A DNA stretch of 64,000 bases from an uncultured cyanobacterium (GCA_963749915.1 CAVVOP010000008.1:352001-416000), one strand, 5' to 3'. Shown: positions 1 to 64,000, counted from the stretch's first letter. Program-made: numbers and translations. Notes: generated by a model from the letters alone, not told the origin.

Positions 1-92
1 CAAGAAATTTTCCCCCAAGCTAACCTTATTTTGCAGGTTCATGATATTCTAATGAAGGCTCATTGACAAGCGTGTTCAGGAAATCATCATCA

Positions 93-572
93 ATGGAACA
101 GATAGCAGGAAAAGAACAAGATTTAGGACAAAATACCTCGACAACCTTCTCTGTCACAGAAATACAAGAATTATTACCTCACCGTTACCCCTTTGCTTTA
201 GTCGATCGCATAATTGATTATACCCCAGGACAAAAAGCCACAGGTCTAAAAAATGTCACCATCAATGAACCTTTTTTTCAAGGACATATCCCAGGTAACC
301 CCATTATGCCCGGTGTTTTACAATTAGAGACAATGGCACAAGTCGGAGGCGTTATTTTAACCTTATTACCCGGTATGAAGGGTAAGTTTTTCGCCTATGC
401 AGGGGTAGATAAAGCACGTTTTCGCCGTCCCGTTATCCCCGGAGATCAGTTAATTATTACGGTAGAATTACTATCTTTTAAACGCAATCGCATTGCTAAA
501 ATGCAAGGTCAGGGGTTAGTTGATGGGCAATTAGTGGCAGAAGCAGAAATGCTATTTTCTCTTTTTGATTAA
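93..572 (+). CDS. fabZ: 3-hydroxyacyl-ACP dehydratase
   Basis: [12 protein letters not shown] and EPFFQGH-PG-P-MPGVL motifs; upstream of lpxA; ATG at 93 preferred over TTG at 63. Confidence 0.95.
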
Positions 573-702
573 TTTTTAGTACCTGAATGAGATAAATTGT
601 ATATTTTAAAATCAACTAAAATCAACTAAATTATCTGATATTTTTTTGTTCATTCTCTATTATTAATTTCATCAAATATACAATTAATTTATTTTACGAA
701 TC

Positions 703-1491
703 GTGATACACCCTACTGCCATTATTGATCCCAAAGCTGAATTAGATCCTTCGGTGGAAATTGCCCCTAATGTGGTTATCGGTGCTGATGTTAAAATTGG
801 TGCTAATACTGTTATTGGTGCCAATGTGGTAATTTATGGACCTATTGAAATTGGTTGCGGTAATCAAATTTTTCCGGGTGCGGCTTTAGGTTTACCTCCT
901 CAGGATCTTAAGTATAAAGGCGGTAAAAGTTCCGTCAAAATTGGCGATCGCAATACCATTCGAGAATATGTCACCGTTAACCGTGCCACGGGAGAAGAAG
1001 AGGAAACCGTCATTGGCAATGATAATCTTTTGATGGCCTATGTTCATGTAGCCCATAATTGTATTTTAGGGGATAGAATCGTCATTGCTAATTCTGTGGC
1101 GTTGGCAGGTCACGTAGAGGTGGAATCTAAGGCCGTTATCGGCGGTATGTTAGGCATCCATCAATTCGTTAAAATTGGAAAAATGGCGATGTTAGGTGGA
1201 ATGAGCAGGATTGATCGAGATGCACCTCCCTATATGTTAGTAGAAGGTAATCCCTCTCGTGTGCGATCCCTTAACCTTGTCGCCTTAAAACGTAATAACT
1301 TTGATAGTGATGAAATATTTTTGTTGAAAAAAGCCCATAAAATTCTTTATCGTTCGGGATTAACCATCAGTCAGGCATTAAAAGAATTATCACCTCTATG
1401 CCACAACGAACATATAAACCATTTAACTAATTTTATGAACTCGTCGGTTAATGATAAAAATAGACGAGGCTTAATTAGCGGCAGACCCTAG
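703..1491 (+). CDS. lpxA: UDP-N-acetylglucosamine O-acyltransferase
   Basis: IHPTAII hexapeptide repeats, PQDLKY, HVAHNC, LAGHV motifs. Confidence 0.95.
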
Positions 1492-3953
1492 CTACGCAAA
1501 GTCACGGCGAATTGTTTAGTTAAAGATTCTCTAATTTTATTATGAATAGGATCAACATCGCTATCTTTAAGAGTACCATCAGGGGATCGATATACTAAAC
1601 TAAAGGCCAAACTGCGCTTCCCTTCCTCGACATTTTGCCCTTTATACTCATCAAATAATTTAACATCCACCAAAGTTTTACCTCCGGCTTTACGCATCGC
1701 CGTGGTCAGATCTCCTACCGTTAAATCCATAGGTGCAAAGAAAGCTAAATCGCGAGCAACGCCGGGATAAGTCGAGTAGGCTTTGAAAGTAGGAGTTTTT
1801 AGGTATTTTTGGTCTAAATAGGCGATTAAGGGCTCTAATTTTAACTCAAACACATAAACGCTATTGGGTAAGTCTTTTTCTTGTCGCAATTGAGGATGAA
1901 TTTGCCCAAAAACGCCGATTTTGGTCTTATTTAACCATAAAGAAGCAGTACGTCCCGGATGTAAACGCTTATCTTCAGAATAGGCTTGATAAGTGATAGG
2001 TGCTTTTAAATTATTAAATAGACTCTCCAAAATACCTTTGGCCTCATACCATGTCATCGGTTTAGGCTTACCGCTAGTTGTCCAGATACCATCAGAGTAT
2101 AAATCACCGCCGATAATACCTCCTAAAGCATCACCCTCACACATTTTACCGTTTTCAAGCCAAAAAACTCGTCCAAGTTCAAAACTCTTTAAATACCCGT
2201 TCCCTTGGGCTTGGTTGTATTCAAAAGCATTAATTAAACCGTCAACTAAGTTACTGCGCAGGGCTGAATATTCGCTAAATAAGGGGTTAGCGATTTTAAT
2301 TTCCCCTTGATTCGGACTTACTAAGGAATATTGCACTAATTCCGTTAAGCCTAAACCCCTTAAATTTGCCCTAATTTGTCTTTGAATCTGTACTGATGAG
2401 GGTAAATAACCGACTTGGGATTGAGCGGGTAAAGTATCAGTAAAATGGTCATAACCGTACAGTCTTGCCACTTCTTCAATTAAGTCGATTTCTCTTTCTA
2501 AATCACGATAACGGTAAGAAGGCACCGTGACAAGCCATACTAAAGGATTTTCTGTCTTAACTTTCAATTGACAACCTAAGTCCCCTAAAATTCTTTCAAC
2601 ATCTTCAGGTAAAACATTCCCTAAACTCTTTTCTTCCCCTTCTAAGGGATGCTTAGAAAAAGTTTCTACTTTAACTTTACCTAACACTTGATGAAGGCGA
2701 TGGCATCTTAACTCAATGGTATTGGTGAAATTTTCTGGGCGATTATCAGCGATAACTTGGGTAGTAACTTTTCCTTCTGCTAACTCAGTAATAAGTGTTA
2801 GCGCACGATTTAAGGCTTTTTCTAACTCTACCTGATTAACTCCCCTTTCATAACGAGTAGAGGCTTCTGTGCGAATACCCTGAGTTTTGGCACTTCGGCG
2901 GATGGGTACAGGCTCAAATAACGCTGCCTCCATTACGATATTTTGGGTGTTATTATCTACTTCACTATCTTCTCCTCCCATAACTCCTGCTAAAGCAACG
3001 GGTTTATTATTGACAGTGATCAGTAAATTTTGTGCTTTTAAGTCTCTTTTTTGCCCATCTAAGGTAGTAATCGTTTCCTTTTCACTAGCAAAGCGCACCC
3101 CGATAGTTAAATCTTCACTTTTGGCAATGTTGTACAACTTTTCTCTATCAAAAGCATGTAAAGGTTGCCCCCATTCTAAGAGAATATAGTTGGTTACATC
3201 GACAACATTATTAATTGGTCGCACTCCTGCAGATTCCAAACGCCATTGTAACCACTGAGGAGAAGATGCAATTTTCACATTTTCAATTATTGTACCAATA
3301 TAAGCAGTACAAGCGGAAGTTTCTAGAATTTCAACTTTTAGGTTTTGGTTATCGGTGGTGTTAATGTCCCCTGTAATTTCGGGTAAAGTCAAATCTCCTG
3401 CTGTCAAAGCCGCTACCTCCCTCGCAACTCCTACCATACTTAAGGCATCGGCACGGTTAGCAGTGGCAGTAATATCTAAAATTACGTCATCTAATCCTAA
3501 TAAGGGACGCACATCTTGTCCAGGGGTTAAGTCTCCTTCTAAGATTTTTATACCCTCGCTTTCCTTTGCCAAGCCTAACTCTGCCAATGAGCAGATCATG
3601 CCTTTACTGTCAACCCCTCTTAATTTGGTGGGTTTTAGTTTTAAGTCAATTTTCGGTAAATAACTACCCAAAGTTGCCACAGGCACAAATATATCTTTTT
3701 TAATATTGGGTGCACCACAAACAATCTGAGAGGGGGTTTGAGCGCCAATGTCCACCTGACAAACACTGAGTTTATCGGCATTGGGATGGCGATCGCATTC
3801 TAAAACTTTACCCACAACCACACCATCTGCCCATGTGCGTCTATCTTCCATATTTTCCACTTCAAAACCGGCAATAGTAAGAGTTTTTGCCAATTCTTCA
3901 GGAGAAACGTTTATTTTAACTAATTCTTGTAACCAATTGATAGAGATACGCAT
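1488..3953 (-). CDS. pheT: Phenylalanine-tRNA ligase beta subunit
   Basis: [33 protein letters not shown] motifs and C-terminal FDX-ACB domain. Confidence 0.97.
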
Positions 3954-4247
3954 TGCTTAAATATAAAGTTAGTAGTGTGATGATATAATCTCTTATTATT
4001 AAAAGATTATAAGCTGAGCTGAACCAGAATCCCCCTTTACCGTTAATTTTTAGTGCAAACTTCGGTGATAATTATCAATTATCAAAATTTATTTGGTTTA
4101 GGGAAAGTTATTTCATCATTGGCCACTGTTATGGAATGTTTGACGATGACGCCAATGATAAAGTAAATTTGGCGAAATTTTTTACTCATCCAAAAGGCAG
4201 TTGATAGTTACTAATTATTTATTTTTTATTGTTTATTGTCAATGGAT

Positions 4248-5900
4248 TCACTCCCAGATGGGGCAACTTAAATCCCCTGCTTTACGAGAAAAACGTATAT
4301 TTTCCGCATAATCTACGGGGCAATCGATCACAGCAGGAACATCTTGGTCTAAGGCCGTCTTGAGGGTAGAGATTAAATCGTCAGCAGAGCTGACTCTATA
4401 GCCCTTTAAGCCCATGCTTTCGGCAAATTTGACAAAATCAGGGTTACCAAAGTCAACATAACTTTTCGAGCCAAACTGATTCATTTGTTTCCAACCGATT
4501 AAGCCGTAACCATTATCATTAAAAATTAAGGTGACAAAGGGGGTTTTTACCCTCAAAGCAGTTTCCAATTCTTGGCAATTCATCATAAATCCACCATCTC
4601 CAGTTACCGCCACTACTTTTTTTTCGGGATGTACTAATTTTGCGGCAACGGCCCCCGGAATCGCTATACCCATAGCGGCAAAACCGTTGGAGATAAGACA
4701 AGTATTAGGGCATTCACAATGGTAATGTCTTGCCATCCACATTTTATGAGCACCTACATCCGAGATAACAATGTCTTCTGAACCCATTACCTGCCTTAAA
4801 TCATAGACAATTTTTTGAGGTTTAATGGGGAAACCCTCATCATGGGCATATTGTTCATAATCTTCTCGTATCTCATTACGTAAAGAAGCGGCAAAGGGTA
4901 AAGGCTTACCAGTGCGATCGCATCTTTTTAAAATTTCGTCTAAAGAATCAGCAATATCACCAATTACTTCAACGATGGGAATATAACTACTGTCGATCTC
5001 TGCGGAATGGTTCCCAATATGGATAATGGGAGTTTGACCATCAGGATTCCAACGTTTCGGAGAATACTCAATTAAATCATAGCCGACCGCAATAATAAGG
5101 TCCGCCTGTTCAAAGGCACAAGTGATAAAGTCTCGTTGTTGTAAACCTACAGTCCATAATGATAATGGGTGGACATAAGGAATTGCCCCCTTACCCATAA
5201 AAGTATTCGCTACCGGAATGTTTAAACGAGTGGCAAACTCCGTTAAAGCATCCGCCGCATTTGCTCTAATTGCCCCATTTCCTGTTAATATTAAGGGGTT
5301 TTTTGCTTTGGCGATGGCGATGGATGCGGCATTTACACTACGATAAGAAGCATAAATTTTTTCTCGATTATAAATGCGTAATGGCAGTCCTTCCACTGGC
5401 ATTGCCGCAATATTTTCTGGTAAATCTATATGTACTGCACCGGGTTTCTCTTGTTCCGCTACTTTAAACGCCTTACGCACAACTTCAGGAGTAATTCCAG
5501 GACGCACAATTTGTTTATTCCACTTCGTGACGGGGGCAAACATCGCCACTAAATCAAGGTATTGATGTGATTCTATATGCATCCTATCCGTGCCAACTTG
5601 TCCTGTAATCGCCACTAAAGGTGCACCATCTAAATTAGCATCCGCCACCCCTGTCATTAAATTTGTAGCACCAGGTCCAAGGGTAGAAAGACAAACACCA
5701 GCCTTCCCCGTTAAACGCCCATAAACATCTGCCATAAAAGCCGCACCCTGTTCATGACGAGTGGTGATAAACTGAATAGAGGAGTTTTTTAAAGCCTCAA
5801 GAACGTGTAAATTTTCTTCTCCGGGTAAACCGAAAATATATTCTACACCTTCATTTTCCAAACAGTTAATTAACAATTCTGCGGTATTCATTTGCCCCAT
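4248..5900 (-). CDS. ThDP-dependent acetolactate synthase-like enzyme; probable cyanobacterial 2-oxoglutarate decarboxylase type
   Basis: FGLPGEEN, TRHEQGAAFMAD, GDGGFMMN ThDP motif; resembles the Sll1981-type subgroup rather than canonical IlvB. Confidence 0.8.
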   Translation of the reverse strand: MGQMNTAELLINCLENEGVEYIFGLPGEENLHVLEALKNSSIQFITTRHEQGAAFMADVYGRLTGKAGVCLSTLGPGATNLMTGVADANLDGAPLVAITGQVGTDRMHIESHQYLDLVAMFAPVTKWNKQIVRPGITPEVVRKAFKVAEQEKPGAVHIDLPENIAAMPVEGLPLRIYNREKIYASYRSVNAASIAIAKAKNPLILTGNGAIRANAADALTEFATRLNIPVANTFMGKGAIPYVHPLSLWTVGLQQRDFITCAFEQADLIIAVGYDLIEYSPKRWNPDGQTPIIHIGNHSAEIDSSYIPIVEVIGDIADSLDEILKRCDRTGKPLPFAASLRNEIREDYEQYAHDEGFPIKPQKIVYDLRQVMGSEDIVISDVGAHKMWMARHYHCECPNTCLISNGFAAMGIAIPGAVAAKLVHPEKKVVAVTGDGGFMMNCQELETALRVKTPFVTLIFNDNGYGLIGWKQMNQFGSKSYVDFGNPDFVKFAESMGLKGYRVSSADDLISTLKTALDQDVPAVIDCPVDYAENIRFSRKAGDLSCPIWE

Positions 5901-6032
5901 GATTTTGTCCCCAATTTTTTGATTATGTTAAATGTTGTTGCTATATTCTGAAAAAAGGCGGTTCATTAAACCTCCCACGAGAATTTGTATCATATATACC
6001 AATATAAACTTTTTCATTAAGAGATCATCAGT

Positions 6033-6644
6033 GTGAATTCAAGTAATCCTCCAGTTTTTCCACCAAATTTGCCCCCTGATTCTAATTATCCCTTAGATCA
6101 TCCGGCTATAGGTATTCCTCACCATCCTTTACAATATCGGGCTATTGGCATTATTCAAGCCAAGTATCAACCCCTAGAAGATAAACTTACTAAAGGGATT
6201 ATTACTTCTGATAATCAAACTTTTGAAACAGTATTATTGGGTAAAACTATTAGTGCTGTTAAAAATCACATTGATTTAAACAAACTGCAAAATTGGGTGG
6301 TTTATCCCCATACGATACCCGAAACTGAACAAATACATTTTCAAATTGCCGGTGTTTATATACCTAAAAATCTTAGCCGTGATAACGCTTTACCACCTAA
6401 TTATTTTTCCATTCGAGGAGAAGTGCTATATTCTTCTAAACGGGAACAAAAAGTCATTGTCAAAATATGTAAAAATAACACTTTATCTAGTAGGAGAGTC
6501 AGCTTTTTTAAACTGGAATTGCAAGGAAAAATACCTGATCATACGATTAAACATTTTTACTCTTTTAGTACTGTTCTTGAGGAAAAAAAACTGGTCATCA
6601 AAAATTATATCGATTTAGGTCTAATTGCCGCCAATTTCCGATAG
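6033..6644 (+). CDS. Hypothetical protein (cyanobacterial type)
   Basis: 203-aa ORF with QYRAIG, WVVYP and YFSIRGEV motifs filling the space between flanking genes. Confidence 0.7.
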   Translation: MNSSNPPVFPPNLPPDSNYPLDHPAIGIPHHPLQYRAIGIIQAKYQPLEDKLTKGIITSDNQTFETVLLGKTISAVKNHIDLNKLQNWVVYPHTIPETEQIHFQIAGVYIPKNLSRDNALPPNYFSIRGEVLYSSKREQKVIVKICKNNTLSSRRVSFFKLELQGKIPDHTIKHFYSFSTVLEEKKLVIKNYIDLGLIAANFR

Positions 6645-6668
6645 ACGTCTCCAAAAACTAAATTACTA

Positions 6669-8276
6669 CTAATAGTTGTTCATTGTCAATGGTAAATCCG
6701 CTTCTTTTTTGGCTTGTATCGACGCATAAAGACGATTTAAGGCACTAATATAAGCACGGGCAGAGGCGACAATTATATCTGTATTAGCCGCATAACCAGA
6801 ATAAGTTTTATTTCCATGTTTCAAGCGAATCGTTACTTCTCCCATAGCGTCAATGCCTGCGGTAACAGATTTGACAGAATATTCGATCAATTCATTGGGA
6901 ATATTGACGACACGATTAATGGCTTTATAGATGGCATCAACGGGACCTGTACCAATGGAAGCATCCCTTAATTCTTTTCCTTCAGGGTTACGAATGCTAA
7001 CAGTAGCGGTGGGGACAGAATGATCGCCACAAGAAACTTGTACTAACTCAAGACGAAAAAGTTCGGGAGGTTGTTGAATTTCATCGTTGACGATGGCTTC
7101 TAAATCCCAATCGGTAATTTCCCTTTTTTTGTCGGCTACTTCTTTGAAATGCAAAAAGGCTTTATTTAACTCGTCTTCTGATAATTCAAATCCCAATTCT
7201 TGCAAACGGGTTCGGAACGCATTACGACCTGAAAGTTTGCCGAGTACGATTTGATTGGCAGTTAAACCAATGGATTCTGCGTCCATGATTTCGTAGGTAA
7301 GGCGGTTTTTTAACACACCATCTTGGTGGATACCAGATTCGTGCGCAAAGGCATTCGCACCGACAATGGCTTTATTCGGTTGCACCATCATGCCTGTAAG
7401 GTTAGATACTAAACGAGAGGTTTTGTAAATTCGCTTGGTGTCTATATTTGTCAGTGGTTCAGTAGAATTAACATCTCTGCCCAAGAAGGGATTAAAATAT
7501 TGACGACGCACATGAAGTGCCATAACTAATTCTTCCAGGGCGGCATTTCCTGCCCTTTCGCCGATCCCATTAATGGTACATTCCAACTGTCTTGCACCAT
7601 TTTTCACTGCTTCGAGGAAATTAGCCACTGCTAACCCTAAATCGTTGTGACCATGAACGGAGATAATGGCTTGGTCAATATTAGGCACATTATCTTTAAT
7701 TCCTTTGATGATTGCACCATATTCACTGGGGGTGGTATAACCGACAGTATCAGGTATATTCACAGTAGTTGCCCCTGCTGCGATCGCTAATTCCAATACC
7801 TGATAAAGGAATTCGGGATCACTACGTCCGGCATCTTCAGGGGAAAATTCGACATCATCGGTGAAAGTTTTTGCATAGGCAACCATTTCCGGCACGATTA
7901 CCAATACGTCAGCACGAGTTTTTTTTAGTTTATATTCTAAGTGAATATCAGAGGTAGCTAAAAATGTATGAATTCGGCGTTTAAACGCTGGCCTTAGGGC
8001 TTCTCCAGCACTTTTGATGTCTTTTTGGGTTGCACGGGCTAAACCACAAATTGTGGGACCATTTTCTGTGCCCACGGTTTCAGCAATTCGTTGTACGGCA
8101 TTAAAATCTCCTTGACTAGCGTGGGGAAAACCCGCCTCGATGACGTCAACACCCAATTTAGCCAAAGCACGGGCAATATTTAGTTTTTCCTCTACGTTTA
8201 AACTTGCCCCCGGAGATTGTTCTCCATCACGCAATGTGGTATCAAATATAATAATTCTATCTGGCTGGTTTGTCAT
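6669..8276 (-). CDS. leuA: 2-isopropylmalate synthase
   Basis: [34 protein letters not shown] motifs and regulatory domain. Confidence 0.97.
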
Positions 8277-8387
8277 ATCTTAAAATAAAATTTTGAGTGG
8301 ATTTACCAACATATAATATTTAAGCCTTTCTGGATCCATCATAGACTAAAAATCAGGGATATAACTTATAAATATGAAATTTTCAAA

Positions 8388-9146
8388 CTAAAGATTTATG
8401 ATTAAAGGGGATTTTTTTTTGGTGAAAAAATAAGGGGAAGATTGATTTTTATAGGTAAATGTTTTTAAAGAATATCCCCTTAATTCTCTTGGTAACAACA
8501 TATCCCATTGTACCTCGGAAAATATCCATAAGTTACTCATCATGACTAAACCCGTGACCCCAAATTGCCATCCACTAACAGAAGGTAAAATGAGGATGGT
8601 GAGGCCATGAATTATGGCCGCAACAAAAAAAGCTCTCGATCGCATTCCCCAACCTGTGAATAAATAACCGATACTGCTTAAAATTAACCATAATGCGCAC
8701 AGGTGAGATAGCATAAAACCGCAATGGTAAACGACGGCATAATCCGTAATCAATATACCTACAAGCATCAAAAAAACCCAAGTATAAAGCAACCATGAAA
8801 TTTTTTCTAACACTGTCCAAGGGTGAGTTAGAGTGGTCATGGCTATAACGCCAACAAGAGTAATAATAGACCAAAAAAGGGCTTGAGTTGTCCAGCTAAC
8901 AGGGGAAAATTGAGCTGTCATAAAAATTATGGCGGCAATAAATCCCCAAACAGTCATTGCTTGATCTATGCAGGTATAAATTCCTGATAAATTTATGATT
9001 TCTAAGGGTTTGATGATTAAACATTTCATCAATGTCAACTGTTGCGGATTGGTGGAGTATTGCTTTTTTTGTAAAATTGGTTGCCCGGGCTTAAAAAAAT
9101 GCATTATAAAATTAAAGAATGAGATGTATTTTAATATTTGTAACAA
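8388..9146 (-). CDS. Hypothetical multi-pass membrane protein
   Basis: About six hydrophobic segments; true start may be the downstream ATG (MHFF...). Confidence 0.7.
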   Translation of the reverse strand: MLQILKYISFFNFIMHFFKPGQPILQKKQYSTNPQQLTLMKCLIIKPLEIINLSGIYTCIDQAMTVWGFIAAIIFMTAQFSPVSWTTQALFWSIITLVGVIAMTTLTHPWTVLEKISWLLYTWVFLMLVGILITDYAVVYHCGFMLSHLCALWLILSSIGYLFTGWGMRSRAFFVAAIIHGLTILILPSVSGWQFGVTGLVMMSNLWIFSEVQWDMLLPRELRGYSLKTFTYKNQSSPYFFTKKKSPLIINL

Positions 9147-9433
9147 AAGTTAATATTCTCTCATTTTAAAACAAGATGGACAATTTGGTTTTTTTTGGTC
9201 AGGATTGTTTCGACTGTTAATGTATATAATTTCTTTTTTTTCCTTTAAAGACTATTTTTTCTATAGGTTTATTTTTTCCATGGCTTTTTCGTTAATTTTT
9301 AATTTTTAGTCTAAACCCCTGTAATTCAATAATCCTCAAATGTGCTGGGTTCTGGAAATGAAAGATCATAAAAAGATGATAAGATTTTTTCATGATCCCT
9401 AGGATTATTTGAGGATAAAACGAGTTTCTGGTA

Positions 9434-9847
9434 CTAAACCACACCTTGTAAAGTGGGAATAAAATCCTCTCCTATAGTGGTGGCGTATTGGTGTGCGAAT
9501 GCTTCAGGGAAACCCCGATCAATTTCCCTCATGGTTGCCTGTTTAGCTTCGAGTGCAACTTGTAATACTTTCATTGCTTCTTTAGGTTGTCCTTCACCGC
9601 AGAAAAATAAATCCGCAGCGAAGTAGCCATATTCGGGCCAAGTGTGAATTGCAATATGAGATTCCGCTAAAGTAACGGTAGCTGTTACCCCATGGGGACT
9701 AAATTGGTGTACACACATATCTATTAAAGTTGCTTTTCCAGCCTTAATAGCATCTAACAAGCCTTGACGGATTCTTTCTGGATTGTTTAAAAGATCTGCT
9801 GGTGCTTGCCAAGCATCTACCACTAAATGTGTGCCCACTTTGTTCAT
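9434..9847 (-). CDS. speD: S-adenosylmethionine decarboxylase proenzyme
   Basis: GTHL, HQFSPHGVT, LAESH self-cleavage site, HTWPE; ATG at 9847. Confidence 0.9.
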   Translation of the reverse strand: MNKVGTHLVVDAWQAPADLLNNPERIRQGLLDAIKAGKATLIDMCVHQFSPHGVTATVTLAESHIAIHTWPEYGYFAADLFFCGEGQPKEAMKVLQVALEAKQATMREIDRGFPEAFAHQYATTIGEDFIPTLQGVV

Positions 9848-10169
9848 TCTTGTCAACTCACTCCATACTGTGTTTGCTAATAGGGACAATTGATTTTAAC
9901 AGATTTTTTTTGTCGGCTCATCCAAAACCCAGTTTATGTTTTTTCGACCGTTGTAGTAAAAGTTGAGTGTGCATAGTAAGGTTAAGATAAGGTAAAGACA
10001 AAAATCACCCGGAGACTAATGATATGCAAATTGACATTTATTTGTCAAGTGTTTATCTAAAGTTACTTACTAATTGGTAATTGTCAATTTGTTAATTGTT
10101 TCCTATTTGCTAAGATAATAGTTCACGAACAAAAACAGAAATTGGTTTCTGGTAAAGAATAAAGATAAA

Positions 10170-11348
10170 ATGCTCAATCCTGATTTAGAAGCTATAGAAC
10201 TTAATAAAGATGAGTATGAGCGCTATGCTAGACATATTATTTTGCCCGAAGTGGGTTTAGAAGGGCAAAAACGTATTAAGGCGGCGAGTGTACTCTGTGT
10301 CGGTACTGGGGGATTAGGTTCCCCTCTGATTCTCTATTTAGCTGCCTCTGGCATTGGTAGAATAGGCATTGTTGATTTTGATGTTGTCGACAGTTCTAAC
10401 CTACAAAGGCAAGTTATTCACGGTACATCATGGGTCGGCAAACCGAAAATTGAGTCCGCCAAACATCGTATTTTAGAAATAAACCCCGATTGTCAAGTGG
10501 ATTTATACGAAACCCGTCTTAGTGCTGATAACGCCTTAGATATAATTGCTCCTTATGATGTAGTCATTGACGGTACAGATAACTTTCCCACCCGTTATCT
10601 CACCAATGACGCTTGTGTATTGTTGAATAAGCCTAACGTTTACGGCTCTATCTTCCGTTTTGAGGGACAAGCCACTGTATTCAACTATGAAGGAGGACCA
10701 AATTATCGTGACTTATATCCCGAACCACCACCGCCGGGAATGGTGCCTTCATGTGCGGAAGGAGGAGTTTTGGGAGTACTCCCTGGTATAATTGGTATTA
10801 TACAAGCTACTGAAACTATTAAAATTATTTTAGGAGCAGATAATACCCTCAGTGGGCGTTTATTACTTTACAACGCTTGGGATATGAAGTTTAGGGAGTT
10901 GAAACTAAGACCTAATCCTGAACGTCCTGTAATTGAAAAATTAATTGATTACGAACAATTTTGTGGTATTCCTCAAGCCCAAGCAGAAGAAGCCAAAGCC
11001 AAAAAAGAACTCCAAGAAATTACTGTTCACGATTTGAAATTCTTATTAGATAGTCACCCTCATGATTATGTTTTAATTGATGTACGCAACCCTAATGAAT
11101 ACGAAATAGCCAAGATTCCGGGATCTGTTTTAATTCCTTTACCAGATATCGAAAATGGTGAGGGTGTTCAAAAAGTGAAAGAATTAGTTGATGTTAGTGG
11201 TCATCGTCTTATTGCCCATTGTAAAATGGGTGGACGTTCAGCTAAGGCTTTACAAATTCTCAAAGAAGCAGGAATCGAGGGCATTAACCTTAAAGGAGGT
11301 ATTTTGGCATGGAGTAAAGAAGTTGATTCTACTGTGCCAGAATACTAA
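10170..11348 (+). CDS. moeB: Molybdopterin-synthase adenylyltransferase with C-terminal rhodanese domain
   Basis: RYARHI, GTGGLG, SNLQRQ, SCAEGGVLG, DVR...HCKMGGRS rhodanese. Confidence 0.92.
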   Translation: MLNPDLEAIELNKDEYERYARHIILPEVGLEGQKRIKAASVLCVGTGGLGSPLILYLAASGIGRIGIVDFDVVDSSNLQRQVIHGTSWVGKPKIESAKHRILEINPDCQVDLYETRLSADNALDIIAPYDVVIDGTDNFPTRYLTNDACVLLNKPNVYGSIFRFEGQATVFNYEGGPNYRDLYPEPPPPGMVPSCAEGGVLGVLPGIIGIIQATETIKIILGADNTLSGRLLLYNAWDMKFRELKLRPNPERPVIEKLIDYEQFCGIPQAQAEEAKAKKELQEITVHDLKFLLDSHPHDYVLIDVRNPNEYEIAKIPGSVLIPLPDIENGEGVQKVKELVDVSGHRLIAHCKMGGRSAKALQILKEAGIEGINLKGGILAWSKEVDSTVPEY

Positions 11349-11460
11349 TTTTGGTCCCTATCTTCAATTCTGGGGGAATAGAAAAAATCCTCCAGGATCC
11401 GTCACCCGATTTGGGGGCTAATATTTGATATATAATTTAGTTTTTAAATTTAAACCGATC

Positions 11461-12087
11461 ATGAAAAGCATTTTTAAATTAACAACTCTGATTCTCGTTA
11501 CTCCTTCTTTATTTACCTTCATCTTTCCTGACAACGCTCAAGCTAACCAATTTGACGTTTGTCTCAAGCAATTAACCGCCAGCGGGGTTGACGTGGAAGA
11601 AGCTCAAACCGGTTGTGCAGATGCCTTAGTGCCTAGGGAATTATCGACTTGTGTGCGTACTATTAGTAATAACACAGAGATAACAGCCATCGATGCTCTT
11701 AAAAGTTGCTATCAGGTAAGAAGACCAGTAGATATGGGTAATTGTGTGGTTAGTATTAACAAGAATAGCATTTTAACCCTCGCAACTAAAAGTAATATGG
11801 AGAAAAAAGAAACAGAAGCGACAACAACTAATATGGAGAAAAAAGAAACAGAAGCGACAACAGAAACTAGTCAATTTGCTGCCACCGACGAGAATACCTT
11901 AATAACTAAAGTATCCCCCGTGATGATGGCATTAAACACCTGCCAAGCGAGTCTTTTACCTGCTAGACATTCTGAATGTGTAATCGCTTTATCTCGTACT
12001 CCACAAGTAACCGATCCCACCAAAGCAATGGAAACCTGTTTAAGTGCGGAAGATTTCCCTAGAGATTTATTTCCTTCTTACCAATAG
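11461..12087 (+). CDS. Hypothetical exported Cys-rich protein
   Basis: Signal-peptide-like N-terminus (AQA), regularly spaced Cys; ATG at 11461 chosen. Confidence 0.7.
   Translation: MKSIFKLTTLILVTPSLFTFIFPDNAQANQFDVCLKQLTASGVDVEEAQTGCADALVPRELSTCVRTISNNTEITAIDALKSCYQVRRPVDMGNCVVSINKNSILTLATKSNMEKKETEATTTNMEKKETEATTETSQFAATDENTLITKVSPVMMALNTCQASLLPARHSECVIALSRTPQVTDPTKAMETCLSAEDFPRDLFPSYQ
11794..11862 (+). repeat. 36-bp in-frame tandem duplication (NMEKKETEATT x2)
   Basis: aatatggagaaaaaagaaacagaagcgacaaca occurs twice with a 36-nt period. Confidence 0.9.
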
Positions 12088-12306
12088 TTAAGGAAGAGGA
12101 AATGGGAAACGGGGAATGGTCAAAATAAATAATTGATAGTTTCTGCATAGGACTTATTTATTTTGATTACCGGTTTTAGTATTCCCTCTCTGCTGAAAAC
12201 GGAGAAAACTTGAACAATTATTCATTAGACCTCTCCAAGAATTACCAAAAACAGGGGTGAAACTATAATGATTTCGTTAATAAATTAGAGTTTCTGGAGA
12301 TTTCTA

Positions 12307-12531
12307 TTATTCTTCGTCCCACTTTTTAACTACAATTATATCACTTACAGGATCTTGCATCGAAAAGCCGAAAGCTAATAATTCTGATTTGAGAAACTTC
12401 CAATCGTCCCCAAATAATAAGGCAATTTTACCGATATTATCATGGGGTTGAATAATTTGTGAATTGACGAGAGAAGATACTTTTTGTTGCAATTTCACCA
12501 TGGGGTGAAGCACTTGCTGCTTATTCCGCAT
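12307..12531 (-). CDS. DUF4327-like small cyanobacterial protein
   Basis: HPMVKLQ...IALL.G..W...K.ELL.FGFSMQDP pattern. Confidence 0.75.
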   Translation of the reverse strand: MRNKQQVLHPMVKLQQKVSSLVNSQIIQPHDNIGKIALLFGDDWKFLKSELLAFGFSMQDPVSDIIVVKKWDEE

Positions 12532-12750
12532 AAAGTTTTTTACTGTTACTAATACTGTTATAATGATTGTTGGTTAATTATTGGCTTAAGCCTTTACGAG
12601 AATAGCCTTTTATTTGCTGATTCTTATAAATCTCGTGATTAATACTTTGTAGCCAACATGGATGATAAGCAAATTTGAGTAGAAAATTATTGCTTATGAA
12701 TAGTCTATCACATCATAACATATTTTGCTAAGATTTTTTTTTAAAACTCC

Positions 12751-12843
12751 TAAGCCTTTAACGGTAAACTATCAACTATCAACGATTAAAGATGACTTAT
12801 TCTCCTAATTCTCAAGATATTCAAACCCTTTTTAATGACATTG
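12751..12843 (+). repeat. Left island-flanking direct repeat: orphan copy of the menG/ubiE 5' end
   Basis: 12792-12843 matches 25074-25125 at 46/52 nt (MTYSPNSQDIQTLFNDI vs MSSSPNSQDIQTLFNDI); upstream tcaactatcaac and taagcctt also shared. Confidence 0.88.
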
Positions 12844-12907
12844 TCATTAAGATTATCAAAAGGTAGAATATTTAAGATAAGAACAGCACTTCAAAAAATT
12901 TAAACCC

Positions 12908-14089
12908 ATGCCAGAGAATAAACAGCCAGGAAAATACGATGCGGTAATAAAAAGAGTACCTCAAGCTCCTATGTATGGGGCGGTTATAGGAGGAATACAA
13001 GGGGTTAAACGAAGGTTTGAGTCGGCAAAGGATGTAAATTTAAAAGCAGAAATCCTGCAAGAAGCCTTACAGTACGAAAATCAAGGAATAGAGTTTATCT
13101 TACAGGTAGTTCAAGCTACTAATGAACAAGAAATCTTAGCGGTAGCCTATGATTTACTAAAGGAGAAACAAGAGTCAACAATTCAGAATGTATTATTAAC
13201 TCTGAAAAGAAAACATCCTTGGTTAGATTTACCTCAGTTTAGTTTCGACACAGTGAAGGTAAACCGTAAAGGAGAAATCATTAAACGAGAACAAAAAACC
13301 GCCCGTTACTACCGAGAAGATTTAGGAAAGGGTATTAATCTGGATATGGTTTATATTCAAGGTGGTACATTTATGATGGGAAGTCCAGACGGAGAAGGCA
13401 ATGACAGTGATGAAAAACCGCAACATCAGGTGACAGTATCATCATTTTTTATGGCTAAATATCCCGTAACTCAAGCCCAGTGGAAAGCCGTAGCATCATT
13501 ACCTAAAATTGAGAGAGACTTAAAATTAGATCCTTCTCGGTTTAAAGGAGATAATCGCCCTGTAGAAAAAGTTAACCGGTATGATGCCGTAGAATTCTGT
13601 CACCGTTTATCAAAACTAACAGGGAGAGAATACACCCTACCCAGTGAAGCTAAGTGGGAATATAGTTGTCGGGCGGGAACAACCACAACCTTTAACTGTG
13701 GTGAAACCATTACCACTGATTTAGCCAACTATAACGGTACAGATGAATATTACGGCAGTTATGCTGATGAACCGAAAGGGCAGTATAGGCAAGGAACAAC
13801 CTCTGTAGGCTCATTTCCTGCTAATGATTGGGGATTATCGGATATGCACGGCAACGTTTGGGAATGGTGTGCAGATGAATGGCATGGTAATTATAACAAT
13901 GCCCCTACAGATGGTAATGTGTGGACTGGGGGAGAAAGTAATCGTTGTGTAATGCGTGGTGGTTCATGGTTCTACAGCCCGAATAACTGCCGTTGTGCTA
14001 ACCGTCTCAACGACAACCGTGATTGCGACTACTACTGCAACAACGGCAACGGTTTTCGTGTTATGTCTATTTTCGGGAGGACTTCATAG
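12908..14089 (+). CDS. FGE-sulfatase (CLec-fold) domain protein; DGR target gene 1
   Basis: GGTFMMGS, PVTQAQW, LPSEAKWEYSCRAG, DMHGNVWEWC, RGGSW...GFRV; NNC/AAC-rich 3' end; followed by Avd. Confidence 0.9.
   Translation: MPENKQPGKYDAVIKRVPQAPMYGAVIGGIQGVKRRFESAKDVNLKAEILQEALQYENQGIEFILQVVQATNEQEILAVAYDLLKEKQESTIQNVLLTLKRKHPWLDLPQFSFDTVKVNRKGEIIKREQKTARYYREDLGKGINLDMVYIQGGTFMMGSPDGEGNDSDEKPQHQVTVSSFFMAKYPVTQAQWKAVASLPKIERDLKLDPSRFKGDNRPVEKVNRYDAVEFCHRLSKLTGREYTLPSEAKWEYSCRAGTTTTFNCGETITTDLANYNGTDEYYGSYADEPKGQYRQGTTSVGSFPANDWGLSDMHGNVWEWCADEWHGNYNNAPTDGNVWTGGESNRCVMRGGSWFYSPNNCRCANRLNDNRDCDYYCNNGNGFRVMSIFGRTS
13970..14050 (+). other. DGR variable region VR1
   Basis: 27 codons between RGGSW and GFRV, dominated by NNC codons (aac, gac, tac, tgc, ggc). 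Confidence 0.8.
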
Positions 14090-14185
14090 CCCTTTGTTCT
14101 TTGTCCCTCTTGCCCTTTGTCTTGTATTTCTTTCTTTCTTTCTTTCTTTCTTTCTGTATTTTTTGTAGTTAGTCATGAGAATTTT

Positions 14186-14497
14186 ATGAAAGAATTATCC
14201 GTAATTCAAAAGACCTATGATTTGATAAAATGGTATGTACCAATAATTGAGAGACTACCAAAAACCCATAAGTTTACTATCGGAGATCGAATCATTAATA
14301 ATTTGTACGATTTATTAGAAGAATTAATTAAAGCAAAATATGCCCAAGAAAAACTAACTAGGTTGGAATCCTTAAATAATGTTTTAGACATATTACGGTA
14401 TCAAACAAGATTATTACTGGATTTTGAATTAATCTCTTTAAAACGTTATGAGTATGTTTGTCAACTGTTTCAAGAAATAGGCATAGAAATTGAATAA
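14186..14497 (+). CDS. avd: DGR accessory protein Avd (four-helix bundle), apparently C-terminally truncated
   Basis: MKELSVIQKTYDLIKWYVP...LPK.HKF.IGDRI...L..LRYQTRL pattern; ends EIGIEIE* without the usual GGW tail; directly behind a VR-bearing gene. Confidence 0.85.
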   Translation: MKELSVIQKTYDLIKWYVPIIERLPKTHKFTIGDRIINNLYDLLEELIKAKYAQEKLTRLESLNNVLDILRYQTRLLLDFELISLKRYEYVCQLFQEIGIEIE

Positions 14498-14568
14498 ATA
14501 AATGACTAAAATATGGTCACTACAAAATATAATATTGATGAGAGCAAAAGTAAATAGTAATTAAAACT

Positions 14569-16221
14569 ATGGCAGAAAATGGGAAGCAACCGGGAAAATA
14601 TGATGCCGTTATCACCAATAACCCCCACCAGAAATTAATCGAATCCTTAGATTTAAAATTACGCGCTCGTTATCCCTTACTCTACATCGTTGCCGTAGAA
14701 GAAGAACCAGTGGAACAAATTTTAGCCCAAGTAGCCTATCAATCGCAACCCCAACGAGAATTATTAATGTGGGATATTGTCAACGGTTGGAATGATAACA
14801 GTAAAGACAAAAACGCTGTTATGGGGGCATTGATGCGTATTAGTCAAACTGACGGCAATAAACCCTGTATATTTGTCCTCAAAGATTTAAACTTTATCCT
14901 CAAACAACCTGATAGTGCCAGTAACGCTCCCGTCATCAGGGCTTTAAAGAATTTAGGCAAAGAGCTTAAATATCGCCGTCAAACCTTGATTATAACTGGT
15001 CATACTGCGGTTGTACCTACGGACTTATCGGAAGAAATCACCGTCATTGACTTTCCCCTTCCTGAGATGACCGAAATAGATTACTTAATTAGAGAGTTAG
15101 TAGTACCAGAAAAACTGAACCTCAGTGGTTTAGGCAAAGAGCAATTAGTGAAAGCCTGTCTAGGATTGAGTCGTACCCGTATCCGTAGGGTTTTAGCTTC
15201 CGCCCTCGCCGCTAAACAGGAGGTAAATGAGGGTGATATTGACATTGTTTTAGAAGAGAAAAAACAAGCCATCCGTCAAACGGGTATCCTTGAGTTTTAT
15301 TCCTCCCATGAATCCTTGAAAAGTGTCGGCGGTTTGGATAGACTCAAACAGTGGTTACAAATCAAAAAGGATAGTTTTACCGAAAAAGCCCGTAAATATG
15401 GCATTCCTAACCCGAAAGGCTTATTTTTAGTCGGTATTCAAGGTACAGGAAAATCTTTATCGGCTAAAACCATCGCTAATGAATGGCGTTTACCCATGCT
15501 ACGGTTAGATACAGGACGATTATTTGGGGGCATTGTCGGCGAAAGTGAAAGTAAAACCCGTCAAATGATTCAATTAGCAGAAGCCATTTCACCCTGCGTA
15601 TTGTGGATGGATGAGATTGATAAAGCCTTTGGTAACATTTCAGGGGGCGGTGACGGAGATTCAGGCACATCTCGCCGTGTTTTTGGTACTTTAATTACTT
15701 GGATGCAGGAAAAAACTAGCCCTGTTTTCATCGTTGCCACCGCGAATAATGTGGAGATTTTACCCGCCGAATTACTGAGAAAAGGACGTTTTGACGAGAT
15801 ATTTTTCATTAACTTACCTAACCATCGAGAGCGCATGGAAATCTTTAAAGTTCATTTACAACGGTTACGCCCTCAACGACTCAGGGATTTTGACTTAAAA
15901 GAATTAGCTACTGCCACAGAAGAATTTAGTGGTGCAGAAATTGAGCAAGTTATTATTGATGCCATGAGTTTCGCCTTTGCCGATGAAAGTGCAGAAGCAA
16001 GGGATTTTACTAATACAGATATATTAACCGCCTGTGGTGATACCGTACCATTGGCAAGGGTAGCCACCAAACAGATTGAAGAGTTAAAACAATGGGCAGT
16101 GAAAACAGGTGCTAAAACTGCTTCTAAGGATATTGAATTAGAAAAGGAATTAGAAACTTATCGCCAACAAAAGGGCATTCGCCAGAGTCAATATCTCGAT
16201 GTAGATCCTCCCCAAAGTTAA
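14569..16221 (+). CDS. Ycf46-like AAA+ ATPase
   Basis: Walker A GIQGTGKS, Walker B WMDEIDK, ATAN, LLRKGRFDEIFF; N-terminal RARYPLLYI. Confidence 0.9.
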   Translation: MAENGKQPGKYDAVITNNPHQKLIESLDLKLRARYPLLYIVAVEEEPVEQILAQVAYQSQPQRELLMWDIVNGWNDNSKDKNAVMGALMRISQTDGNKPCIFVLKDLNFILKQPDSASNAPVIRALKNLGKELKYRRQTLIITGHTAVVPTDLSEEITVIDFPLPEMTEIDYLIRELVVPEKLNLSGLGKEQLVKACLGLSRTRIRRVLASALAAKQEVNEGDIDIVLEEKKQAIRQTGILEFYSSHESLKSVGGLDRLKQWLQIKKDSFTEKARKYGIPNPKGLFLVGIQGTGKSLSAKTIANEWRLPMLRLDTGRLFGGIVGESESKTRQMIQLAEAISPCVLWMDEIDKAFGNISGGGDGDSGTSRRVFGTLITWMQEKTSPVFIVATANNVEILPAELLRKGRFDEIFFINLPNHRERMEIFKVHLQRLRPQRLRDFDLKELATATEEFSGAEIEQVIIDAMSFAFADESAEARDFTNTDILTACGDTVPLARVATKQIEELKQWAVKTGAKTASKDIELEKELETYRQQKGIRQSQYLDVDPPQS

Positions 16222-16278
16222 AGTGCTAAAATTGAATTATCGTAGAGATTTCCTTTACATGCAAATAAATATTTTAGT

Positions 16279-16767
16279 TTATTCTCCCGCTTGTTCAATG
16301 GCACAATCTATAAGATTTTGACTTAAATAAATATGAGACTTTTTCATGTTATCGATACAGTTACGGATAGAAATATTATATCCTTTCTGTTTGGCTTTCA
16401 GAAGTATGCCGAGGCAACCCGTAAGAGAAAGTCCATTGAGTCTTGCTATTCTTCTGCCTATGGCTTCATCAATGCAAACTGTCGTAATTTTTTTATCTAA
16501 GGCGAGTTGAATTACGGAAGCCTCTCCCAAATCTAAGGAATTTAGTAAAAAGGGTGAAATCTGGAGAGGTGATGATTGTTTTTGTAAGTAAGTATCGCTA
16601 TTAAATGCAGAAATAGCAAAACCAATTTTACCCCCAGCTAATATTTCTTGACAGACTTCATAGGGTACTAAAACTTGTTTGTAAAGATAGCTCAAAATTT
16701 TTAAATCCCCCAATGCGGAAACTAAAGCTATTATGGGGGAAGTATTGATAACAATAGTGTTAGGCAT
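16279..16767 (-). CDS. DUF3368-type PIN-domain protein (putative toxin)
   Basis: IVINTSPII, LDLGEASVI.LA, IDE..GRR.AR..GL..TG.LGIL. Confidence 0.85.
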   Translation of the reverse strand: MPNTIVINTSPIIALVSALGDLKILSYLYKQVLVPYEVCQEILAGGKIGFAISAFNSDTYLQKQSSPLQISPFLLNSLDLGEASVIQLALDKKITTVCIDEAIGRRIARLNGLSLTGCLGILLKAKQKGYNISIRNCIDNMKKSHIYLSQNLIDCAIEQAGE

Positions 16768-17011
16768 TGGCTAAGTCTGATAATAATTCTTCTGGGGTTA
16801 AGTCAATCATTGATACACCATAATCAGCTAGTTTGAGTAAAAATGTTACTCTATCAACTCCTAATAATATTCCCGCCATTCCTGATGAAATTCGTTTCAT
16901 TTCAAATAGTTTTACTACCATTGCCCATTTTGCTTCTTGTTCAAATTCTTGAGGTGTTTGATTTAAAGCGTCGGGAAAAGTTGACGGATATTCGATAGTT
17001 ATTTGTGCCAT
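16760..17011 (-). CDS. UPF0175 family protein (putative antitoxin)
   Basis: KLFE..RISSG.A..LLG..R..FL HTH pattern; overlaps the PIN gene by 8 nt. Confidence 0.85.
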   Translation of the reverse strand: MAQITIEYPSTFPDALNQTPQEFEQEAKWAMVVKLFEMKRISSGMAGILLGVDRVTFLLKLADYGVSMIDLTPEELLSDLANA

Positions 17012-17067
17012 CTGTCTTTAAATTTGATGTTTTTCACTCTATTTTACTCCCCTCACATCAATTTTAC

Positions 17068-17292
17068 CTATCGGCGGTAACAGACTTTTATAACGCATTG
17101 GGGCAATTTTTAAGTTATCGGTTGGTTTTAAGCCAAATTGAACCAAATAGAGCCTTATATTTAGCTATTCCTTTAGATACATATTTAGAGCTATTTGAAT
17201 CGGATTTTGGAGAATTGGTGATGAAAGAATATGAATTAAAATTAATTATCTATAATTCTAATAATGGAGATTTAACTCAATGGATAAATTAA
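17068..17292 (+). pseudogene. xisH: XisH family protein, C-terminal half only
   Basis: F..ALGQFL.YR...EP.R.LYLAIP...W; N-terminal half absent; overlaps xisI start. Confidence 0.8.
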
Positions 17293-17615
17293 GCTTTTAT
17301 CGAGAAGCTATTAAGAGATTATTAATCGAATATACCGCATCGGAAAAATATGATGATGATTGCGAATCTCAATTAATTTTTGATGAAAAACAAGACCATT
17401 ATTTATGGTTAGAATTAGGTTGGGATGACTATAAAAGAATTTATTATACTGTAATTCACTTTGATATTAAAGATGGTAAGATATGGTTACAGCAAAATGC
17501 CACTGACTTAAACCCTGCGGAGGATTTAATTGAATTAGGAGTCAACCGAGAGGATATTATTTTAGGTTTACAACCCCCTTATAAACGCCCCTATACTAAT
17601 TATGGAGTGGCTTAA
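17280..17615 (+). CDS. xisI: XisI family protein
   Basis: MDKL..YR..I, FDE..DHY...GW, H.DIKDGKIW.Q.N.T, DI.LG..PPY.R..T.YGVA. Confidence 0.9.
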   Translation: MDKLSFYREAIKRLLIEYTASEKYDDDCESQLIFDEKQDHYLWLELGWDDYKRIYYTVIHFDIKDGKIWLQQNATDLNPAEDLIELGVNREDIILGLQPPYKRPYTNYGVA

Positions 17616-17648
17616 CCATTCATTACTAAATTATTTATCGGATCAACT

Positions 17649-18022
17649 ATGTCACATTTTACTACTATCAAAGTTCAAATCAAAAACGGCGAGATTTTAC
17701 ATAAAACCTTACAAGAGTTGGGTTATACCGTCGAAACTAATACCAACGTCAGAGGCTATCAAGGCATAAAAACCGAAGCTGAATATGTCATTCGTCAAAA
17801 TAATGGTTATGATTTAGGCTTCCGCCGTCAAGGGGATAATTATGAGTTAGTGGCGGACTTTTGGGGTGCTAAAATTGACCAGACTAATTTATTAATGACA
17901 TCTCTCAGAAATATGCTCATTATACTTTGATGGAAGAGGTGGAAAAGCAAGGTTTTAATATCGAAGAAGAGCAAACTTTGGAAGACGGCACTTTGCGGTT
18001 AGTCGTAGGTAGATGGGTTTAA
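17649..18022 (+). pseudogene. DUF1257 (Ycf35-like) protein with a 1-nt frameshift near 17886
   Basis: MSHFTTIK, YDLGFR, YELVADFW; continues in another frame as FINDISQKYAH...EDGTLRLVVGRWV*; could be a sequencing error. Confidence 0.85.
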
Positions 18023-18245
18023 CTCAGTTGGAAATAAAGTTATTGATGGAGATAAGTAACAAAAGTAATAAGTAATAAGTAATGGGTAATGAGTCTTTCA
18101 ACTTGTCCTCGGTGTCTCGTCTTCACCATTTTTCTTCTATCGAACTGAGCTAACCGAGCAGTATTGGGAGATGTCTAATATAATTTATTCTAAATTCGAG
18201 AATGTTGTCTTTAGTTATAAGTATCTTTACAATCTTCTTCGCATA

Positions 18246-18277
18246 AAGCCCATCGCCTTTAGGCATGGGAATGTCAA
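18246..18277. mobile_element. IS200/IS605-like terminal hairpin remnant
   Basis: aagcccatcgcctttaggcatgggaatgtcaa resembles the subterminal hairpin of this IS group; no transposase nearby. Confidence 0.45.
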
Positions 18278-18330
18278 GCCTAATTGTGATATGATCTTGG
18301 TTTAGGACTTAATTAAAAGATAATTTTTGT

Positions 18331-18562
18331 ATGTCGGCAAAAGATAAGTTTCACCAAGCCGTAAAAAATGCTTTAATCAAGGAACAATGGAAAATTACCC
18401 ATGATCCTTTATTATTGACTTTGACAATGCCCGATTCAAATTGATTTAGGGGCAGAGTCTTTGATAGCGGCGGAGAAATCTTCTCGTAAAATTGCCGTTG
18501 AAGTCAAAAGTTTCCTTGGTAATTCAACTGTCTATGAGTTTCATTTAGCCGTAGGGCAATAA
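18331..18562 (+). pseudogene. xisH: XisH family protein, N-terminal part, frameshifted and truncated
   Basis: MSAKDKFHQAVKNAL.KE.W.ITHDP...IDLGAE..IAAEK...KIAVEVKSF...FHLAVGQ*. Confidence 0.85.
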
Positions 18563-18618
18563 AAAACCATAGATTATAATATAATTCTAAATTAAAAATA
18601 AATGAAACACTAACGCCC

Positions 18619-19737
18619 ATGCCAGAGAATAAACAGCCAGAGAAATACGATGCGGTGATAAAAAGAGTACCTCAAGCTCCTATGTATGGGGCGGTTATAG
18701 GTGGAATACAAGGGGTTAAACGAAGTTTTGAGTCGGCACAGGATGTTAATTTAAAAGCAGAAATCCTCCGAGAAGCGTTACAGTACGAAAATCAAGGAAT
18801 CGAGTTTATTCTACAAGTATTAGAATCACAGGATTTTGAGTTACAGTGGAAAGCCTATGAGATACTAAAGAATAGACCTGAAACTCAAATCAAGGCAAAA
18901 TTCGATAATTGTTTGCCTGTCTTCAGTTTCGACACAGTGAAGGTAAACCGTAAAGGAGAAGTAATTAAACGAGAACAAAAAACCGCCCGTTACTACCGAG
19001 AAGATTTAGGAAAGGGTATTAATCTGGATATGGTTTATATTCAAGGTGGTACATTTATGATGGGAAGTCCACACGGAGAAGGTTATAGTGATGAAAAACC
19101 GCAACATCGGGTGACAGTACCATCATTCTTTATGGCTAAATACCCCGTCACTCAAGCCCAGTGGAAAGCCGTAGCATCTGAGAGAAACTTAGAATTAAAT
19201 CCTTCTGAGTTTAAAGGAGATAATCGCCCTGTGGAAATGGTTAACTGGTATGATGCGGTAGAATTCTGTCACCGTTTATCAAAACTAACAGGGAGAGAAT
19301 ACACCCTACCCAGTGAAGCCAAGTGGGAATATAGTTGTCGGGCGGGAACAACCACAGCCTTTAACTGTGGTGAAACCATTACCACTGATTTAGCCAACTA
19401 TGACGGTACAGATGAATATTACGGCAGTTATGCTGATGAACCGAAAGGGGAGTATAGGGAAGGAACAACCCCTGTAGGGTCATTTCCTGCTAATGATTGG
19501 GGATTATATGATATGCACGGTAACGTCTGGGAATGGTGTGCAGATGAATGGCATGAAGATTATAACAATGCCCCTACAGATGGTAATGTGTGGACTGGAG
19601 GAGAAAGTAATTGTAGTGTAATGCGTGGTGGTTCATGGCACGACGGGCCGAGTGGCTGCCGTTGTGCTAGCCGTCTCAGCTACGACCCCTACAACTACGG
19701 TTTTCGTGTTATGTCTATTTTCGGGAGGACTTCATAG
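18619..19737 (+). CDS. FGE-sulfatase (CLec-fold) domain protein; DGR target gene 2, paralog of 12908-14089
   Basis: Near-identical N-terminus and FGE domain to copy 1; divergent linker and variable region. Confidence 0.9.
   Translation: MPENKQPEKYDAVIKRVPQAPMYGAVIGGIQGVKRSFESAQDVNLKAEILREALQYENQGIEFILQVLESQDFELQWKAYEILKNRPETQIKAKFDNCLPVFSFDTVKVNRKGEVIKREQKTARYYREDLGKGINLDMVYIQGGTFMMGSPHGEGYSDEKPQHRVTVPSFFMAKYPVTQAQWKAVASERNLELNPSEFKGDNRPVEMVNWYDAVEFCHRLSKLTGREYTLPSEAKWEYSCRAGTTTAFNCGETITTDLANYDGTDEYYGSYADEPKGEYREGTTPVGSFPANDWGLYDMHGNVWEWCADEWHEDYNNAPTDGNVWTGGESNCSVMRGGSWHDGPSGCRCASRLSYDPYNYGFRVMSIFGRTS
19639..19698 (+). other. DGR variable region VR2
   Basis: 20 codons between RGGSW and GFRV; differs from VR1 mostly at codon positions 1-2. 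Confidence 0.78.
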
Positions 19738-19809
19738 CCCTTTGTGCTTTGTCCCTCTTGCCCAATGTCTTGTATTTCTTTCTTTCTATCTTGTATTTTT
19801 TGTAGTTAG

Positions 19810-19937
19810 GGTTTGCCCCCTAAATCCCCCAATTCTGGGGGAAAGAACAATTGAACTCCCTCATATTTGGGGACTGGGGGGCTTATCCGAACAGTATTGG
19901 GAAAAATCCCCCTTACCAAGGGGGATTTAGGGGGATC
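19810..19937. repeat. Cyanobacterial C/G-tract palindromic intergenic repeats
   Basis: ccccctaaatcccccaattctggggga ... cccccttaccaagggggatttaggggg hairpins. Confidence 0.65.
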
Positions 19938-20081
19938 AAAGACTTTGAAAACAGGTTCTTAGGGTTTGAATTAGACAAATAATACTTATTAAATATGGTT
20001 TAGTAAATCAATTGTGATACAGTTTAAGTCAATTTTATTTCTTTTACTCTTAATTCTTTACTCTATCTTCATCAGTGAAAT

Positions 20082-21023
20082 CTATGATTGGTGCAAGATT
20101 TGAGTATGAGAATTTAACCAGTTAATTAAATCATCGAGACATTGAAAATCAAAAATAGCATCCCCTAAATCTTCAATTTGGCATAAGGATAAATCATTAA
20201 TTTGCCTTTCCAACTCAGGAGAAAACTCCCCGAAACGTTTTTTAATTTGACGCTTAACGAGATTTTGTTCACCTTGGTGTAACCCACGCTGTAAGCCGAT
20301 TTCAATGCCTTCTTCCATCCAACTGGTGACAATTTTCATAATTTGTTCTTCCTCTGCTAATCCTATTTGTTTTAATTCGGTTTCAAATTCTTGGGTTTCC
20401 GTTAGATTTAATTTTAAATAAGTATCCACAAATCCTGAAATTAACTCTATTCTAGCGGGATCTAAACTTAAAGTAGCTAACATTCTCAGACATTCTAATT
20501 TTACCTTAGCTCTTTCCTCTGATTTAAAGTCCATTTTTGCCATTAAAGCGGCGGCGATAGGATTGGGTTGATTTAAAAATTGTCGCCAATTAAGTCGATT
20601 TAACTGGATAGTCGTGTAGTTAAATTCGAGGATTTTTTTATCAGGAAATGTAACTAAATATTAATTTGTTTCCTCTCGTTTTGGCTTATCATAGGAAAAG
20701 ATAACTACAGGATAAATTGGTAAACGATATTTAGCATCTAAACGAGCAAAATAATGAAACATTCGCCGTTCAAATTCGCTCTGATTATAGGCTTGATTTT
20801 CAATATGGATGAGGAAAAAACGGTTTTCTTCTTGCCATTTTACTTGGGCGAGTAAGTCGATTTTTCGTTTATCTCCTGCGGTTACATCGATAAAAACTTC
20901 TTCAGGTAAAAAAGTTAAACTATCTTTTGATATATATTGTAAAATATCGGGAATAAATAATTCAATAAATTCCCAGAAAAATGTCTGGATTAATTCTTTA
21001 AAAAGACGGTCATGATCTATCAT
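20082..21023 (-). pseudogene. Rpn family / DUF4351 nuclease-like protein with one in-frame stop
   Basis: DHDRLFKELI, IHIENQ, RMFHYFARL; TAA at 20661-20663 is followed in frame by YLVTFPDK...NPIAAALMAKM and a DUF4351-type tail. Confidence 0.85.
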
Positions 21024-21126
21024 ATTTGTTCATAACTTATAGGTTGATGATTTTTAGTAATAATAATATCTTTCCCTTTAAAAGAAGTATAATTAAAAAT
21101 GTATAAAATCAAAAACAAAGTCACCC

Positions 21127-21339
21127 ATGGCTGAATATCAACGAATAGAGTACCAAATCGGCAAAGACGGTAAAATCACAGAAAGGGTAATTGATGCCAG
21201 TGGTAATAGTTGTCTGCAACCTACCCAAGCATTAGAAGAAGCATTAGGAGAAATAGAATCAAGGGAATTACTCCCTGAATATTACGAAGGAGAAGAAAAC
21301 TTAACCACCGATAATATTCAACGATCGAAATCATTGTAA
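21127..21339 (+). CDS. DUF2997 family small protein
   Basis: IEY.IGKDGKI.E.V...SG..C...T..LE.ALG......L.PEYY pattern; accompanies DUF1257 and AAA genes. Confidence 0.85.
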   Translation: MAEYQRIEYQIGKDGKITERVIDASGNSCLQPTQALEEALGEIESRELLPEYYEGEENLTTDNIQRSKSL

Positions 21340-21555
21340 GCTAGTTCACATCTCAATACTGCTTGGTTAGTCGCTCAAGTTATTTTGTCCGCCCCCTAAA
21401 TCCCTGACAAGGGTAGGTTTTTTACATTTGGGTTGAGACAAGACAAGGAAGGAACGAAGGACAGCAGACAAGGGAGATAGTAGAAACGAAAAATGGTCTT
21501 TTTAGCCATTTATGTATTATTTGTAACAAAATGTTTCTTAAACGATTCCCCTCTT

Positions 21556-22125
21556 CCCAATACTGCTCGGTTAGTGGTAAAAACGTTACGGTGAGGTTAA
21601 AGTAATGAGTAATAAGTAATGAGTAATAAGTAATCAGTAATAAGTAATGAGTAATAAGTAATGAGTAATAAGTAAATATTTATTGTTTATAGAGACAGAA
21701 GATTTTGCTATCAGAATTATTAAAGCTTATTCCGAACTGAACAAAAGGAACTTTGATGATGCAGCTAAAGTTTTATCAAAACAATTTTTAAGAAGTGGGA
21801 CATCAATTGGGGCTAATTGTTCAGAAGCAAAATATGCACAGTCGAAGAAGGATTTATTAACAAATATTCTATAGCTTTAAAAGCAGCAAATGAGACCCTT
21901 TATTGGATAAAAATAATGATTAAATCAGAGCTAGTATCACAATCTAAATTTCAAAAAATGATAGAAGAGAATGAAAGAATTATTAAAATATTAATGAGTT
22001 CAATCAATAAATTAAAAGAAAAACAATCTAGTTAAATTTTTATTCATTACTCATTACTCATTACTCATTACTCATTACTTCATCTTCACAGTAAGATTTT
22101 CGGGCAAATCCCTCGCAGTATTGGG
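21556..22125. mobile_element. Cassette with long imperfect inverted arms and heptamer arrays enclosing a four-helix-bundle gene
   Basis: cccaatactgc/gcagtattggg termini; aaaacgttacggtgaggttaaagtaatgag complementary to ctcattacttcatcttcacagtaagatttt; AGTAAT(G/A) arrays versus CATTACT arrays. Confidence 0.65.
21683..22035 (+). pseudogene. Four-helix-bundle (23S rRNA IVP-like) protein, frameshifted near 21853
   Basis: KQFLRSGTSIGAN..EA..AQS..DF..K..IALK.A.ET.YW split across two frames. Confidence 0.85.
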
Positions 22126-22670
22126 ACGCAACCACCAAGACACCGCAGAACAAGCCAACGCCGAACCAGCCACACAACGGAAAGAAACCACGGGAACAAA
22201 CCCCCAACGAAAGAACAGCTTCTTTTCACCCGTTCTCATTTTTCACCGTGAACTTTGATCTGTGCGCAAGGCAAAAATAAATAAATGGAGCGTAGCCGTT
22301 ACGAAGACTATAACTAAGTACAACTAAACTATGGCGGCGGAGCGACTTCAATTAAGGTGTTGCCTAGTCGCACCACAGAACGGGTATACTAGAAAAGCGG
22401 TCGTTCATTATCCCCACAGTTCCAGCCACGCAGTGACCTAGGGTCGGAAACAGTAGCCTTTGAGATAAACCGAAGGCAAAAAGACTATGTTTTTAACTGT
22501 ATTTCAATCTAAATATTAATATATATTAAGAAAAATTAACTAAAAAAATCTCTGATTAATTAAATCTTATTAAATGATTAGAATATGAGGAAAGTTCAGT
22601 ATATTTACTGTTGTTAGTAAATATAAAATTGGGAACTATAAGTCTATAGCAAACTAGATTTATACTCTGA

Positions 22671-22757
22671 CTTATTACTCATTACTCATTACTCATTACT
22701 CATTACTCATTACTTCATCTTCACAGTAAGATTTTCGGGCAAATCCCTCGCAGTATT
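22671..22757. repeat. Direct duplicate of the right arm of the 21556-22125 cassette
   Basis: (cattact)n tcatcttcacagtaagattttcgggcaaatccctcgcagtatt is identical to the 22045-22122 copy apart from heptamer number. Confidence 0.85.
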
Positions 22758-22828
22758 TATCTGCACTATTTTTAAGGTATTAAGGCTCAAATATTTTTAC
22801 AGTTTTTTAACATTAAATAGGATAAACA

Positions 22829-23395
22829 ATGGATTTTAATTATCTATTAACAAGCATATTTTTATGGCTAATAATTAGCCTTTTATTATTGACAGTTTTT
22901 GCTTCCTCATCACCTTCTAATCAAGGTAAATTTAAAGATTTTAAAGACAATAAATCTCAGGATTTAGATAACGATTCGGGTAAAGAAGAAATCATCGCCC
23001 TTCAACAACAATGCCAAAGATTAAGAGAGGAATTAGAAGCCCAATCTAACCAGTTAAAAGATGATTTTCGTAGTGACACTTTTGAACAATTACAGCCTTT
23101 ATTAACTAACTATCCCACCGCCCGTGAGATGGCAAAAGCTAAACCAGATTTACCCGCTAAAAATCTAGTATCTTTGTTCACATCCTTAGAAAACTTGTTA
23201 GAAAGTTGGGGTTATGAAACCATTGGCACACCGTGGGAAGAAGTTAATTATAATCCTCAAATTCATCAAGGTGACAGTGATGATATTGAAGTAGGGGAAT
23301 CGGTTTATATCCGTTTTGTAGGCTACCGTGACGGCGATAATATTCTTTATCCTGCGAAAGTAAGTCTCAATCTTCCTCCCAATTTAAAAAGTTAA
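22829..23395 (+). CDS. Membrane-anchored GrpE-like protein
   Basis: N-terminal TM, coiled coil, IG..WE.V.YNPQ.HQ...V.IRFVGYR....L.PAKV GrpE-like beta domain; precedes Hsp70-like gene. Confidence 0.75.
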   Translation: MDFNYLLTSIFLWLIISLLLLTVFASSSPSNQGKFKDFKDNKSQDLDNDSGKEEIIALQQQCQRLREELEAQSNQLKDDFRSDTFEQLQPLLTNYPTAREMAKAKPDLPAKNLVSLFTSLENLLESWGYETIGTPWEEVNYNPQIHQGDSDDIEVGESVYIRFVGYRDGDNILYPAKVSLNLPPNLKS

Positions 23396-23429
23396 TTTCT
23401 AATTCCTAATTCCTAATTCCTAATTATTT

Positions 23430-25028
23430 ATGACTACTGTAGCGATTGATTTTGGCACAAGTAACACCGTTGTTAGTATTATCGAACCCGATACCAAACA
23501 AGCAAAATCCCTCCGTTTTGAGAAAATGTCGAGGGTATTTCGGATGAAACTTAATAACGGCTCAGTGTCAGAAATTCCCGTCATCCCTAGCTTAGTGTTT
23601 ATCAAAGAAGGACATGAATTAATATTAGGAGAACAAGTGCGCACTGGTCGGTTAGGATGTAGTAAGCCTGAACGATTTTTTAAAGCCTTTAAAAGAGATT
23701 TAGCCGCCGAATATCGCTCCCCTACGAAGATAATAGAAGGTAAAGAATACCCATCAGAAGCAGTAGCAGAAATATTTTTAAAAGAAATTTGGCAACAACT
23801 GAAATTACAACATTTAACTCCCTCTCAAGTAATATTTACCGTGCCAGTAGGAGGCTTTGAAAGTTACTCGAATTGGTGTCGTGACTTAGCCACAGGATTA
23901 GGCATTGAAAAAATCCAATTAGTCGATGAATCCACCGCCGCCGCCTTCGGTTATGCCGTTAAAAAGCCCGGTGCTTTAGTTTTAGTAGTGGACTTTGGAG
24001 GGGGTACATTAGACTTAAGTTTAGTGCGTACTGTCGGCACTTCCCCAAAATTAAAAGAATTAAAAGGAGAGGTTTTAGCGAAAACTCAAGCCTATGTGGG
24101 AGGAGAAGATATTGATATTTGGTTAATGGAAGATTACTTGCAAAAACAGGGTATTTCTAAAAACGATTTAAGTAGTGTTAGTTGGCAGAATTTATTAGAA
24201 ATAGCCGAGCGTCTTAAGATACAGTTATCCTTTAAAGAAGAAGCAAAGGAAAGTTGGTTAGATGAGGAAACCTTTACTTCCTATGATATTGCTTTAAATC
24301 GACCACAACTCAAAGAAATATTAGAAACTCAACAACTATTACCTCAATTACGGGATTGTCTCGATGAAGTTATTCAGATGTCAATGGGTAAGGGCATCAA
24401 TAAAAAACACATTGAGAAAGTAGTTTTAGTAGGCGGCAGTTGTTTAATTGCATCTGTAAGAGAATTAATTACTTCTTATTTTGGACCAGAAAAAGTCCTG
24501 ATCAATAAACCCTTTGAAGCGGTGTCTCAAGGGGCTTTAACTGTTGGTTTATTAGAAAACGTAGATGACCATTTATACCATAGCTACGCCCTTCGTACAT
24601 GGAATCCCTTGACTCAGGAAAATGATTATGATCCTTTATTTCCATCAGGCATACAATATCCCTGTGAATTAGAACATCCTTTAGTTCTTCAATGTGCCAA
24701 TAATGGACAAGATGCCATTTACCTTGATATTGGGCAAGTGGCAGAAATGGGAAAAGCGGAGTTAAGTTATGATGCTTCGGGTAAAATGACCAGTGGTATG
24801 GTTAAATCTAAAACTACTTACAAATCCCTCACCTATGAACTAGACTGGCAAGGAAATGTCGTCAAATCCGCTTGTATCGCTAAATTACATCCTCTTGGCA
24901 CTGTGGGAAAAGATCGTCTTAAACTGCATTTGGAAGTGGATGAGGGGCGAATGTTATTGACTACTGTTACGGATATTCTCACCCAACAAGTATTAGTCTA
25001 TAAGAAAGCGATCGCTCGCCTTGATTAA
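23430..25028 (+). CDS. Hsp70/DnaK-like family protein (non-canonical)
   Basis: AIDFGTSNT, DESTAAA.GY, VVDFGGGTLD, LVGGSC motifs; C-terminus unlike canonical DnaK. Confidence 0.88.
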   Translation: MTTVAIDFGTSNTVVSIIEPDTKQAKSLRFEKMSRVFRMKLNNGSVSEIPVIPSLVFIKEGHELILGEQVRTGRLGCSKPERFFKAFKRDLAAEYRSPTKIIEGKEYPSEAVAEIFLKEIWQQLKLQHLTPSQVIFTVPVGGFESYSNWCRDLATGLGIEKIQLVDESTAAAFGYAVKKPGALVLVVDFGGGTLDLSLVRTVGTSPKLKELKGEVLAKTQAYVGGEDIDIWLMEDYLQKQGISKNDLSSVSWQNLLEIAERLKIQLSFKEEAKESWLDEETFTSYDIALNRPQLKEILETQQLLPQLRDCLDEVIQMSMGKGINKKHIEKVVLVGGSCLIASVRELITSYFGPEKVLINKPFEAVSQGALTVGLLENVDDHLYHSYALRTWNPLTQENDYDPLFPSGIQYPCELEHPLVLQCANNGQDAIYLDIGQVAEMGKAELSYDASGKMTSGMVKSKTTYKSLTYELDWQGNVVKSACIAKLHPLGTVGKDRLKLHLEVDEGRMLLTTVTDILTQQVLVYKKAIARLD

Positions 25029-25073
25029 GCCTTTTACGATTAAATATTAATTGTCAACTATCAACTATTAAAA

Positions 25074-25775
25074 ATGAGCTCTTCTCCTAATTCCCAAGAT
25101 ATTCAAACTCTTTTTAATGATATTGCACCAGTTTATGATCAAATGAATGATTGGTTAAGTTTCCGTCTCCACCGTATTTGGAAGTTAATGACCGTAAAAT
25201 GGAGTAGTCCACAACCTTATGAAACTGCGTTAGATCTCTGTTGTGGTACTGGTGACTTAACTTTTTTAATGGCAAAACAACTCAAAAAAGGGAGAGTTAT
25301 TGGCGTTGATTTTTCCTCGCAGTTGTTGGCAGAGGCACAAAAAAAACAAAAATTTAAGTCTTTAAATAGTGAAATTCGGTGGTTAGAAGCAAATGTTTTA
25401 AGTTTGCCTTTTGACGATAATTCTTTTGATTGTGCCACTATGGGTTATGGGTTGAGAAATGTTACGGATATTTGTGCTTGTTTACAGGAAATTCAACGAG
25501 TTTTAAAACCTAATAGTAAAGTAGCTATTTTAGATTTTCATAAACCTACACAGGATTGGGTTGCCAATAGTCAAAAATGGTATTTAGATAACGTGGTAGT
25601 GAAAATTGCGGATTTTTTAGGCACTCAATCAGAATATGCTTATATTTATCCTAGTTTAGAGCGTTTTCCTAATGGCGAAACCCAAATTCAACTAGGTTTA
25701 AATGCTGGTTTTAGTGCGGGTATCCATTATCCTTTATTTGGTGGTACAATGGGAGTTTTAGTATTAACTAAATAG
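25074..25775 (+). CDS. menG: UbiE/MenG family methyltransferase (demethylphylloquinol methyltransferase)
   Basis: F..IAPVYD.MND.LS...HR.WK, LDLCCGTGD, GYGLRNV. Confidence 0.9.
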   Translation: MSSSPNSQDIQTLFNDIAPVYDQMNDWLSFRLHRIWKLMTVKWSSPQPYETALDLCCGTGDLTFLMAKQLKKGRVIGVDFSSQLLAEAQKKQKFKSLNSEIRWLEANVLSLPFDDNSFDCATMGYGLRNVTDICACLQEIQRVLKPNSKVAILDFHKPTQDWVANSQKWYLDNVVVKIADFLGTQSEYAYIYPSLERFPNGETQIQLGLNAGFSAGIHYPLFGGTMGVLVLTK

Positions 25776-25916
25776 AGGTAATTCAAACATTATTAAGCTG
25801 ATAAATTTGCTAAAAAAAGTTAGTTACTGTCGTGGTAATAAATCATTGACAAGAAAAAATTGATAATTCAATTACCTTAAAAAAAATATAAATTTAAGAT
25901 TAATTAGTTAGGGATA

Positions 25917-27152
25917 ATGCCGTTAGAATTTTATAATTGGTGGCAAATTGCGCTTCCCCCCGTAGCAGGTTCAGTTATTGGATATTTTACTAATGATTTA
26001 GCGATAAAAATGCTATTTCGTCCTTATAAACCTTTATATTTTTTCAACAAGCAATTACCTTTTACTCCAGGTTTAATTCCGAGAAATCAAAAGAGGTTGG
26101 CGAAAAGAGTTTCTGACACTATTATGAACTCTTTGTTAACCCCAGAAGAATTACAAAAATTGGCGAAAAGATTATTACAGACTGAACGAGTAGAGGGAGC
26201 AATTTTATGGTTACTACAGTTAACTTTACAGCAAATAAAAGAGGATAAAGAACAAAAGTCAGCAAAAATATTAGCGGATATTTTAAGAGATTTATTTGGG
26301 GATGCTTTACCGAAATTATTAAGAGTTTTAGCAAGAAAAGATGATTTTTTACAAAGTCAAATTGATCAGATCTTTGACCGCATTTTATTAGAGTTTAAGT
26401 TAACGGAAATTCAAGCTAGACAATTATCTGATTGGTTATTACAAGTTATTTTTGCACCGGATTTATTACGTCAAGCTTTAGTTAATTTTTTGACGGATCG
26501 AAATATTAGTGTGATTGATGAAGGTTTTAAGGAAAAAACAAGCGGTACTTATTGGGTTGTAGCGAATTTATTTGGGGTCAAAAATGCTTTAAGTCGTTTA
26601 CGGACTTTCTGTTTAGACGAGAAAGAAATGGCTAATACTCGCATTCAAGAGTTACTTTTATCTTTGGAAATTAGAAATAGATTAAAGGAATTTTTTTTGA
26701 ATTTTTCTTTACAAAATTTACCGGTAGCAACGGTTAAACAATTAAGACAAACCACTAATAAAGCTGTTCGGGATTATATTCAAGAAAAAGGTGCAGATTT
26801 TTTACATGAATTTGGTTTATCGATTGATTGGGATAAGGTATCAATTTTAATTGTTAATCGTTTACAAGCCTCTGATGTAGTTAATACTTCTTTAAGTTTA
26901 ATTAGTGAAGAATTGGCTTTAATTTTAGAGCGTTATTTAGAGGAAGATTTAGAAAAAATTGTCGCCCACGCTATCCCGATTTTATCCATTGATCAGGTTA
27001 TTATTGAAAGAATAAAAGCCACTACTCCTGAACATTTAGAAGAAGCAACTCAAAGTATTGTTAAAAGTGAGTTACAGGCGATCGTTAATTTAGGAGGAAT
27101 TTTAGGTTTAATTATTGGTTTAATTCAAAGTATTTTATTATTAATAACCTAA
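25917..27152 (+). CDS. DUF445 family membrane protein
   Basis: [32 protein letters not shown]. Confidence 0.88.
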
Positions 27153-27179
27153 AGATCAAATTGACAGATATCAAATTTT

Positions 27180-28223
27180 ATGAGTAAAGTTAGAGTAGGA
27201 TTATTATTCGGTGGAAAGTCTGGAGAACACCAAGTTTCTATCAGATCTGCACAGGCCATCGCCAGAGGGTTGTCTACAGAAGTAAATGTTGATAAATATG
27301 ACGTTATTCCTGTATATATTCAACCTTCGGGGGTTTGGTTAAGCGGTGACATTGCAAAGGATGTATTAACCACTGGTATTCCTTTAAATAAGGACGAAAA
27401 TTCTACTCCTCAATGGCATTTTCCTGATGAATGTAATGATATTCAAGTATGGTTTCCCATTTTACACGGACCTAACGGTGAAGATGGTACAGTACAAGGA
27501 TTGTTGACCTTAATGAAAGTACCTTTTGTCGGCTCTGGCGTTCTTGGTTCAGCCATGGGTATGGATAAAATTGCCATGAAAAATGCCTTTGCACAAGTTA
27601 ACTTATCTCAAGTTAATTATTTAGCGGTGACTCGTGATCAGATTTTTACTGGTGCTTGTGGTTTTCCGAAATTATGCCATCGCATTGATGAAACTCTGGG
27701 CTATCCTTGTTTTGTGAAACCGGCAAATCTCGGATCATCGGTGGGAATTACAAAAGCAAGAACGAGAACAGAATTAGAAAAAGCCTTAGATTCTGCGGCT
27801 AATCTCGATCGTCGTGTGATTGTGGAAGCGGGGGTTAAAGCTAGAGAAGTAGAATGTGCCGTGTTAGGCAACGATAACCCCAAAGCCTCCGTCATTGGCG
27901 AAATAACCTACAATGCCGATTTTTATGATTACGAAACTAAATATACTGATGGGAAGGCAAATTTGATTATTCCTGCTGATATTCCCCCTCATGTTGCCAC
28001 TAAAATTCAAGAGATGTCCTTAAAAGCCTTCCGCACCATTGATGCCAGGGGTTTAGCAAGAGTGGATTTTTTCTATATTCCTGAAACAGAGGAAATTTTG
28101 ATTAATGAAATAAACACTTTACCCGGCTTTACGGCGTTAAGTATGTATCCGCAACTGTGGCAAGCATCAGGGGTGAGTTTCTCCGATTTGGTGGACAAAT
28201 TAGTAACTTTAGCACAAGAATAA
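27180..28223 (+). CDS. ddl: D-alanine-D-alanine ligase
   Basis: [35 protein letters not shown]. Confidence 0.96.
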
Positions 28224-28370
28224 TGAGTTCAGGGTGAGGATTCTCTAAAATCCAAAAGCGGTCGGACCCCGCGCCGCCGGAAGTCGCAAGGGAACGTCCA
28301 CCAAGAGAGGGAATGCCGACCAAGAGATCTAAAATTATCCGTTCCCAGTCCCTGAAAACTATCTTGACAG

Positions 28371-29945
28371 TTAAATCCTCCCTCGTAACATCATCGCCAT
28401 TTCGTTACGGGTAGGAGATCTCTCCAGGGCAGTTTCTTCGGTGATACGTCCTTCTTGATAAAGCTCAAAGAGGGATTTATTCATGGTGATCATACCGTCA
28501 AATTCACCGTCAGCCATCAACATCCCAATTTCTTCATATTTGTTACTGAGAATATAGTCTTTTACCGTCTCGGTGTTGATTAAAATGTCATGATAAGCCG
28601 CCCGTTTCCCGTCAGTGGTACGGCACAAACCTTGGGCAATAATCCCCACCAAAGATTCTGCGATGGCCGATCTCATGGCAGGTTGTTCTTCCGCAGTATA
28701 AAGAGTGAAAATACGTTCAAGGGTTTTGATGGCACTGTTGGTGTGTAAAGTACCCATAACTAAGTGACCTGTTTGAGCGGCTTTAAGGGCTGTATTTACC
28801 GTTTCTTTGTCTCGCATTTCCCCCACGAGGATAATATCAGGATCTTCTCGCAGGGAAGCTTTAAGGGCATTATCAAACTTAAGGGTATGCATCCCAACTT
28901 CCCTTTGTTTAACCAGGGATTTTTGACTTTTGTGGACAAATTCTACGGGATCCTCAATGGTGATAATATTTTTTGCGTGTTCACTATTGATGTGATCCAC
29001 CATCGCCGCTAGAGTTGTCGATTTACCCGAACCGGTAGGTCCAGTGATGAGAATTAACCCTTTATGTGCGTCACAAATATCTCGAAAGATAGGAGGAAGG
29101 CGTAATTGTTCCAGAGTTAAAATTTTGAGAGGAATTAAACGTAAGACTAAAGAGGGGCCCCTTAAAGTATCGAAAACATTAATCCGAACCCTTGCAAAAT
29201 CATATTGAGTGGCACCATCAAATTCCAATTCTTTTTTAAACTTTTGTATTTCATCTTCCTTTAAAATTTCTCGCAACCAACTCATGAAGGTATTTAGATC
29301 GATTTCGGGATATTGATCTAAAATCATCATTTCCCCACGATCCCGCATTCGAGGTAATTCCCCAACTCCTAAATGGACATCAGAATAACCACTATCATAG
29401 GCTAATTGAACTAAATCATGGAGAGAAGGTTGCCCCGGAGATCTTCCCACCGGGGGACGAGAATAGTGGATTCCCCCTTGAGGTCCTGCCCTTTGAGGAG
29501 TGGTGGGGGCAGTAGCGGGTCTGTCTTTCACGGAACCCTTGCGAACATCAGTCTCTCCTGGTCTGGCCATTGTTCCAGGGGGGAGATTTCCACCCATCGG
29601 CATGGTATTTCGATTATTAAGAGGCGATGGGCCAGGGGAAGGAAGGGGGGTTGTCAGAGGGGGAACAACTTTATCTCGATTAGTTGATTGAGGCAACATA
29701 CCGGGGGTATAAAGTTGAGTTTCTTCCTGGGATTCTAAGTCATCATCATCATCATCGAAATCGTGAATATTAAATCCTTCGGAGGGCATGGTATTTTTGT
29801 TGCCCAAAGGAGGAAAAGGACTGCTGGAACTAACTCTGGTTTCGTCTTCTGTACCGTTATCGGTAATTCCTTGAGGCCTAGTTTGTGGAATCAAGGGAGG
29901 TACTGGTAACGGTTGTTTTTTTTGTCGATCAAAAGATTGTGTCAT
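28371..29945 (-). CDS. pilT: PilT-family type IV pilus ATPase with long Pro-rich N-terminal extension (PilT2 type)
   Basis: GPTGSGKSTT, TIEDPVE, LREDPD.ILVGE.RD, TGHLV.GTLHT. Confidence 0.9.
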   Translation of the reverse strand: MTQSFDRQKKQPLPVPPLIPQTRPQGITDNGTEDETRVSSSSPFPPLGNKNTMPSEGFNIHDFDDDDDDLESQEETQLYTPGMLPQSTNRDKVVPPLTTPLPSPGPSPLNNRNTMPMGGNLPPGTMARPGETDVRKGSVKDRPATAPTTPQRAGPQGGIHYSRPPVGRSPGQPSLHDLVQLAYDSGYSDVHLGVGELPRMRDRGEMMILDQYPEIDLNTFMSWLREILKEDEIQKFKKELEFDGATQYDFARVRINVFDTLRGPSLVLRLIPLKILTLEQLRLPPIFRDICDAHKGLILITGPTGSGKSTTLAAMVDHINSEHAKNIITIEDPVEFVHKSQKSLVKQREVGMHTLKFDNALKASLREDPDIILVGEMRDKETVNTALKAAQTGHLVMGTLHTNSAIKTLERIFTLYTAEEQPAMRSAIAESLVGIIAQGLCRTTDGKRAAYHDILINTETVKDYILSNKYEEIGMLMADGEFDGMITMNKSLFELYQEGRITEETALERSPTRNEMAMMLRGRI

Positions 29946-30199
29946 GATTATTTGCTCTCATTCAGAATATCTCATTCTTATTATAGTAACCAAAACATTT
30001 AAAGAAGGCAGGAGTTGAAAGGCAGAAGGGCAGTTAAGAACTTGAGTCTTTAGCTATGTAAGCTATATACAATGCAACTTGGTTTCAAACTAAAGGTTGC
30101 CCTTATCAATATGAGTGATTTTACCCACATTGAAGATCGAAGAAAGGGGAATTTAACCCTAACTATTAGCCTCCAATCTCGGAGATAATATAAAGGAGA

Positions 30200-30628
30200 T
30201 TGAGAGGGAGGAACACCTTTAAGCTGGAGCGGATGGAAATGGAATATGTTTATTTTTTAAGTAATGCTAGTCTTATACTTAGAGTCATCAGTTATTTTGA
30301 GACCATGACTTTTTTGGAATCTGCGTCCCTGACAGTCATTCATCAGATTAATGGTTGGGTGATCAGAATTAAAACCCCCATGGTTTTATTATCTCAAGAA
30401 GACGGTAATATCAAAGCATTTTTGTCAGAGTTAGGCAGACAATACAATCCCAGTGTCCGTTTAGATATGCTATTCCGGAGTCTGGATATAGGGGATTCTC
30501 CCGTAAAAGTAATGCGCGATTATCGAGTGGCGATCGTTTCTCATGGTAAACCTGACTTAAATAGAATTGAGATTTTTCGTCAAGAGTTTAGTCGTGGTTT
30601 AGGATACCAACCAGAAACTTTAGCTTAA
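30200..30628 (+). CDS. Hypothetical cyanobacterial protein
   Basis: 142-aa ORF; likely start at the internal ATG (MEYVYFL.NASL); ends GLGYQPETLA. Confidence 0.7.
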   Translation: MRGRNTFKLERMEMEYVYFLSNASLILRVISYFETMTFLESASLTVIHQINGWVIRIKTPMVLLSQEDGNIKAFLSELGRQYNPSVRLDMLFRSLDIGDSPVKVMRDYRVAIVSHGKPDLNRIEIFRQEFSRGLGYQPETLA

Positions 30629-30695
30629 CGTTGCGGTAAGATTAATATGATTAAGAGTAAGTTAACACCGAACTCATGTTAATTGTTTTGCCATT

Positions 30696-32615
30696 GTGAA
30701 AAATATTAATCTCCATCCTGATACGATCTCCGAAGTTAAAGAAAGAGTTGATTTAGTAGAGGTGGTGTCCGATTATGTAGTAATGCAAAGAAAAGGGCGA
30801 GATTTTGTTGGTTTATGTCCATTTCATGACGAAAAAAGCCCTAGTTTCACAGTAAGCCCAAGTAAGCAAGTATATTATTGTTTTGGTTGTGGTGCTGGAG
30901 GTGGTGCGATTAAGTTTTTGATGGAAATCGGGAAACAGTCTTTTCGGGATGTTATTTTTGATTTAGCCCAACGTTATCAAATACCTATTAAAACTCTAGC
31001 CTCAGAAGATCAAGAAGAAATACAAAAACAAATTTCTTTAAGAGACCAACTTTATGAAATTTTAGCTGTCGCCACTAATTTTTATCAACATAGTTTAAAG
31101 CAACAAGAAGGAGAAAAAGCTTTAAAATACCTTGAAAATCAGCGTAATTTATCTAAGGAGAATATTGAAAAATTTAAACTAGGTTATGCACCTAACTCAT
31201 GGGAAACTTTATATCATTATTTAGTGGAAATTAAGCATTATTCTGTGATGTTAGTTGAACAGACAGGATTAATCAAAAAAAGATCTAAAGGTGAGGGTTA
31301 TATCGATTATTTTCGAGATCGTTTAATGATTCCTATTCAGGATTATCAAGGACGAATAATTGCCTTTGGGGCGAGAAGTTTAGATGATGGTGAGCCTAAA
31401 TATTTAAACTCTCCTGATACAGATTTATTTTCTAAAAGTAAAACTCTATTTGCCTTAAATTTTGCTCAAAAAAGTATTGTTAAACAAGATAAAGTGATTG
31501 TAGTTGAGGGATATTTTGACGCCATAACCCTTCATACTTATGGGATAAACAATGTGGTGGCGGTTTTAGGCACAGCATTAACAGAACATCACGTAAAATT
31601 ACTTTCTCGTTATACAGAATCAAAAGAAATCATCGTTAACTTTGATGCGGATAATGCTGGTTTAAAAGCAACTCAAAGAGTAATAAAAGAAGTAGAAAAT
31701 TTAGTTTATAGCGGACAATTAAAACTAAAAATATTAACTATTCCTAATGGAAAAGATGCCGATGAATTTCTTAAATCTGGTGAAGGAGGAGAAAATGAAT
31801 ATCAAGAATTAATTAGTAAATCGCCTTTATGGTTAGATTGGCAAATTGAGCAAATTATTAACGGTAAAAGCCTACAAAATAGTGCTAATTACGAGGTGGC
31901 TTTTCAAACTTTGGTAAAATTATTAAAGAAAATTACGAACAATGCTACCAAAGATTATTATTTATCTTATTGCACAGAAATTTTAAGCAGTAAAAGAAGT
32001 CAATATTCAGGTTTAAATACTCAGGACTTTAGGAAAATTCACCAAAGTCTGCAATTTGCTCTCAAACAAAATAGTTATTATCCATATAACAGGAAAAACT
32101 CTTACAAAACCGTTGATAAATCTCTCCAAAATAATCAAGTAGAACAGTCGGAGTTTTTGTTATTATTAATTTATCTTCACTGTCCTGATTATCGAGAAAT
32201 TATTATTAATCAACTAGACGAAAAGGATCTAGTATTTAGTTTAGCTTCCCATCGTTTTTTATGGCAAAAAATCTATCAAGTTTCGTCTGATTTAAGCACT
32301 AATAATGATTATAATTCTTTATTAATTAGTGTACAAGAAAATATGGTCAATAATCCAGATATTTACCAACAATTAGCCAACGTATTTAATCTTAGTGAAA
32401 ATGATCAGCAAATTTTATTCCAACCTGAACATTATGTTCAAGCAGCGATCGCCTGTTTAGAAACAGTTAAACTAGAAAAATATAAACAATATTGTCAACA
32501 GAAAATATCAGAATTAACTCAAGAAAAAGACTTAACAAAAATGAGCTATTACTATCAAGAAATTATGGCTACCGAGGTCCAACTAAATCAACAAAAATCT
32601 CTAAGAATGGAGTAA
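30696..32615 (+). CDS. dnaG: DNA primase
   Basis: CPFH.EKSPSF zinc finger, FRDRLM.PI, PKYLNSP, VEGYFD, FDAD.AG TOPRIM motifs. Confidence 0.96.
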   Translation: MKNINLHPDTISEVKERVDLVEVVSDYVVMQRKGRDFVGLCPFHDEKSPSFTVSPSKQVYYCFGCGAGGGAIKFLMEIGKQSFRDVIFDLAQRYQIPIKTLASEDQEEIQKQISLRDQLYEILAVATNFYQHSLKQQEGEKALKYLENQRNLSKENIEKFKLGYAPNSWETLYHYLVEIKHYSVMLVEQTGLIKKRSKGEGYIDYFRDRLMIPIQDYQGRIIAFGARSLDDGEPKYLNSPDTDLFSKSKTLFALNFAQKSIVKQDKVIVVEGYFDAITLHTYGINNVVAVLGTALTEHHVKLLSRYTESKEIIVNFDADNAGLKATQRVIKEVENLVYSGQLKLKILTIPNGKDADEFLKSGEGGENEYQELISKSPLWLDWQIEQIINGKSLQNSANYEVAFQTLVKLLKKITNNATKDYYLSYCTEILSSKRSQYSGLNTQDFRKIHQSLQFALKQNSYYPYNRKNSYKTVDKSLQNNQVEQSEFLLLLIYLHCPDYREIIINQLDEKDLVFSLASHRFLWQKIYQVSSDLSTNNDYNSLLISVQENMVNNPDIYQQLANVFNLSENDQQILFQPEHYVQAAIACLETVKLEKYKQYCQQKISELTQEKDLTKMSYYYQEIMATEVQLNQQKSLRME

Positions 32616-32621
32616 TAATTG

Positions 32622-33479
32622 TTAATCAAATCTCATGCTAATATCTAGCCAGGGCGAGCGAGTAACAGTAGCACTTGTTGAAATATAGTCAACTCCTGTA
32701 GAGGCAATTTTAGTAATATTAGCTAAAGTTACGTTACCAGAGGCTTCTATTTTGATGAGGGGGTTTTCTTGTCGGATTAATTCCACCATCTGAGTCATTG
32801 CCGTTATTGTCATGTTATCTAACATAATAATATCGACTTGATTGGCGATCGCTTCCTTTACCTCATGTAAGTTAGTGGTTTCCACCTCGATACTTAGAGG
32901 ATAAGGCATCGTTTTTCTAATTAAAGTAATAGCATTGGAAATACTACCGGCACCTTGAATATGGTTATCCTTAATCATGATGGCATCATCTAAACCCATA
33001 CGATGATTAATAGCACCACCAACCTGAGAAGCATATTTTTCTAAAATTCTTAAACCCGGAGTCGTTTTCCGAGTATCCACTAGCTTTGTTGGGTAGTCTT
33101 TGATGGCTTCCACATACTTTCTCGCCATAGTGGCAATACCGCTCAAGTGCATGACGATATTCAAAGCAACCCTTTCTCCCGTGAGTAAAGCCGACATTTT
33201 TCCCTCAATTTCCATGATTTTTGTACCTGAAGGCTTTTTTTCTCCTTCTAAGGCTAAATTTTGCCATGTAATCCCTGTATCCAATAACCGAAAAACCCTC
33301 TCGGCGATGGGTAGCCCGGCAATAACTCCCTCCTCTTTAATTATCCAATATGCCTTGCCTTTGGTAGATTTCACCGTAAAAATACAGTCCGTAGTGCGAT
33401 CGCCTCTACCAATATCTTCTAATAACCAATCGCGCAAAAGAGAGTCTAAAATCAAAGGAGAGGGTAAAGTGTAGTTCAT
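32622..33479 (-). CDS. nadC: Nicotinate-nucleotide diphosphorylase (carboxylating)
   Basis: DTRKTTPGLR, NHRMGL, IKDNH, IMLDNM, EASG. Confidence 0.96.
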   Translation of the reverse strand: MNYTLPSPLILDSLLRDWLLEDIGRGDRTTDCIFTVKSTKGKAYWIIKEEGVIAGLPIAERVFRLLDTGITWQNLALEGEKKPSGTKIMEIEGKMSALLTGERVALNIVMHLSGIATMARKYVEAIKDYPTKLVDTRKTTPGLRILEKYASQVGGAINHRMGLDDAIMIKDNHIQGAGSISNAITLIRKTMPYPLSIEVETTNLHEVKEAIANQVDIIMLDNMTITAMTQMVELIRQENPLIKIEASGNVTLANITKIASTGVDYISTSATVTRSPWLDISMRFD

Positions 33480-33577
33480 ATATTCGGTTTTTTACTTGCC
33501 AAAAAGTAGTTAATAATTAAGGCTTTTCTAATAGCTATAATAGACCTCTTGCAAAAGTTAAAAAATCTGGCCGTCAG

Positions 33578-33606
33578 AGGAGTCAGGAGTCAGGAGTCAG
33601 GAGTCA
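33578..33606. repeat. Heptamer tandem repeat (AGGAGTC)x4
   Basis: aggagtcaggagtcaggagtcaggagtca, followed directly by caatactgcgaggg. Confidence 0.8.
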
Positions 33607-34089
33607 ATACTGCGAGGGAGTTGAATATCTTTTTAGGGAGTAACAGTGTGGCTTCACCCATGGATAGGCCTCTTGCTGACTGAACAGAATAGTAATTGTG
33701 AATAATATTCATGTCTTTGTCTCCTTGCGGAATGTTCCTATAGTGTTTACTTTAAAAAAAAATAAATTATCTTACGCACGCACTTAAACGCACCCTTTTA
33801 AGGGTACATGGTTTTTTTGAAAATAACCGGATTTTTTTATCTAATACTAATAAAAACTTTATAATCGGGGTTTGATAATATAATGGGTTAATGTACTAGT
33901 GGTAGAATGCACAATTGAGAATGTACAGTGAAAAACCTTTAATTTTCGTTACTTACGAGAATTTTAAACTCCCGTTTCATTTACGCACTTCACCGCTAGT
34001 GGTCTAGCAATTTTGATAGAACTTAATTTATGACAGTTGACCCACTAGTAACTAATGGTAAATTTACTCTTGAATGGAGATTTTTGAAA

Positions 34090-34602
34090 ATGCACACTGA
34101 TAAATTTCGTTTTAGCTTCCTAGGTTTGATTAGTTTGATTGTGAGTATTAGTCTGCCTGCAAGTTTGCTGAGTATCCAAGTACCAACCCAGGCAGAAGAG
34201 AATAAACCCCAGCCTTCCTCCGAGAAGAACTGCATCCCTCTTAAGGAGGTTACAACTGACCAAACTCAGATCAGGAAAATAATTTCTAGACCAACCCTGG
34301 GAGGGGTCATTAAGACGGGTAATTATAATACCGACTTTGTTGTTCCTACAGGTCAAGGGTTTCAATACTTTGTCGCAGTGATGACCCCTGAAAATGAGGC
34401 TAATTACGAGGTCACGATAAATCTCAAATATCCCAATGGAACCTACGATACCCCCTTCACTCGCAATGTGCCCATGACTCGAGACAAGACCTATAGTTTG
34501 CCGTTTCAATCAGGTACTGAACGCCAACCTTACCAAGTCAACTTTAGAATTGGTGGGTCAGAAAATAATGCTTATACAATTTCAGTTTTGGGTTGTATGT
34601 AA
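34090..34602 (+). CDS. Hypothetical exported protein
   Basis: Hydrophobic N-terminus followed by beta-rich domain; ATG at 34090 chosen (34030 possible). Confidence 0.65.
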   Translation: MHTDKFRFSFLGLISLIVSISLPASLLSIQVPTQAEENKPQPSSEKNCIPLKEVTTDQTQIRKIISRPTLGGVIKTGNYNTDFVVPTGQGFQYFVAVMTPENEANYEVTINLKYPNGTYDTPFTRNVPMTRDKTYSLPFQSGTERQPYQVNFRIGGSENNAYTISVLGCM

Positions 34603-34728
34603 ACGGCAGTTCGTCTCCTAGCCTGGATTATTCATGAAGATAATTGATATACATGACAATCATAGCAATCATAGCAATCATGAAAAGTTCAAATCTTAGC
34701 CGTTCAGAGTATAAATTAACCATCAATT

Positions 34729-36366
34729 TCACAAAATATTTAGCCTTAATAGAGAAGGAGTATTTTTTCCTGAAAAAATGCTGATAGTTAGGGGATTATT
34801 AGTTAAACTTAAATGAGATAAGGATGGTTTTTTTTTCCCTAAATTGATGCTATAGGCCGGAAAATTAGCACAAGTCAAACTTAATCTAATGCTGGTGTTT
34901 TTTTCAATTTTAATGCAGGTTGATTGTGACTTAAATTTGATTGGCTCGTTAACTTTGCGAAGGTTTATTTTAATATATCCTTGACTAAAATTATAAACTT
35001 TGCCATCAGGAAAAACTTGAGAAACCAGTGCGGATAAATCAAAACTTTCGGTATCAGCTTGGGCGTAAATTTCTAATTCTAGGTCACCAATTATCTCTAA
35101 ATCTTGTGTTAAGGGGTCTGAGGTATAAGTGACAATATCGCTCCGATTATCTAATTTTCCTCTATCAAAACTTCCTGCTGATATACTACTATGTCCCCCT
35201 AAGCAGGGAGGCGATCGCCAAAAATCATGAATAATTATATCCTCTTGCTTATCAATATTTTTAATATTTTTGTTTGCTAATTTGCCATCATCGTCTCGAA
35301 TATTGGCTAATCCTGTACTTTTTAAGTAAAATTCTATTTTTTTTTCTTGGGTATAATTATCTAGCTCAATCCATTTATTACTATTAATTTGAAAAAAATG
35401 GATATTTTTACCAGATAAATTTCTATTTTTAATATTTTTTAAATACTTATTAAACCATAAAATTTGCAACTCATTAATATTATTATTTGCCTCTTGAGTA
35501 TAATGGCGATCGCCTAAAGTATTTCCCCAAGGAAGATGACTCCAAGCCCCGATAATTAAACGTTGTTGAAAATTACTTTTTTTGCTCATTTCTTTATACA
35601 AATTTAACGTACCTCGTAAATAAGTATCGAACCAACCGCCAATATGAAGCATTGGTAAATCAACATTTTGAAAGTAAGTTTTTGGGGATAATTTACGCCA
35701 ATAATCGCTATTTTTAGGATGAGTTAACCATTGATAATAAAAATTACCAGGACAATATTTTCTTAAGGCTTCTTCTAGGATAATAGGTATCGCATATAAA
35801 GGTAAATTACGACTAGCTAAATAAAGAGTTTTATAAGCAGTTAAATCACCTTTTAATCGTGCCGTTTCTGCTGCTAATTGTATCGCCCATGCTAAATTTA
35901 ACTCATAACAAAAAGCATCATTTTCATAAGCCCAATCAGTGTATAAATCATAGGCAATCATGGCAGGACAAATGGTTTTTAACGCCGAATGTTGACTAAT
36001 AGCAGAATATAATTGAGTCATGCCTTGATAGGAAAAGCCATACATTCCGACTTTGCCGTTACTTCCCTTCAGATTGGCTACCCAGTCAAGAGTATCGTAA
36101 CCGTCATTAATTTCCGTCTCGAATAATTGAAATTCTCCCTCAGAATCCCCTCTACCCCTCACATCCTGAATCACTACCATATAACCTTGACGAGCATACC
36201 ATTTTGGATGTGCATAAACTACCGTCGAAGCGATGGCCTTTCCGTAGGGTTGACGCATTAATAATACTGGTAATTTCTCATCGGCCATAGGGCGATAAAT
36301 GTCAGCAGTTAGCTTAACCCCGTCACGAGTTACCATGAAGGCCGTTTCTTTAATTACTTCAAACAT
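34729..36366 (-). CDS. CocE/NonD family hydrolase
   Basis: RDGV.L.ADIYRP, QDVRGRG.SEG, GFSYQG nucleophile motif, GGWFD. Confidence 0.9.
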   Translation of the reverse strand: MFEVIKETAFMVTRDGVKLTADIYRPMADEKLPVLLMRQPYGKAIASTVVYAHPKWYARQGYMVVIQDVRGRGDSEGEFQLFETEINDGYDTLDWVANLKGSNGKVGMYGFSYQGMTQLYSAISQHSALKTICPAMIAYDLYTDWAYENDAFCYELNLAWAIQLAAETARLKGDLTAYKTLYLASRNLPLYAIPIILEEALRKYCPGNFYYQWLTHPKNSDYWRKLSPKTYFQNVDLPMLHIGGWFDTYLRGTLNLYKEMSKKSNFQQRLIIGAWSHLPWGNTLGDRHYTQEANNNINELQILWFNKYLKNIKNRNLSGKNIHFFQINSNKWIELDNYTQEKKIEFYLKSTGLANIRDDDGKLANKNIKNIDKQEDIIIHDFWRSPPCLGGHSSISAGSFDRGKLDNRSDIVTYTSDPLTQDLEIIGDLELEIYAQADTESFDLSALVSQVFPDGKVYNFSQGYIKINLRKVNEPIKFKSQSTCIKIEKNTSIRLSLTCANFPAYSINLGKKKPSLSHLSLTNNPLTISIFSGKNTPSLLRLNIL

Positions 36367-36395
36367 GGGGAATTAATTGATAATTGATAATGAAA

Positions 36396-36689
36396 CTAAA
36401 CTTTCATATTTCGCCATGCTTTAAGTTGATTACCTTGACGAAAAATAATTGATTTAGCAAGAGATAATCTTTCCATTATCGTCATCAAAACCTCAGCATT
36501 TTCCTTGATTACTTCTAACAAATAAGGACAAGTTTCAAAATTTAGGCACAATACTGTCGAAGAATCCCAAGTTTCTCTATAAATCTGGCATTCGGGAGGC
36601 AAAGTGGCCACCAGAAGACGAAATCTATTTAAAACTTCTTGCTCAAAATCATAACTGGTGGATTTCAGTAAAAACTGCGACTCAGACAT
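36396..36689 (-). CDS. Hypothetical protein
   Basis: 97-aa ATG-initiated ORF co-oriented with neighbours. Confidence 0.6.
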   Translation of the reverse strand: MSESQFLLKSTSYDFEQEVLNRFRLLVATLPPECQIYRETWDSSTVLCLNFETCPYLLEVIKENAEVLMTIMERLSLAKSIIFRQGNQLKAWRNMKV

Positions 36690-36894
36690 ATAGTAAGTAT
36701 CAACTCTTCACGGTTACTAATTATAAGCTAACACTGTTTTCCGTTAAGAAAATTTAATTTTTACGAAAATAGTTAACAATTAAGAGTTAAAAGTTTACAA
36801 TTTTTCCCCTGATCCTCCTTGTCTTCCCATCACCAAAGTCCAAGGGTAAAAAAAAACTACTCTTATGAGGTTAGGGGGTTAGGGGAAATATCTC

Positions 36895-39800
36895 TTACTG
36901 AGTAAGGGTACGACGTTTGAATACCATTTCGTAGGCTTCAATATTATCGCCTTCTTGCCAGTCACTAAATTTATTGACGGCTATACCGCACTCAAAACCA
37001 GAAGCAACTTCTTTCACATCATCCTTGACACGACGCAGAGAATCTAAGTTACCGCTATAAACCACTCGACCATGCCGTAATACCCGGATAAAGCGGTTTC
37101 TGACCACTTTCCCTGATGTCACATAACAACCAGCCACAGCACCTTTCCCAACGGAGAATACCGCTCTTACTTCGGCTTTACCTAGACTTTCTTCTACTTC
37201 TTCAGGATCGAGTAATCCTTCCATTGCTCCTTCAATTTCATCAAGCAACTTATAAATTACATTGTATTCTCGAATATCAACCCCCTCCTGTTCAGCGGCT
37301 TGTCTGGCATTGGGAGCTAAATTTGTATTAAAACCAATTACAACAGCACCACTAGCGGCGGCTAAGTCAACGTCAGTTTCAGTAATTTCCCCAGCGTTGG
37401 ATAGTAAAACTCGAATTTGAACTTCTTTTTGGGGTAATTGTTTCAAAGATCCCATAATCGCTTCCACAGAGCCCTGTACGTCGGCTTTGAGGATTAAATT
37501 GAGCTCTTTTAATTCCCCTTGTTGTGCCTGGGCTGATAAAGTACTCAGAGTTACCCGACGAGAGGACATGGCTTGTTGTAAACGGGTGTCTCTTTGATCC
37601 GAAGCACGACTTTCAGCGATCGCTTTCGCTTCTTTCTCATTTTTATAAACATCAAACTCATCACCAGCGGCGGGAACTTCATTTAAGCCTAAAATTTCCA
37701 CCGCAAAAGAAGGAGTAGCGGCCTCTACTTTATCACCACGATCATCTATCATCGCCCGAATCTTACCAGCCACAGAACCTGCCACAATAATATCCCCAAC
37801 TCTTAAAGTTCCATTTTGAACTAATAGGGTCGCTACAGGACCTCTGGCACGATCTAAGTGTGCTTCGATAACCGTACCTTTCGCCAGACGATCAGGATTG
37901 GCAGAAAGCTGTTCCATTTCCGACACTAAGACAATCATTTCTAAGAGTGTATCTAGGTTTTGACCGTTTAAGGCACTAACAGGCACCATAATCGTATCAC
38001 CCCCCCAATCTTCAGGCACTAACTGCAAATCCACTAACTCTTGTTTGACACGATCGGGATTCGCCTCGGGTTTATCCACTTTATTAATAGCAACGACAAT
38101 CGGTACTTTTGCCGCTCTGGCGTGACTAATAGCCTCTTTGGTTTGAGGTCTGACACCATCGTCGGCAGCTACCACTAAAACCGCAATATCGGTAACTTTG
38201 GCACCCCGTGCTCGCATTGCTGTGAAGGCTTCGTGACCAGGGGTATCAAGAAAGACAATCTGCTGAGTTTTACCTTCATGCTCGACATCGACATGATAAG
38301 CTCCGATATGTTGAGTAATTCCCCCTGCCTCTCCTTGTACGACTTTTGTATTTCTAATAGAGTCTAAAAGGGTAGTTTTACCATGATCTACGTGACCCAT
38401 GATGGTGACCACAGGAGGACGTTGTTGTAATTTATCAAGATCCGCCTCCATAATCATTTCGGTTTTAGCGGCACTGGCTTTTTCTTCTTCCGTAATTACT
38501 TCCACACCTAAATCGGAGGCGACAATTTTGGCAATTTCGAGATCAAGAGTTTCAGTGATATTAACCGCGATGCCTTTAAAGAAAAGTAGTTTGATTATTT
38601 CTGTGTCAGGGGTGTTAAGCAATTCTGCTAAATCCCTTAAAGTCGGATTCTGTTTCAGAACGATAAATTCAGGTACTTCTTGTTTATCTGGCTTCGCTTT
38701 TTTCTCTACTTTAACTTCAGTTTTGTCAAATTTTGGTTTTTGTCTTCTCGGAGAACGATTTTTTTCGGGAGGCTTCGGCAGTTCACTAACTTGTTTATCA
38801 GGACGAGCTAATGCTAGATTGAGTATTTCACTATCAAGATCATCATCGTTAATATAGTGACTTAAATCATCATCCTCGTCATCTATAACCAAAGAGCGAC
38901 GTTTCTTAACAGTTTTTTTACTTTCTTTAGAATCGTCTTCATCTTCCCAAGTCGCTTCTTGAGCTTTACTCAAGGGTTTTTTTGGTTTTTGTTTCGCTCT
39001 TGTGGGTTTTTCTAGTAGGGTAGGTTCAGCTCCAAAATCATCATCGGCAGTGAGGGATTTTTCCTCTAAATCGTCATCAATATCTAAGTCAGGTTCAACA
39101 ATGTCAACGACTCGTTGGGGTGGCCTGTGCAATTTTGGTTTAGGAGTTGCTTTATTCTCAATTCCTGTAATGTTTTCTTCCTTAGAAATCAAAGGTTTTT
39201 TAACAGGTTTGAAAGTTGCTTCCTGATCTGCGATTTCAGCCATTTCTCCAACCTCCTTAGGACGCTGATCATTTTTAAAGCGGCGAGGGGAGTGACTTTT
39301 ATTTTTATTCTGAATTTTTGGTTTTGGTCTTTTATCCTCATCGGTGGAGAACGGGTTCAACAGTGAAGAATCTTTCTCACAGATGTCTCCAGGGAATTTA
39401 CTCCCACTACTTTTAGATTTATCGATATGAGTGATAGGAATTGACTTATTAGCTGGTTTATTCCCACCAACTTGGGGACGTGATGGAGGCCCTTTGAGTT
39501 CTTGTTCTGAATCAAATGTCCCTTCTGTAACTTCTATAGAACCATTAATTTCAGAAGACGGAGGCATCTGAGGACGAGGAGGAGTTAAAAGACTGGGATT
39601 TTCCTTGGATGTCTCCGATTCCGATATCTCGGAAGATGTACTTGCGTATATGGCAAGAATTTCTGGCTTTTTATTTTTGGGTTTCAAGTCTGACGCAGTC
39701 GGATTTTTTGATTCTTTGTTGATATTTTTCTTAACTTGTTGATTGGCAGATGTCATATGATAGTTTTTAGCTGCTTCTTTTATATTCTGGGCTTGAGATT

Positions 39801-39924
39801 CAGTGATGGTACTGCTATGATTTTTGACATCAATCGACAATTCGGAACATATTTCTAATACGTCCTTATTATCTAACGCAAGCTCTTTTGATAAATCGTA
39901 TATTCTTACTTTTCCGTTTTTCAT
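36895..39924 (-). CDS. infB: Translation initiation factor IF-2
   Basis: [39 protein letters not shown]; in the rimP-nusA operon. Confidence 0.97.
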
Positions 39925-40049
39925 CCACAAATTGCCCTGGGTGTACTATATTATAACTGTTTTTGGTAAATTTTTATCAGATTTTTAATCTTAAACTTAA
40001 TATTTTACTATTTAATAATATTTTACTATCTTCTATTCCCCTTTTTCTC

Positions 40050-40322
40050 CTAACTCCGAACTCCCCTGAGTCTGTGCCATAATTGTTCGTAAATTTCCGA
40101 AGGGATATCGGTTTTTAAAGCCCTAGTTAAACGCTTTTTTTTCTTAGCTAAACTTAGACACTGTGGTTGGGGACAAATATAGGCAGATCTTCCCATGCCT
40201 TCATCTAAGGTTACTCTTTGCTCCGGATAAGTCCTGATAATACGCCAAAATTGCCTTCGATCATCTACTCGATGACAACTAATACAGCGTCGATAATTTT
40301 GTTGTTTACTCGGATTCTTCAT
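40050..40322 (-). CDS. ylxR: YlxR (DUF448) family protein
   Basis: RRCISC, GRSAYIC, RAL motifs; between nusA and infB. Confidence 0.88.
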   Translation of the reverse strand: MKNPSKQQNYRRCISCHRVDDRRQFWRIIRTYPEQRVTLDEGMGRSAYICPQPQCLSLAKKKKRLTRALKTDIPSEIYEQLWHRLRGVRS

Positions 40323-41457
40323 CTAAATATTTCGATTTCGATTTAATGTCAATTTTCCAACCTGTTAGACGAGCAGCCAGACGAACGTTTTGTCCTTCTT
40401 TACCGATGGCTAAACTGAGATGATTGTCTGGTACAACTACTAAAGATTGTTTTTCCTCAGGATTAGTTAATTTTACCAAATCAATTTGGGCAGGACTTAA
40501 TGAATTGGCGATATAAGTAGCGGGATCTGGTGACCAGCGAATTACGTCTATTTTTTCTCCTTTTAATTCATTGACTACGGCTTGAATACGGGATCCTCTT
40601 GCTCCAATACAAGCACCAACGGGGTCAACATCTCTTTCTAAGGTATCTACCGCGATTTTTGTCCGGGCACTGACGGAACGATTATGAGGATTTGCTTCTC
40701 TAGCGATCGCCACAATTCTCACAATACCTTCCTCAAATTCTGGAACTTCGTTATCGAAAAGATAAACCACCAAACCAGCATCAGCACGGGAAACTAATAA
40801 TTGTGGGCCTCTTTGAGAGCCCTCTCGAACTTTTTTGAGATAAACCTTAAAAGTGGCATTAGCACGATAATTATCACTGGCAATCTGTTCATGGTGGGGT
40901 AATTCCGCCTCAACTTCCGGTCTTCCGTGTGCACTTTGAAGAGTCATAATGACGGACTGGCGTTCAAAACGAAGCACTTTGGCCTGTAAAACCGTGCCTT
41001 CTAATTCTTTAAATTCTCTCTGAATAAGGGCTCTTTGTTGATCTTTTAATTTCTGTTGTAAGACTTGCTTGGTCTGCATTGCCGCCATGCGCCCAAATTC
41101 CTTTTGTTCAGGAGTTACATCCACTAAAACCTCATTCCCAATTTGCACTTCATCATTAAACTCTTGTACTTCAGTTAAGGAGATTTGATGATCGGGATCT
41201 TCTACAGATTCCACTACCATTTTCAGGGCCAAAACCCTAAATCCTTCTTCTTCTATATCAAGTTCTAGTCTAAAGTTATCGAAATATTCATCAGGAAAAG
41301 GTTGATGAGTGCTGGTTTGTTTCGATCGCCGAAAACGCTCATAACCTTTAAATAAAGCTTCCCGTAAGGCTTCCCTGACGGAATTTTCTGGTAAGTTATG
41401 ACTTTTACTGATTTCTTCAATCAGCATTTTTAAACCTGGTAATTGAACGATACTCAT
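40306..41457 (-). CDS. nusA: Transcription factor NusA
   Basis: FGRMAAMQTKQ, S1 and KH domains, AIGKEGQNVRLAARLTGWKIDI. Confidence 0.96.
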   Translation of the reverse strand: MSIVQLPGLKMLIEEISKSHNLPENSVREALREALFKGYERFRRSKQTSTHQPFPDEYFDNFRLELDIEEEGFRVLALKMVVESVEDPDHQISLTEVQEFNDEVQIGNEVLVDVTPEQKEFGRMAAMQTKQVLQQKLKDQQRALIQREFKELEGTVLQAKVLRFERQSVIMTLQSAHGRPEVEAELPHHEQIASDNYRANATFKVYLKKVREGSQRGPQLLVSRADAGLVVYLFDNEVPEFEEGIVRIVAIAREANPHNRSVSARTKIAVDTLERDVDPVGACIGARGSRIQAVVNELKGEKIDVIRWSPDPATYIANSLSPAQIDLVKLTNPEEKQSLVVVPDNHLSLAIGKEGQNVRLAARLTGWKIDIKSKSKYLDEESE

Positions 41458-41580
41458 AATAGTTAATAGTTAATAGTGGGAAATTGACAATTGATTGATA
41501 GTTGACAATTAATAAAGGCAGAAAGTAGAGGGCAAAAGATTAATTTTCTTCTAGTTTCCTAGTTTTCTCATTCTCTCTTT

Positions 41581-42042
41581 TTACTCTTTATTCTCTAGTC
41601 GGACTCGTGTGACGATGTCTCTGGGAATACTCACCATTTTGCCTTTACAGTTGATGTATATTGCTTTTTCGTCTCTCCCCTGAAGATTTCCTTGCCATCG
41701 AGTGTGTTTTTTATATTCCGTGTTAGTTTCCACCATGACGGGAAAACCTTTAAAACTAATAAATTCTCGATCTGTGATTAAATTATCACCAATACCAGGA
41801 CTAGAAATTTCTAACATATAAGCCGAGGGGATAATGTCCCTAGCATCGAGGGTTTCTTCTAATAAACGACTCATTTTTTCACAGTTATCAAGACTGGTAT
41901 CCCCTGATTGGTTACGAATATCCACCCTTAAAACAGGAGGGTTTTTGTTGGTTTGAAATGCCAAGGTTACTATTTCTAGGTTTAATTCTTGGGCAATAGA
42001 TTGGGCTATTTCTGTGATATTTGGTATCAGCGGATGAGTCAT
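41581..42042 (-). CDS. rimP: Ribosome maturation factor RimP
   Basis: C..MSR...E.LD, Y.LEISSPG; first gene of the nusA operon. Confidence 0.93.
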   Translation of the reverse strand: MTHPLIPNITEIAQSIAQELNLEIVTLAFQTNKNPPVLRVDIRNQSGDTSLDNCEKMSRLLEETLDARDIIPSAYMLEISSPGIGDNLITDREFISFKGFPVMVETNTEYKKHTRWQGNLQGRDEKAIYINCKGKMVSIPRDIVTRVRLENKE

Positions 42043-42083
42043 AAATTAGATGAAAAATCGATGGAATAACAATAAAAAGCGAC

Positions 42084-42250
42084 AAAAAAAGCGGGTTATA
42101 CCCACTCCGTCGATGACATTTCTTAACCGAACTCTCTTTCCGACATTATTTCCAGACCGCCATTTCTAGGGAGTTTCTACGCCTTTAGAGTGGTCTGAAT
42201 TTTTAACTTAATGGCAAGATGGCGAAAAAGCCGAGTTTTAGATGCTCCAT
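42084..42250 (-). ncRNA. ssrS: Probable 6S RNA
   Basis: Minus strand forms a rod (ttcagaccact/ggcggtctgga plus closing stem) with an A/U-rich central bulge; extended -10 tgctatgat upstream; hairpin plus T7 tail downstream. Confidence 0.6.
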
Positions 42251-42366
42251 ATCACATCATAGCATAAAACTCAGATTTTAGGTGTTGCTGAATCGAACTG
42301 TGAACCATAGATAGGATAGAGAATAGTTACATCCCAGAGGTCAAGCCAAAAGGTGTAGAGAAACTT

Positions 42367-43401
42367 CTAATTATTAAAATTTAGGTAATTTTCGGTATAT
42401 ACTGTCAATAAACTATTATTGACAGTATAGTTACTCCAAAATTCAGGATTGCCCATTAAAATCAGTTGTGGAGAATCTTCTTTACCATAAGCTTTGATAG
42501 ATTGAATTTCTAGGGCAAATCCTCCCACTTCAAAACTAGGATTATAACCGCCGTCATATTCGAATTTACTCAGCATTAATTGTAGGGAATAGACTTTACT
42601 AAAATCAAATTTATCCGCATCTTTAAGAGTTTTCGCCCGAAAAACAGGGATTAAATCATCAAAAAGAATATCCATAGTTAGCCATTCATCCACCACCGTG
42701 TCAAAAGAATAACAGTAACTAACACCATCCCATTTCCCCTCACATCGAGTAATAAATTTATACCTTTTGCCGTCGCCTTTTACCTTTAATCTTATACCTT
42801 GATAACTAGATAAATCCCAAGGTTGAGTGAAATTTTTACTCCTAACAGAAGCAAAACCACCGTTATTATCTGTGGAAACAATACCTGTGAAAATAGCACA
42901 ATTATCGCTCAAAATTAAGTTACTGCTGCTAACGCCTCCCATTACCACATCATCTACCGCACCCCAAATATTCCGCAGATTTTGATTCGGGGTTTGAAAA
43001 TCAAATAAGATCATTTCCCCTTGTTGTAAATTTTGATTAACTAATTCTAGTAATCTGTTAATACCATTTTGTGGGAAAAAAATAATTTTATTAACTCTTT
43101 CTAAAAGCAATGAAGAAGGATTATCTATCTCTAAATTCAAGGGAATAATTTCTGTTATGGGGGAAGAAAAGGCCGTTGTCGGTGATGGACTAATAATTCT
43201 TAAGGGTAATTTTTTTTTCTGTAAATAATTAATCGTTTCTTGGGCTAAATTACTGCGATCATCGGTAATTAAAGTTAAATTTATCATGGAATCAATAGTA
43301 GTTTTATCGACATTTTCTGAGTTAAACAATTTTTGAAAACAAGAGGCAAAAGGGATCACATCAAAATAGGTTAAAGTTTTCCAAAGACGTTTTAATTCCA
43401 T
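42367..43401 (-). CDS. CIA30 family protein
   Basis: WGAVDDVVMGGVS, NNGGFASVR, GDGKRYK, LSKFEYDG. Confidence 0.88.
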   Translation of the reverse strand: MELKRLWKTLTYFDVIPFASCFQKLFNSENVDKTTIDSMINLTLITDDRSNLAQETINYLQKKKLPLRIISPSPTTAFSSPITEIIPLNLEIDNPSSLLLERVNKIIFFPQNGINRLLELVNQNLQQGEMILFDFQTPNQNLRNIWGAVDDVVMGGVSSSNLILSDNCAIFTGIVSTDNNGGFASVRSKNFTQPWDLSSYQGIRLKVKGDGKRYKFITRCEGKWDGVSYCYSFDTVVDEWLTMDILFDDLIPVFRAKTLKDADKFDFSKVYSLQLMLSKFEYDGGYNPSFEVGGFALEIQSIKAYGKEDSPQLILMGNPEFWSNYTVNNSLLTVYTENYLNFNN

Positions 43402-43405
43402 TATA

Positions 43406-46000
43406 TTAATTTTCCCTTGCTTCTAGTTTCGCTAAACGGCTTTGTAAGTCCTGATTTTCTTCCTTAAGTTTATCAATCGCCTGTTGTAAATCTTTGGAGG
43501 TTTTATCACGGCCCAATTTATCCCTTACTTGATTTATGGCTTCTTCCGCCCTGCGTTTAACTCTACCATCAGGGGTGGTATCCGCTAAATTGGTTAACAG
43601 AGCGATGGCTTTTGAGTCTTCTATCTGAGATAAACCCCCTATTAATGACATTTGAGTTAAAAAGAAGGTGTCTGTCACCATAGACTCGAATTTTTCGAAA
43701 ATTAGCGTTAATTTATCAGGTTTTTGACCTTTGGCGATGGCACCTAAGCAACGAATAGCCGTCAAACGTAGAGCTTGAGGAGTGCCTAATGAGGTATATT
43801 TAGCGATTATATCGGCGGCTTTTTCGCTAGTTTTCAGTTTGCTTAAGCCTTTAATGGCAGAGGATCTGATTGTTTCATTCCAACCGCTTTTTTCTGCTAA
43901 AATTCCCTCTAAAAGTCCGATAACTTCTTCTTGTTTAGCCTCTAAAGTGCCTGTTACTAATTTGCCTAACCCCTCAATGGCAGAGGATTCAACATAATAG
44001 CTGTCGTCACCGTTAATTGCTATATTTTTCAAGGCCTGATAACTAGCTGTGGTTTTATGGTGGGTTAAGGCTTCCACTATGGCACGTCTTACCCTGGCAT
44101 CATGATTGTTAATATGAGCAATTAAAGCTTGTGTAGCTTGATTTAGTTTAATTTTACCCAATTCTTTGGCTATTTCGACTTTTAAACCCCAAAACATCTC
44201 ATTTTCGAGGGCCTCTTTTAAAGCTTTTACTGCTTCTAAGTTACCTTTTTTACCCATGGCGATGGCCGCATATATTCGGGAAATAACATCAGGATCATGG
44301 GTTAACTGAGCCTTTAATTCACTAAATCCATATTCTAAGTCAACGGTTTTGAGATGATAATTACCAATATCAAAACTAATGAAATCCGGTTTTTCCCTTA
44401 AGAAGAAATAAAATACTTGTTCAGTTTGATTAACTTTAAGATAGAAAGTTTTAAATGCAGGTTTTTCATTATCTTTTATATAACCAAAACCAAGAGGTAC
44501 TTTTAAGTTAAATAAATCCTTTAATTTACCATTTTCTTCCTTCGCTTGGGTTTGTTTAACAGTCACACTAGCTAAGTTTGATTCACTATCCCAACTATAA
44601 TTAATTTTAAAATCAGGATGACCTCCTTTAAAGACGTACTGATCAAAAAGGGGACTTAAATTATGACCTGTGGATTTTTCGATCGCCCTTAATAAATCAA
44701 CAGTTTCCACCGTTTTATGGGCATTATCATTAACAAAAGTGTGGATAGCTTGATCAAACAATTCCTCCCCCAAAATGCCCCTAATCATGTGATAAACACA
44801 GGCACCTTTTTCGTATAAATGACGATCGTATAATTCAATAGCTTCTCTGTAAACGTTGGTAACTATCGGACGACGATAACGAGAAGAATCCTCCTGTAGG
44901 TAGTTACGAGCTTCTTTCAATAAGTAGTAAGCTCCATCATCACGGCTATATTCATGTTCAGTCCACAATACTTCAGCATAGGAAGCCGCACCTTCTTTAA
45001 TCCAAGCGTGACTCCAATGTTTTATTACCACTAAATCCCCGAACCATTGATGTGCTAATTCGTGGGCGACTAAACTCTCGGTATTTTGATTGTCAATAGC
45101 GGCTTTTTCGTCTAATAAACAGCGATCGGTTAATAAAGTCGTAGATGTGTTTTCCATGCCACCAAAGATAAAGTCATCGACACAAACCTGGGCATATTTG
45201 GAATAAGGATAAGGATAACCATATTTTTGACTGAAAAATTCGATCATTTTGGGGGTTTTACCCATGCTAATTTTAGCCTCATTTTCCTTTCCTTTTTCGA
45301 CATAATAATTAACGGGAATATCTTGGTATTTATCCTCAATTTCTACAAATTTACCCACAGCTAAAGTCATTAAATAGGTAGGGTGAACTTGGGGCTGTAG
45401 CCAATGATAAACTTTATTTTCTCCTAATTCTTCTATTTCAATGAGTTCACCATTAGAAACAGCAATATAATCTTTAGGCAGTTTTATTTTTATTTCTGAA
45501 GTTGCCAATTGTCCAGGATAATCGAAACAAGGAAACCAATATCTTGAGTCTTCATCTTCTCCTTGTGTCCAAACCTGGCTTGGTTTATTAGGGTAATATT
45601 CATCGGGTGCAATGAAATATAAGCCTCGTTGGGGTTTCTCTTTACTGTAGGCGATGGCAATTTTGAGGTCTTCTTCGGTGGTAGGGTGTAAAACATTAAT
45701 GGTAATAACTTCGCCGTCATACTCGAAAGGTTGACTAACACTGTCAATCAACACCGATTCAATGGTTAAATCAACGGCATCAAGACTTAATTGAGTAATA
45801 TTGTTTCTCACAGGAGTTAAAGTAATGGTACAAATGCCCGTAAAACTTTGGTTGGGAATATCTAACTCTAAATTAAGGAAAATATGTTGAACTTGTCCGT
45901 AACGATCAGGATTATAATGAGGTTTTGCACCGGGTAACTCAAAACTTTTTTTTTCTTCACCATCAAAATAATATTGCAAATGACTCATAATCTCAATCAA
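43406..46000 (-). CDS. pepN: M1 family aminopeptidase with C-terminal HEAT repeats
   Basis: GGMEN and HELAHQWFG...E zinc motif; HEAT-like C-terminus. Confidence 0.9.
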   Translation of the reverse strand: MIEIMSHLQYYFDGEEKKSFELPGAKPHYNPDRYGQVQHIFLNLELDIPNQSFTGICTITLTPVRNNITQLSLDAVDLTIESVLIDSVSQPFEYDGEVITINVLHPTTEEDLKIAIAYSKEKPQRGLYFIAPDEYYPNKPSQVWTQGEDEDSRYWFPCFDYPGQLATSEIKIKLPKDYIAVSNGELIEIEELGENKVYHWLQPQVHPTYLMTLAVGKFVEIEDKYQDIPVNYYVEKGKENEAKISMGKTPKMIEFFSQKYGYPYPYSKYAQVCVDDFIFGGMENTSTTLLTDRCLLDEKAAIDNQNTESLVAHELAHQWFGDLVVIKHWSHAWIKEGAASYAEVLWTEHEYSRDDGAYYLLKEARNYLQEDSSRYRRPIVTNVYREAIELYDRHLYEKGACVYHMIRGILGEELFDQAIHTFVNDNAHKTVETVDLLRAIEKSTGHNLSPLFDQYVFKGGHPDFKINYSWDSESNLASVTVKQTQAKEENGKLKDLFNLKVPLGFGYIKDNEKPAFKTFYLKVNQTEQVFYFFLREKPDFISFDIGNYHLKTVDLEYGFSELKAQLTHDPDVISRIYAAIAMGKKGNLEAVKALKEALENEMFWGLKVEIAKELGKIKLNQATQALIAHINNHDARVRRAIVEALTHHKTTASYQALKNIAINGDDSYYVESSAIEGLGKLVTGTLEAKQEEVIGLLEGILAEKSGWNETIRSSAIKGLSKLKTSEKAADIIAKYTSLGTPQALRLTAIRCLGAIAKGQKPDKLTLIFEKFESMVTDTFFLTQMSLIGGLSQIEDSKAIALLTNLADTTPDGRVKRRAEEAINQVRDKLGRDKTSKDLQQAIDKLKEENQDLQSRLAKLEAREN

Positions 46001-46162
46001 TAAACGGGGATTAACTATATTGAAGAATATGTTAACAAATTATTTTATGCTAAGCTTTCCCCTTGCGGAGGCCATGGGTAGTTCGCAAGCTAAAATCAAT
46101 AATATTTTAGTCTTATAAAAGATGATCTAAATCCATTTAAGTAAATTGGGGTGGTATTTTAA

Positions 46163-47491
46163 ATGTTACGATCAAGATTAGTACGAGAAGGGGCTGTCGG
46201 CTTATTTTTGTTATTAGGATTAATGGTATTTGGGGGAATGATATTTTTCCTGAGAGGACAGAAGTTTCAAAATACTAGTTATCAATTAAAACTACTATTT
46301 GAAAATGCTGGAGGATTGAGAGAAGGAGGTAGAGTTTTTTTTCGTGGTGTCGGCGTCGGTAGAATTGTCAAGATTAGTCCAGGCAGTAATGGGGTAGAAA
46401 TTCTCGCTGAAATTGACGGACAATTGCGCATTCCTTCCGGGGTTAAAGTTTCGACTTTACGCTCCGGATTATTAGGAGATGTTAGTGTTGATATTGCCCC
46501 TAAAAATGACCTTACCGATGAGGGGAAACAAATTAATCCTTTAAGTAAAGATTGTCCCCAACAAAATTTAATTTTATGTAATCAGGAAAGTATTAAGGCA
46601 CAGGCTAGTCCTGATTTCGTCGAAACTTTGGGTCGTTTAGCCGATCGTTTTAACGATGATAAACTATTTAACAATGTTAATTCTGCCGTTGTCAGTATGA
46701 GCAGTGCCGGTCAAAAAGTATCGAAATTAACAGATAATCTCTCTGAGTTGACCACACAGGTAAAACAAGATCTTGGTAAAGTTTCCACGGCAGCGGAAAA
46801 AATAGGTAATTCCTCTGATGCTGTCAGTACTACGGCGAAGTCCTTTGCCCGTACTGCTGATGTTACTACCAAACGAGTTGAAAGTTTGGCCGATGATTAT
46901 AGTGCTATTCCCACTCAAATCACTTCTCTGACAGAGAATATGAATATGTTAATCAATGAAAATAAATCGAACCTCAGCACGGGGATCTCCAGTTTAAGCC
47001 AAGCCGCCCAGGAAATTAGTCAACTAGCAAAAAATACTGATCAATTAGTCACCAAAGTTAATCCCACAGATGTAGCCAAAATCTCGAAAAACTTTGAAAC
47101 CAGCAGTCAAAATCTGACACAAATTAGTAAAAACTTGTTAGCTATTTCCGAAGAATTAAATAATCCGACGAACCTCGTCACCCTACAACAAACCTTAGAT
47201 TCCGCTAGAGTTACCTTTGCCAATACTGCCAAGATTACTTCCGAAATTGAGGAATTTACGGGCGATCCCGAATTTAGACGTAATTTAAAAAGATTGGTGA
47301 ACGGATTAAGTAATTTAGTTGCTTATACTGACTTATTAGAAAAACAAGTGGAATTAGCCACATTATTAGAAGAAGTCGATAAAGTTACTGCCGAAAATTC
47401 CCCCACTGTATCCCCGCCAAAAACCGTAAAGTTAGATATTACAAAAAAACAATTTCCCGCCGCAATCTATATTGATCCTGATCAAGATTAA
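46163..47491 (+). CDS. MlaD/MCE family protein
   Basis: N-terminal TM, AGGL..G..V.FRGV.VG MCE motif, long coiled coil. Confidence 0.88.
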   Translation: MLRSRLVREGAVGLFLLLGLMVFGGMIFFLRGQKFQNTSYQLKLLFENAGGLREGGRVFFRGVGVGRIVKISPGSNGVEILAEIDGQLRIPSGVKVSTLRSGLLGDVSVDIAPKNDLTDEGKQINPLSKDCPQQNLILCNQESIKAQASPDFVETLGRLADRFNDDKLFNNVNSAVVSMSSAGQKVSKLTDNLSELTTQVKQDLGKVSTAAEKIGNSSDAVSTTAKSFARTADVTTKRVESLADDYSAIPTQITSLTENMNMLINENKSNLSTGISSLSQAAQEISQLAKNTDQLVTKVNPTDVAKISKNFETSSQNLTQISKNLLAISEELNNPTNLVTLQQTLDSARVTFANTAKITSEIEEFTGDPEFRRNLKRLVNGLSNLVAYTDLLEKQVELATLLEEVDKVTAENSPTVSPPKTVKLDITKKQFPAAIYIDPDQD

Positions 47492-47644
47492 GATATAAAT
47501 ATAAATATTTTGGTGAGGGTGAGACAAAGAAGTTTAGAGGACAGGGATTTGAGGGACTTTTTTAAAAATTTAGTTTTAGAAAGTGACAGATTAAGTTAAT
47601 CTTTTTTAGGGAATGAAAAATTAACATTTATAAATGGAAAAATT

Positions 47645-48094
47645 ATGGAACGTACTTTCTTAATGGTTAAACCTGATGGTGTGCAACGTAACCTAGTAGG
47701 TGAAGTGATCAAACGTCTAGAAAACAAAGGTTTTACCCTCGTTGGTTTAAAATTAATGTCCGTTTCTCGTGAATTAGCCGAGCAACATTATGACGTACAT
47801 AGGGAAAGACCATTTTTCGCAGGCTTAGTGGATTTTATCATTTCTTCTCCCGTAGTAGCTATGGTTTGGGAAGGAGAAGGGGTTGTCACTTCTGCCCGTA
47901 AAATCATCGGTGCAACGGATCCTTTAGCGGCAGAACCCGGTACTATTAGAGGAGATTTTGGTGTTAGTATTGGACGTAATCTTATTCATGGTTCCGATGC
48001 TATTGAAACTGCTCAAAGAGAGATTGCTTTATGGTTTAAAGAAGATGACCTTGTTTCTTGGGAAAATATCATCAAGCCTTGGTTATTGGAATAA
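47645..48094 (+). CDS. ndk: Nucleoside diphosphate kinase
   Basis: [27 protein letters not shown]. Confidence 0.97.
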
Positions 48095-48146
48095 TTAGCC
48101 ATTGGAAATTAAGAAAAATATAGGGGTGGGTTTTTCTCGCCCTGGC

Positions 48147-48441
48147 CTGGTTCTAACGGATTTTGTGGTCATTAGAAATCAAGGGCGATCGCCGACACTG
48201 CAATACTTTCACGGCACGAAAGAATCAGCTCGACTCTATGTACCCTCGATGGCACTGGTGTGGAATTTTCATCCCTATTCTTCAAGAACTTGCTCATCAG
48301 ACTCTGAGCGGATTTCACCCTTTAAAGACCTCAATGGATTTCAATACCATCACAACTGGCTGCACAATTTGCTAATTGCCAGTTCGATGAATGGTCGAAG
48401 ACCCCTAAAAACTGGTTGACCACAAAATCCGTTAGAACCAG
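48147..48441 (+). mobile_element. 295-bp MITE-like element, copy 1
   Basis: 25-bp terminal inverted repeat ctggttctaacggattttgtggtca; second copy inverted at 54901. Confidence 0.88.
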
Positions 48442-48715
48442 AATCGAAAACTAATAGTACCACGAAGGAAGTTCTGGAAGTCTTACGAGGATGCTGGAAG
48501 CATACATCTGTATCCGTAGAATCAGTGTAGGTAGTTCACCATGTTGACTGTAATGGAGATATAATTTATTTATGTTCATTTGTCTCCCAAATATGTTTCT
48601 TAAGGGTATTACCCATTGTTAATAAATCCTTGTCAATGTATGATAATACCATGGTCGCAGTTTTTGAGTTTTATTCTACATGTAAAGAGGATATCCAATA
48701 TTCTCAACACCATTC

Positions 48716-49519
48716 ATGATACATAGGCACATTAGTCCAGATAGCGCACTCGGTTTAGTTTCTACACTCAGTTTTCCTGCCATTGTTGGTACTGCTGACA
48801 TGATGCTCAAGTCAGCGGAAGTGTTGCTAGTGGGTTACGAGAAAATTGGTGCTGGTCATTGTACTGCAATTGTGAGAGGAAAGATCGCTGATGTGCGCTT
48901 GGCGGTGGAAGAAGGTGCAAAAATGGCGGAACAAATAGGACAATTGCACACTAAATTAGTGATTGCACGTCCCATGCCTAACTTAGAGGCAATATTTCCC
49001 ATTGGTAGCCGTTTAGTAGAAATAGCCCAACAGAAAAGAGGCTATAGTAAATTAAGTAATAGATCCATAGGTTTAATAGAAACTAGAGGATTTCCGGCCA
49101 TGGTCGGTGCGGCGGATGCGATGTTAAAATCTGCAGATGTACAATTGGCCTCCTATGAAACCATCGGTGCGGGTTTATGTACCGCTATAATTCGAGGTTC
49201 AGTTGCCAATGTAGCGGTGGCAATTGAGGCAGGAATGGCAGAAGCAGAAAGAATTGGGCAATTAAATGCAGTGATGATTATTCCTCGTTTGCTGGAAGAT
49301 TTAGAACACACTTTGCCTGTGGCTAGTTACTGGTTAGATGAACAATCGAAACAACCGTTACCGATATTTACAACTCAACAACGCCGTAAATTAATTGCCT
49401 TACCGGAATTAGAAAAAGTACCTTTAACTTTTGAGACGAGAGAAAAAGTACAACAAAAGGCAGAATTAGAATCGACATTAGAATTACCGGAACAAATCGA
49501 AATAGACGAAAGTGAGTAG
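48716..49519 (+). CDS. ccmO: Tandem BMC-domain carboxysome shell protein
   Basis: Two BMC domains (ADMMLKSA / ADAMLKSA, IG.G.CTAI.RG). Confidence 0.85.
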   Translation: MIHRHISPDSALGLVSTLSFPAIVGTADMMLKSAEVLLVGYEKIGAGHCTAIVRGKIADVRLAVEEGAKMAEQIGQLHTKLVIARPMPNLEAIFPIGSRLVEIAQQKRGYSKLSNRSIGLIETRGFPAMVGAADAMLKSADVQLASYETIGAGLCTAIIRGSVANVAVAIEAGMAEAERIGQLNAVMIIPRLLEDLEHTLPVASYWLDEQSKQPLPIFTTQQRRKLIALPELEKVPLTFETREKVQQKAELESTLELPEQIEIDESE

Positions 49520-49643
49520 TCATGAAAAATTGGCAAGAGACATTCCCAAAAACTTAAAACTTATTTATAATAAGCATTTTAGCTATTTCTGTTCAAGGAA
49601 AGACAATTATTAATTATTTATTCTTCATCATTTATTATTCATC

Positions 49644-51110
49644 ATGTTTTTAAAATCCATCGCCAATAAATGGCAACCTATAATCAAAGAATTAGAAGCA
49701 ATTTTAGGTAAAAATGCTGTAGTTAAACGTAAAGACGAACTTTTGACCTACGAATGCGATGGTTTAACTCAATATCGTCAACGTCCTCTATTAGTAACCT
49801 TGCCGAAAACTACCGAAGAAGTGGCAGAAATTGTGAGAATCTGTAATAAACACGAAATTAAATGGGTTGCTAGAGGGGCGGGTACAGGTTTATCAGGGGG
49901 TGCGTTACCTGTGGAAGACTGTCTTTTAATAGTTACTGCCAGAATGCGTCAAATTTTGGATATTGACTATGAAAATCAGAGAATAGTAGTGCAACCCGGC
50001 ATTATTAACAATTGGGTGACACAAGCCGTTAGTGGTGCCGGGTTTTATTATGCACCTGATCCCTCTAGTCAGATAATATGCTCTATTGGCGGTAACGTGG
50101 CGGAAAATTCTGGAGGTGTACACTGTCTTAAATATGGGACAACGACTAATCACGTTTTAGGCTTAACTATCGTCACCGCTGAGGGGGATATATTAAAAAT
50201 AGGCGGTAAAGTGCCAGAAATGCCTGGATTTGACCTTACAGGTTTATTTGTAGGCTCTGAGGGGACTTTAGGCATCGCTACAGAGATAACCTTAAAAATC
50301 CTCAAAACCCCCGATTCTATCTGTGTTGTCTTAGCAGATTTTAACAGTATTGAGGAGGCAGGCAGTGCTGTTGCCGAGATTATTCGGGCGGGTATTATTC
50401 CTGCGGGGATGGAAATAATGGACAATTTGAGTATCAACGCCGTGGAAGATGTGGTGGCTACCCATTGTTATCCTCGAGATGCCCAAGGCATTTTATTAGT
50501 AGAATTGGACGGTTTACAGGTAGAAGTGAAAACCAACAAGAAAAAAGTTGATGCCATTTGTCGGGATTGTGGTGCTAGAAGCGTTACCTCTGCCAATGAT
50601 GCACCTACTCGCTTAAAACTGTGGAAGGGTAGAAAGGCGGCCTTTGCGGCCATGGGAAGGATTAGCCCTGATTATTTTGTCCAAGATGGGGTTGTGCCTC
50701 GCTCAAAATTATCCCAGGTTTTAGCAGAAATCAATGCTTTAGGGGAACAATATGGCTATCATATCGCCAACGTTTTTCATGCTGGGGATGGTAACTTACA
50801 CCCTCTGATTTTATATGATAATGCCATCGAGGGTTCATTTGAGAAGGTGGAAGAATTAGGAGGCGAAATCTTGAAACTATGCGTGAAAGTAGGCGGTAGT
50901 ATCTCCGGTGAACATGGTATCGGTAGCGATAAAAAATGCTACATGGCGGATATGTTTACGGAAACAGATTTAGAAACTATGCAATATGTAAGGAGTAGTT
51001 TCAATCCCAAGGGTTTGGCAAATCCCGACAAAATTTTTCCAACTCCGCGTACCTGTGGAGAGGCAGCAAATGCAAAACAAATTGAATATAAAGGTGCACA
51101 GGCATTTTAA
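49644..51110 (+). CDS. glcD: Glycolate oxidase/dehydrogenase FAD subunit
   Basis: RGAGTGLSGGA, PDPSS, HCLKYG, HAGDGNLH, SGEHGIG. Confidence 0.92.
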   Translation: MFLKSIANKWQPIIKELEAILGKNAVVKRKDELLTYECDGLTQYRQRPLLVTLPKTTEEVAEIVRICNKHEIKWVARGAGTGLSGGALPVEDCLLIVTARMRQILDIDYENQRIVVQPGIINNWVTQAVSGAGFYYAPDPSSQIICSIGGNVAENSGGVHCLKYGTTTNHVLGLTIVTAEGDILKIGGKVPEMPGFDLTGLFVGSEGTLGIATEITLKILKTPDSICVVLADFNSIEEAGSAVAEIIRAGIIPAGMEIMDNLSINAVEDVVATHCYPRDAQGILLVELDGLQVEVKTNKKKVDAICRDCGARSVTSANDAPTRLKLWKGRKAAFAAMGRISPDYFVQDGVVPRSKLSQVLAEINALGEQYGYHIANVFHAGDGNLHPLILYDNAIEGSFEKVEELGGEILKLCVKVGGSISGEHGIGSDKKCYMADMFTETDLETMQYVRSSFNPKGLANPDKIFPTPRTCGEAANAKQIEYKGAQAF

Positions 51111-51306
51111 ACCAGATCAAGAGGACAGATTTTTTCTCAAAACTTATTTTTCTTGCCATCTAAGGTCTCAAATAGAGTAAAAAACAACAAATAAACTACT
51201 CTCCAACTTTAATTGACCGAGAGTTTGTTCATAAACCCTCACCGATTTTTGGTCAAAAACCGATTACTTTGGGACATAAATATTCAGTTTTAACTTATTT
51301 AACTCC

Positions 51307-51860
51307 TGACTTTTCACGGTATCTTTTCCCTGAGAAAGGGTTTGGGTGTTAGGGGTTGGGTGATAGGGAAAATTCAGTTTTTGTTTTCGAGGGCACGAAT
51401 CAATGCTGATAATAATCTTCCGAGGGATTCACATCTATTTAAAAGAGAATCAATGACTTTCCCCTCTCCTAACTTTACCCTTTTCGACAATAAAAGATGA
51501 GTTTCTAATTCTTTAAGAGAGCCTTGTGCTATGTATAAAAACTGTATATATTCTTTTCGGGTTTTTCGACCATGCCCCTCAGCGACATTGGCGGGAATAG
51601 AGGCTGATGCTCGACGAATCTGAGAAATTAACCCGTAAAGTTCTTCTTTGGGGAAATTGCGAGTAACTAAGTAGCATTCTTCTGCTAAATCCATGCCTGT
51701 TTGCCAAACCTTTAAGTCTCTATAGGATTGTATTCCCATCAGTTTCTAAGTGTTTTTTTTGACTGTTCAACTATTAAAGCTTATCCTCAATCCCTAATCC
51801 TAACACCCAACCCCTAACACCTAACACCTGTCAACCGAAAAAGATGCCGTGAAAAGTTAG
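51307..51860. mobile_element. Cassette with ~60-bp imperfect inverted arms enclosing a four-helix-bundle gene
   Basis: acttttcacggtatctttt vs aaaagatgccgtgaaaagt (18/19 complementary); inner ggtgttaggggttgggtg vs cacccaacccctaacacc. Confidence 0.65.
51374..51739 (-). CDS. Four-helix-bundle (23S rRNA IVP-like) protein
   Basis: SYRDLKVWQ, FPKEE.YGL.SQIRRA..SIPAN.AEG, FL.IA.GSL.ELET. Confidence 0.9.
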   Translation of the reverse strand: MGIQSYRDLKVWQTGMDLAEECYLVTRNFPKEELYGLISQIRRASASIPANVAEGHGRKTRKEYIQFLYIAQGSLKELETHLLLSKRVKLGEGKVIDSLLNRCESLGRLLSALIRALENKN

Positions 51861-51882
51861 ATTTAACTCATGATGAAAAAAT

Positions 51883-52200
51883 TCAACATAATTGGTCAAT
51901 TGGCACTTCTTCACCTTCACCCAAAGTCCAGGCAATTAGATAAGCTTCTTTTTCACCATCGATAATTTTGCTTCGACGATTCTTTTGCTCTCTTCTAGTT
52001 AAAGCTGATTCAATCCCTGATTCGACAAATCTTTGCCGCACTCTCTCAATTGTTGCTTGACTAACATTTAAGGCTTCACTGATTTTTAGATCTGTCCAAC
52101 CGCCTTCTGGTTGATTGACATCTGCTAACAATAGTATTCTGGCATGCTTCATTTTGGAAGCTGCTATTTTTCCTTTCTTAGTTAACTGTTCAAGTTCAGC
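51883..52200 (-). pseudogene. IS630-family transposase N-terminal (HTH) fragment
   Basis: ARILLLAD...GWTD..I..AL.VS..TIERVR.RF; truncated. Confidence 0.8.
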
Positions 52201-52276
52201 TCTTTTGTGTGATTGATAATTACTAATGGCTTATTCTATATTATTGTTATGTTAAGTTTATTGAAAATCATTACTG

Positions 52277-53323
52277 ATGGGACAGTTAGACGTTAAACCG
52301 AATATACGCACCTGCGGCATAAACCTTAATCACTGGTATGTGGTAGCTAGTAGCGATGAACTGAAAAATAAGCCTCTTGGATTTACTTTATGGCATAGAA
52401 CTATTGTAGTTTTCCGTAATGACAACGGAGAAATTCGGGCTTTAGAAGATCGCTGTCCCCATCGTCAGGTAAAATTAAGTGATGGTCAAGTGAGGGGTAA
52501 TGATTTAGAATGCGCTTATCATGGTTGGCGTTTTGATGGCAATGGTAAATGCTCTTTTGTCCCTTACTTAACTCAGAAGCAAAAGTTACCTAATTGTCAG
52601 TTGAGGCGTTACCCGGTTAAAGAATTTGATGGTTTTATATGGCTATTTCCAGGAGATGGTGATAGCGAAAAGACTAAACCGATGGGGTTGCCAGAATGGA
52701 AACATTTAAACTATATTGGTAGCATGACGACCATTGATTGTCCGGGGCATTTTTCTTTCCTCATCGAAAATTTAATGGATATGTATCATGGGCATTTACA
52801 CGATAATTATCAAGCATGGGCCGAGGCTTCTCTACAGAAAATTACAATAAACGATCATCGAGTAGACGTTTTGTATGAAGCTCAAAGTTACTACAACATC
52901 GACAAAATTTGGTCAATTTCTCAGTTATTTTTTCCTGCATTACGCCGTTTACATCCCGAACCTTTAACAGTAAGTTATGTTTACCCTCACTGGAGTTCCA
53001 CTTTAGGTAAGGATTTTAAAATTTACTGTCTTTTTTGCCCCATCAATGAAACCACAACCAAGGCTTATTTGGTACACTTTACATCTTTAGAGGCTTTTTG
53101 GCGTTTACATAAGTTACCTGTTACTTTTCGTCGTTTCGTGAAAAATAGTCTTTTTGGCACTGCTAAAGGATTATTAGATGGTTTAGTGCGCCAAGATGTG
53201 GCTATGATAAAACAAGAACAAGAGGCTTTTTCAGCTAATCCTTTTCATCGTACTTATGAACTAAATCCGGCGATCGCCAAAGTGCAAGAATTAATTTTCC
53301 ATGAAGCCACCATAAATAGTTAA
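52277..53323 (+). CDS. Rieske 2Fe-2S oxygenase alpha subunit
   Basis: DRCPHR and ECAYHGWRF Rieske motif; EN.MD.YH..LH mononuclear iron motif. Confidence 0.9.
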   Translation: MGQLDVKPNIRTCGINLNHWYVVASSDELKNKPLGFTLWHRTIVVFRNDNGEIRALEDRCPHRQVKLSDGQVRGNDLECAYHGWRFDGNGKCSFVPYLTQKQKLPNCQLRRYPVKEFDGFIWLFPGDGDSEKTKPMGLPEWKHLNYIGSMTTIDCPGHFSFLIENLMDMYHGHLHDNYQAWAEASLQKITINDHRVDVLYEAQSYYNIDKIWSISQLFFPALRRLHPEPLTVSYVYPHWSSTLGKDFKIYCLFCPINETTTKAYLVHFTSLEAFWRLHKLPVTFRRFVKNSLFGTAKGLLDGLVRQDVAMIKQEQEAFSANPFHRTYELNPAIAKVQELIFHEATINS

Positions 53324-53357
53324 TTGATCCAAAAATTATGACTCTTCCAGAATTAGC

Positions 53358-53549
53358 TAGGAAGTAGAAAAAATACTGAGGCAACTGAGTACAGTTTCCA
53401 AATAGCGATTATCCCAACCTGCCTTAAGCCGTTTGTTCTCTATGCCAACCTTCGTTTTCTTTTCTTGGGACAGAAGATTCACTACCATATGGCGAATGAC
53501 AGCCATATTTTCTGCACTATATCCCTGACATCCTCTTCGAGCATCTTGC
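53358..53549 (-). pseudogene. ISAs1-family transposase C-terminal fragment
   Basis: Minus strand reads DARRGCQGYSAENMAVIRHMVVNLL..EK..KVGI.NKRLKAGWDN.YL. Confidence 0.8.
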
Positions 53550-53786
53550 TATCGGGTCTTTAATTTGGCTGAAGTGGTACTCAATTAATGCTGTTGGTGA
53601 TGAAGGAGTGGCTGTTTAGTCCCCACTCATGACCGCCAAAAAGATCCCGTGAAAACTAAGGCTAAGGTTGGGGTCAGAAAAACTTAATGAATCGAGGTGC
53701 CCTTTAATTATATTGTTACTTATACTCCAAAAAACAGATTAATTTTAATTCAGAATTGACCGAAATAAATTAGCAAGTCAAAAAGT

Positions 53787-54869
53787 ATGAATAGTGATAA
53801 TTTTAAAATAATAGATGTCATCATCAGAATTACTGTAATAACTTTTATCAGTATTTGGTGCTTTACTCTTCTTCGTCCATTCATTAGCATTATACTTTGG
53901 GGCACAATTATAGCAGTTGGCTTTTATCCTCTTTTTCAATGGCTTAAAAATCGTCTTGGTGGACGAGCAAACCTAGCGGCAACATTGATTGCGATCGTCT
54001 CCCTCGCTATTATTCTTGGTCCTGTTGGACTTATGGCCAAAAGTCTAGCTGAAAATATTTATAATTTAGCTGAGAATATTACTAACGGCAGATTAGTTAT
54101 ACCGCCACCACCCGAAAATTTGGCACATTGGCCTTTAATTGGTGAATTTTTAAAAGGAATCTGGCAATTAGCCTCGGTCAATCTGGGGGAAGCATTCAAG
54201 ATCTTAGAACCACAATTGAAAAAATTAGCCCCTACTTTATTAGGCATAACTGCTAATTTAAGCCTAGCAATTCTCCAATTTATCATTTCCATTATCATTG
54301 CCGTTGCCCTGATGCTCAATACTAAGACCCTAAGTCCCAATTTAGTTCGTTTTGTCAGCAGATTAATACCAAATAAAGGTCAGACTTTGGTAAAACTTGC
54401 CTCCTCGACTTTACGTAATGTGATTCGTGGTGTCATCGGCATTTCAGCTATTCAAACTTTAGCAATTGGGATTGGCATGATTATGGCAGGAATTCCTTGG
54501 GCGGGTATATTGACATTATTATGCTTACTCTTGACAATTATCCAAATTGGACCTGGATTAGTCGTACTTCTGACCTTGATTTATGCTTGGGTAAAAATGA
54601 ATACTATCGTGGCATTGCTTTATACAATCTGGATGTTACCGGCAAGTTTAATCGATAACGTGTTAAAACCGATCCTGATGTCACGTGGATTACCTGTCCC
54701 CATGATCGTTATTTTTATGGGCGTATTTGGGGGAACACTTGCACATGGAATCATCGGTTTATTTATTGGCCCAGTTGTACTAGCGTTGGGTTATGAACTT
54801 CTTAAAGCATGGATTAACGATGATTTTAGCGGCCTATCAGAGACAAGCTTACGCCACACCCCCGAGTAA
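53787..54869 (+). CDS. AI-2E family transporter
   Basis: Multiple TM helices; DN.LKP.LM, GV.GG...GIIGLFIGPVVLA. Confidence 0.9.
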   Translation: MNSDNFKIIDVIIRITVITFISIWCFTLLRPFISIILWGTIIAVGFYPLFQWLKNRLGGRANLAATLIAIVSLAIILGPVGLMAKSLAENIYNLAENITNGRLVIPPPPENLAHWPLIGEFLKGIWQLASVNLGEAFKILEPQLKKLAPTLLGITANLSLAILQFIISIIIAVALMLNTKTLSPNLVRFVSRLIPNKGQTLVKLASSTLRNVIRGVIGISAIQTLAIGIGMIMAGIPWAGILTLLCLLLTIIQIGPGLVVLLTLIYAWVKMNTIVALLYTIWMLPASLIDNVLKPILMSRGLPVPMIVIFMGVFGGTLAHGIIGLFIGPVVLALGYELLKAWINDDFSGLSETSLRHTPE

Positions 54870-54900
54870 ATTAATCATAATACTACTATGCAATCAAGTT

Positions 54901-55195
54901 CTGGTTCTAACGGATTTTGTGATCAACCAGTTTTTAGGGGTCTTCGACCATTCATCGAACTGGCAATTAGCAAATTGTGCAGCCAGTTGTGATGGTATTG
55001 AAATCCATTGAGGTCTTTAAAGGGCGAAATCCGCTCAGAGTCTGATGAGCAAGTTCTTGAAGAATAGGGATGAAAATTCCACACCAGTGCCATCGAGGGT
55101 ACATAGAGTCGAGCTGATTCTTTCGTGCCGTGAAAGTATTGCAGTGTCGGCGATCGCCCTTGATTTCTAATGACCACAAAATCCGTTAGAACCAG
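54901..55195 (-). mobile_element. 295-bp MITE-like element, copy 2 (inverted)
   Basis: Reverse complement of 48147-48441; two mismatches noticed. Confidence 0.88.
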
Positions 55196-55221
55196 CAACG
55201 TGGGGCTTCTGCCCGAAGAAG

Positions 55222-56370
55222 CTAAAGACTAATCATCTTCCACAAATCCTCATATTGTTTAATGGATACTGGGGGTAAAGTCTCAATAAACTCACTTTTA
55301 GCCAAAACCTCCGAAGACATTTGCGGAATTTTGGGATTACTTTTTAACGGCGATCCCATAATAGGTGAGACTCCATTGGTAAATAAATTGATTTGTTTTG
55401 CGGATTTTTCTTGCCAACAAAAATCAATCAAGTCATAAATTTTCTCTAATTGTTGAGGATTATTGTTTTTTTGCCGGGGTCTCACCCATATATCCGCCCA
55501 TAAAGATGTGCCAGAATCGGGTATTACTGCTGATATATTACTATATCCTTCGACAATTTGTAATATATCCGTTGACCATCCTACCGCTAACCAAGTATCT
55601 CCTAGAATCAGGGGCTGTAAATAATTAGTATTATCATAAAATTTGACTTGTTTTTGCAATGCTATCCACTGTGATTTAAGTTCGGAAATGGAATTTAAAT
55701 CCTTTGTATTATAAGAATAACCAAGTTTTTTTAAAATAAGACCTAAAATTTCTCTAGGTTGATTTAATAGGGAAAATTTACGGGTAATATCTTTTCGCCA
55801 CAAATCACTCCAATCTTGGGGTTGCCACCCTAATTCCGCAAATTTATCATGACGATAAGCTATCATCGCACATCCCCAACGATAAGGTGCACCCCAAACT
55901 CGCCCGTTATCAGCCAATTTACTTTCATTATCTCTAATGGCTAAATTCTGAAATCGGGGAGGTAGATTTTGCCAATTTTTGAGTTTATTTAATTCTAAAG
56001 GCTCAATTAATTTTTCGGCGATGGCCAAATTTAACCAATAAGCACCTAAAGTTACTAAGTCGTCAGGTGTGGACAAAGACTGATCAGGAAAAAATTGAGG
56101 CAGGCTAAAAGTGGAGTTATTTTTTTCGGGAACCGGTGCTTTACCTTGCCATGTCAATAATAAATTATATATATCTTCAAGAGTCGATTGTGGTTGAAAT
56201 TTAATTGTCCCTAACTTTCGTGATTCTTTTTGTAACGCCACTAGTAATTGTATAGGAATTGAGCCTTGCAACAGTGCTATTTTGAGATCATAATTTTCTT
56301 CACAAGCGGACAACAAGAAAGCAATAGTTAAACTACTTATACCCCACAAAAAAGAGCGACGATTCACCAT
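55222..56370 (-). CDS. ABC transporter solute-binding lipoprotein (PotD/PotF-like)
   Basis: RRSFL leader, LSAC lipobox, PYRWG, WSDLW, GTSLWAD.W. Confidence 0.82.
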   Translation of the reverse strand: MVNRRSFLWGISSLTIAFLLSACEENYDLKIALLQGSIPIQLLVALQKESRKLGTIKFQPQSTLEDIYNLLLTWQGKAPVPEKNNSTFSLPQFFPDQSLSTPDDLVTLGAYWLNLAIAEKLIEPLELNKLKNWQNLPPRFQNLAIRDNESKLADNGRVWGAPYRWGCAMIAYRHDKFAELGWQPQDWSDLWRKDITRKFSLLNQPREILGLILKKLGYSYNTKDLNSISELKSQWIALQKQVKFYDNTNYLQPLILGDTWLAVGWSTDILQIVEGYSNISAVIPDSGTSLWADIWVRPRQKNNNPQQLEKIYDLIDFCWQEKSAKQINLFTNGVSPIMGSPLKSNPKIPQMSSEVLAKSEFIETLPPVSIKQYEDLWKMISL

Positions 56371-56413
56371 ATCAATTAGTCATTAGCAATTAGCAATGCA
56401 CAATTATATCAGG

Positions 56414-56705
56414 TTAAGTTCCACAGTTATTTAGTGAACTACCATCAATGGTGACCATGTGGATAAAACTGCGGTTATTTCCTGCCTCCCGTGCTCCTCG
56501 CAAAGTTTTTCCGTCCAGATGATCGAGTTCTCCATCGCTCAGCCGATGAACAGCTTGCATCCATTGAATAAAACACGATTGTAATTGTTTTGGATTCAAA
56601 CGAGCGAATAACCGAGAAAAGGTGTCATGGGATGGAATACCACTGGGCAAAGCGAGAAACTTTTTCAACCATTGCTCTTTGGTGCGACCGTATTCAGCTA
56701 TTTTA
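56414..56705 (-). pseudogene. ISAs1-family transposase internal fragment
   Basis: IAEYGR.K..WL..FL.LP.GIPSHDTFSR.F...DGKTLRG. Confidence 0.85.
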
Positions 56706-56814
56706 TAGTTTTGTTGCGTATTGTTAAGAACTGTGTGCGATTCTCCTGCTCATTTCTTTCTAAAAGTATCCTGGTCAAACGTGATATGCTAAGATATTTC
56801 CGTCATTATCAAGT

Positions 56815-57423
56815 GTGAGGAGGCAAAAAAAATTGAATTACTGGGTACAAAAAAGACTACAATGTTTACAAGAAGCACTTAACCACAAATACTGTCTTAA
56901 TATAGATCAAGTTACAGATATTGTAGCTTCTAGTTTTCAGGCAGGTCATACTTTATTAATTTGTGGCAATGGTGGTTCTGCAGCTGATGCACAACATATT
57001 GCGGCCGAGTTTGTAGGGCGTTTTCAACTTGATCGTCCGGGTTTACCTGCCATCGCACTGGGGACAAATCCAGCTACTTTAACAGCATGGAGTAATGATC
57101 ATGAATTTGAGACAATTTTTGCCCGGCAGGTAGAGTCTTTTGGTAAACCAGGAGATGTGTTATGGGTATTATCAACTTCGGGAAGATCTCGTAATATTAT
57201 TCACGCCTTAAAAGCTGCTAAAGAAAGGGGTTTAATTACCGTCGGCATGGCAGGGAACAACGGTGGTATGATGAGTGGTTTAATTGACTATCCTCTTTTT
57301 GTCAGCGAAAAAAATACCCCTTACGTTCAAGAAATACACTTAATCACCTATCATCGTATTTGTGAACAAGTAGAGGCTCAATTATTTGCCCATAATATCG
57401 TAGAAAAACCTTTAGCAGTATAA
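56815..57423 (+). CDS. gmhA: Phosphoheptose isomerase (SIS domain)
   Basis: CGNGGSAADAQHIAAE, ND..F..IFARQV, STSG.S.N, QE.H; start may be TTG near 56833. Confidence 0.9.
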   Translation: MRRQKKLNYWVQKRLQCLQEALNHKYCLNIDQVTDIVASSFQAGHTLLICGNGGSAADAQHIAAEFVGRFQLDRPGLPAIALGTNPATLTAWSNDHEFETIFARQVESFGKPGDVLWVLSTSGRSRNIIHALKAAKERGLITVGMAGNNGGMMSGLIDYPLFVSEKNTPYVQEIHLITYHRICEQVEAQLFAHNIVEKPLAV

Positions 57424-57447
57424 TCAACCAGAGTTCGGAGTTCCAAG

Positions 57448-58401
57448 CTAAAGCAGAGATAATTCTCCTGCTACTTCTAGGCGTTTATAGTCGTCAATAC
57501 GCAAAAACTTATCCCCTAAATTTTCTGCAACGGTGGGGGTAATCCATCCCATTTGTTTTAAAATGTGAATGGCAGTAGCATATTTTGCCCGTTTACTACC
57601 GTCAAGGATTTTTATGGCTAAACCCATATTTTGACCGATATTACCAATACACTGAATACCTTCAGCACCGGATTTACTCACCAACATTCCGTCGGTTAAA
57701 TTCATTAACTCCGTGTCGAAAGCACCTTCTCCGGCTACCATTGTCGGATGATTTGTCATAGCGCGGACAATTCTTTCTAAGTCGATACTATTACCAGAGG
57801 CCAATTTTGCGTATAAAGTCGCCATTTGTCCTAATTCTAGAGCATAAGTGGGCACACCACAATCGTCTCTAGCAGTCATAATTTCTGCCCCCGGAATGGA
57901 CAATAATTCGGCTATCTTCTGTAAGATTAATTGCTGTACGGGATTAGAGCGATGAAAATAGGTATCCAAATTCCAGTTTCGCTGTTGACAGACTGCCAAC
58001 ATTCCTGCGTGTTTCCCTGAACAGTTATACTGTAAAGCACTGTTTTTTCCTTTGGGAATGGGACATTTTAAGTAACTTGCTTCAATATCTGCCCGCCACA
58101 AAATATTAAATACTTGTCTAGCTTGTTCTATACTACCTTGATGGGAACTGCAAATGATTGCTAAATCTTTATCATTTAAGTCAAATCTTTCCATTACCCC
58201 TGTACTTGTAACCGCTAAGGCTTGAAATGGTTTCATTGCTGATCGCATAAAAGAAACAGTTTCAGCGTCTCCTGCTACGGCTAAGATTCTACCCCTATCA
58301 TCAGCAACGACAACCTCTCCCTGATGGATGGATTCGACTATGCCTTCTCTGAGGAGATGTATTTCTAAACGGTGATAGGGAGGACGTTTTAATCTTGTCA
58401 T
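57448..58401 (-). CDS. L-asparaginase II family protein
   Basis: RSAMKPFQ, CSSH.G, NCSGKHAGML, SKSGAEG. Confidence 0.9.
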   Translation of the reverse strand: MTRLKRPPYHRLEIHLLREGIVESIHQGEVVVADDRGRILAVAGDAETVSFMRSAMKPFQALAVTSTGVMERFDLNDKDLAIICSSHQGSIEQARQVFNILWRADIEASYLKCPIPKGKNSALQYNCSGKHAGMLAVCQQRNWNLDTYFHRSNPVQQLILQKIAELLSIPGAEIMTARDDCGVPTYALELGQMATLYAKLASGNSIDLERIVRAMTNHPTMVAGEGAFDTELMNLTDGMLVSKSGAEGIQCIGNIGQNMGLAIKILDGSKRAKYATAIHILKQMGWITPTVAENLGDKFLRIDDYKRLEVAGELSLL

Positions 58402-58409
58402 TTTTTATC

Positions 58410-58444
58410 TAAGTAATAAGTAATAAGTAATAAGTAATAAGTAC
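58410..58444. repeat. Heptamer tandem repeat (AAGTAAT)n, STRR-like
   Basis: taagtaataagtaataagtaataagtaataagta. Confidence 0.8.
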
Positions 58445-58509
58445 ATAAATTATTTATTGCCTATTGCTTAATTATCCACTGTTAATTGTCTATTGTCCAT
58501 TGTTGATTG

Positions 58510-59022
58510 TCAATGAGTAGTCACCCATAGTGCCAGTACACCACTAAATATTAAACTAAGTAATAAGATAAAACTTTTTTGTAATCTCGCTAGAATTGGT
58601 TGGACTTGATACTGAAAAATGAGTTGATCTCGGCGATAAAATTCTAGAGGTTTTTTCCATACTTGCCCGTCATACCAACTCGATTCCTCATAGACTATTT
58701 TTGTTTTTTTTAGGCGATCGCCAATATATGACCAACCCAAGTATAAGCGTATTAAGGCAAAAGTTACAAAAAGAGACGCACCTAAACCACTAGAAAGTAA
58801 AAAAGGTAAACTGGCTTCTTGAGGAAAAAAACTAGCGGCGGAAATGGGGGCAGAAATTAATAAACTAAATGCCCAGACCCCCATAAGTTTAAGGGCAAAT
58901 TGCCATTTAGATAATGTCACCCACCGAAAAAACCATGATTGTGCTAATTCTTGATATTCATTTACAGGTTGTTGCTCTGATGGTACAGGACAAAAAATAT
59001 TAGAGGGTTCATTCATAATCAA
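58510..59022 (-). CDS. ycf36: CGLD27/Ycf36 (DUF1230) family membrane protein
   Basis: CPVP.EQQPVNEY, RLYLGWSY, YEES.WYDGQ.W.KP. Confidence 0.88.
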   Translation of the reverse strand: MIMNEPSNIFCPVPSEQQPVNEYQELAQSWFFRWVTLSKWQFALKLMGVWAFSLLISAPISAASFFPQEASLPFLLSSGLGASLFVTFALIRLYLGWSYIGDRLKKTKIVYEESSWYDGQVWKKPLEFYRRDQLIFQYQVQPILARLQKSFILLLSLIFSGVLALWVTTH

Positions 59023-59084
59023 TTGATAATTGATAAAAAAGGCAACTGGGAACAGTCAAAAATATATAATAATTCTCAATTAAT

Positions 59085-59510
59085 TTATGGCTTTGTCGGT
59101 GAAAAGATAGTTTTTTCAGCACTGCCCCAAAAAGCCTCTAAATCATAGAATTGACGAGCTTCAGGGAGGAAAATATGAGCAATAACATCACCATAGTCAT
59201 GGAGTATCCAATTCCCTTCGTTTTTGCCTTCTATCCTTGTGGGAAGACGATTTAATTTTTCATAAATTTGATCTTCGATAGATAGAGAAATTGCCTGTAA
59301 TTGTGGCTGAGAAAAACCTGTCATAATCACAAAATAGTCCGCTAAATAAGATAATTTTTCTACATTTAACAAAACAATATTATCCGCTTTGCGATCATCG
59401 GCGGCATCTGCGATAATCAAGGCAAATTCCCTACTGGTGATGGACGGAGTCGGTTGATTAATTTTTTCTTCGTTGGAATAGTTTTCTATGGGTAAATGTG
59501 ATTTAGTCAT
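59085..59510 (-). CDS. rsfS: Ribosome silencing factor
   Basis: DRKA.NI, ADYFVI.TG, W.L.DYGDVI.HIF, R.FYDLE.FW. Confidence 0.93.
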   Translation of the reverse strand: MTKSHLPIENYSNEEKINQPTPSITSREFALIIADAADDRKADNIVLLNVEKLSYLADYFVIMTGFSQPQLQAISLSIEDQIYEKLNRLPTRIEGKNEGNWILHDYGDVIAHIFLPEARQFYDLEAFWGSAEKTIFSPTKP

Positions 59511-59672
59511 TCAAATTCTTGATCTCTTTATCTATAATTATAAATAGATGCTAGGGTTTTTGGTTAATTTGCCACATCTAACTTCAAAATCTAACTGCAA
59601 AAGTACTTATAGGAGATTGATTATGTTAATCTCTAAGTTTGGAATCCACACATATGTTCTTGAATTATTTAC

Positions 59673-60653
59673 ATGAAATATTTAACAAAATTTATTTTCA
59701 ATGTATTTCGTTTTATCTCCTTATTAATAACCTTAGTTATTTTAAGTATTTTCGCTTTTTTTATTTATATTTATCAGATAGAACCGCAATGGATTGAATT
59801 TAAAAATATTGACCTAAATTTACCGAACTTAAGTCAAGAATTTGAAGGATGGAAAATAGTCCAAGTTAGCGATATTCATATTAGTGAATGGATGACAGAA
59901 GAAAGACTAGAAAATATCGTCAATTTAATTAATGAACAAACACCCGATATAGTAGTTTTAACAGGAGATTTTTTCTCTCAAAGTGCAACTTATTCTGGTA
60001 GAATTGATGACATTTCTCTTTCTTATGTTAATGAACATCCTTCTGTTGTTAAACGAATTGTCGAAAAAACAGGTCTTTCTCAATCAAAATCTCAGGAAAG
60101 ATCTTGGGATGATGATAGAAAAATTTTGAGTAAGACTCTTAGTAAATTAAAACCTCGTTATAAAAGTTTTTCTGTGTTGGGAAATCATGATTATGGGACA
60201 AATGTTAAGTTAGTAAGACGGGGCTTAAAAGATGCTAACATTATCAATTTAAGAAATAGGATTCATACAATCAACAAGAATAATGGCATTCTTAATATTG
60301 TCGGTATTGATGATGTTATATACAACAACGATAACCTAAATTTAGTATTAGAAAAATTGCCAGAAACGGGAGTTAACATTCTTCTCGTTCATGAGCCAGA
60401 TTTTGCACCCCAAAGTGCGGCGACTAACCGTTTTGACGTACAATTATCAGGTCATTCTCACGGTGGACAAGTTAATATTCCTTTCCTGGAACAACTTTAT
60501 TTGCCCCGTTACGGAAAGATATATATTCAGGGTTTATATAAGGTCAAAAATATGATCCAGTATACTAATCGTGGGGTAGGAATGGCCTATCCCTATATTC
60601 GTTTTAACTGTAGGCCCGAAATTACTATTTTTACGCTACATAGCAGTGGATAA
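59673..60653 (+). CDS. Membrane-anchored metallophosphoesterase
   Basis: SDIH, TGD, GNHD, HEPD, SGHSHGGQ motifs. Confidence 0.9.
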   Translation: MKYLTKFIFNVFRFISLLITLVILSIFAFFIYIYQIEPQWIEFKNIDLNLPNLSQEFEGWKIVQVSDIHISEWMTEERLENIVNLINEQTPDIVVLTGDFFSQSATYSGRIDDISLSYVNEHPSVVKRIVEKTGLSQSKSQERSWDDDRKILSKTLSKLKPRYKSFSVLGNHDYGTNVKLVRRGLKDANIINLRNRIHTINKNNGILNIVGIDDVIYNNDNLNLVLEKLPETGVNILLVHEPDFAPQSAATNRFDVQLSGHSHGGQVNIPFLEQLYLPRYGKIYIQGLYKVKNMIQYTNRGVGMAYPYIRFNCRPEITIFTLHSSG

Positions 60654-60715
60654 TTGATAATGGACAATAGATTAGGCAATACTATTGCCCATTATTTCAA
60701 ACCATAATTATTAGC

Positions 60716-60982
60716 TTACAATACCCCAAAGTTAGATAAGCCTAAAATGACTCCGGCACCTAATATATGTCCAAAACTGGTAACAGCTAATACAGCAGGC
60801 AGTCCGAAGCCTCCGAAGAATGGAGTTCCAGGTAATTGTGGATCTGAGTTAGGCTGCTGGATACTGATTTTACCAATGACGATCGCAACAATATTACAAA
60901 TAATCATAGTGATGGCCACATTGAGATTCCAGGGAATGGTAGTGGGGACAGTGGCGGCTAATAAAGAGGTTAGATATAGCAC
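60716..60982 (-). CDS. psaK: Photosystem I subunit PsaK
   Basis: Two TM helices; SFGHILGAG.ILGL motif. Confidence 0.92.
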   Translation of the reverse strand: MLYLTSLLAATVPTTIPWNLNVAITMIICNIVAIVIGKISIQQPNSDPQLPGTPFFGGFGLPAVLAVTSFGHILGAGVILGLSNFGVL

Positions 60983-61156
60983 TAATTTTTCTCCAAAAAT
61001 AATTGATCATGTTTTCAAAGTCTTAATTTTAAGTGTTGAAGGAAAAAAAACAACTATTTTGTTGCAATACTTTGCAATTTCGTAAACTATTGTAAAGTTG
61101 TTAATTTTTTGTTGAGAGAATTAAATAATAAGAGGGATTAATTTGAGAATTTGGGG

Positions 61157-62053
61157 ATGAAAACAGGTTTAATCGTTATTTGTGGGGCAACGGCCAGTGG
61201 TAAGTCTTCTTTGGGGTTAACATTAGGTCAGAGGTTGAATACTGCTATTATTAGTGCAGATTCTCGGCAAGTTTATCAAGAGTTCGACATTGGCACAGCT
61301 AAAGCCACTTTACACGAACAAAATTTAGTAACCCATTATTTGATTGATATTTGTCGCCCCACAGAAACTTTAACTTTAGCTGACTATCAAAACAAGGCAC
61401 AAACTATTATCAATTCTTCCCCTTCTATTCCTTTACTCATAGGCGGTACGGGATTATATCTGGATTCTGTTACGAAAGGGTTCAAAATTCCGAGGGTTTT
61501 TCCTCAACCTCAACTGCGATCGCAGTTAGAATATTATAGTCAAAAAGAAAGATATAGTTTTTTACAACAAATTGATGCTAAATCCTGCGAAAAAATTCAC
61601 TTTAACGATAAAATTAGGACGATCAGAGCCTTAGAAGTTTATTATGTCACGGGGAAGCCGATTTCCGAGCAACAGGGAGAAAATCCGCCACTATACCCTA
61701 TTTTATATATTGGCTTGCATTGCGATGGAGATGCCATAAATCAACGTATTGAAAAACGTACAAAGATAATGATAGAAGCGGGATTAGTAAGGGAGACGGA
61801 GAATTTAATTGATAAATATGGTATAGATTTACCATTATTAAATACTTTAGGATATGCCGAAATTAAACAGTATTTAAAAGGGGACATTCCCTTAAATAAA
61901 GCCGAAGAATTAATCATTGTTCATACTCGCCAATATGCCAAAAGACAACGAACTTGGTTTAATGCCAATCCGAATATCATATGGTTTAATGCTGATTCTC
62001 CTAATTTAATCGAAGACGTGTGGAACTTAGTTAGTAGTTGGGGAAATTCATAA
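61157..62053 (+). CDS. miaA: tRNA dimethylallyltransferase
   Basis: GATASGKS, SADSRQVY..FDIGTAK, GGTGLY, TRQYAKRQRTWF. Confidence 0.96.
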   Translation: MKTGLIVICGATASGKSSLGLTLGQRLNTAIISADSRQVYQEFDIGTAKATLHEQNLVTHYLIDICRPTETLTLADYQNKAQTIINSSPSIPLLIGGTGLYLDSVTKGFKIPRVFPQPQLRSQLEYYSQKERYSFLQQIDAKSCEKIHFNDKIRTIRALEVYYVTGKPISEQQGENPPLYPILYIGLHCDGDAINQRIEKRTKIMIEAGLVRETENLIDKYGIDLPLLNTLGYAEIKQYLKGDIPLNKAEELIIVHTRQYAKRQRTWFNANPNIIWFNADSPNLIEDVWNLVSSWGNS

Positions 62054-62292
62054 TTTTTAATTGTGGTTAATTGTTAATTCCTTTTCCTTCCAAAAAATTT
62101 CTAAAGCAAAATTTAGGTTATTAATTAGAGAATTACTGCAATTTTAAACACAATACAAAATTGATGTGTTATGATCACGACCATAGCATTTTTAAGTCAA
62201 AGCTGATAAAAATTTTGTCAGTAATGGATTAGCGAAGGAGTAATGCTGATAAATATTAATGATCATTATATATCCTCAATCATTCAAAGATT

Positions 62293-62442
62293 ATGAACAA
62301 ATTAATTCAAAAAATCATCATTATTACCGTGTTAATAATTGTCGCTTATCCCACCTATGATTTTATCAGAGATTTTGCCGATCAAAGAATAGCTAGAGTG
62401 CAAGATACTAACTATAATTTTTCTCGTTATTTACGCTCTTAA
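62293..62442 (+). CDS. Candidate 49-aa single-TM small protein (not in ORF track)
   Basis: MNKLIQKIIIITVLIIVAYPTYDFIRDFADQRIARVQDTNYNFSRYLRS. Confidence 0.45.
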   Translation: MNKLIQKIIIITVLIIVAYPTYDFIRDFADQRIARVQDTNYNFSRYLRS

Positions 62443-62641
62443 TTTGTGACTGGACTTTGGACAAAAAGGAATCAGTTAGCGTAATTCCTACAATAACTAA
62501 AAGGAAAAACAAGAGGGATTGTCATCAGCCGTCCAATAGCTGAAAATACTGTTAAATTAACCTTACTTAACAATTGAGCAAAACAAAGAAATTGGTTGAT
62601 GAGAGAAAATAAATAGTCAATGTAATTATTTTGACTAATTT

Positions 62642-63000
62642 ATGAGTAACTCACCAATAGCATCTTTGTCAAAACATTTTGAAAATTTAACGGATCCTCG
62701 TGCCGAACATAGTATTGATCATCTTCTTATTGATAAGCGTAATAATCACCATTTGTGCCGTGATTTGTGGTGCCAATAACTGGGTCGAAAGGGTTACAAA
62801 GTATTGGGATGGTAGAATCCGAACGTCGAGTTAAGGAGAAAATAACGGTAGAGCAGCGATACTATTTAATGAGTATTGAAAGTGATGCTCAACGTTTTGC
62901 TCAATCAGTTCGTAGCCACTGGGGCATTGAAAATCAACTTCATTGGGTTCTGGACGTGGGTTTTCAAGAAGACAGCCTGAAAGGATGCCTTGGTTATTCA
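62642..63000 (+). pseudogene. ISAs1-family transposase remnant with large internal deletion
   Basis: N-terminal HF..L.DPR...ICAVICGA..W joined to RYY..S...VRSHWGIENQLHWVLDV.F.ED. Confidence 0.85.
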
Positions 63001-63497
63001 TTAAACGATCTACCCCACATTCCGCACGTCAATTTGCACTATGTCATGTAATACCTTAACGCCTTGTTTACAAAATATTCTCCAAGTAATAAAACAACGA
63101 AATTGAGATTAAACAAATATAAATACTGTAAAAATCTGTATATGGCGATGCCAAAGGCACAGCGAAGCTGCCCGCAAAAAACAATAAATATATGTATTAC
63201 CTATAGTAAAGTTGCGTAAAAGTCATTAAAATATGATTGTTTTCTAAAAGAACATGCGAAATGTGGGTTAAATGTTTCGATTACTACTCTAAATACAATA
63301 CAGCAGTACCTTAATAACCATGAGGAGGAAGCATTGAGAGCTTTGCTCTGACGCTCTTGCGATCGCGCAGCGGCGCACTGCGTGCGATCGCGCAGCTTAT
63401 GGAAGCAGCGAATCAATTTGTAGCTTATAAAAAGAATTTAGGCTTTATTTAGGCATAATTCTTCTTTAAGTCCAGTTAATTATTCTTCTGTTTTTTA

Positions 63498-64000
63498 ATG
63501 AGAAACTTTTTTTATATATTTTTGGGATTTTTAGCAGGACTAATAGGTATATTATTTAGTCAAGTTTTATTATTAATTCCCTTAATCGATTATTTGCCTA
63601 GTTTTTTTAGTAAAGCTGCTTTATTTTTGTTTCCCATTACAAGCACTGCTTTAGCTGTTTCAAGGGTTTGGGGGGAAATATTCTTAAACAATCCTACTCG
63701 TTTTAAAGATAATTTAAAAGTAGTAAAAGAACCAACATATCAAGCGATTAAGTTAGGAATTATTAGTGGATTAGTAGCAGGTATTTTATCTATTTTTGTG
63801 GGTTATATTCCTGTTAGTGGTTCATTAATTAAGTTAATTGGTTGGGTTTTAATAGGTGGAGCGGCGGGATTAGCTCATGGTATTACTTGGAAGAATTGTA
63901 CTATTGAAGGAAGTCAAAAAGAAAGAGCGATTAAGTATATGGGCATGAGTACAGGGGCTGGTTTTGAATTAGATAATTATGACAGAAATTTTTCTTTTAT
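63498..64000 (+). CDS. Hypothetical multi-pass membrane protein, runs off the window end
   Basis: Open frame from ATG 63498 (MRNFFYIFLGFLAGLIG...) with several Gly-rich hydrophobic helices; no stop before 64000. Confidence 0.65.
   Translation, partial: MRNFFYIFLGFLAGLIGILFSQVLLLIPLIDYLPSFFSKAALFLFPITSTALAVSRVWGEIFLNNPTRFKDNLKVVKEPTYQAIKLGIISGLVAGILSIFVGYIPVSGSLIKLIGWVLIGGAAGLAHGITWKNCTIEGSQKERAIKYMGMSTGAGFELDNYDRNFSF

Follow-up and report, generated by a model that had tools for sequence, protein, structure and literature searches.

A cyanobacterial AAA/Hsp70-like gene core and the N-terminal tag shared by its partner proteins point to a candidate plug-in recognition machine

Among the systems comparable to the locus analysed here are the NTP-dependent 'ternary' conflict systems and the EAD principle (Kaur et al. 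2020, PMC7159879; 2021, PMC8195603), where, in the portions of these papers available to us, a constant chaperone or NTPase core is combined with variable genes joined via a small shared domain, as is also seen at the present locus. Further precedent is provided by cyanobacterial DGRs with CLec targets, as covered in the accessible parts of Vallota-Eastman 2020 (PMC7517822) and Doré 2024 (PMC10907252), and a DUF2997–DUF1257–fed7 cluster has already been published (PMC4284462). Here we report on a gene island within a 64,000-nucleotide stretch of DNA from an uncultured cyanobacterium (hereafter the window), for which a literature search returned no description of the gene linkage. The core genes, in conjunction with a tag shared by the starts of the accompanying proteins, point to a previously undescribed plug-in recognition machine. 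Five genes whose functions are unknown or only vaguely defined would thereby be joined into one testable unit, with a defined peptide and groove available for mutation.

Gene content of the island at menG

The island is inserted at menG of a host genome assembled to 4.7 Mb in 34 contigs, and is bounded on both sides by an 86-nt repeat, a duplication of the menG 5' end with the two copies being 84% alike (Table 1). In relatives, the left-repeat sequence continues directly into menG; the site is empty in five of five same-genus genomes tested, and the gene string sits at another site in two same-genus genomes. The preliminary description had proposed a repeat-bounded, plus-strand backbone of target1-avd-AAA-DUF1257-target2-DUF2997-GrpE-like-Hsp70-like, and all of these genes are indeed present in that order, with the corrections that DUF1257 is frameshifted and Avd truncated.

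Table 1. Features of the island and its boundaries, in positions of the window
Feature	Position	Strand	Remarks
Left boundary repeat	12758..12843	+	truncated menG 5' end and native upstream region; reads as first MenG residues
FGE/CLec receptor 1	12908-14089	+	tag domain (~residues 1-100) and FGE/C-type-lectin domain
avd	14186-14497	+	103 aa; C-terminally truncated DGR cassette remnant; no RT or template adjoining
AAA ATPase (core)	14569-16221	+	Ycf46-family, separate paralogue clade
Passengers, outside core	16279..17615	.	DUF3368 and UPF0175 pair (minus strand), partial XisH, XisI
DUF1257 (core)	17649..18022	+	Ycf35 family; frameshifted after ~17887 in assembly
FGE/CLec receptor 2	18619-19737	+	tag domain and FGE/C-type-lectin domain
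Rpn/YhgA-like gene (passenger)	20082..21023	-	broken into pieces
DUF2997 (core)	21127-21339	+	
Passengers	21599..22757	.	heptamer repeats; split four-helix-bundle gene; repeat-bounded mobile fragment
GrpE-like (core)	22829-23395	+	
Hsp70-like (core)	23430-25028	+	
Right boundary repeat	25040..25125	+	provides 5' end of intact menG (25074-25775)

The island is rich in passengers and broken genes. The DUF3368 and UPF0175 pair matches the PADLOC PDC-S70 models, and in two same-genus genomes the gap between AAA and DUF1257 also holds similar passengers. An identical copy of the split four-helix-bundle gene is located on contig C9, and further copies of the mobile fragment on C8. The segment 22124-22536 was considered as a template or group II intron and rejected, because it resembles neither variable region and recurs at other places on C8; it is therefore regarded as a passenger. 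An Rfam scan of positions 12000-26000 returned nothing at E<=1, and a promoter and terminator scan of the locus remained at chance level (47 vs 44.4; 9 vs 9.3).

The conserved core comprises five genes, encoding an AAA ATPase (a Ycf46 paralogue), DUF1257, DUF2997, a GrpE-like protein and a lidless Hsp70-like protein, and every one of them has a scattered paralogue in the host genome (at 50% for AAA, 49% for DUF1257, 37% for DUF2997, 37% for GrpE-like and 34% for Hsp70-like). The AAA protein belongs to the classical clade (Pfam AAA and AAA_lid_3; best matches CDC48/FtsH-like), has Walker A/B, sensor 1 and arginine-finger motifs all intact in its second module, and is placed by a quick tree in a clade apart from housekeeping Ycf46 (SH-aLRT 99). 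DUF1257 has suffered a 1-nt deletion relative to a same-genus copy and is intact in relatives (124 aa); because of this frameshift, the island copy of the system may be decaying. No homology was detected between DUF1257 and DUF2997 (probability 0.3%), nor any match of the DUF1257 profile to PDB sequences below E=0.03. DUF2997 was found in 19 of 26 related loci, and in the gene maps of such loci it directly precedes the GrpE-like gene.

The GrpE-like protein stays under the Pfam GrpE cut-off (E=0.002) and starts with a hydrophobic segment, read as a membrane anchor, the N-terminus of some relatives instead bearing an HTH, or an anchor plus HTH. It is a probable dedicated nucleotide-exchange factor, and the GrpE-like and Hsp70-like genes are neighbours in a second class of the phylum as well. 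The Hsp70-like protein, as judged from a model of a relative's fusion protein (48% identical), consists of an actin-like nucleotide-binding domain and a beta-sandwich substrate domain, and no lid helices are present in the modelled protein. Its fold matches DnaK (Foldseek E 4e-33) with the ATP-site motifs kept, and it reaches 89 bits against NCBIfam DnaK, where the cut-off is 648. No DnaJ gene is found in the island.

The shared tag and its predicted chaperone contact

Both CLec proteins of the island, which are 79% identical, bear the same N-terminal tag, a feature missed in the preliminary description. The tag is a domain of approximately 100 residues, composed of a two-part motif, YDAVLGG…GxVLGG (YDAVI…GAVIGG in receptor 1), and subsequent HEAT-like helices. 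Neither Pfam (at cut-off) nor NCBIfam has a family for it, its fold has no PDB match at E<=0.001, and matches to Atlas structures are under 0.9 and mostly unnamed or HEAT/GUN4-N-like. With 765 clusters at 50% identity (E<=1e-10), this is a large family, yet the libraries scanned contain no model of it.

The domains that follow the tag are WD40, STM4015/LRR, GUN4 and pentapeptide, and less often CLec, which accounts for 11 of the best 150 tag-family representatives. In the host genome the tag is confined to the two island genes, with CLec in the receptor slots that are filled by pentapeptide proteins in the same-genus G005 and G006. Of the 26 related Hsp70-like loci, 23 contain tagged genes (at least one, and up to seven). 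Whole-domain swapping behind a constant tag is the main source of diversity. In G140, four genes retain the two-part motif and nothing else of the tag, and we therefore take this motif as the minimal unit. A short echo of it, the first motif, is present on the N-terminal tail of the island AAA, where 10 of 14 residues are identical to receptor 1 although different codons encode them in 7 of the 10 cases, a likeness that points to selection on the peptide; the motif was not found on the AAA tails of Nostoc-type, G033, G022 and G011 sequences.

Among 111 cyanobacterial genomes, the AAA subfamily is present in 30, the Hsp70-like subfamily in 29 (all inside the 30) and the tag in 28 (27 of them inside the 30), with all three missing from 80, counts that include kin genomes, hence are non-independent, and that use E-value cut-offs chosen after the score gap had been seen. 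Partial AAA matches at 61-63% (G011:C14, G019) were left out as housekeeping paralogue, judged by their neighbours. The corresponding numbers for 41 closer relatives are 10 for AAA, 11 for Hsp70-like and 10 for the tag. The five core genes form one tight operon, in the order of the window, in G093 and G054, which have no adjoining tagged gene and none at E<=1e-15; in G059, G137 and G140 they share one cluster with tagged genes. The gene maps were labelled solely with queries from our own analysis, and L018, a duplicate of L044, was counted once per analysis. Judged by these comparisons, the system is almost certainly conserved in cyanobacteria. Of the two enrichments around this AAA subfamily whose absence would have refuted the proposed linkage, the one for Hsp70/GrpE is evident (Hsp70-like in 29 of 30 genomes), whereas the one for FGE/DGR targets is not (2 of 93 tagged genes across the 26 loci). 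At the level of gene content, the proposed linkage is real, but its unit is the tagged gene and not the DGR/CLec target.

Complex modelling, also suggested beforehand, placed the tag in the peptide groove of the Hsp70-like protein with a score of 0.70, as compared to 0.00 for the best of three controls. The part predicted to occupy the groove is the second motif, residues 18-40 of the receptor 1 tag (12959..13027, plus strand), in contact with residues 388-401, 418-433, 477 and 492-497 of the Hsp70-like protein. The runs share at least 66% of the contacts, the pLDDT of the partner is at least 69, and replacement of the Hsp70-like chain reduced the score to 0.00. In the calibration, 116 of 157 solved pairs and 2 of 215 mismatched pairs attained the score mark; our model, with its four chains and custom shallow alignments, departs from that calibration in both respects. 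Considering that DnaK–peptide complexes have already been solved, the pass possibly reflects memory of those structures. Natural Hsp70-like–motif–WD40 fusions exist in G029 and G022; AlphaFold2 left the motif of a natural fusion disordered (pLDDT < 50), with 2 of 20 alignment rows covering it. It is probable that the tag binds the Hsp70-like protein.

A candidate machine and alternative readings

The proposal that the receptors serve as recognition subunits for an ATPase/chaperone machine is retained as the best reading, because AAA and Hsp70-like genes co-occur beyond chance and the complex model supports a contact of the variable proteins with the chaperone; a special link to DGR-diversified CLec is not supported. 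On balance, with the scales about level, the island would carry a copy of a conserved five-gene machine with plug-in ligand-binding subunits, acting as swappable substrate receptors for Hsp70/AAA remodelling, and we are equally divided on whether the tagged proteins are such receptors. The lidless Hsp70-like protein is predicted to accept the second motif in its peptide groove, and the tag would recruit each subunit there with no need of DnaJ. The GrpE-like protein would reset the nucleotide state and could tether the complex to a membrane. Probably docked via the first motif on its tail, the AAA protein, with DUF1257 and DUF2997 as cofactors, would then unfold or dismantle the prey of a WD40, LRR, GUN4, pentapeptide or lectin domain.

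F-box proteins on the SCF core similarly combine a constant box with variable WD40 or LRR domains, and by analogy, and without any claim of homology, the logic of the receptor machine resembles this arrangement. If the receptor reading holds, bacteria would use Hsp70 as the base of a modular set of substrate receptors, whose specificity changes through domain swapping and sometimes DGR mutagenesis. A role in defence is plausible; that the ligands are invader molecules is a more doubtful proposition.

The tag could alternatively be a folding, holding or activation signal, with the core serving as a private chaperone for tagged clients that act alone after release, a scenario we consider rather improbable. 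It would agree with the predicted tag site being the ordinary substrate groove, with the tagged domains being chiefly repeat folds, and with Fed7, a redox ferredoxin that is not an obvious receptor, carrying a comparable tandem motif at 26 of 30 loci (in small genomes without the GrpE-like family, Fed7 itself had no match in four of the five tried). However, these genomes also contain the same domain types without the tag (G000, for example, has several such FGE genes), the direct WD40–Hsp70-like fusions are better suited to a permanent subunit than to a client, and up to seven genes per locus with domain swaps in fixed slots suggest selection for binding specificity.

The Fed7 motif also hints that the scattered housekeeping paralogues form the same machine. 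Extended in this way, the receptor reading becomes a tentative and broader one: a cyanobacterial DnaJ-independent Hsp70/AAA machine programmed by a tandem 'aromatic-acid-x-x-LGG' tag, where the island set, with swappable WD40, LRR, GUN4 and lectin receptors (some from DGRs), would be a cullin-like surveillance hub, and the near-universal scattered set (Ycf46, Ycf35, DUF2997, HTH-GrpE, DnaK-like) the same machine with Fed7 as tagged partner. If so, the long unexplained plastid genes ycf46 and ycf35 gain a mechanism; the Fed7 link would offer a handle on Ycf46/Ycf35, found at a cyanobacterial stress checkpoint and retained in algal plastids.

A purpose in stress response or photosynthetic quality control, with the set as an extra paralogue of the operon for Ycf46 and stress and without a conflict role, is unlikely; it departs from the best explanation in purpose and leaves the mechanism unchanged. 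Congruent with such a purpose, whole families keep the AAA gene (f25 5/5, f26 7/7 and f27 7/7), often with scattered core genes and a single tagged partner, and GUN4 domains are frequent partners. Neither the core nor the classified tagged genes showed a nuclease, TIR or peptidase effector, PADLOC 2.0 recovered only generic IetA-type AAA and weak Hsp70 matches for the core genes, with no system-specific model, and, according to the available part of PMC13683863, induction of a Ycf46 operon accompanies a severe-stress checkpoint. Against it stand the patchy overall distribution (30/111), the location on an island in the host and at another site in two same-genus genomes, and the rapid turnover of partner domains, which overlap effectors of published conflict systems in the accessible portions of PMC7159879 and PMC8195603.

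Very unlikely is a DGR-driven adaptive recognition, in which CLec receptors under continuous mutation feed the ATPase/chaperone. The 'hypervariable' nature ascribed to the CLec genes holds as a past signature: in the former variable regions (from 13955 in receptor 1 and from 19624 in receptor 2), the two copies disagree at 9 of the 16 codons that follow RGGSW, with the third base preserved in 8 of these 9, and A is absent from the 7 constant codons. This AAY-type codon variation between constant codons marks both genes as past or remote DGR targets. Moreover, avd follows receptor 1 (NCBIfam DivGenRetAVD 122 bits, cut-off 80), and the host genome holds one intact DGR, on C1. But the Avd ends approximately 10 residues early, without the terminal GGW of the intact host Avd, and of five RVT_1 matches in the host genome none is within the window. 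The two assembled templates show 11-19 non-adenine differences and 5-20 gap columns to the receptor variable regions, as opposed to 0-2 differences for their own targets, and the locus has no adenine-only-differing template. The signature is read as a past one because no matching template is found in the assembly, although with 34 contigs a gap could hide one. Metagenome contigs from four DNA sequencing runs were fragmentary, with no usable cover of the variable regions. A C5 look-alike was rejected as template, being a decayed target end with an avd fragment.

A special DGR/CLec link is equally unsupported elsewhere: CLec is a minority partner, and the 26 related loci contain no RT or avd. 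Tagged CLec genes occur in three other genomes. In two of these, no DGR-type RT reaches E<=1e-30; in the third, two templates match neither of the 2 scorable of 4 tagged CLec ends. The lectin domains of the island presumably came from a DGR target that has lost its RT and template at this locus. Finally, a chance pile-up of unrelated genes at an insertion hot spot, for which the numerous passengers and broken genes might speak, is refuted by the co-occurrence counts, as core and order recur in distant genomes and co-occurrence persists when the genes are unlinked.

Relation to described systems

Similar to DnaK–DnaJ–GrpE, the island set has an Hsp70 fold with ATP-site motifs and an adjoining GrpE-like gene; it differs in being without helical lid or DnaJ, in its altered interdomain linker, and in a GrpE-like protein that is below the Pfam cut-off and membrane-bearing (HTH-bearing in some relatives). 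The housekeeping Ycf46/Ycf35/DUF2997–fed7 set supplies a paralogue of each core gene, dispersed in the host genome, whereas the island AAA clade has a patchy distribution, with its genes grouped beside the chaperone pair and linked to tagged ones.

With cyanobacterial DGRs, as far as the available portions of PMC7517822 and PMC10907252 extend, the locus shares a variable C-terminal CLec grafted onto another N-terminal module, avd and remote or orphan targets, but RT and matching template are lacking for the two genes here. The receptor N-terminal module and the Hsp70/Ycf46 context were not found in those portions, and Hsp70 has no mention in the main texts. The GAP1-N2 GTPase systems (Kaur et al. 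2020), in the part available, likewise feature a dedicated Hsp70 and GrpE in a putative conflict locus; they differ by paired GTPases, GAP1 and FNIII/DnaJ partners, none of which is in the island, and by occurring mostly in actinobacteria and firmicutes. No paired GTPases or GAP1 were recognised in the related gene maps, given the queries used.

For ternary systems, the accessible portions describe a MoxR-vWA or DO-GTPase/GAP1 core, in contrast to the Ycf46-type AAA, DUF1257, DUF2997, GrpE-like and lidless Hsp70 of the present locus, where no enzymatic effector was seen. The island AAA is not of the MoxR clade, and no vWA occurs among the island proteins. Ycf46 was not found in the main text of PMC7159879, nor DUF1257, DUF2997 or Ycf46 in the supplements searched. 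Comparisons with Pfam, NCBIfam, PDB and Atlas placed the tag in no described EAD family; EADs, from the same partial sources, are homotypic helical domains, while the tag, unmatched in Pfam at cut-off, behaves in the complex model as a linear motif binding a different protein. In those portions, the partner domains of ternary systems overlap with those found here (FGS, GUN4, beta-propeller, pentapeptide, HEAT), and the shared domain also occurs on a core component or is bypassed by fusion. Coupling of this EAD type is present in our system: the tag is on all partners, its first motif on some AAA tails, and Hsp70-like–WD40 fusions join receptor domain and chaperone directly.

A conserved core and its exchangeable tagged partners

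An AAA ATPase (a Ycf46 paralogue), DUF1257, DUF2997, a GrpE-like factor and a lidless Hsp70-like protein, together with tagged partner proteins, constitute a real system. Among 41 relatives searched, the AAA subfamily (at least 60% identity) was recovered from 10 genomes, one through a partial match at a contig end, while paralogues at no more than 53% identity are near-universal, with a clear score gap below the subfamily; the Hsp70-like subfamily is present in 11 of the 41, covering all 10. In a class-wide sample of 111 genomes (at least 95% complete, with our own counted and a few also belonging to the 41), 30 possess the AAA subfamily and 29 of these, and no others, the Hsp70-like one, with cut-offs chosen from score gaps and kin making the genomes non-independent. 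The co-occurrence persists though in closed genomes the genes often lie at a distance from one another, the positive genomes span 12 families, and the AAA subfamily forms a single clade (32 rows, SH-aLRT 99, quick tree). Two genomes, G093 and G054, encode the five as overlapping genes of one operon, arranged as in the window (AAA, DUF1257, DUF2997, GrpE-like, Hsp70-like), and the last two genes adjoin in three genomes from another class of the phylum. Across 26 loci found via the Hsp70-like gene, mostly Nostoc-type and many cut by contig ends, a GrpE-like gene accompanies it in 22, DUF2997 in 19 and AAA plus DUF1257 in 16. The chaperone part of the enrichment anticipated in the preliminary description is thereby borne out, but not its FGE part: FGE/CLec accounts for only 2 of the 93 tagged genes in these loci.

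The tag, about 100 residues opening both CLec proteins of the island, consists of a disordered two-part motif (consensus QPREYDAVLGG…GxVLGGIEGVKxRL) and HEAT-like helices, and returned no Pfam family at cut-off and no NCBIfam match. Within G000, the genome holding the window, it is confined to these two genes. It occurs in 28 of the 111 genomes, 27 of them AAA-positive, and 80 lack all three markers. Exceptions are G052 (720 contigs), with the tag but neither AAA nor Hsp70-like marker, G093 and G054, with the core but no tag, and G140, below the tag cut-off because its four genes retain only the bare motif ahead of a CLec domain. The family comprises 765 clusters (50% identity, E≤1e-10); in the best 150, the C-terminal part, classed by BLAST against Pfam-checked references, is WD40 (48), STM4015/LRR (35), GUN4 (17), FGE/CLec (11), pentapeptide (4), two single classes (2), other (24) or short (9). 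In G005 and G006, tag-pentapeptide proteins occupy three of four slots beside AAA and DUF1257; together with the domain survey this makes CLec one plug among many. The 26 loci also yielded neither RT nor avd. The special emphasis first placed on DGRs and CLec is not sustained; CLec appears to have been swapped recently into the island, bringing part of its DGR along.

In Nostoc-type loci L025-L037 and L042 the core is adjoined, as minus-strand or upstream blocks, by STM4011-STM4015 clusters, which comprise two radical SAM proteins, ATP-grasp, sulfatase-like and LRR members; their STM4015 proteins bear the tag, so that the machine may be coupled to a pathway of peptide modification. Several proteins (P0105, P0175, P0207, P0258) have a receiver (REC-type) domain fused ahead of the tag, hinting at phosphoregulated docking.

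For every gene of the core, G000 also holds a scattered paralogue (34-50% identity), and the AAA, Hsp70-like and GrpE-like families are present in most of the 41 relatives. A paralogous DUF2997–DUF1257 pair lies upstream of fed7 (PMC4284462), and both genes are within 1.5 kb of fed7 in 24 of 30 loci. Fed7, a ferredoxin, opens with a tandem [FL]EPELGG motif (also [FLY]EPELGG) resembling the tag, at least once in 30/30 loci and twice in 26/30; in tagged genes of G059 and G137 the motif reads YDPVIGG and FDPVLGG. A pattern spanning both types, tuned after seeing the receptors and Fed7, matched only these three among the 3,875 reading frames of G000. Fed7 and the housekeeping paralogues are a lead to a possible wider tie with the tag-based machine.

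The island and the origin of its CLec genes

All eight backbone genes were confirmed in place, as was the repeat-bounded island: an 86-nt direct repeat, its copies 84% alike, flanks them. The window is cyanobacterial, and among named records a Geminocystis one comes nearest to its Hsp70-like gene (86%). The bounding repeat is the menG 5' end, and since the left flank continues directly into menG in 5/5 same-genus genomes, we infer an insertion of about 12 kb that restored its target gene; two of the five hold the same system at another site. No integrase was seen among the island proteins scanned. DUF1257 lacks one base after ~17887, Avd stops about 10 residues early, and several passenger genes are split.

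Of the 16 codons after RGGSW, 9 differ between the receptors, 8 of them at positions 1-2 only, and the seven constant codons are without A, a signature that marks both CLec genes as former DGR targets. Five RT matches were found in G000, all outside the window. Its two templates located by pattern scan, on contigs C1 and C23, show 12 A / 0 non-A, 17/2 and 15/1 mismatches to their own targets, versus 11-19 non-A mismatches plus 5-20 gap columns to the window's variable regions; on C8, a third RT of DGR type survives without its end and with little of its template. With RTs outside the window and templates mismatching, the island CLec genes are orphan targets in this 34-contig assembly. "Hypervariable", as they were originally termed, thus fits their past, but no template in the assembly matches them.

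Coordinates of features in the window, in G000 and at comparison loci (L)
Feature	Location	Description
Receptor 1	window 12908-14089	tag, FGE/CLec domain
Apparent second XisH-like remnant	window 18330-18560	frameshifted; directly upstream of receptor 2; by-eye reading
Receptor 2	window 18619-19737	tag, FGE/CLec domain
Repeat-flanked element	window 22037-22757	~550 nt with an 86-nt repeat on either side; C8:877k and C8:888k hold copies at 95-98%; sediment metagenome contigs show it at high depth; Rfam gave no match
Inverted repeats	window 48147-48443 / 54899-55195	297 nt, 99%, 6.5 kb apart, 25-nt terminal inverted repeats on each; probable MITE/IS ends bordering a mobile or invertible segment
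Cassette fragment	G000:C5:190088-190509	decayed piece of the window's target-end + avd cassette, sharing its constant 3' end; hints at a third copy since lost
Complete DGR	L006:5910-11010 (G000:C1)	target of 1068 aa with avd, RT and template; mismatches 12 A / 0 non-A; 1-nt insertion shifts frame of assembled variable region
DGR with broken RT	L007:648-2920 (G000:C23)	template fits adjoining target and remote target on C21
Remote target of C23 template	L015:8168-11355 (C21)	beside apparent ternary-type cluster
AAA + DUF1257 regions	G000:C20:130k and C22:17k	identical; recent duplication or assembly artefact
fed7	L011:9217-9642 (G000:C22); L098-L127, L144	after housekeeping DUF2997–DUF1257 pair
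Second DUF1257 type	L035, L031, L036, L046, L047, L082	longer (132-135 aa); recurs beside subfamily AAA
Lone tagged gene	L068:8089-16803 (G007, 84% complete)	beside GTPase-like and ATPase-like genes (by-eye calls, no library match); core not found

Candidate docking of the tag and role of the machine

The AAA of G000 itself opens with the first tag motif, in its receptors' local dialect: 10 of 14 residues are identical to receptor 1, with codons differing at 7 of the 10. The echo recurs in G005, G006, G020, G028 and both G039 copies, and is absent from Nostoc-type, G033, G022 and G011 sequences. Fusions that join the Hsp70-like protein, the second motif and WD40, in that order, are encoded in G029 and G022.

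Complex prediction with the Hsp70-like protein, DUF1257 (the intact G006 copy), DUF2997 and receptor 1 residues 1-70 scored 0.70, compared to 0.00 for the best of three controls, where the mark is attained by 116/157 solved complexes and 2/215 mismatched pairs of a set-up unlike ours. Contact agreement between runs was at least 66% and partner pLDDT at least 69, and swapping out the Hsp70-like chain abolished the score (0.00). Tag residues 18-40 are predicted to contact Hsp70-like 388-401, 418-433 and 492-497. These stretches lie where the beta-sandwich domain begins and, by comparison with DnaK, form the peptide groove; four residues, W391, L420, Q427 and D495, do not vary across 20 rows. The multimer modelling proposed earlier favours tag with Hsp70-like and gave no confident contact for DUF1257 or DUF2997. 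Because DnaK–peptide structures exist, the pass may be the predictor's memorisation of them, and AlphaFold2 of the natural fusion left the motif unordered. The Hsp70-like model comprises a nucleotide domain and beta-sandwich without lid, and the island has no DnaJ.

In the mechanism that we propose, tagged proteins would be substrate receptors docking on the lidless Hsp70, which the GrpE-like factor would cycle, and the AAA with DUF1257/DUF2997 would remodel the captured ligand; as a whole, this scheme could equally prove right or wrong. For a conflict role of the machine the evidence runs both ways: patchy distribution, a mobile island, arrays of up to seven genes, rapid exchange of domains and a repertoire overlapping published conflict systems are set against stable maintenance throughout three families, often alongside a single tagged gene, no enzymatic effector seen and no system in a PADLOC scan. 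That tagged proteins are instead clients, the main rival, we consider rather unlikely. The receptor reading, namely recognition subunits of an ATPase/chaperone machine as the preliminary description had intuited, stands on core co-occurrence, the tag link and the modelled Hsp70-like–tag contact.

Relation to known systems

The system is apparently undescribed. The passages searched in PMC7159879, PMC8195603, PMC10907252, PMC7517822, PMC4284462, PMC9239167, PMC13683863, PMC3564720 and bioRxiv 10.1101/2025.10.13.678797 describe neither linkage nor tag. The Hsp70-like, GUN4 and WD40 combination found no match in the openly accessible literature searched, where primary Ycf46 papers appear as citations, and DUF1257, DUF2997 and Ycf46 are absent from 12 of the 13 supplement files of the eLife papers PMC7159879 and PMC8195603. 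The theme is like that of the EAD-coupled ternary systems, but the present system is a member of none of them.
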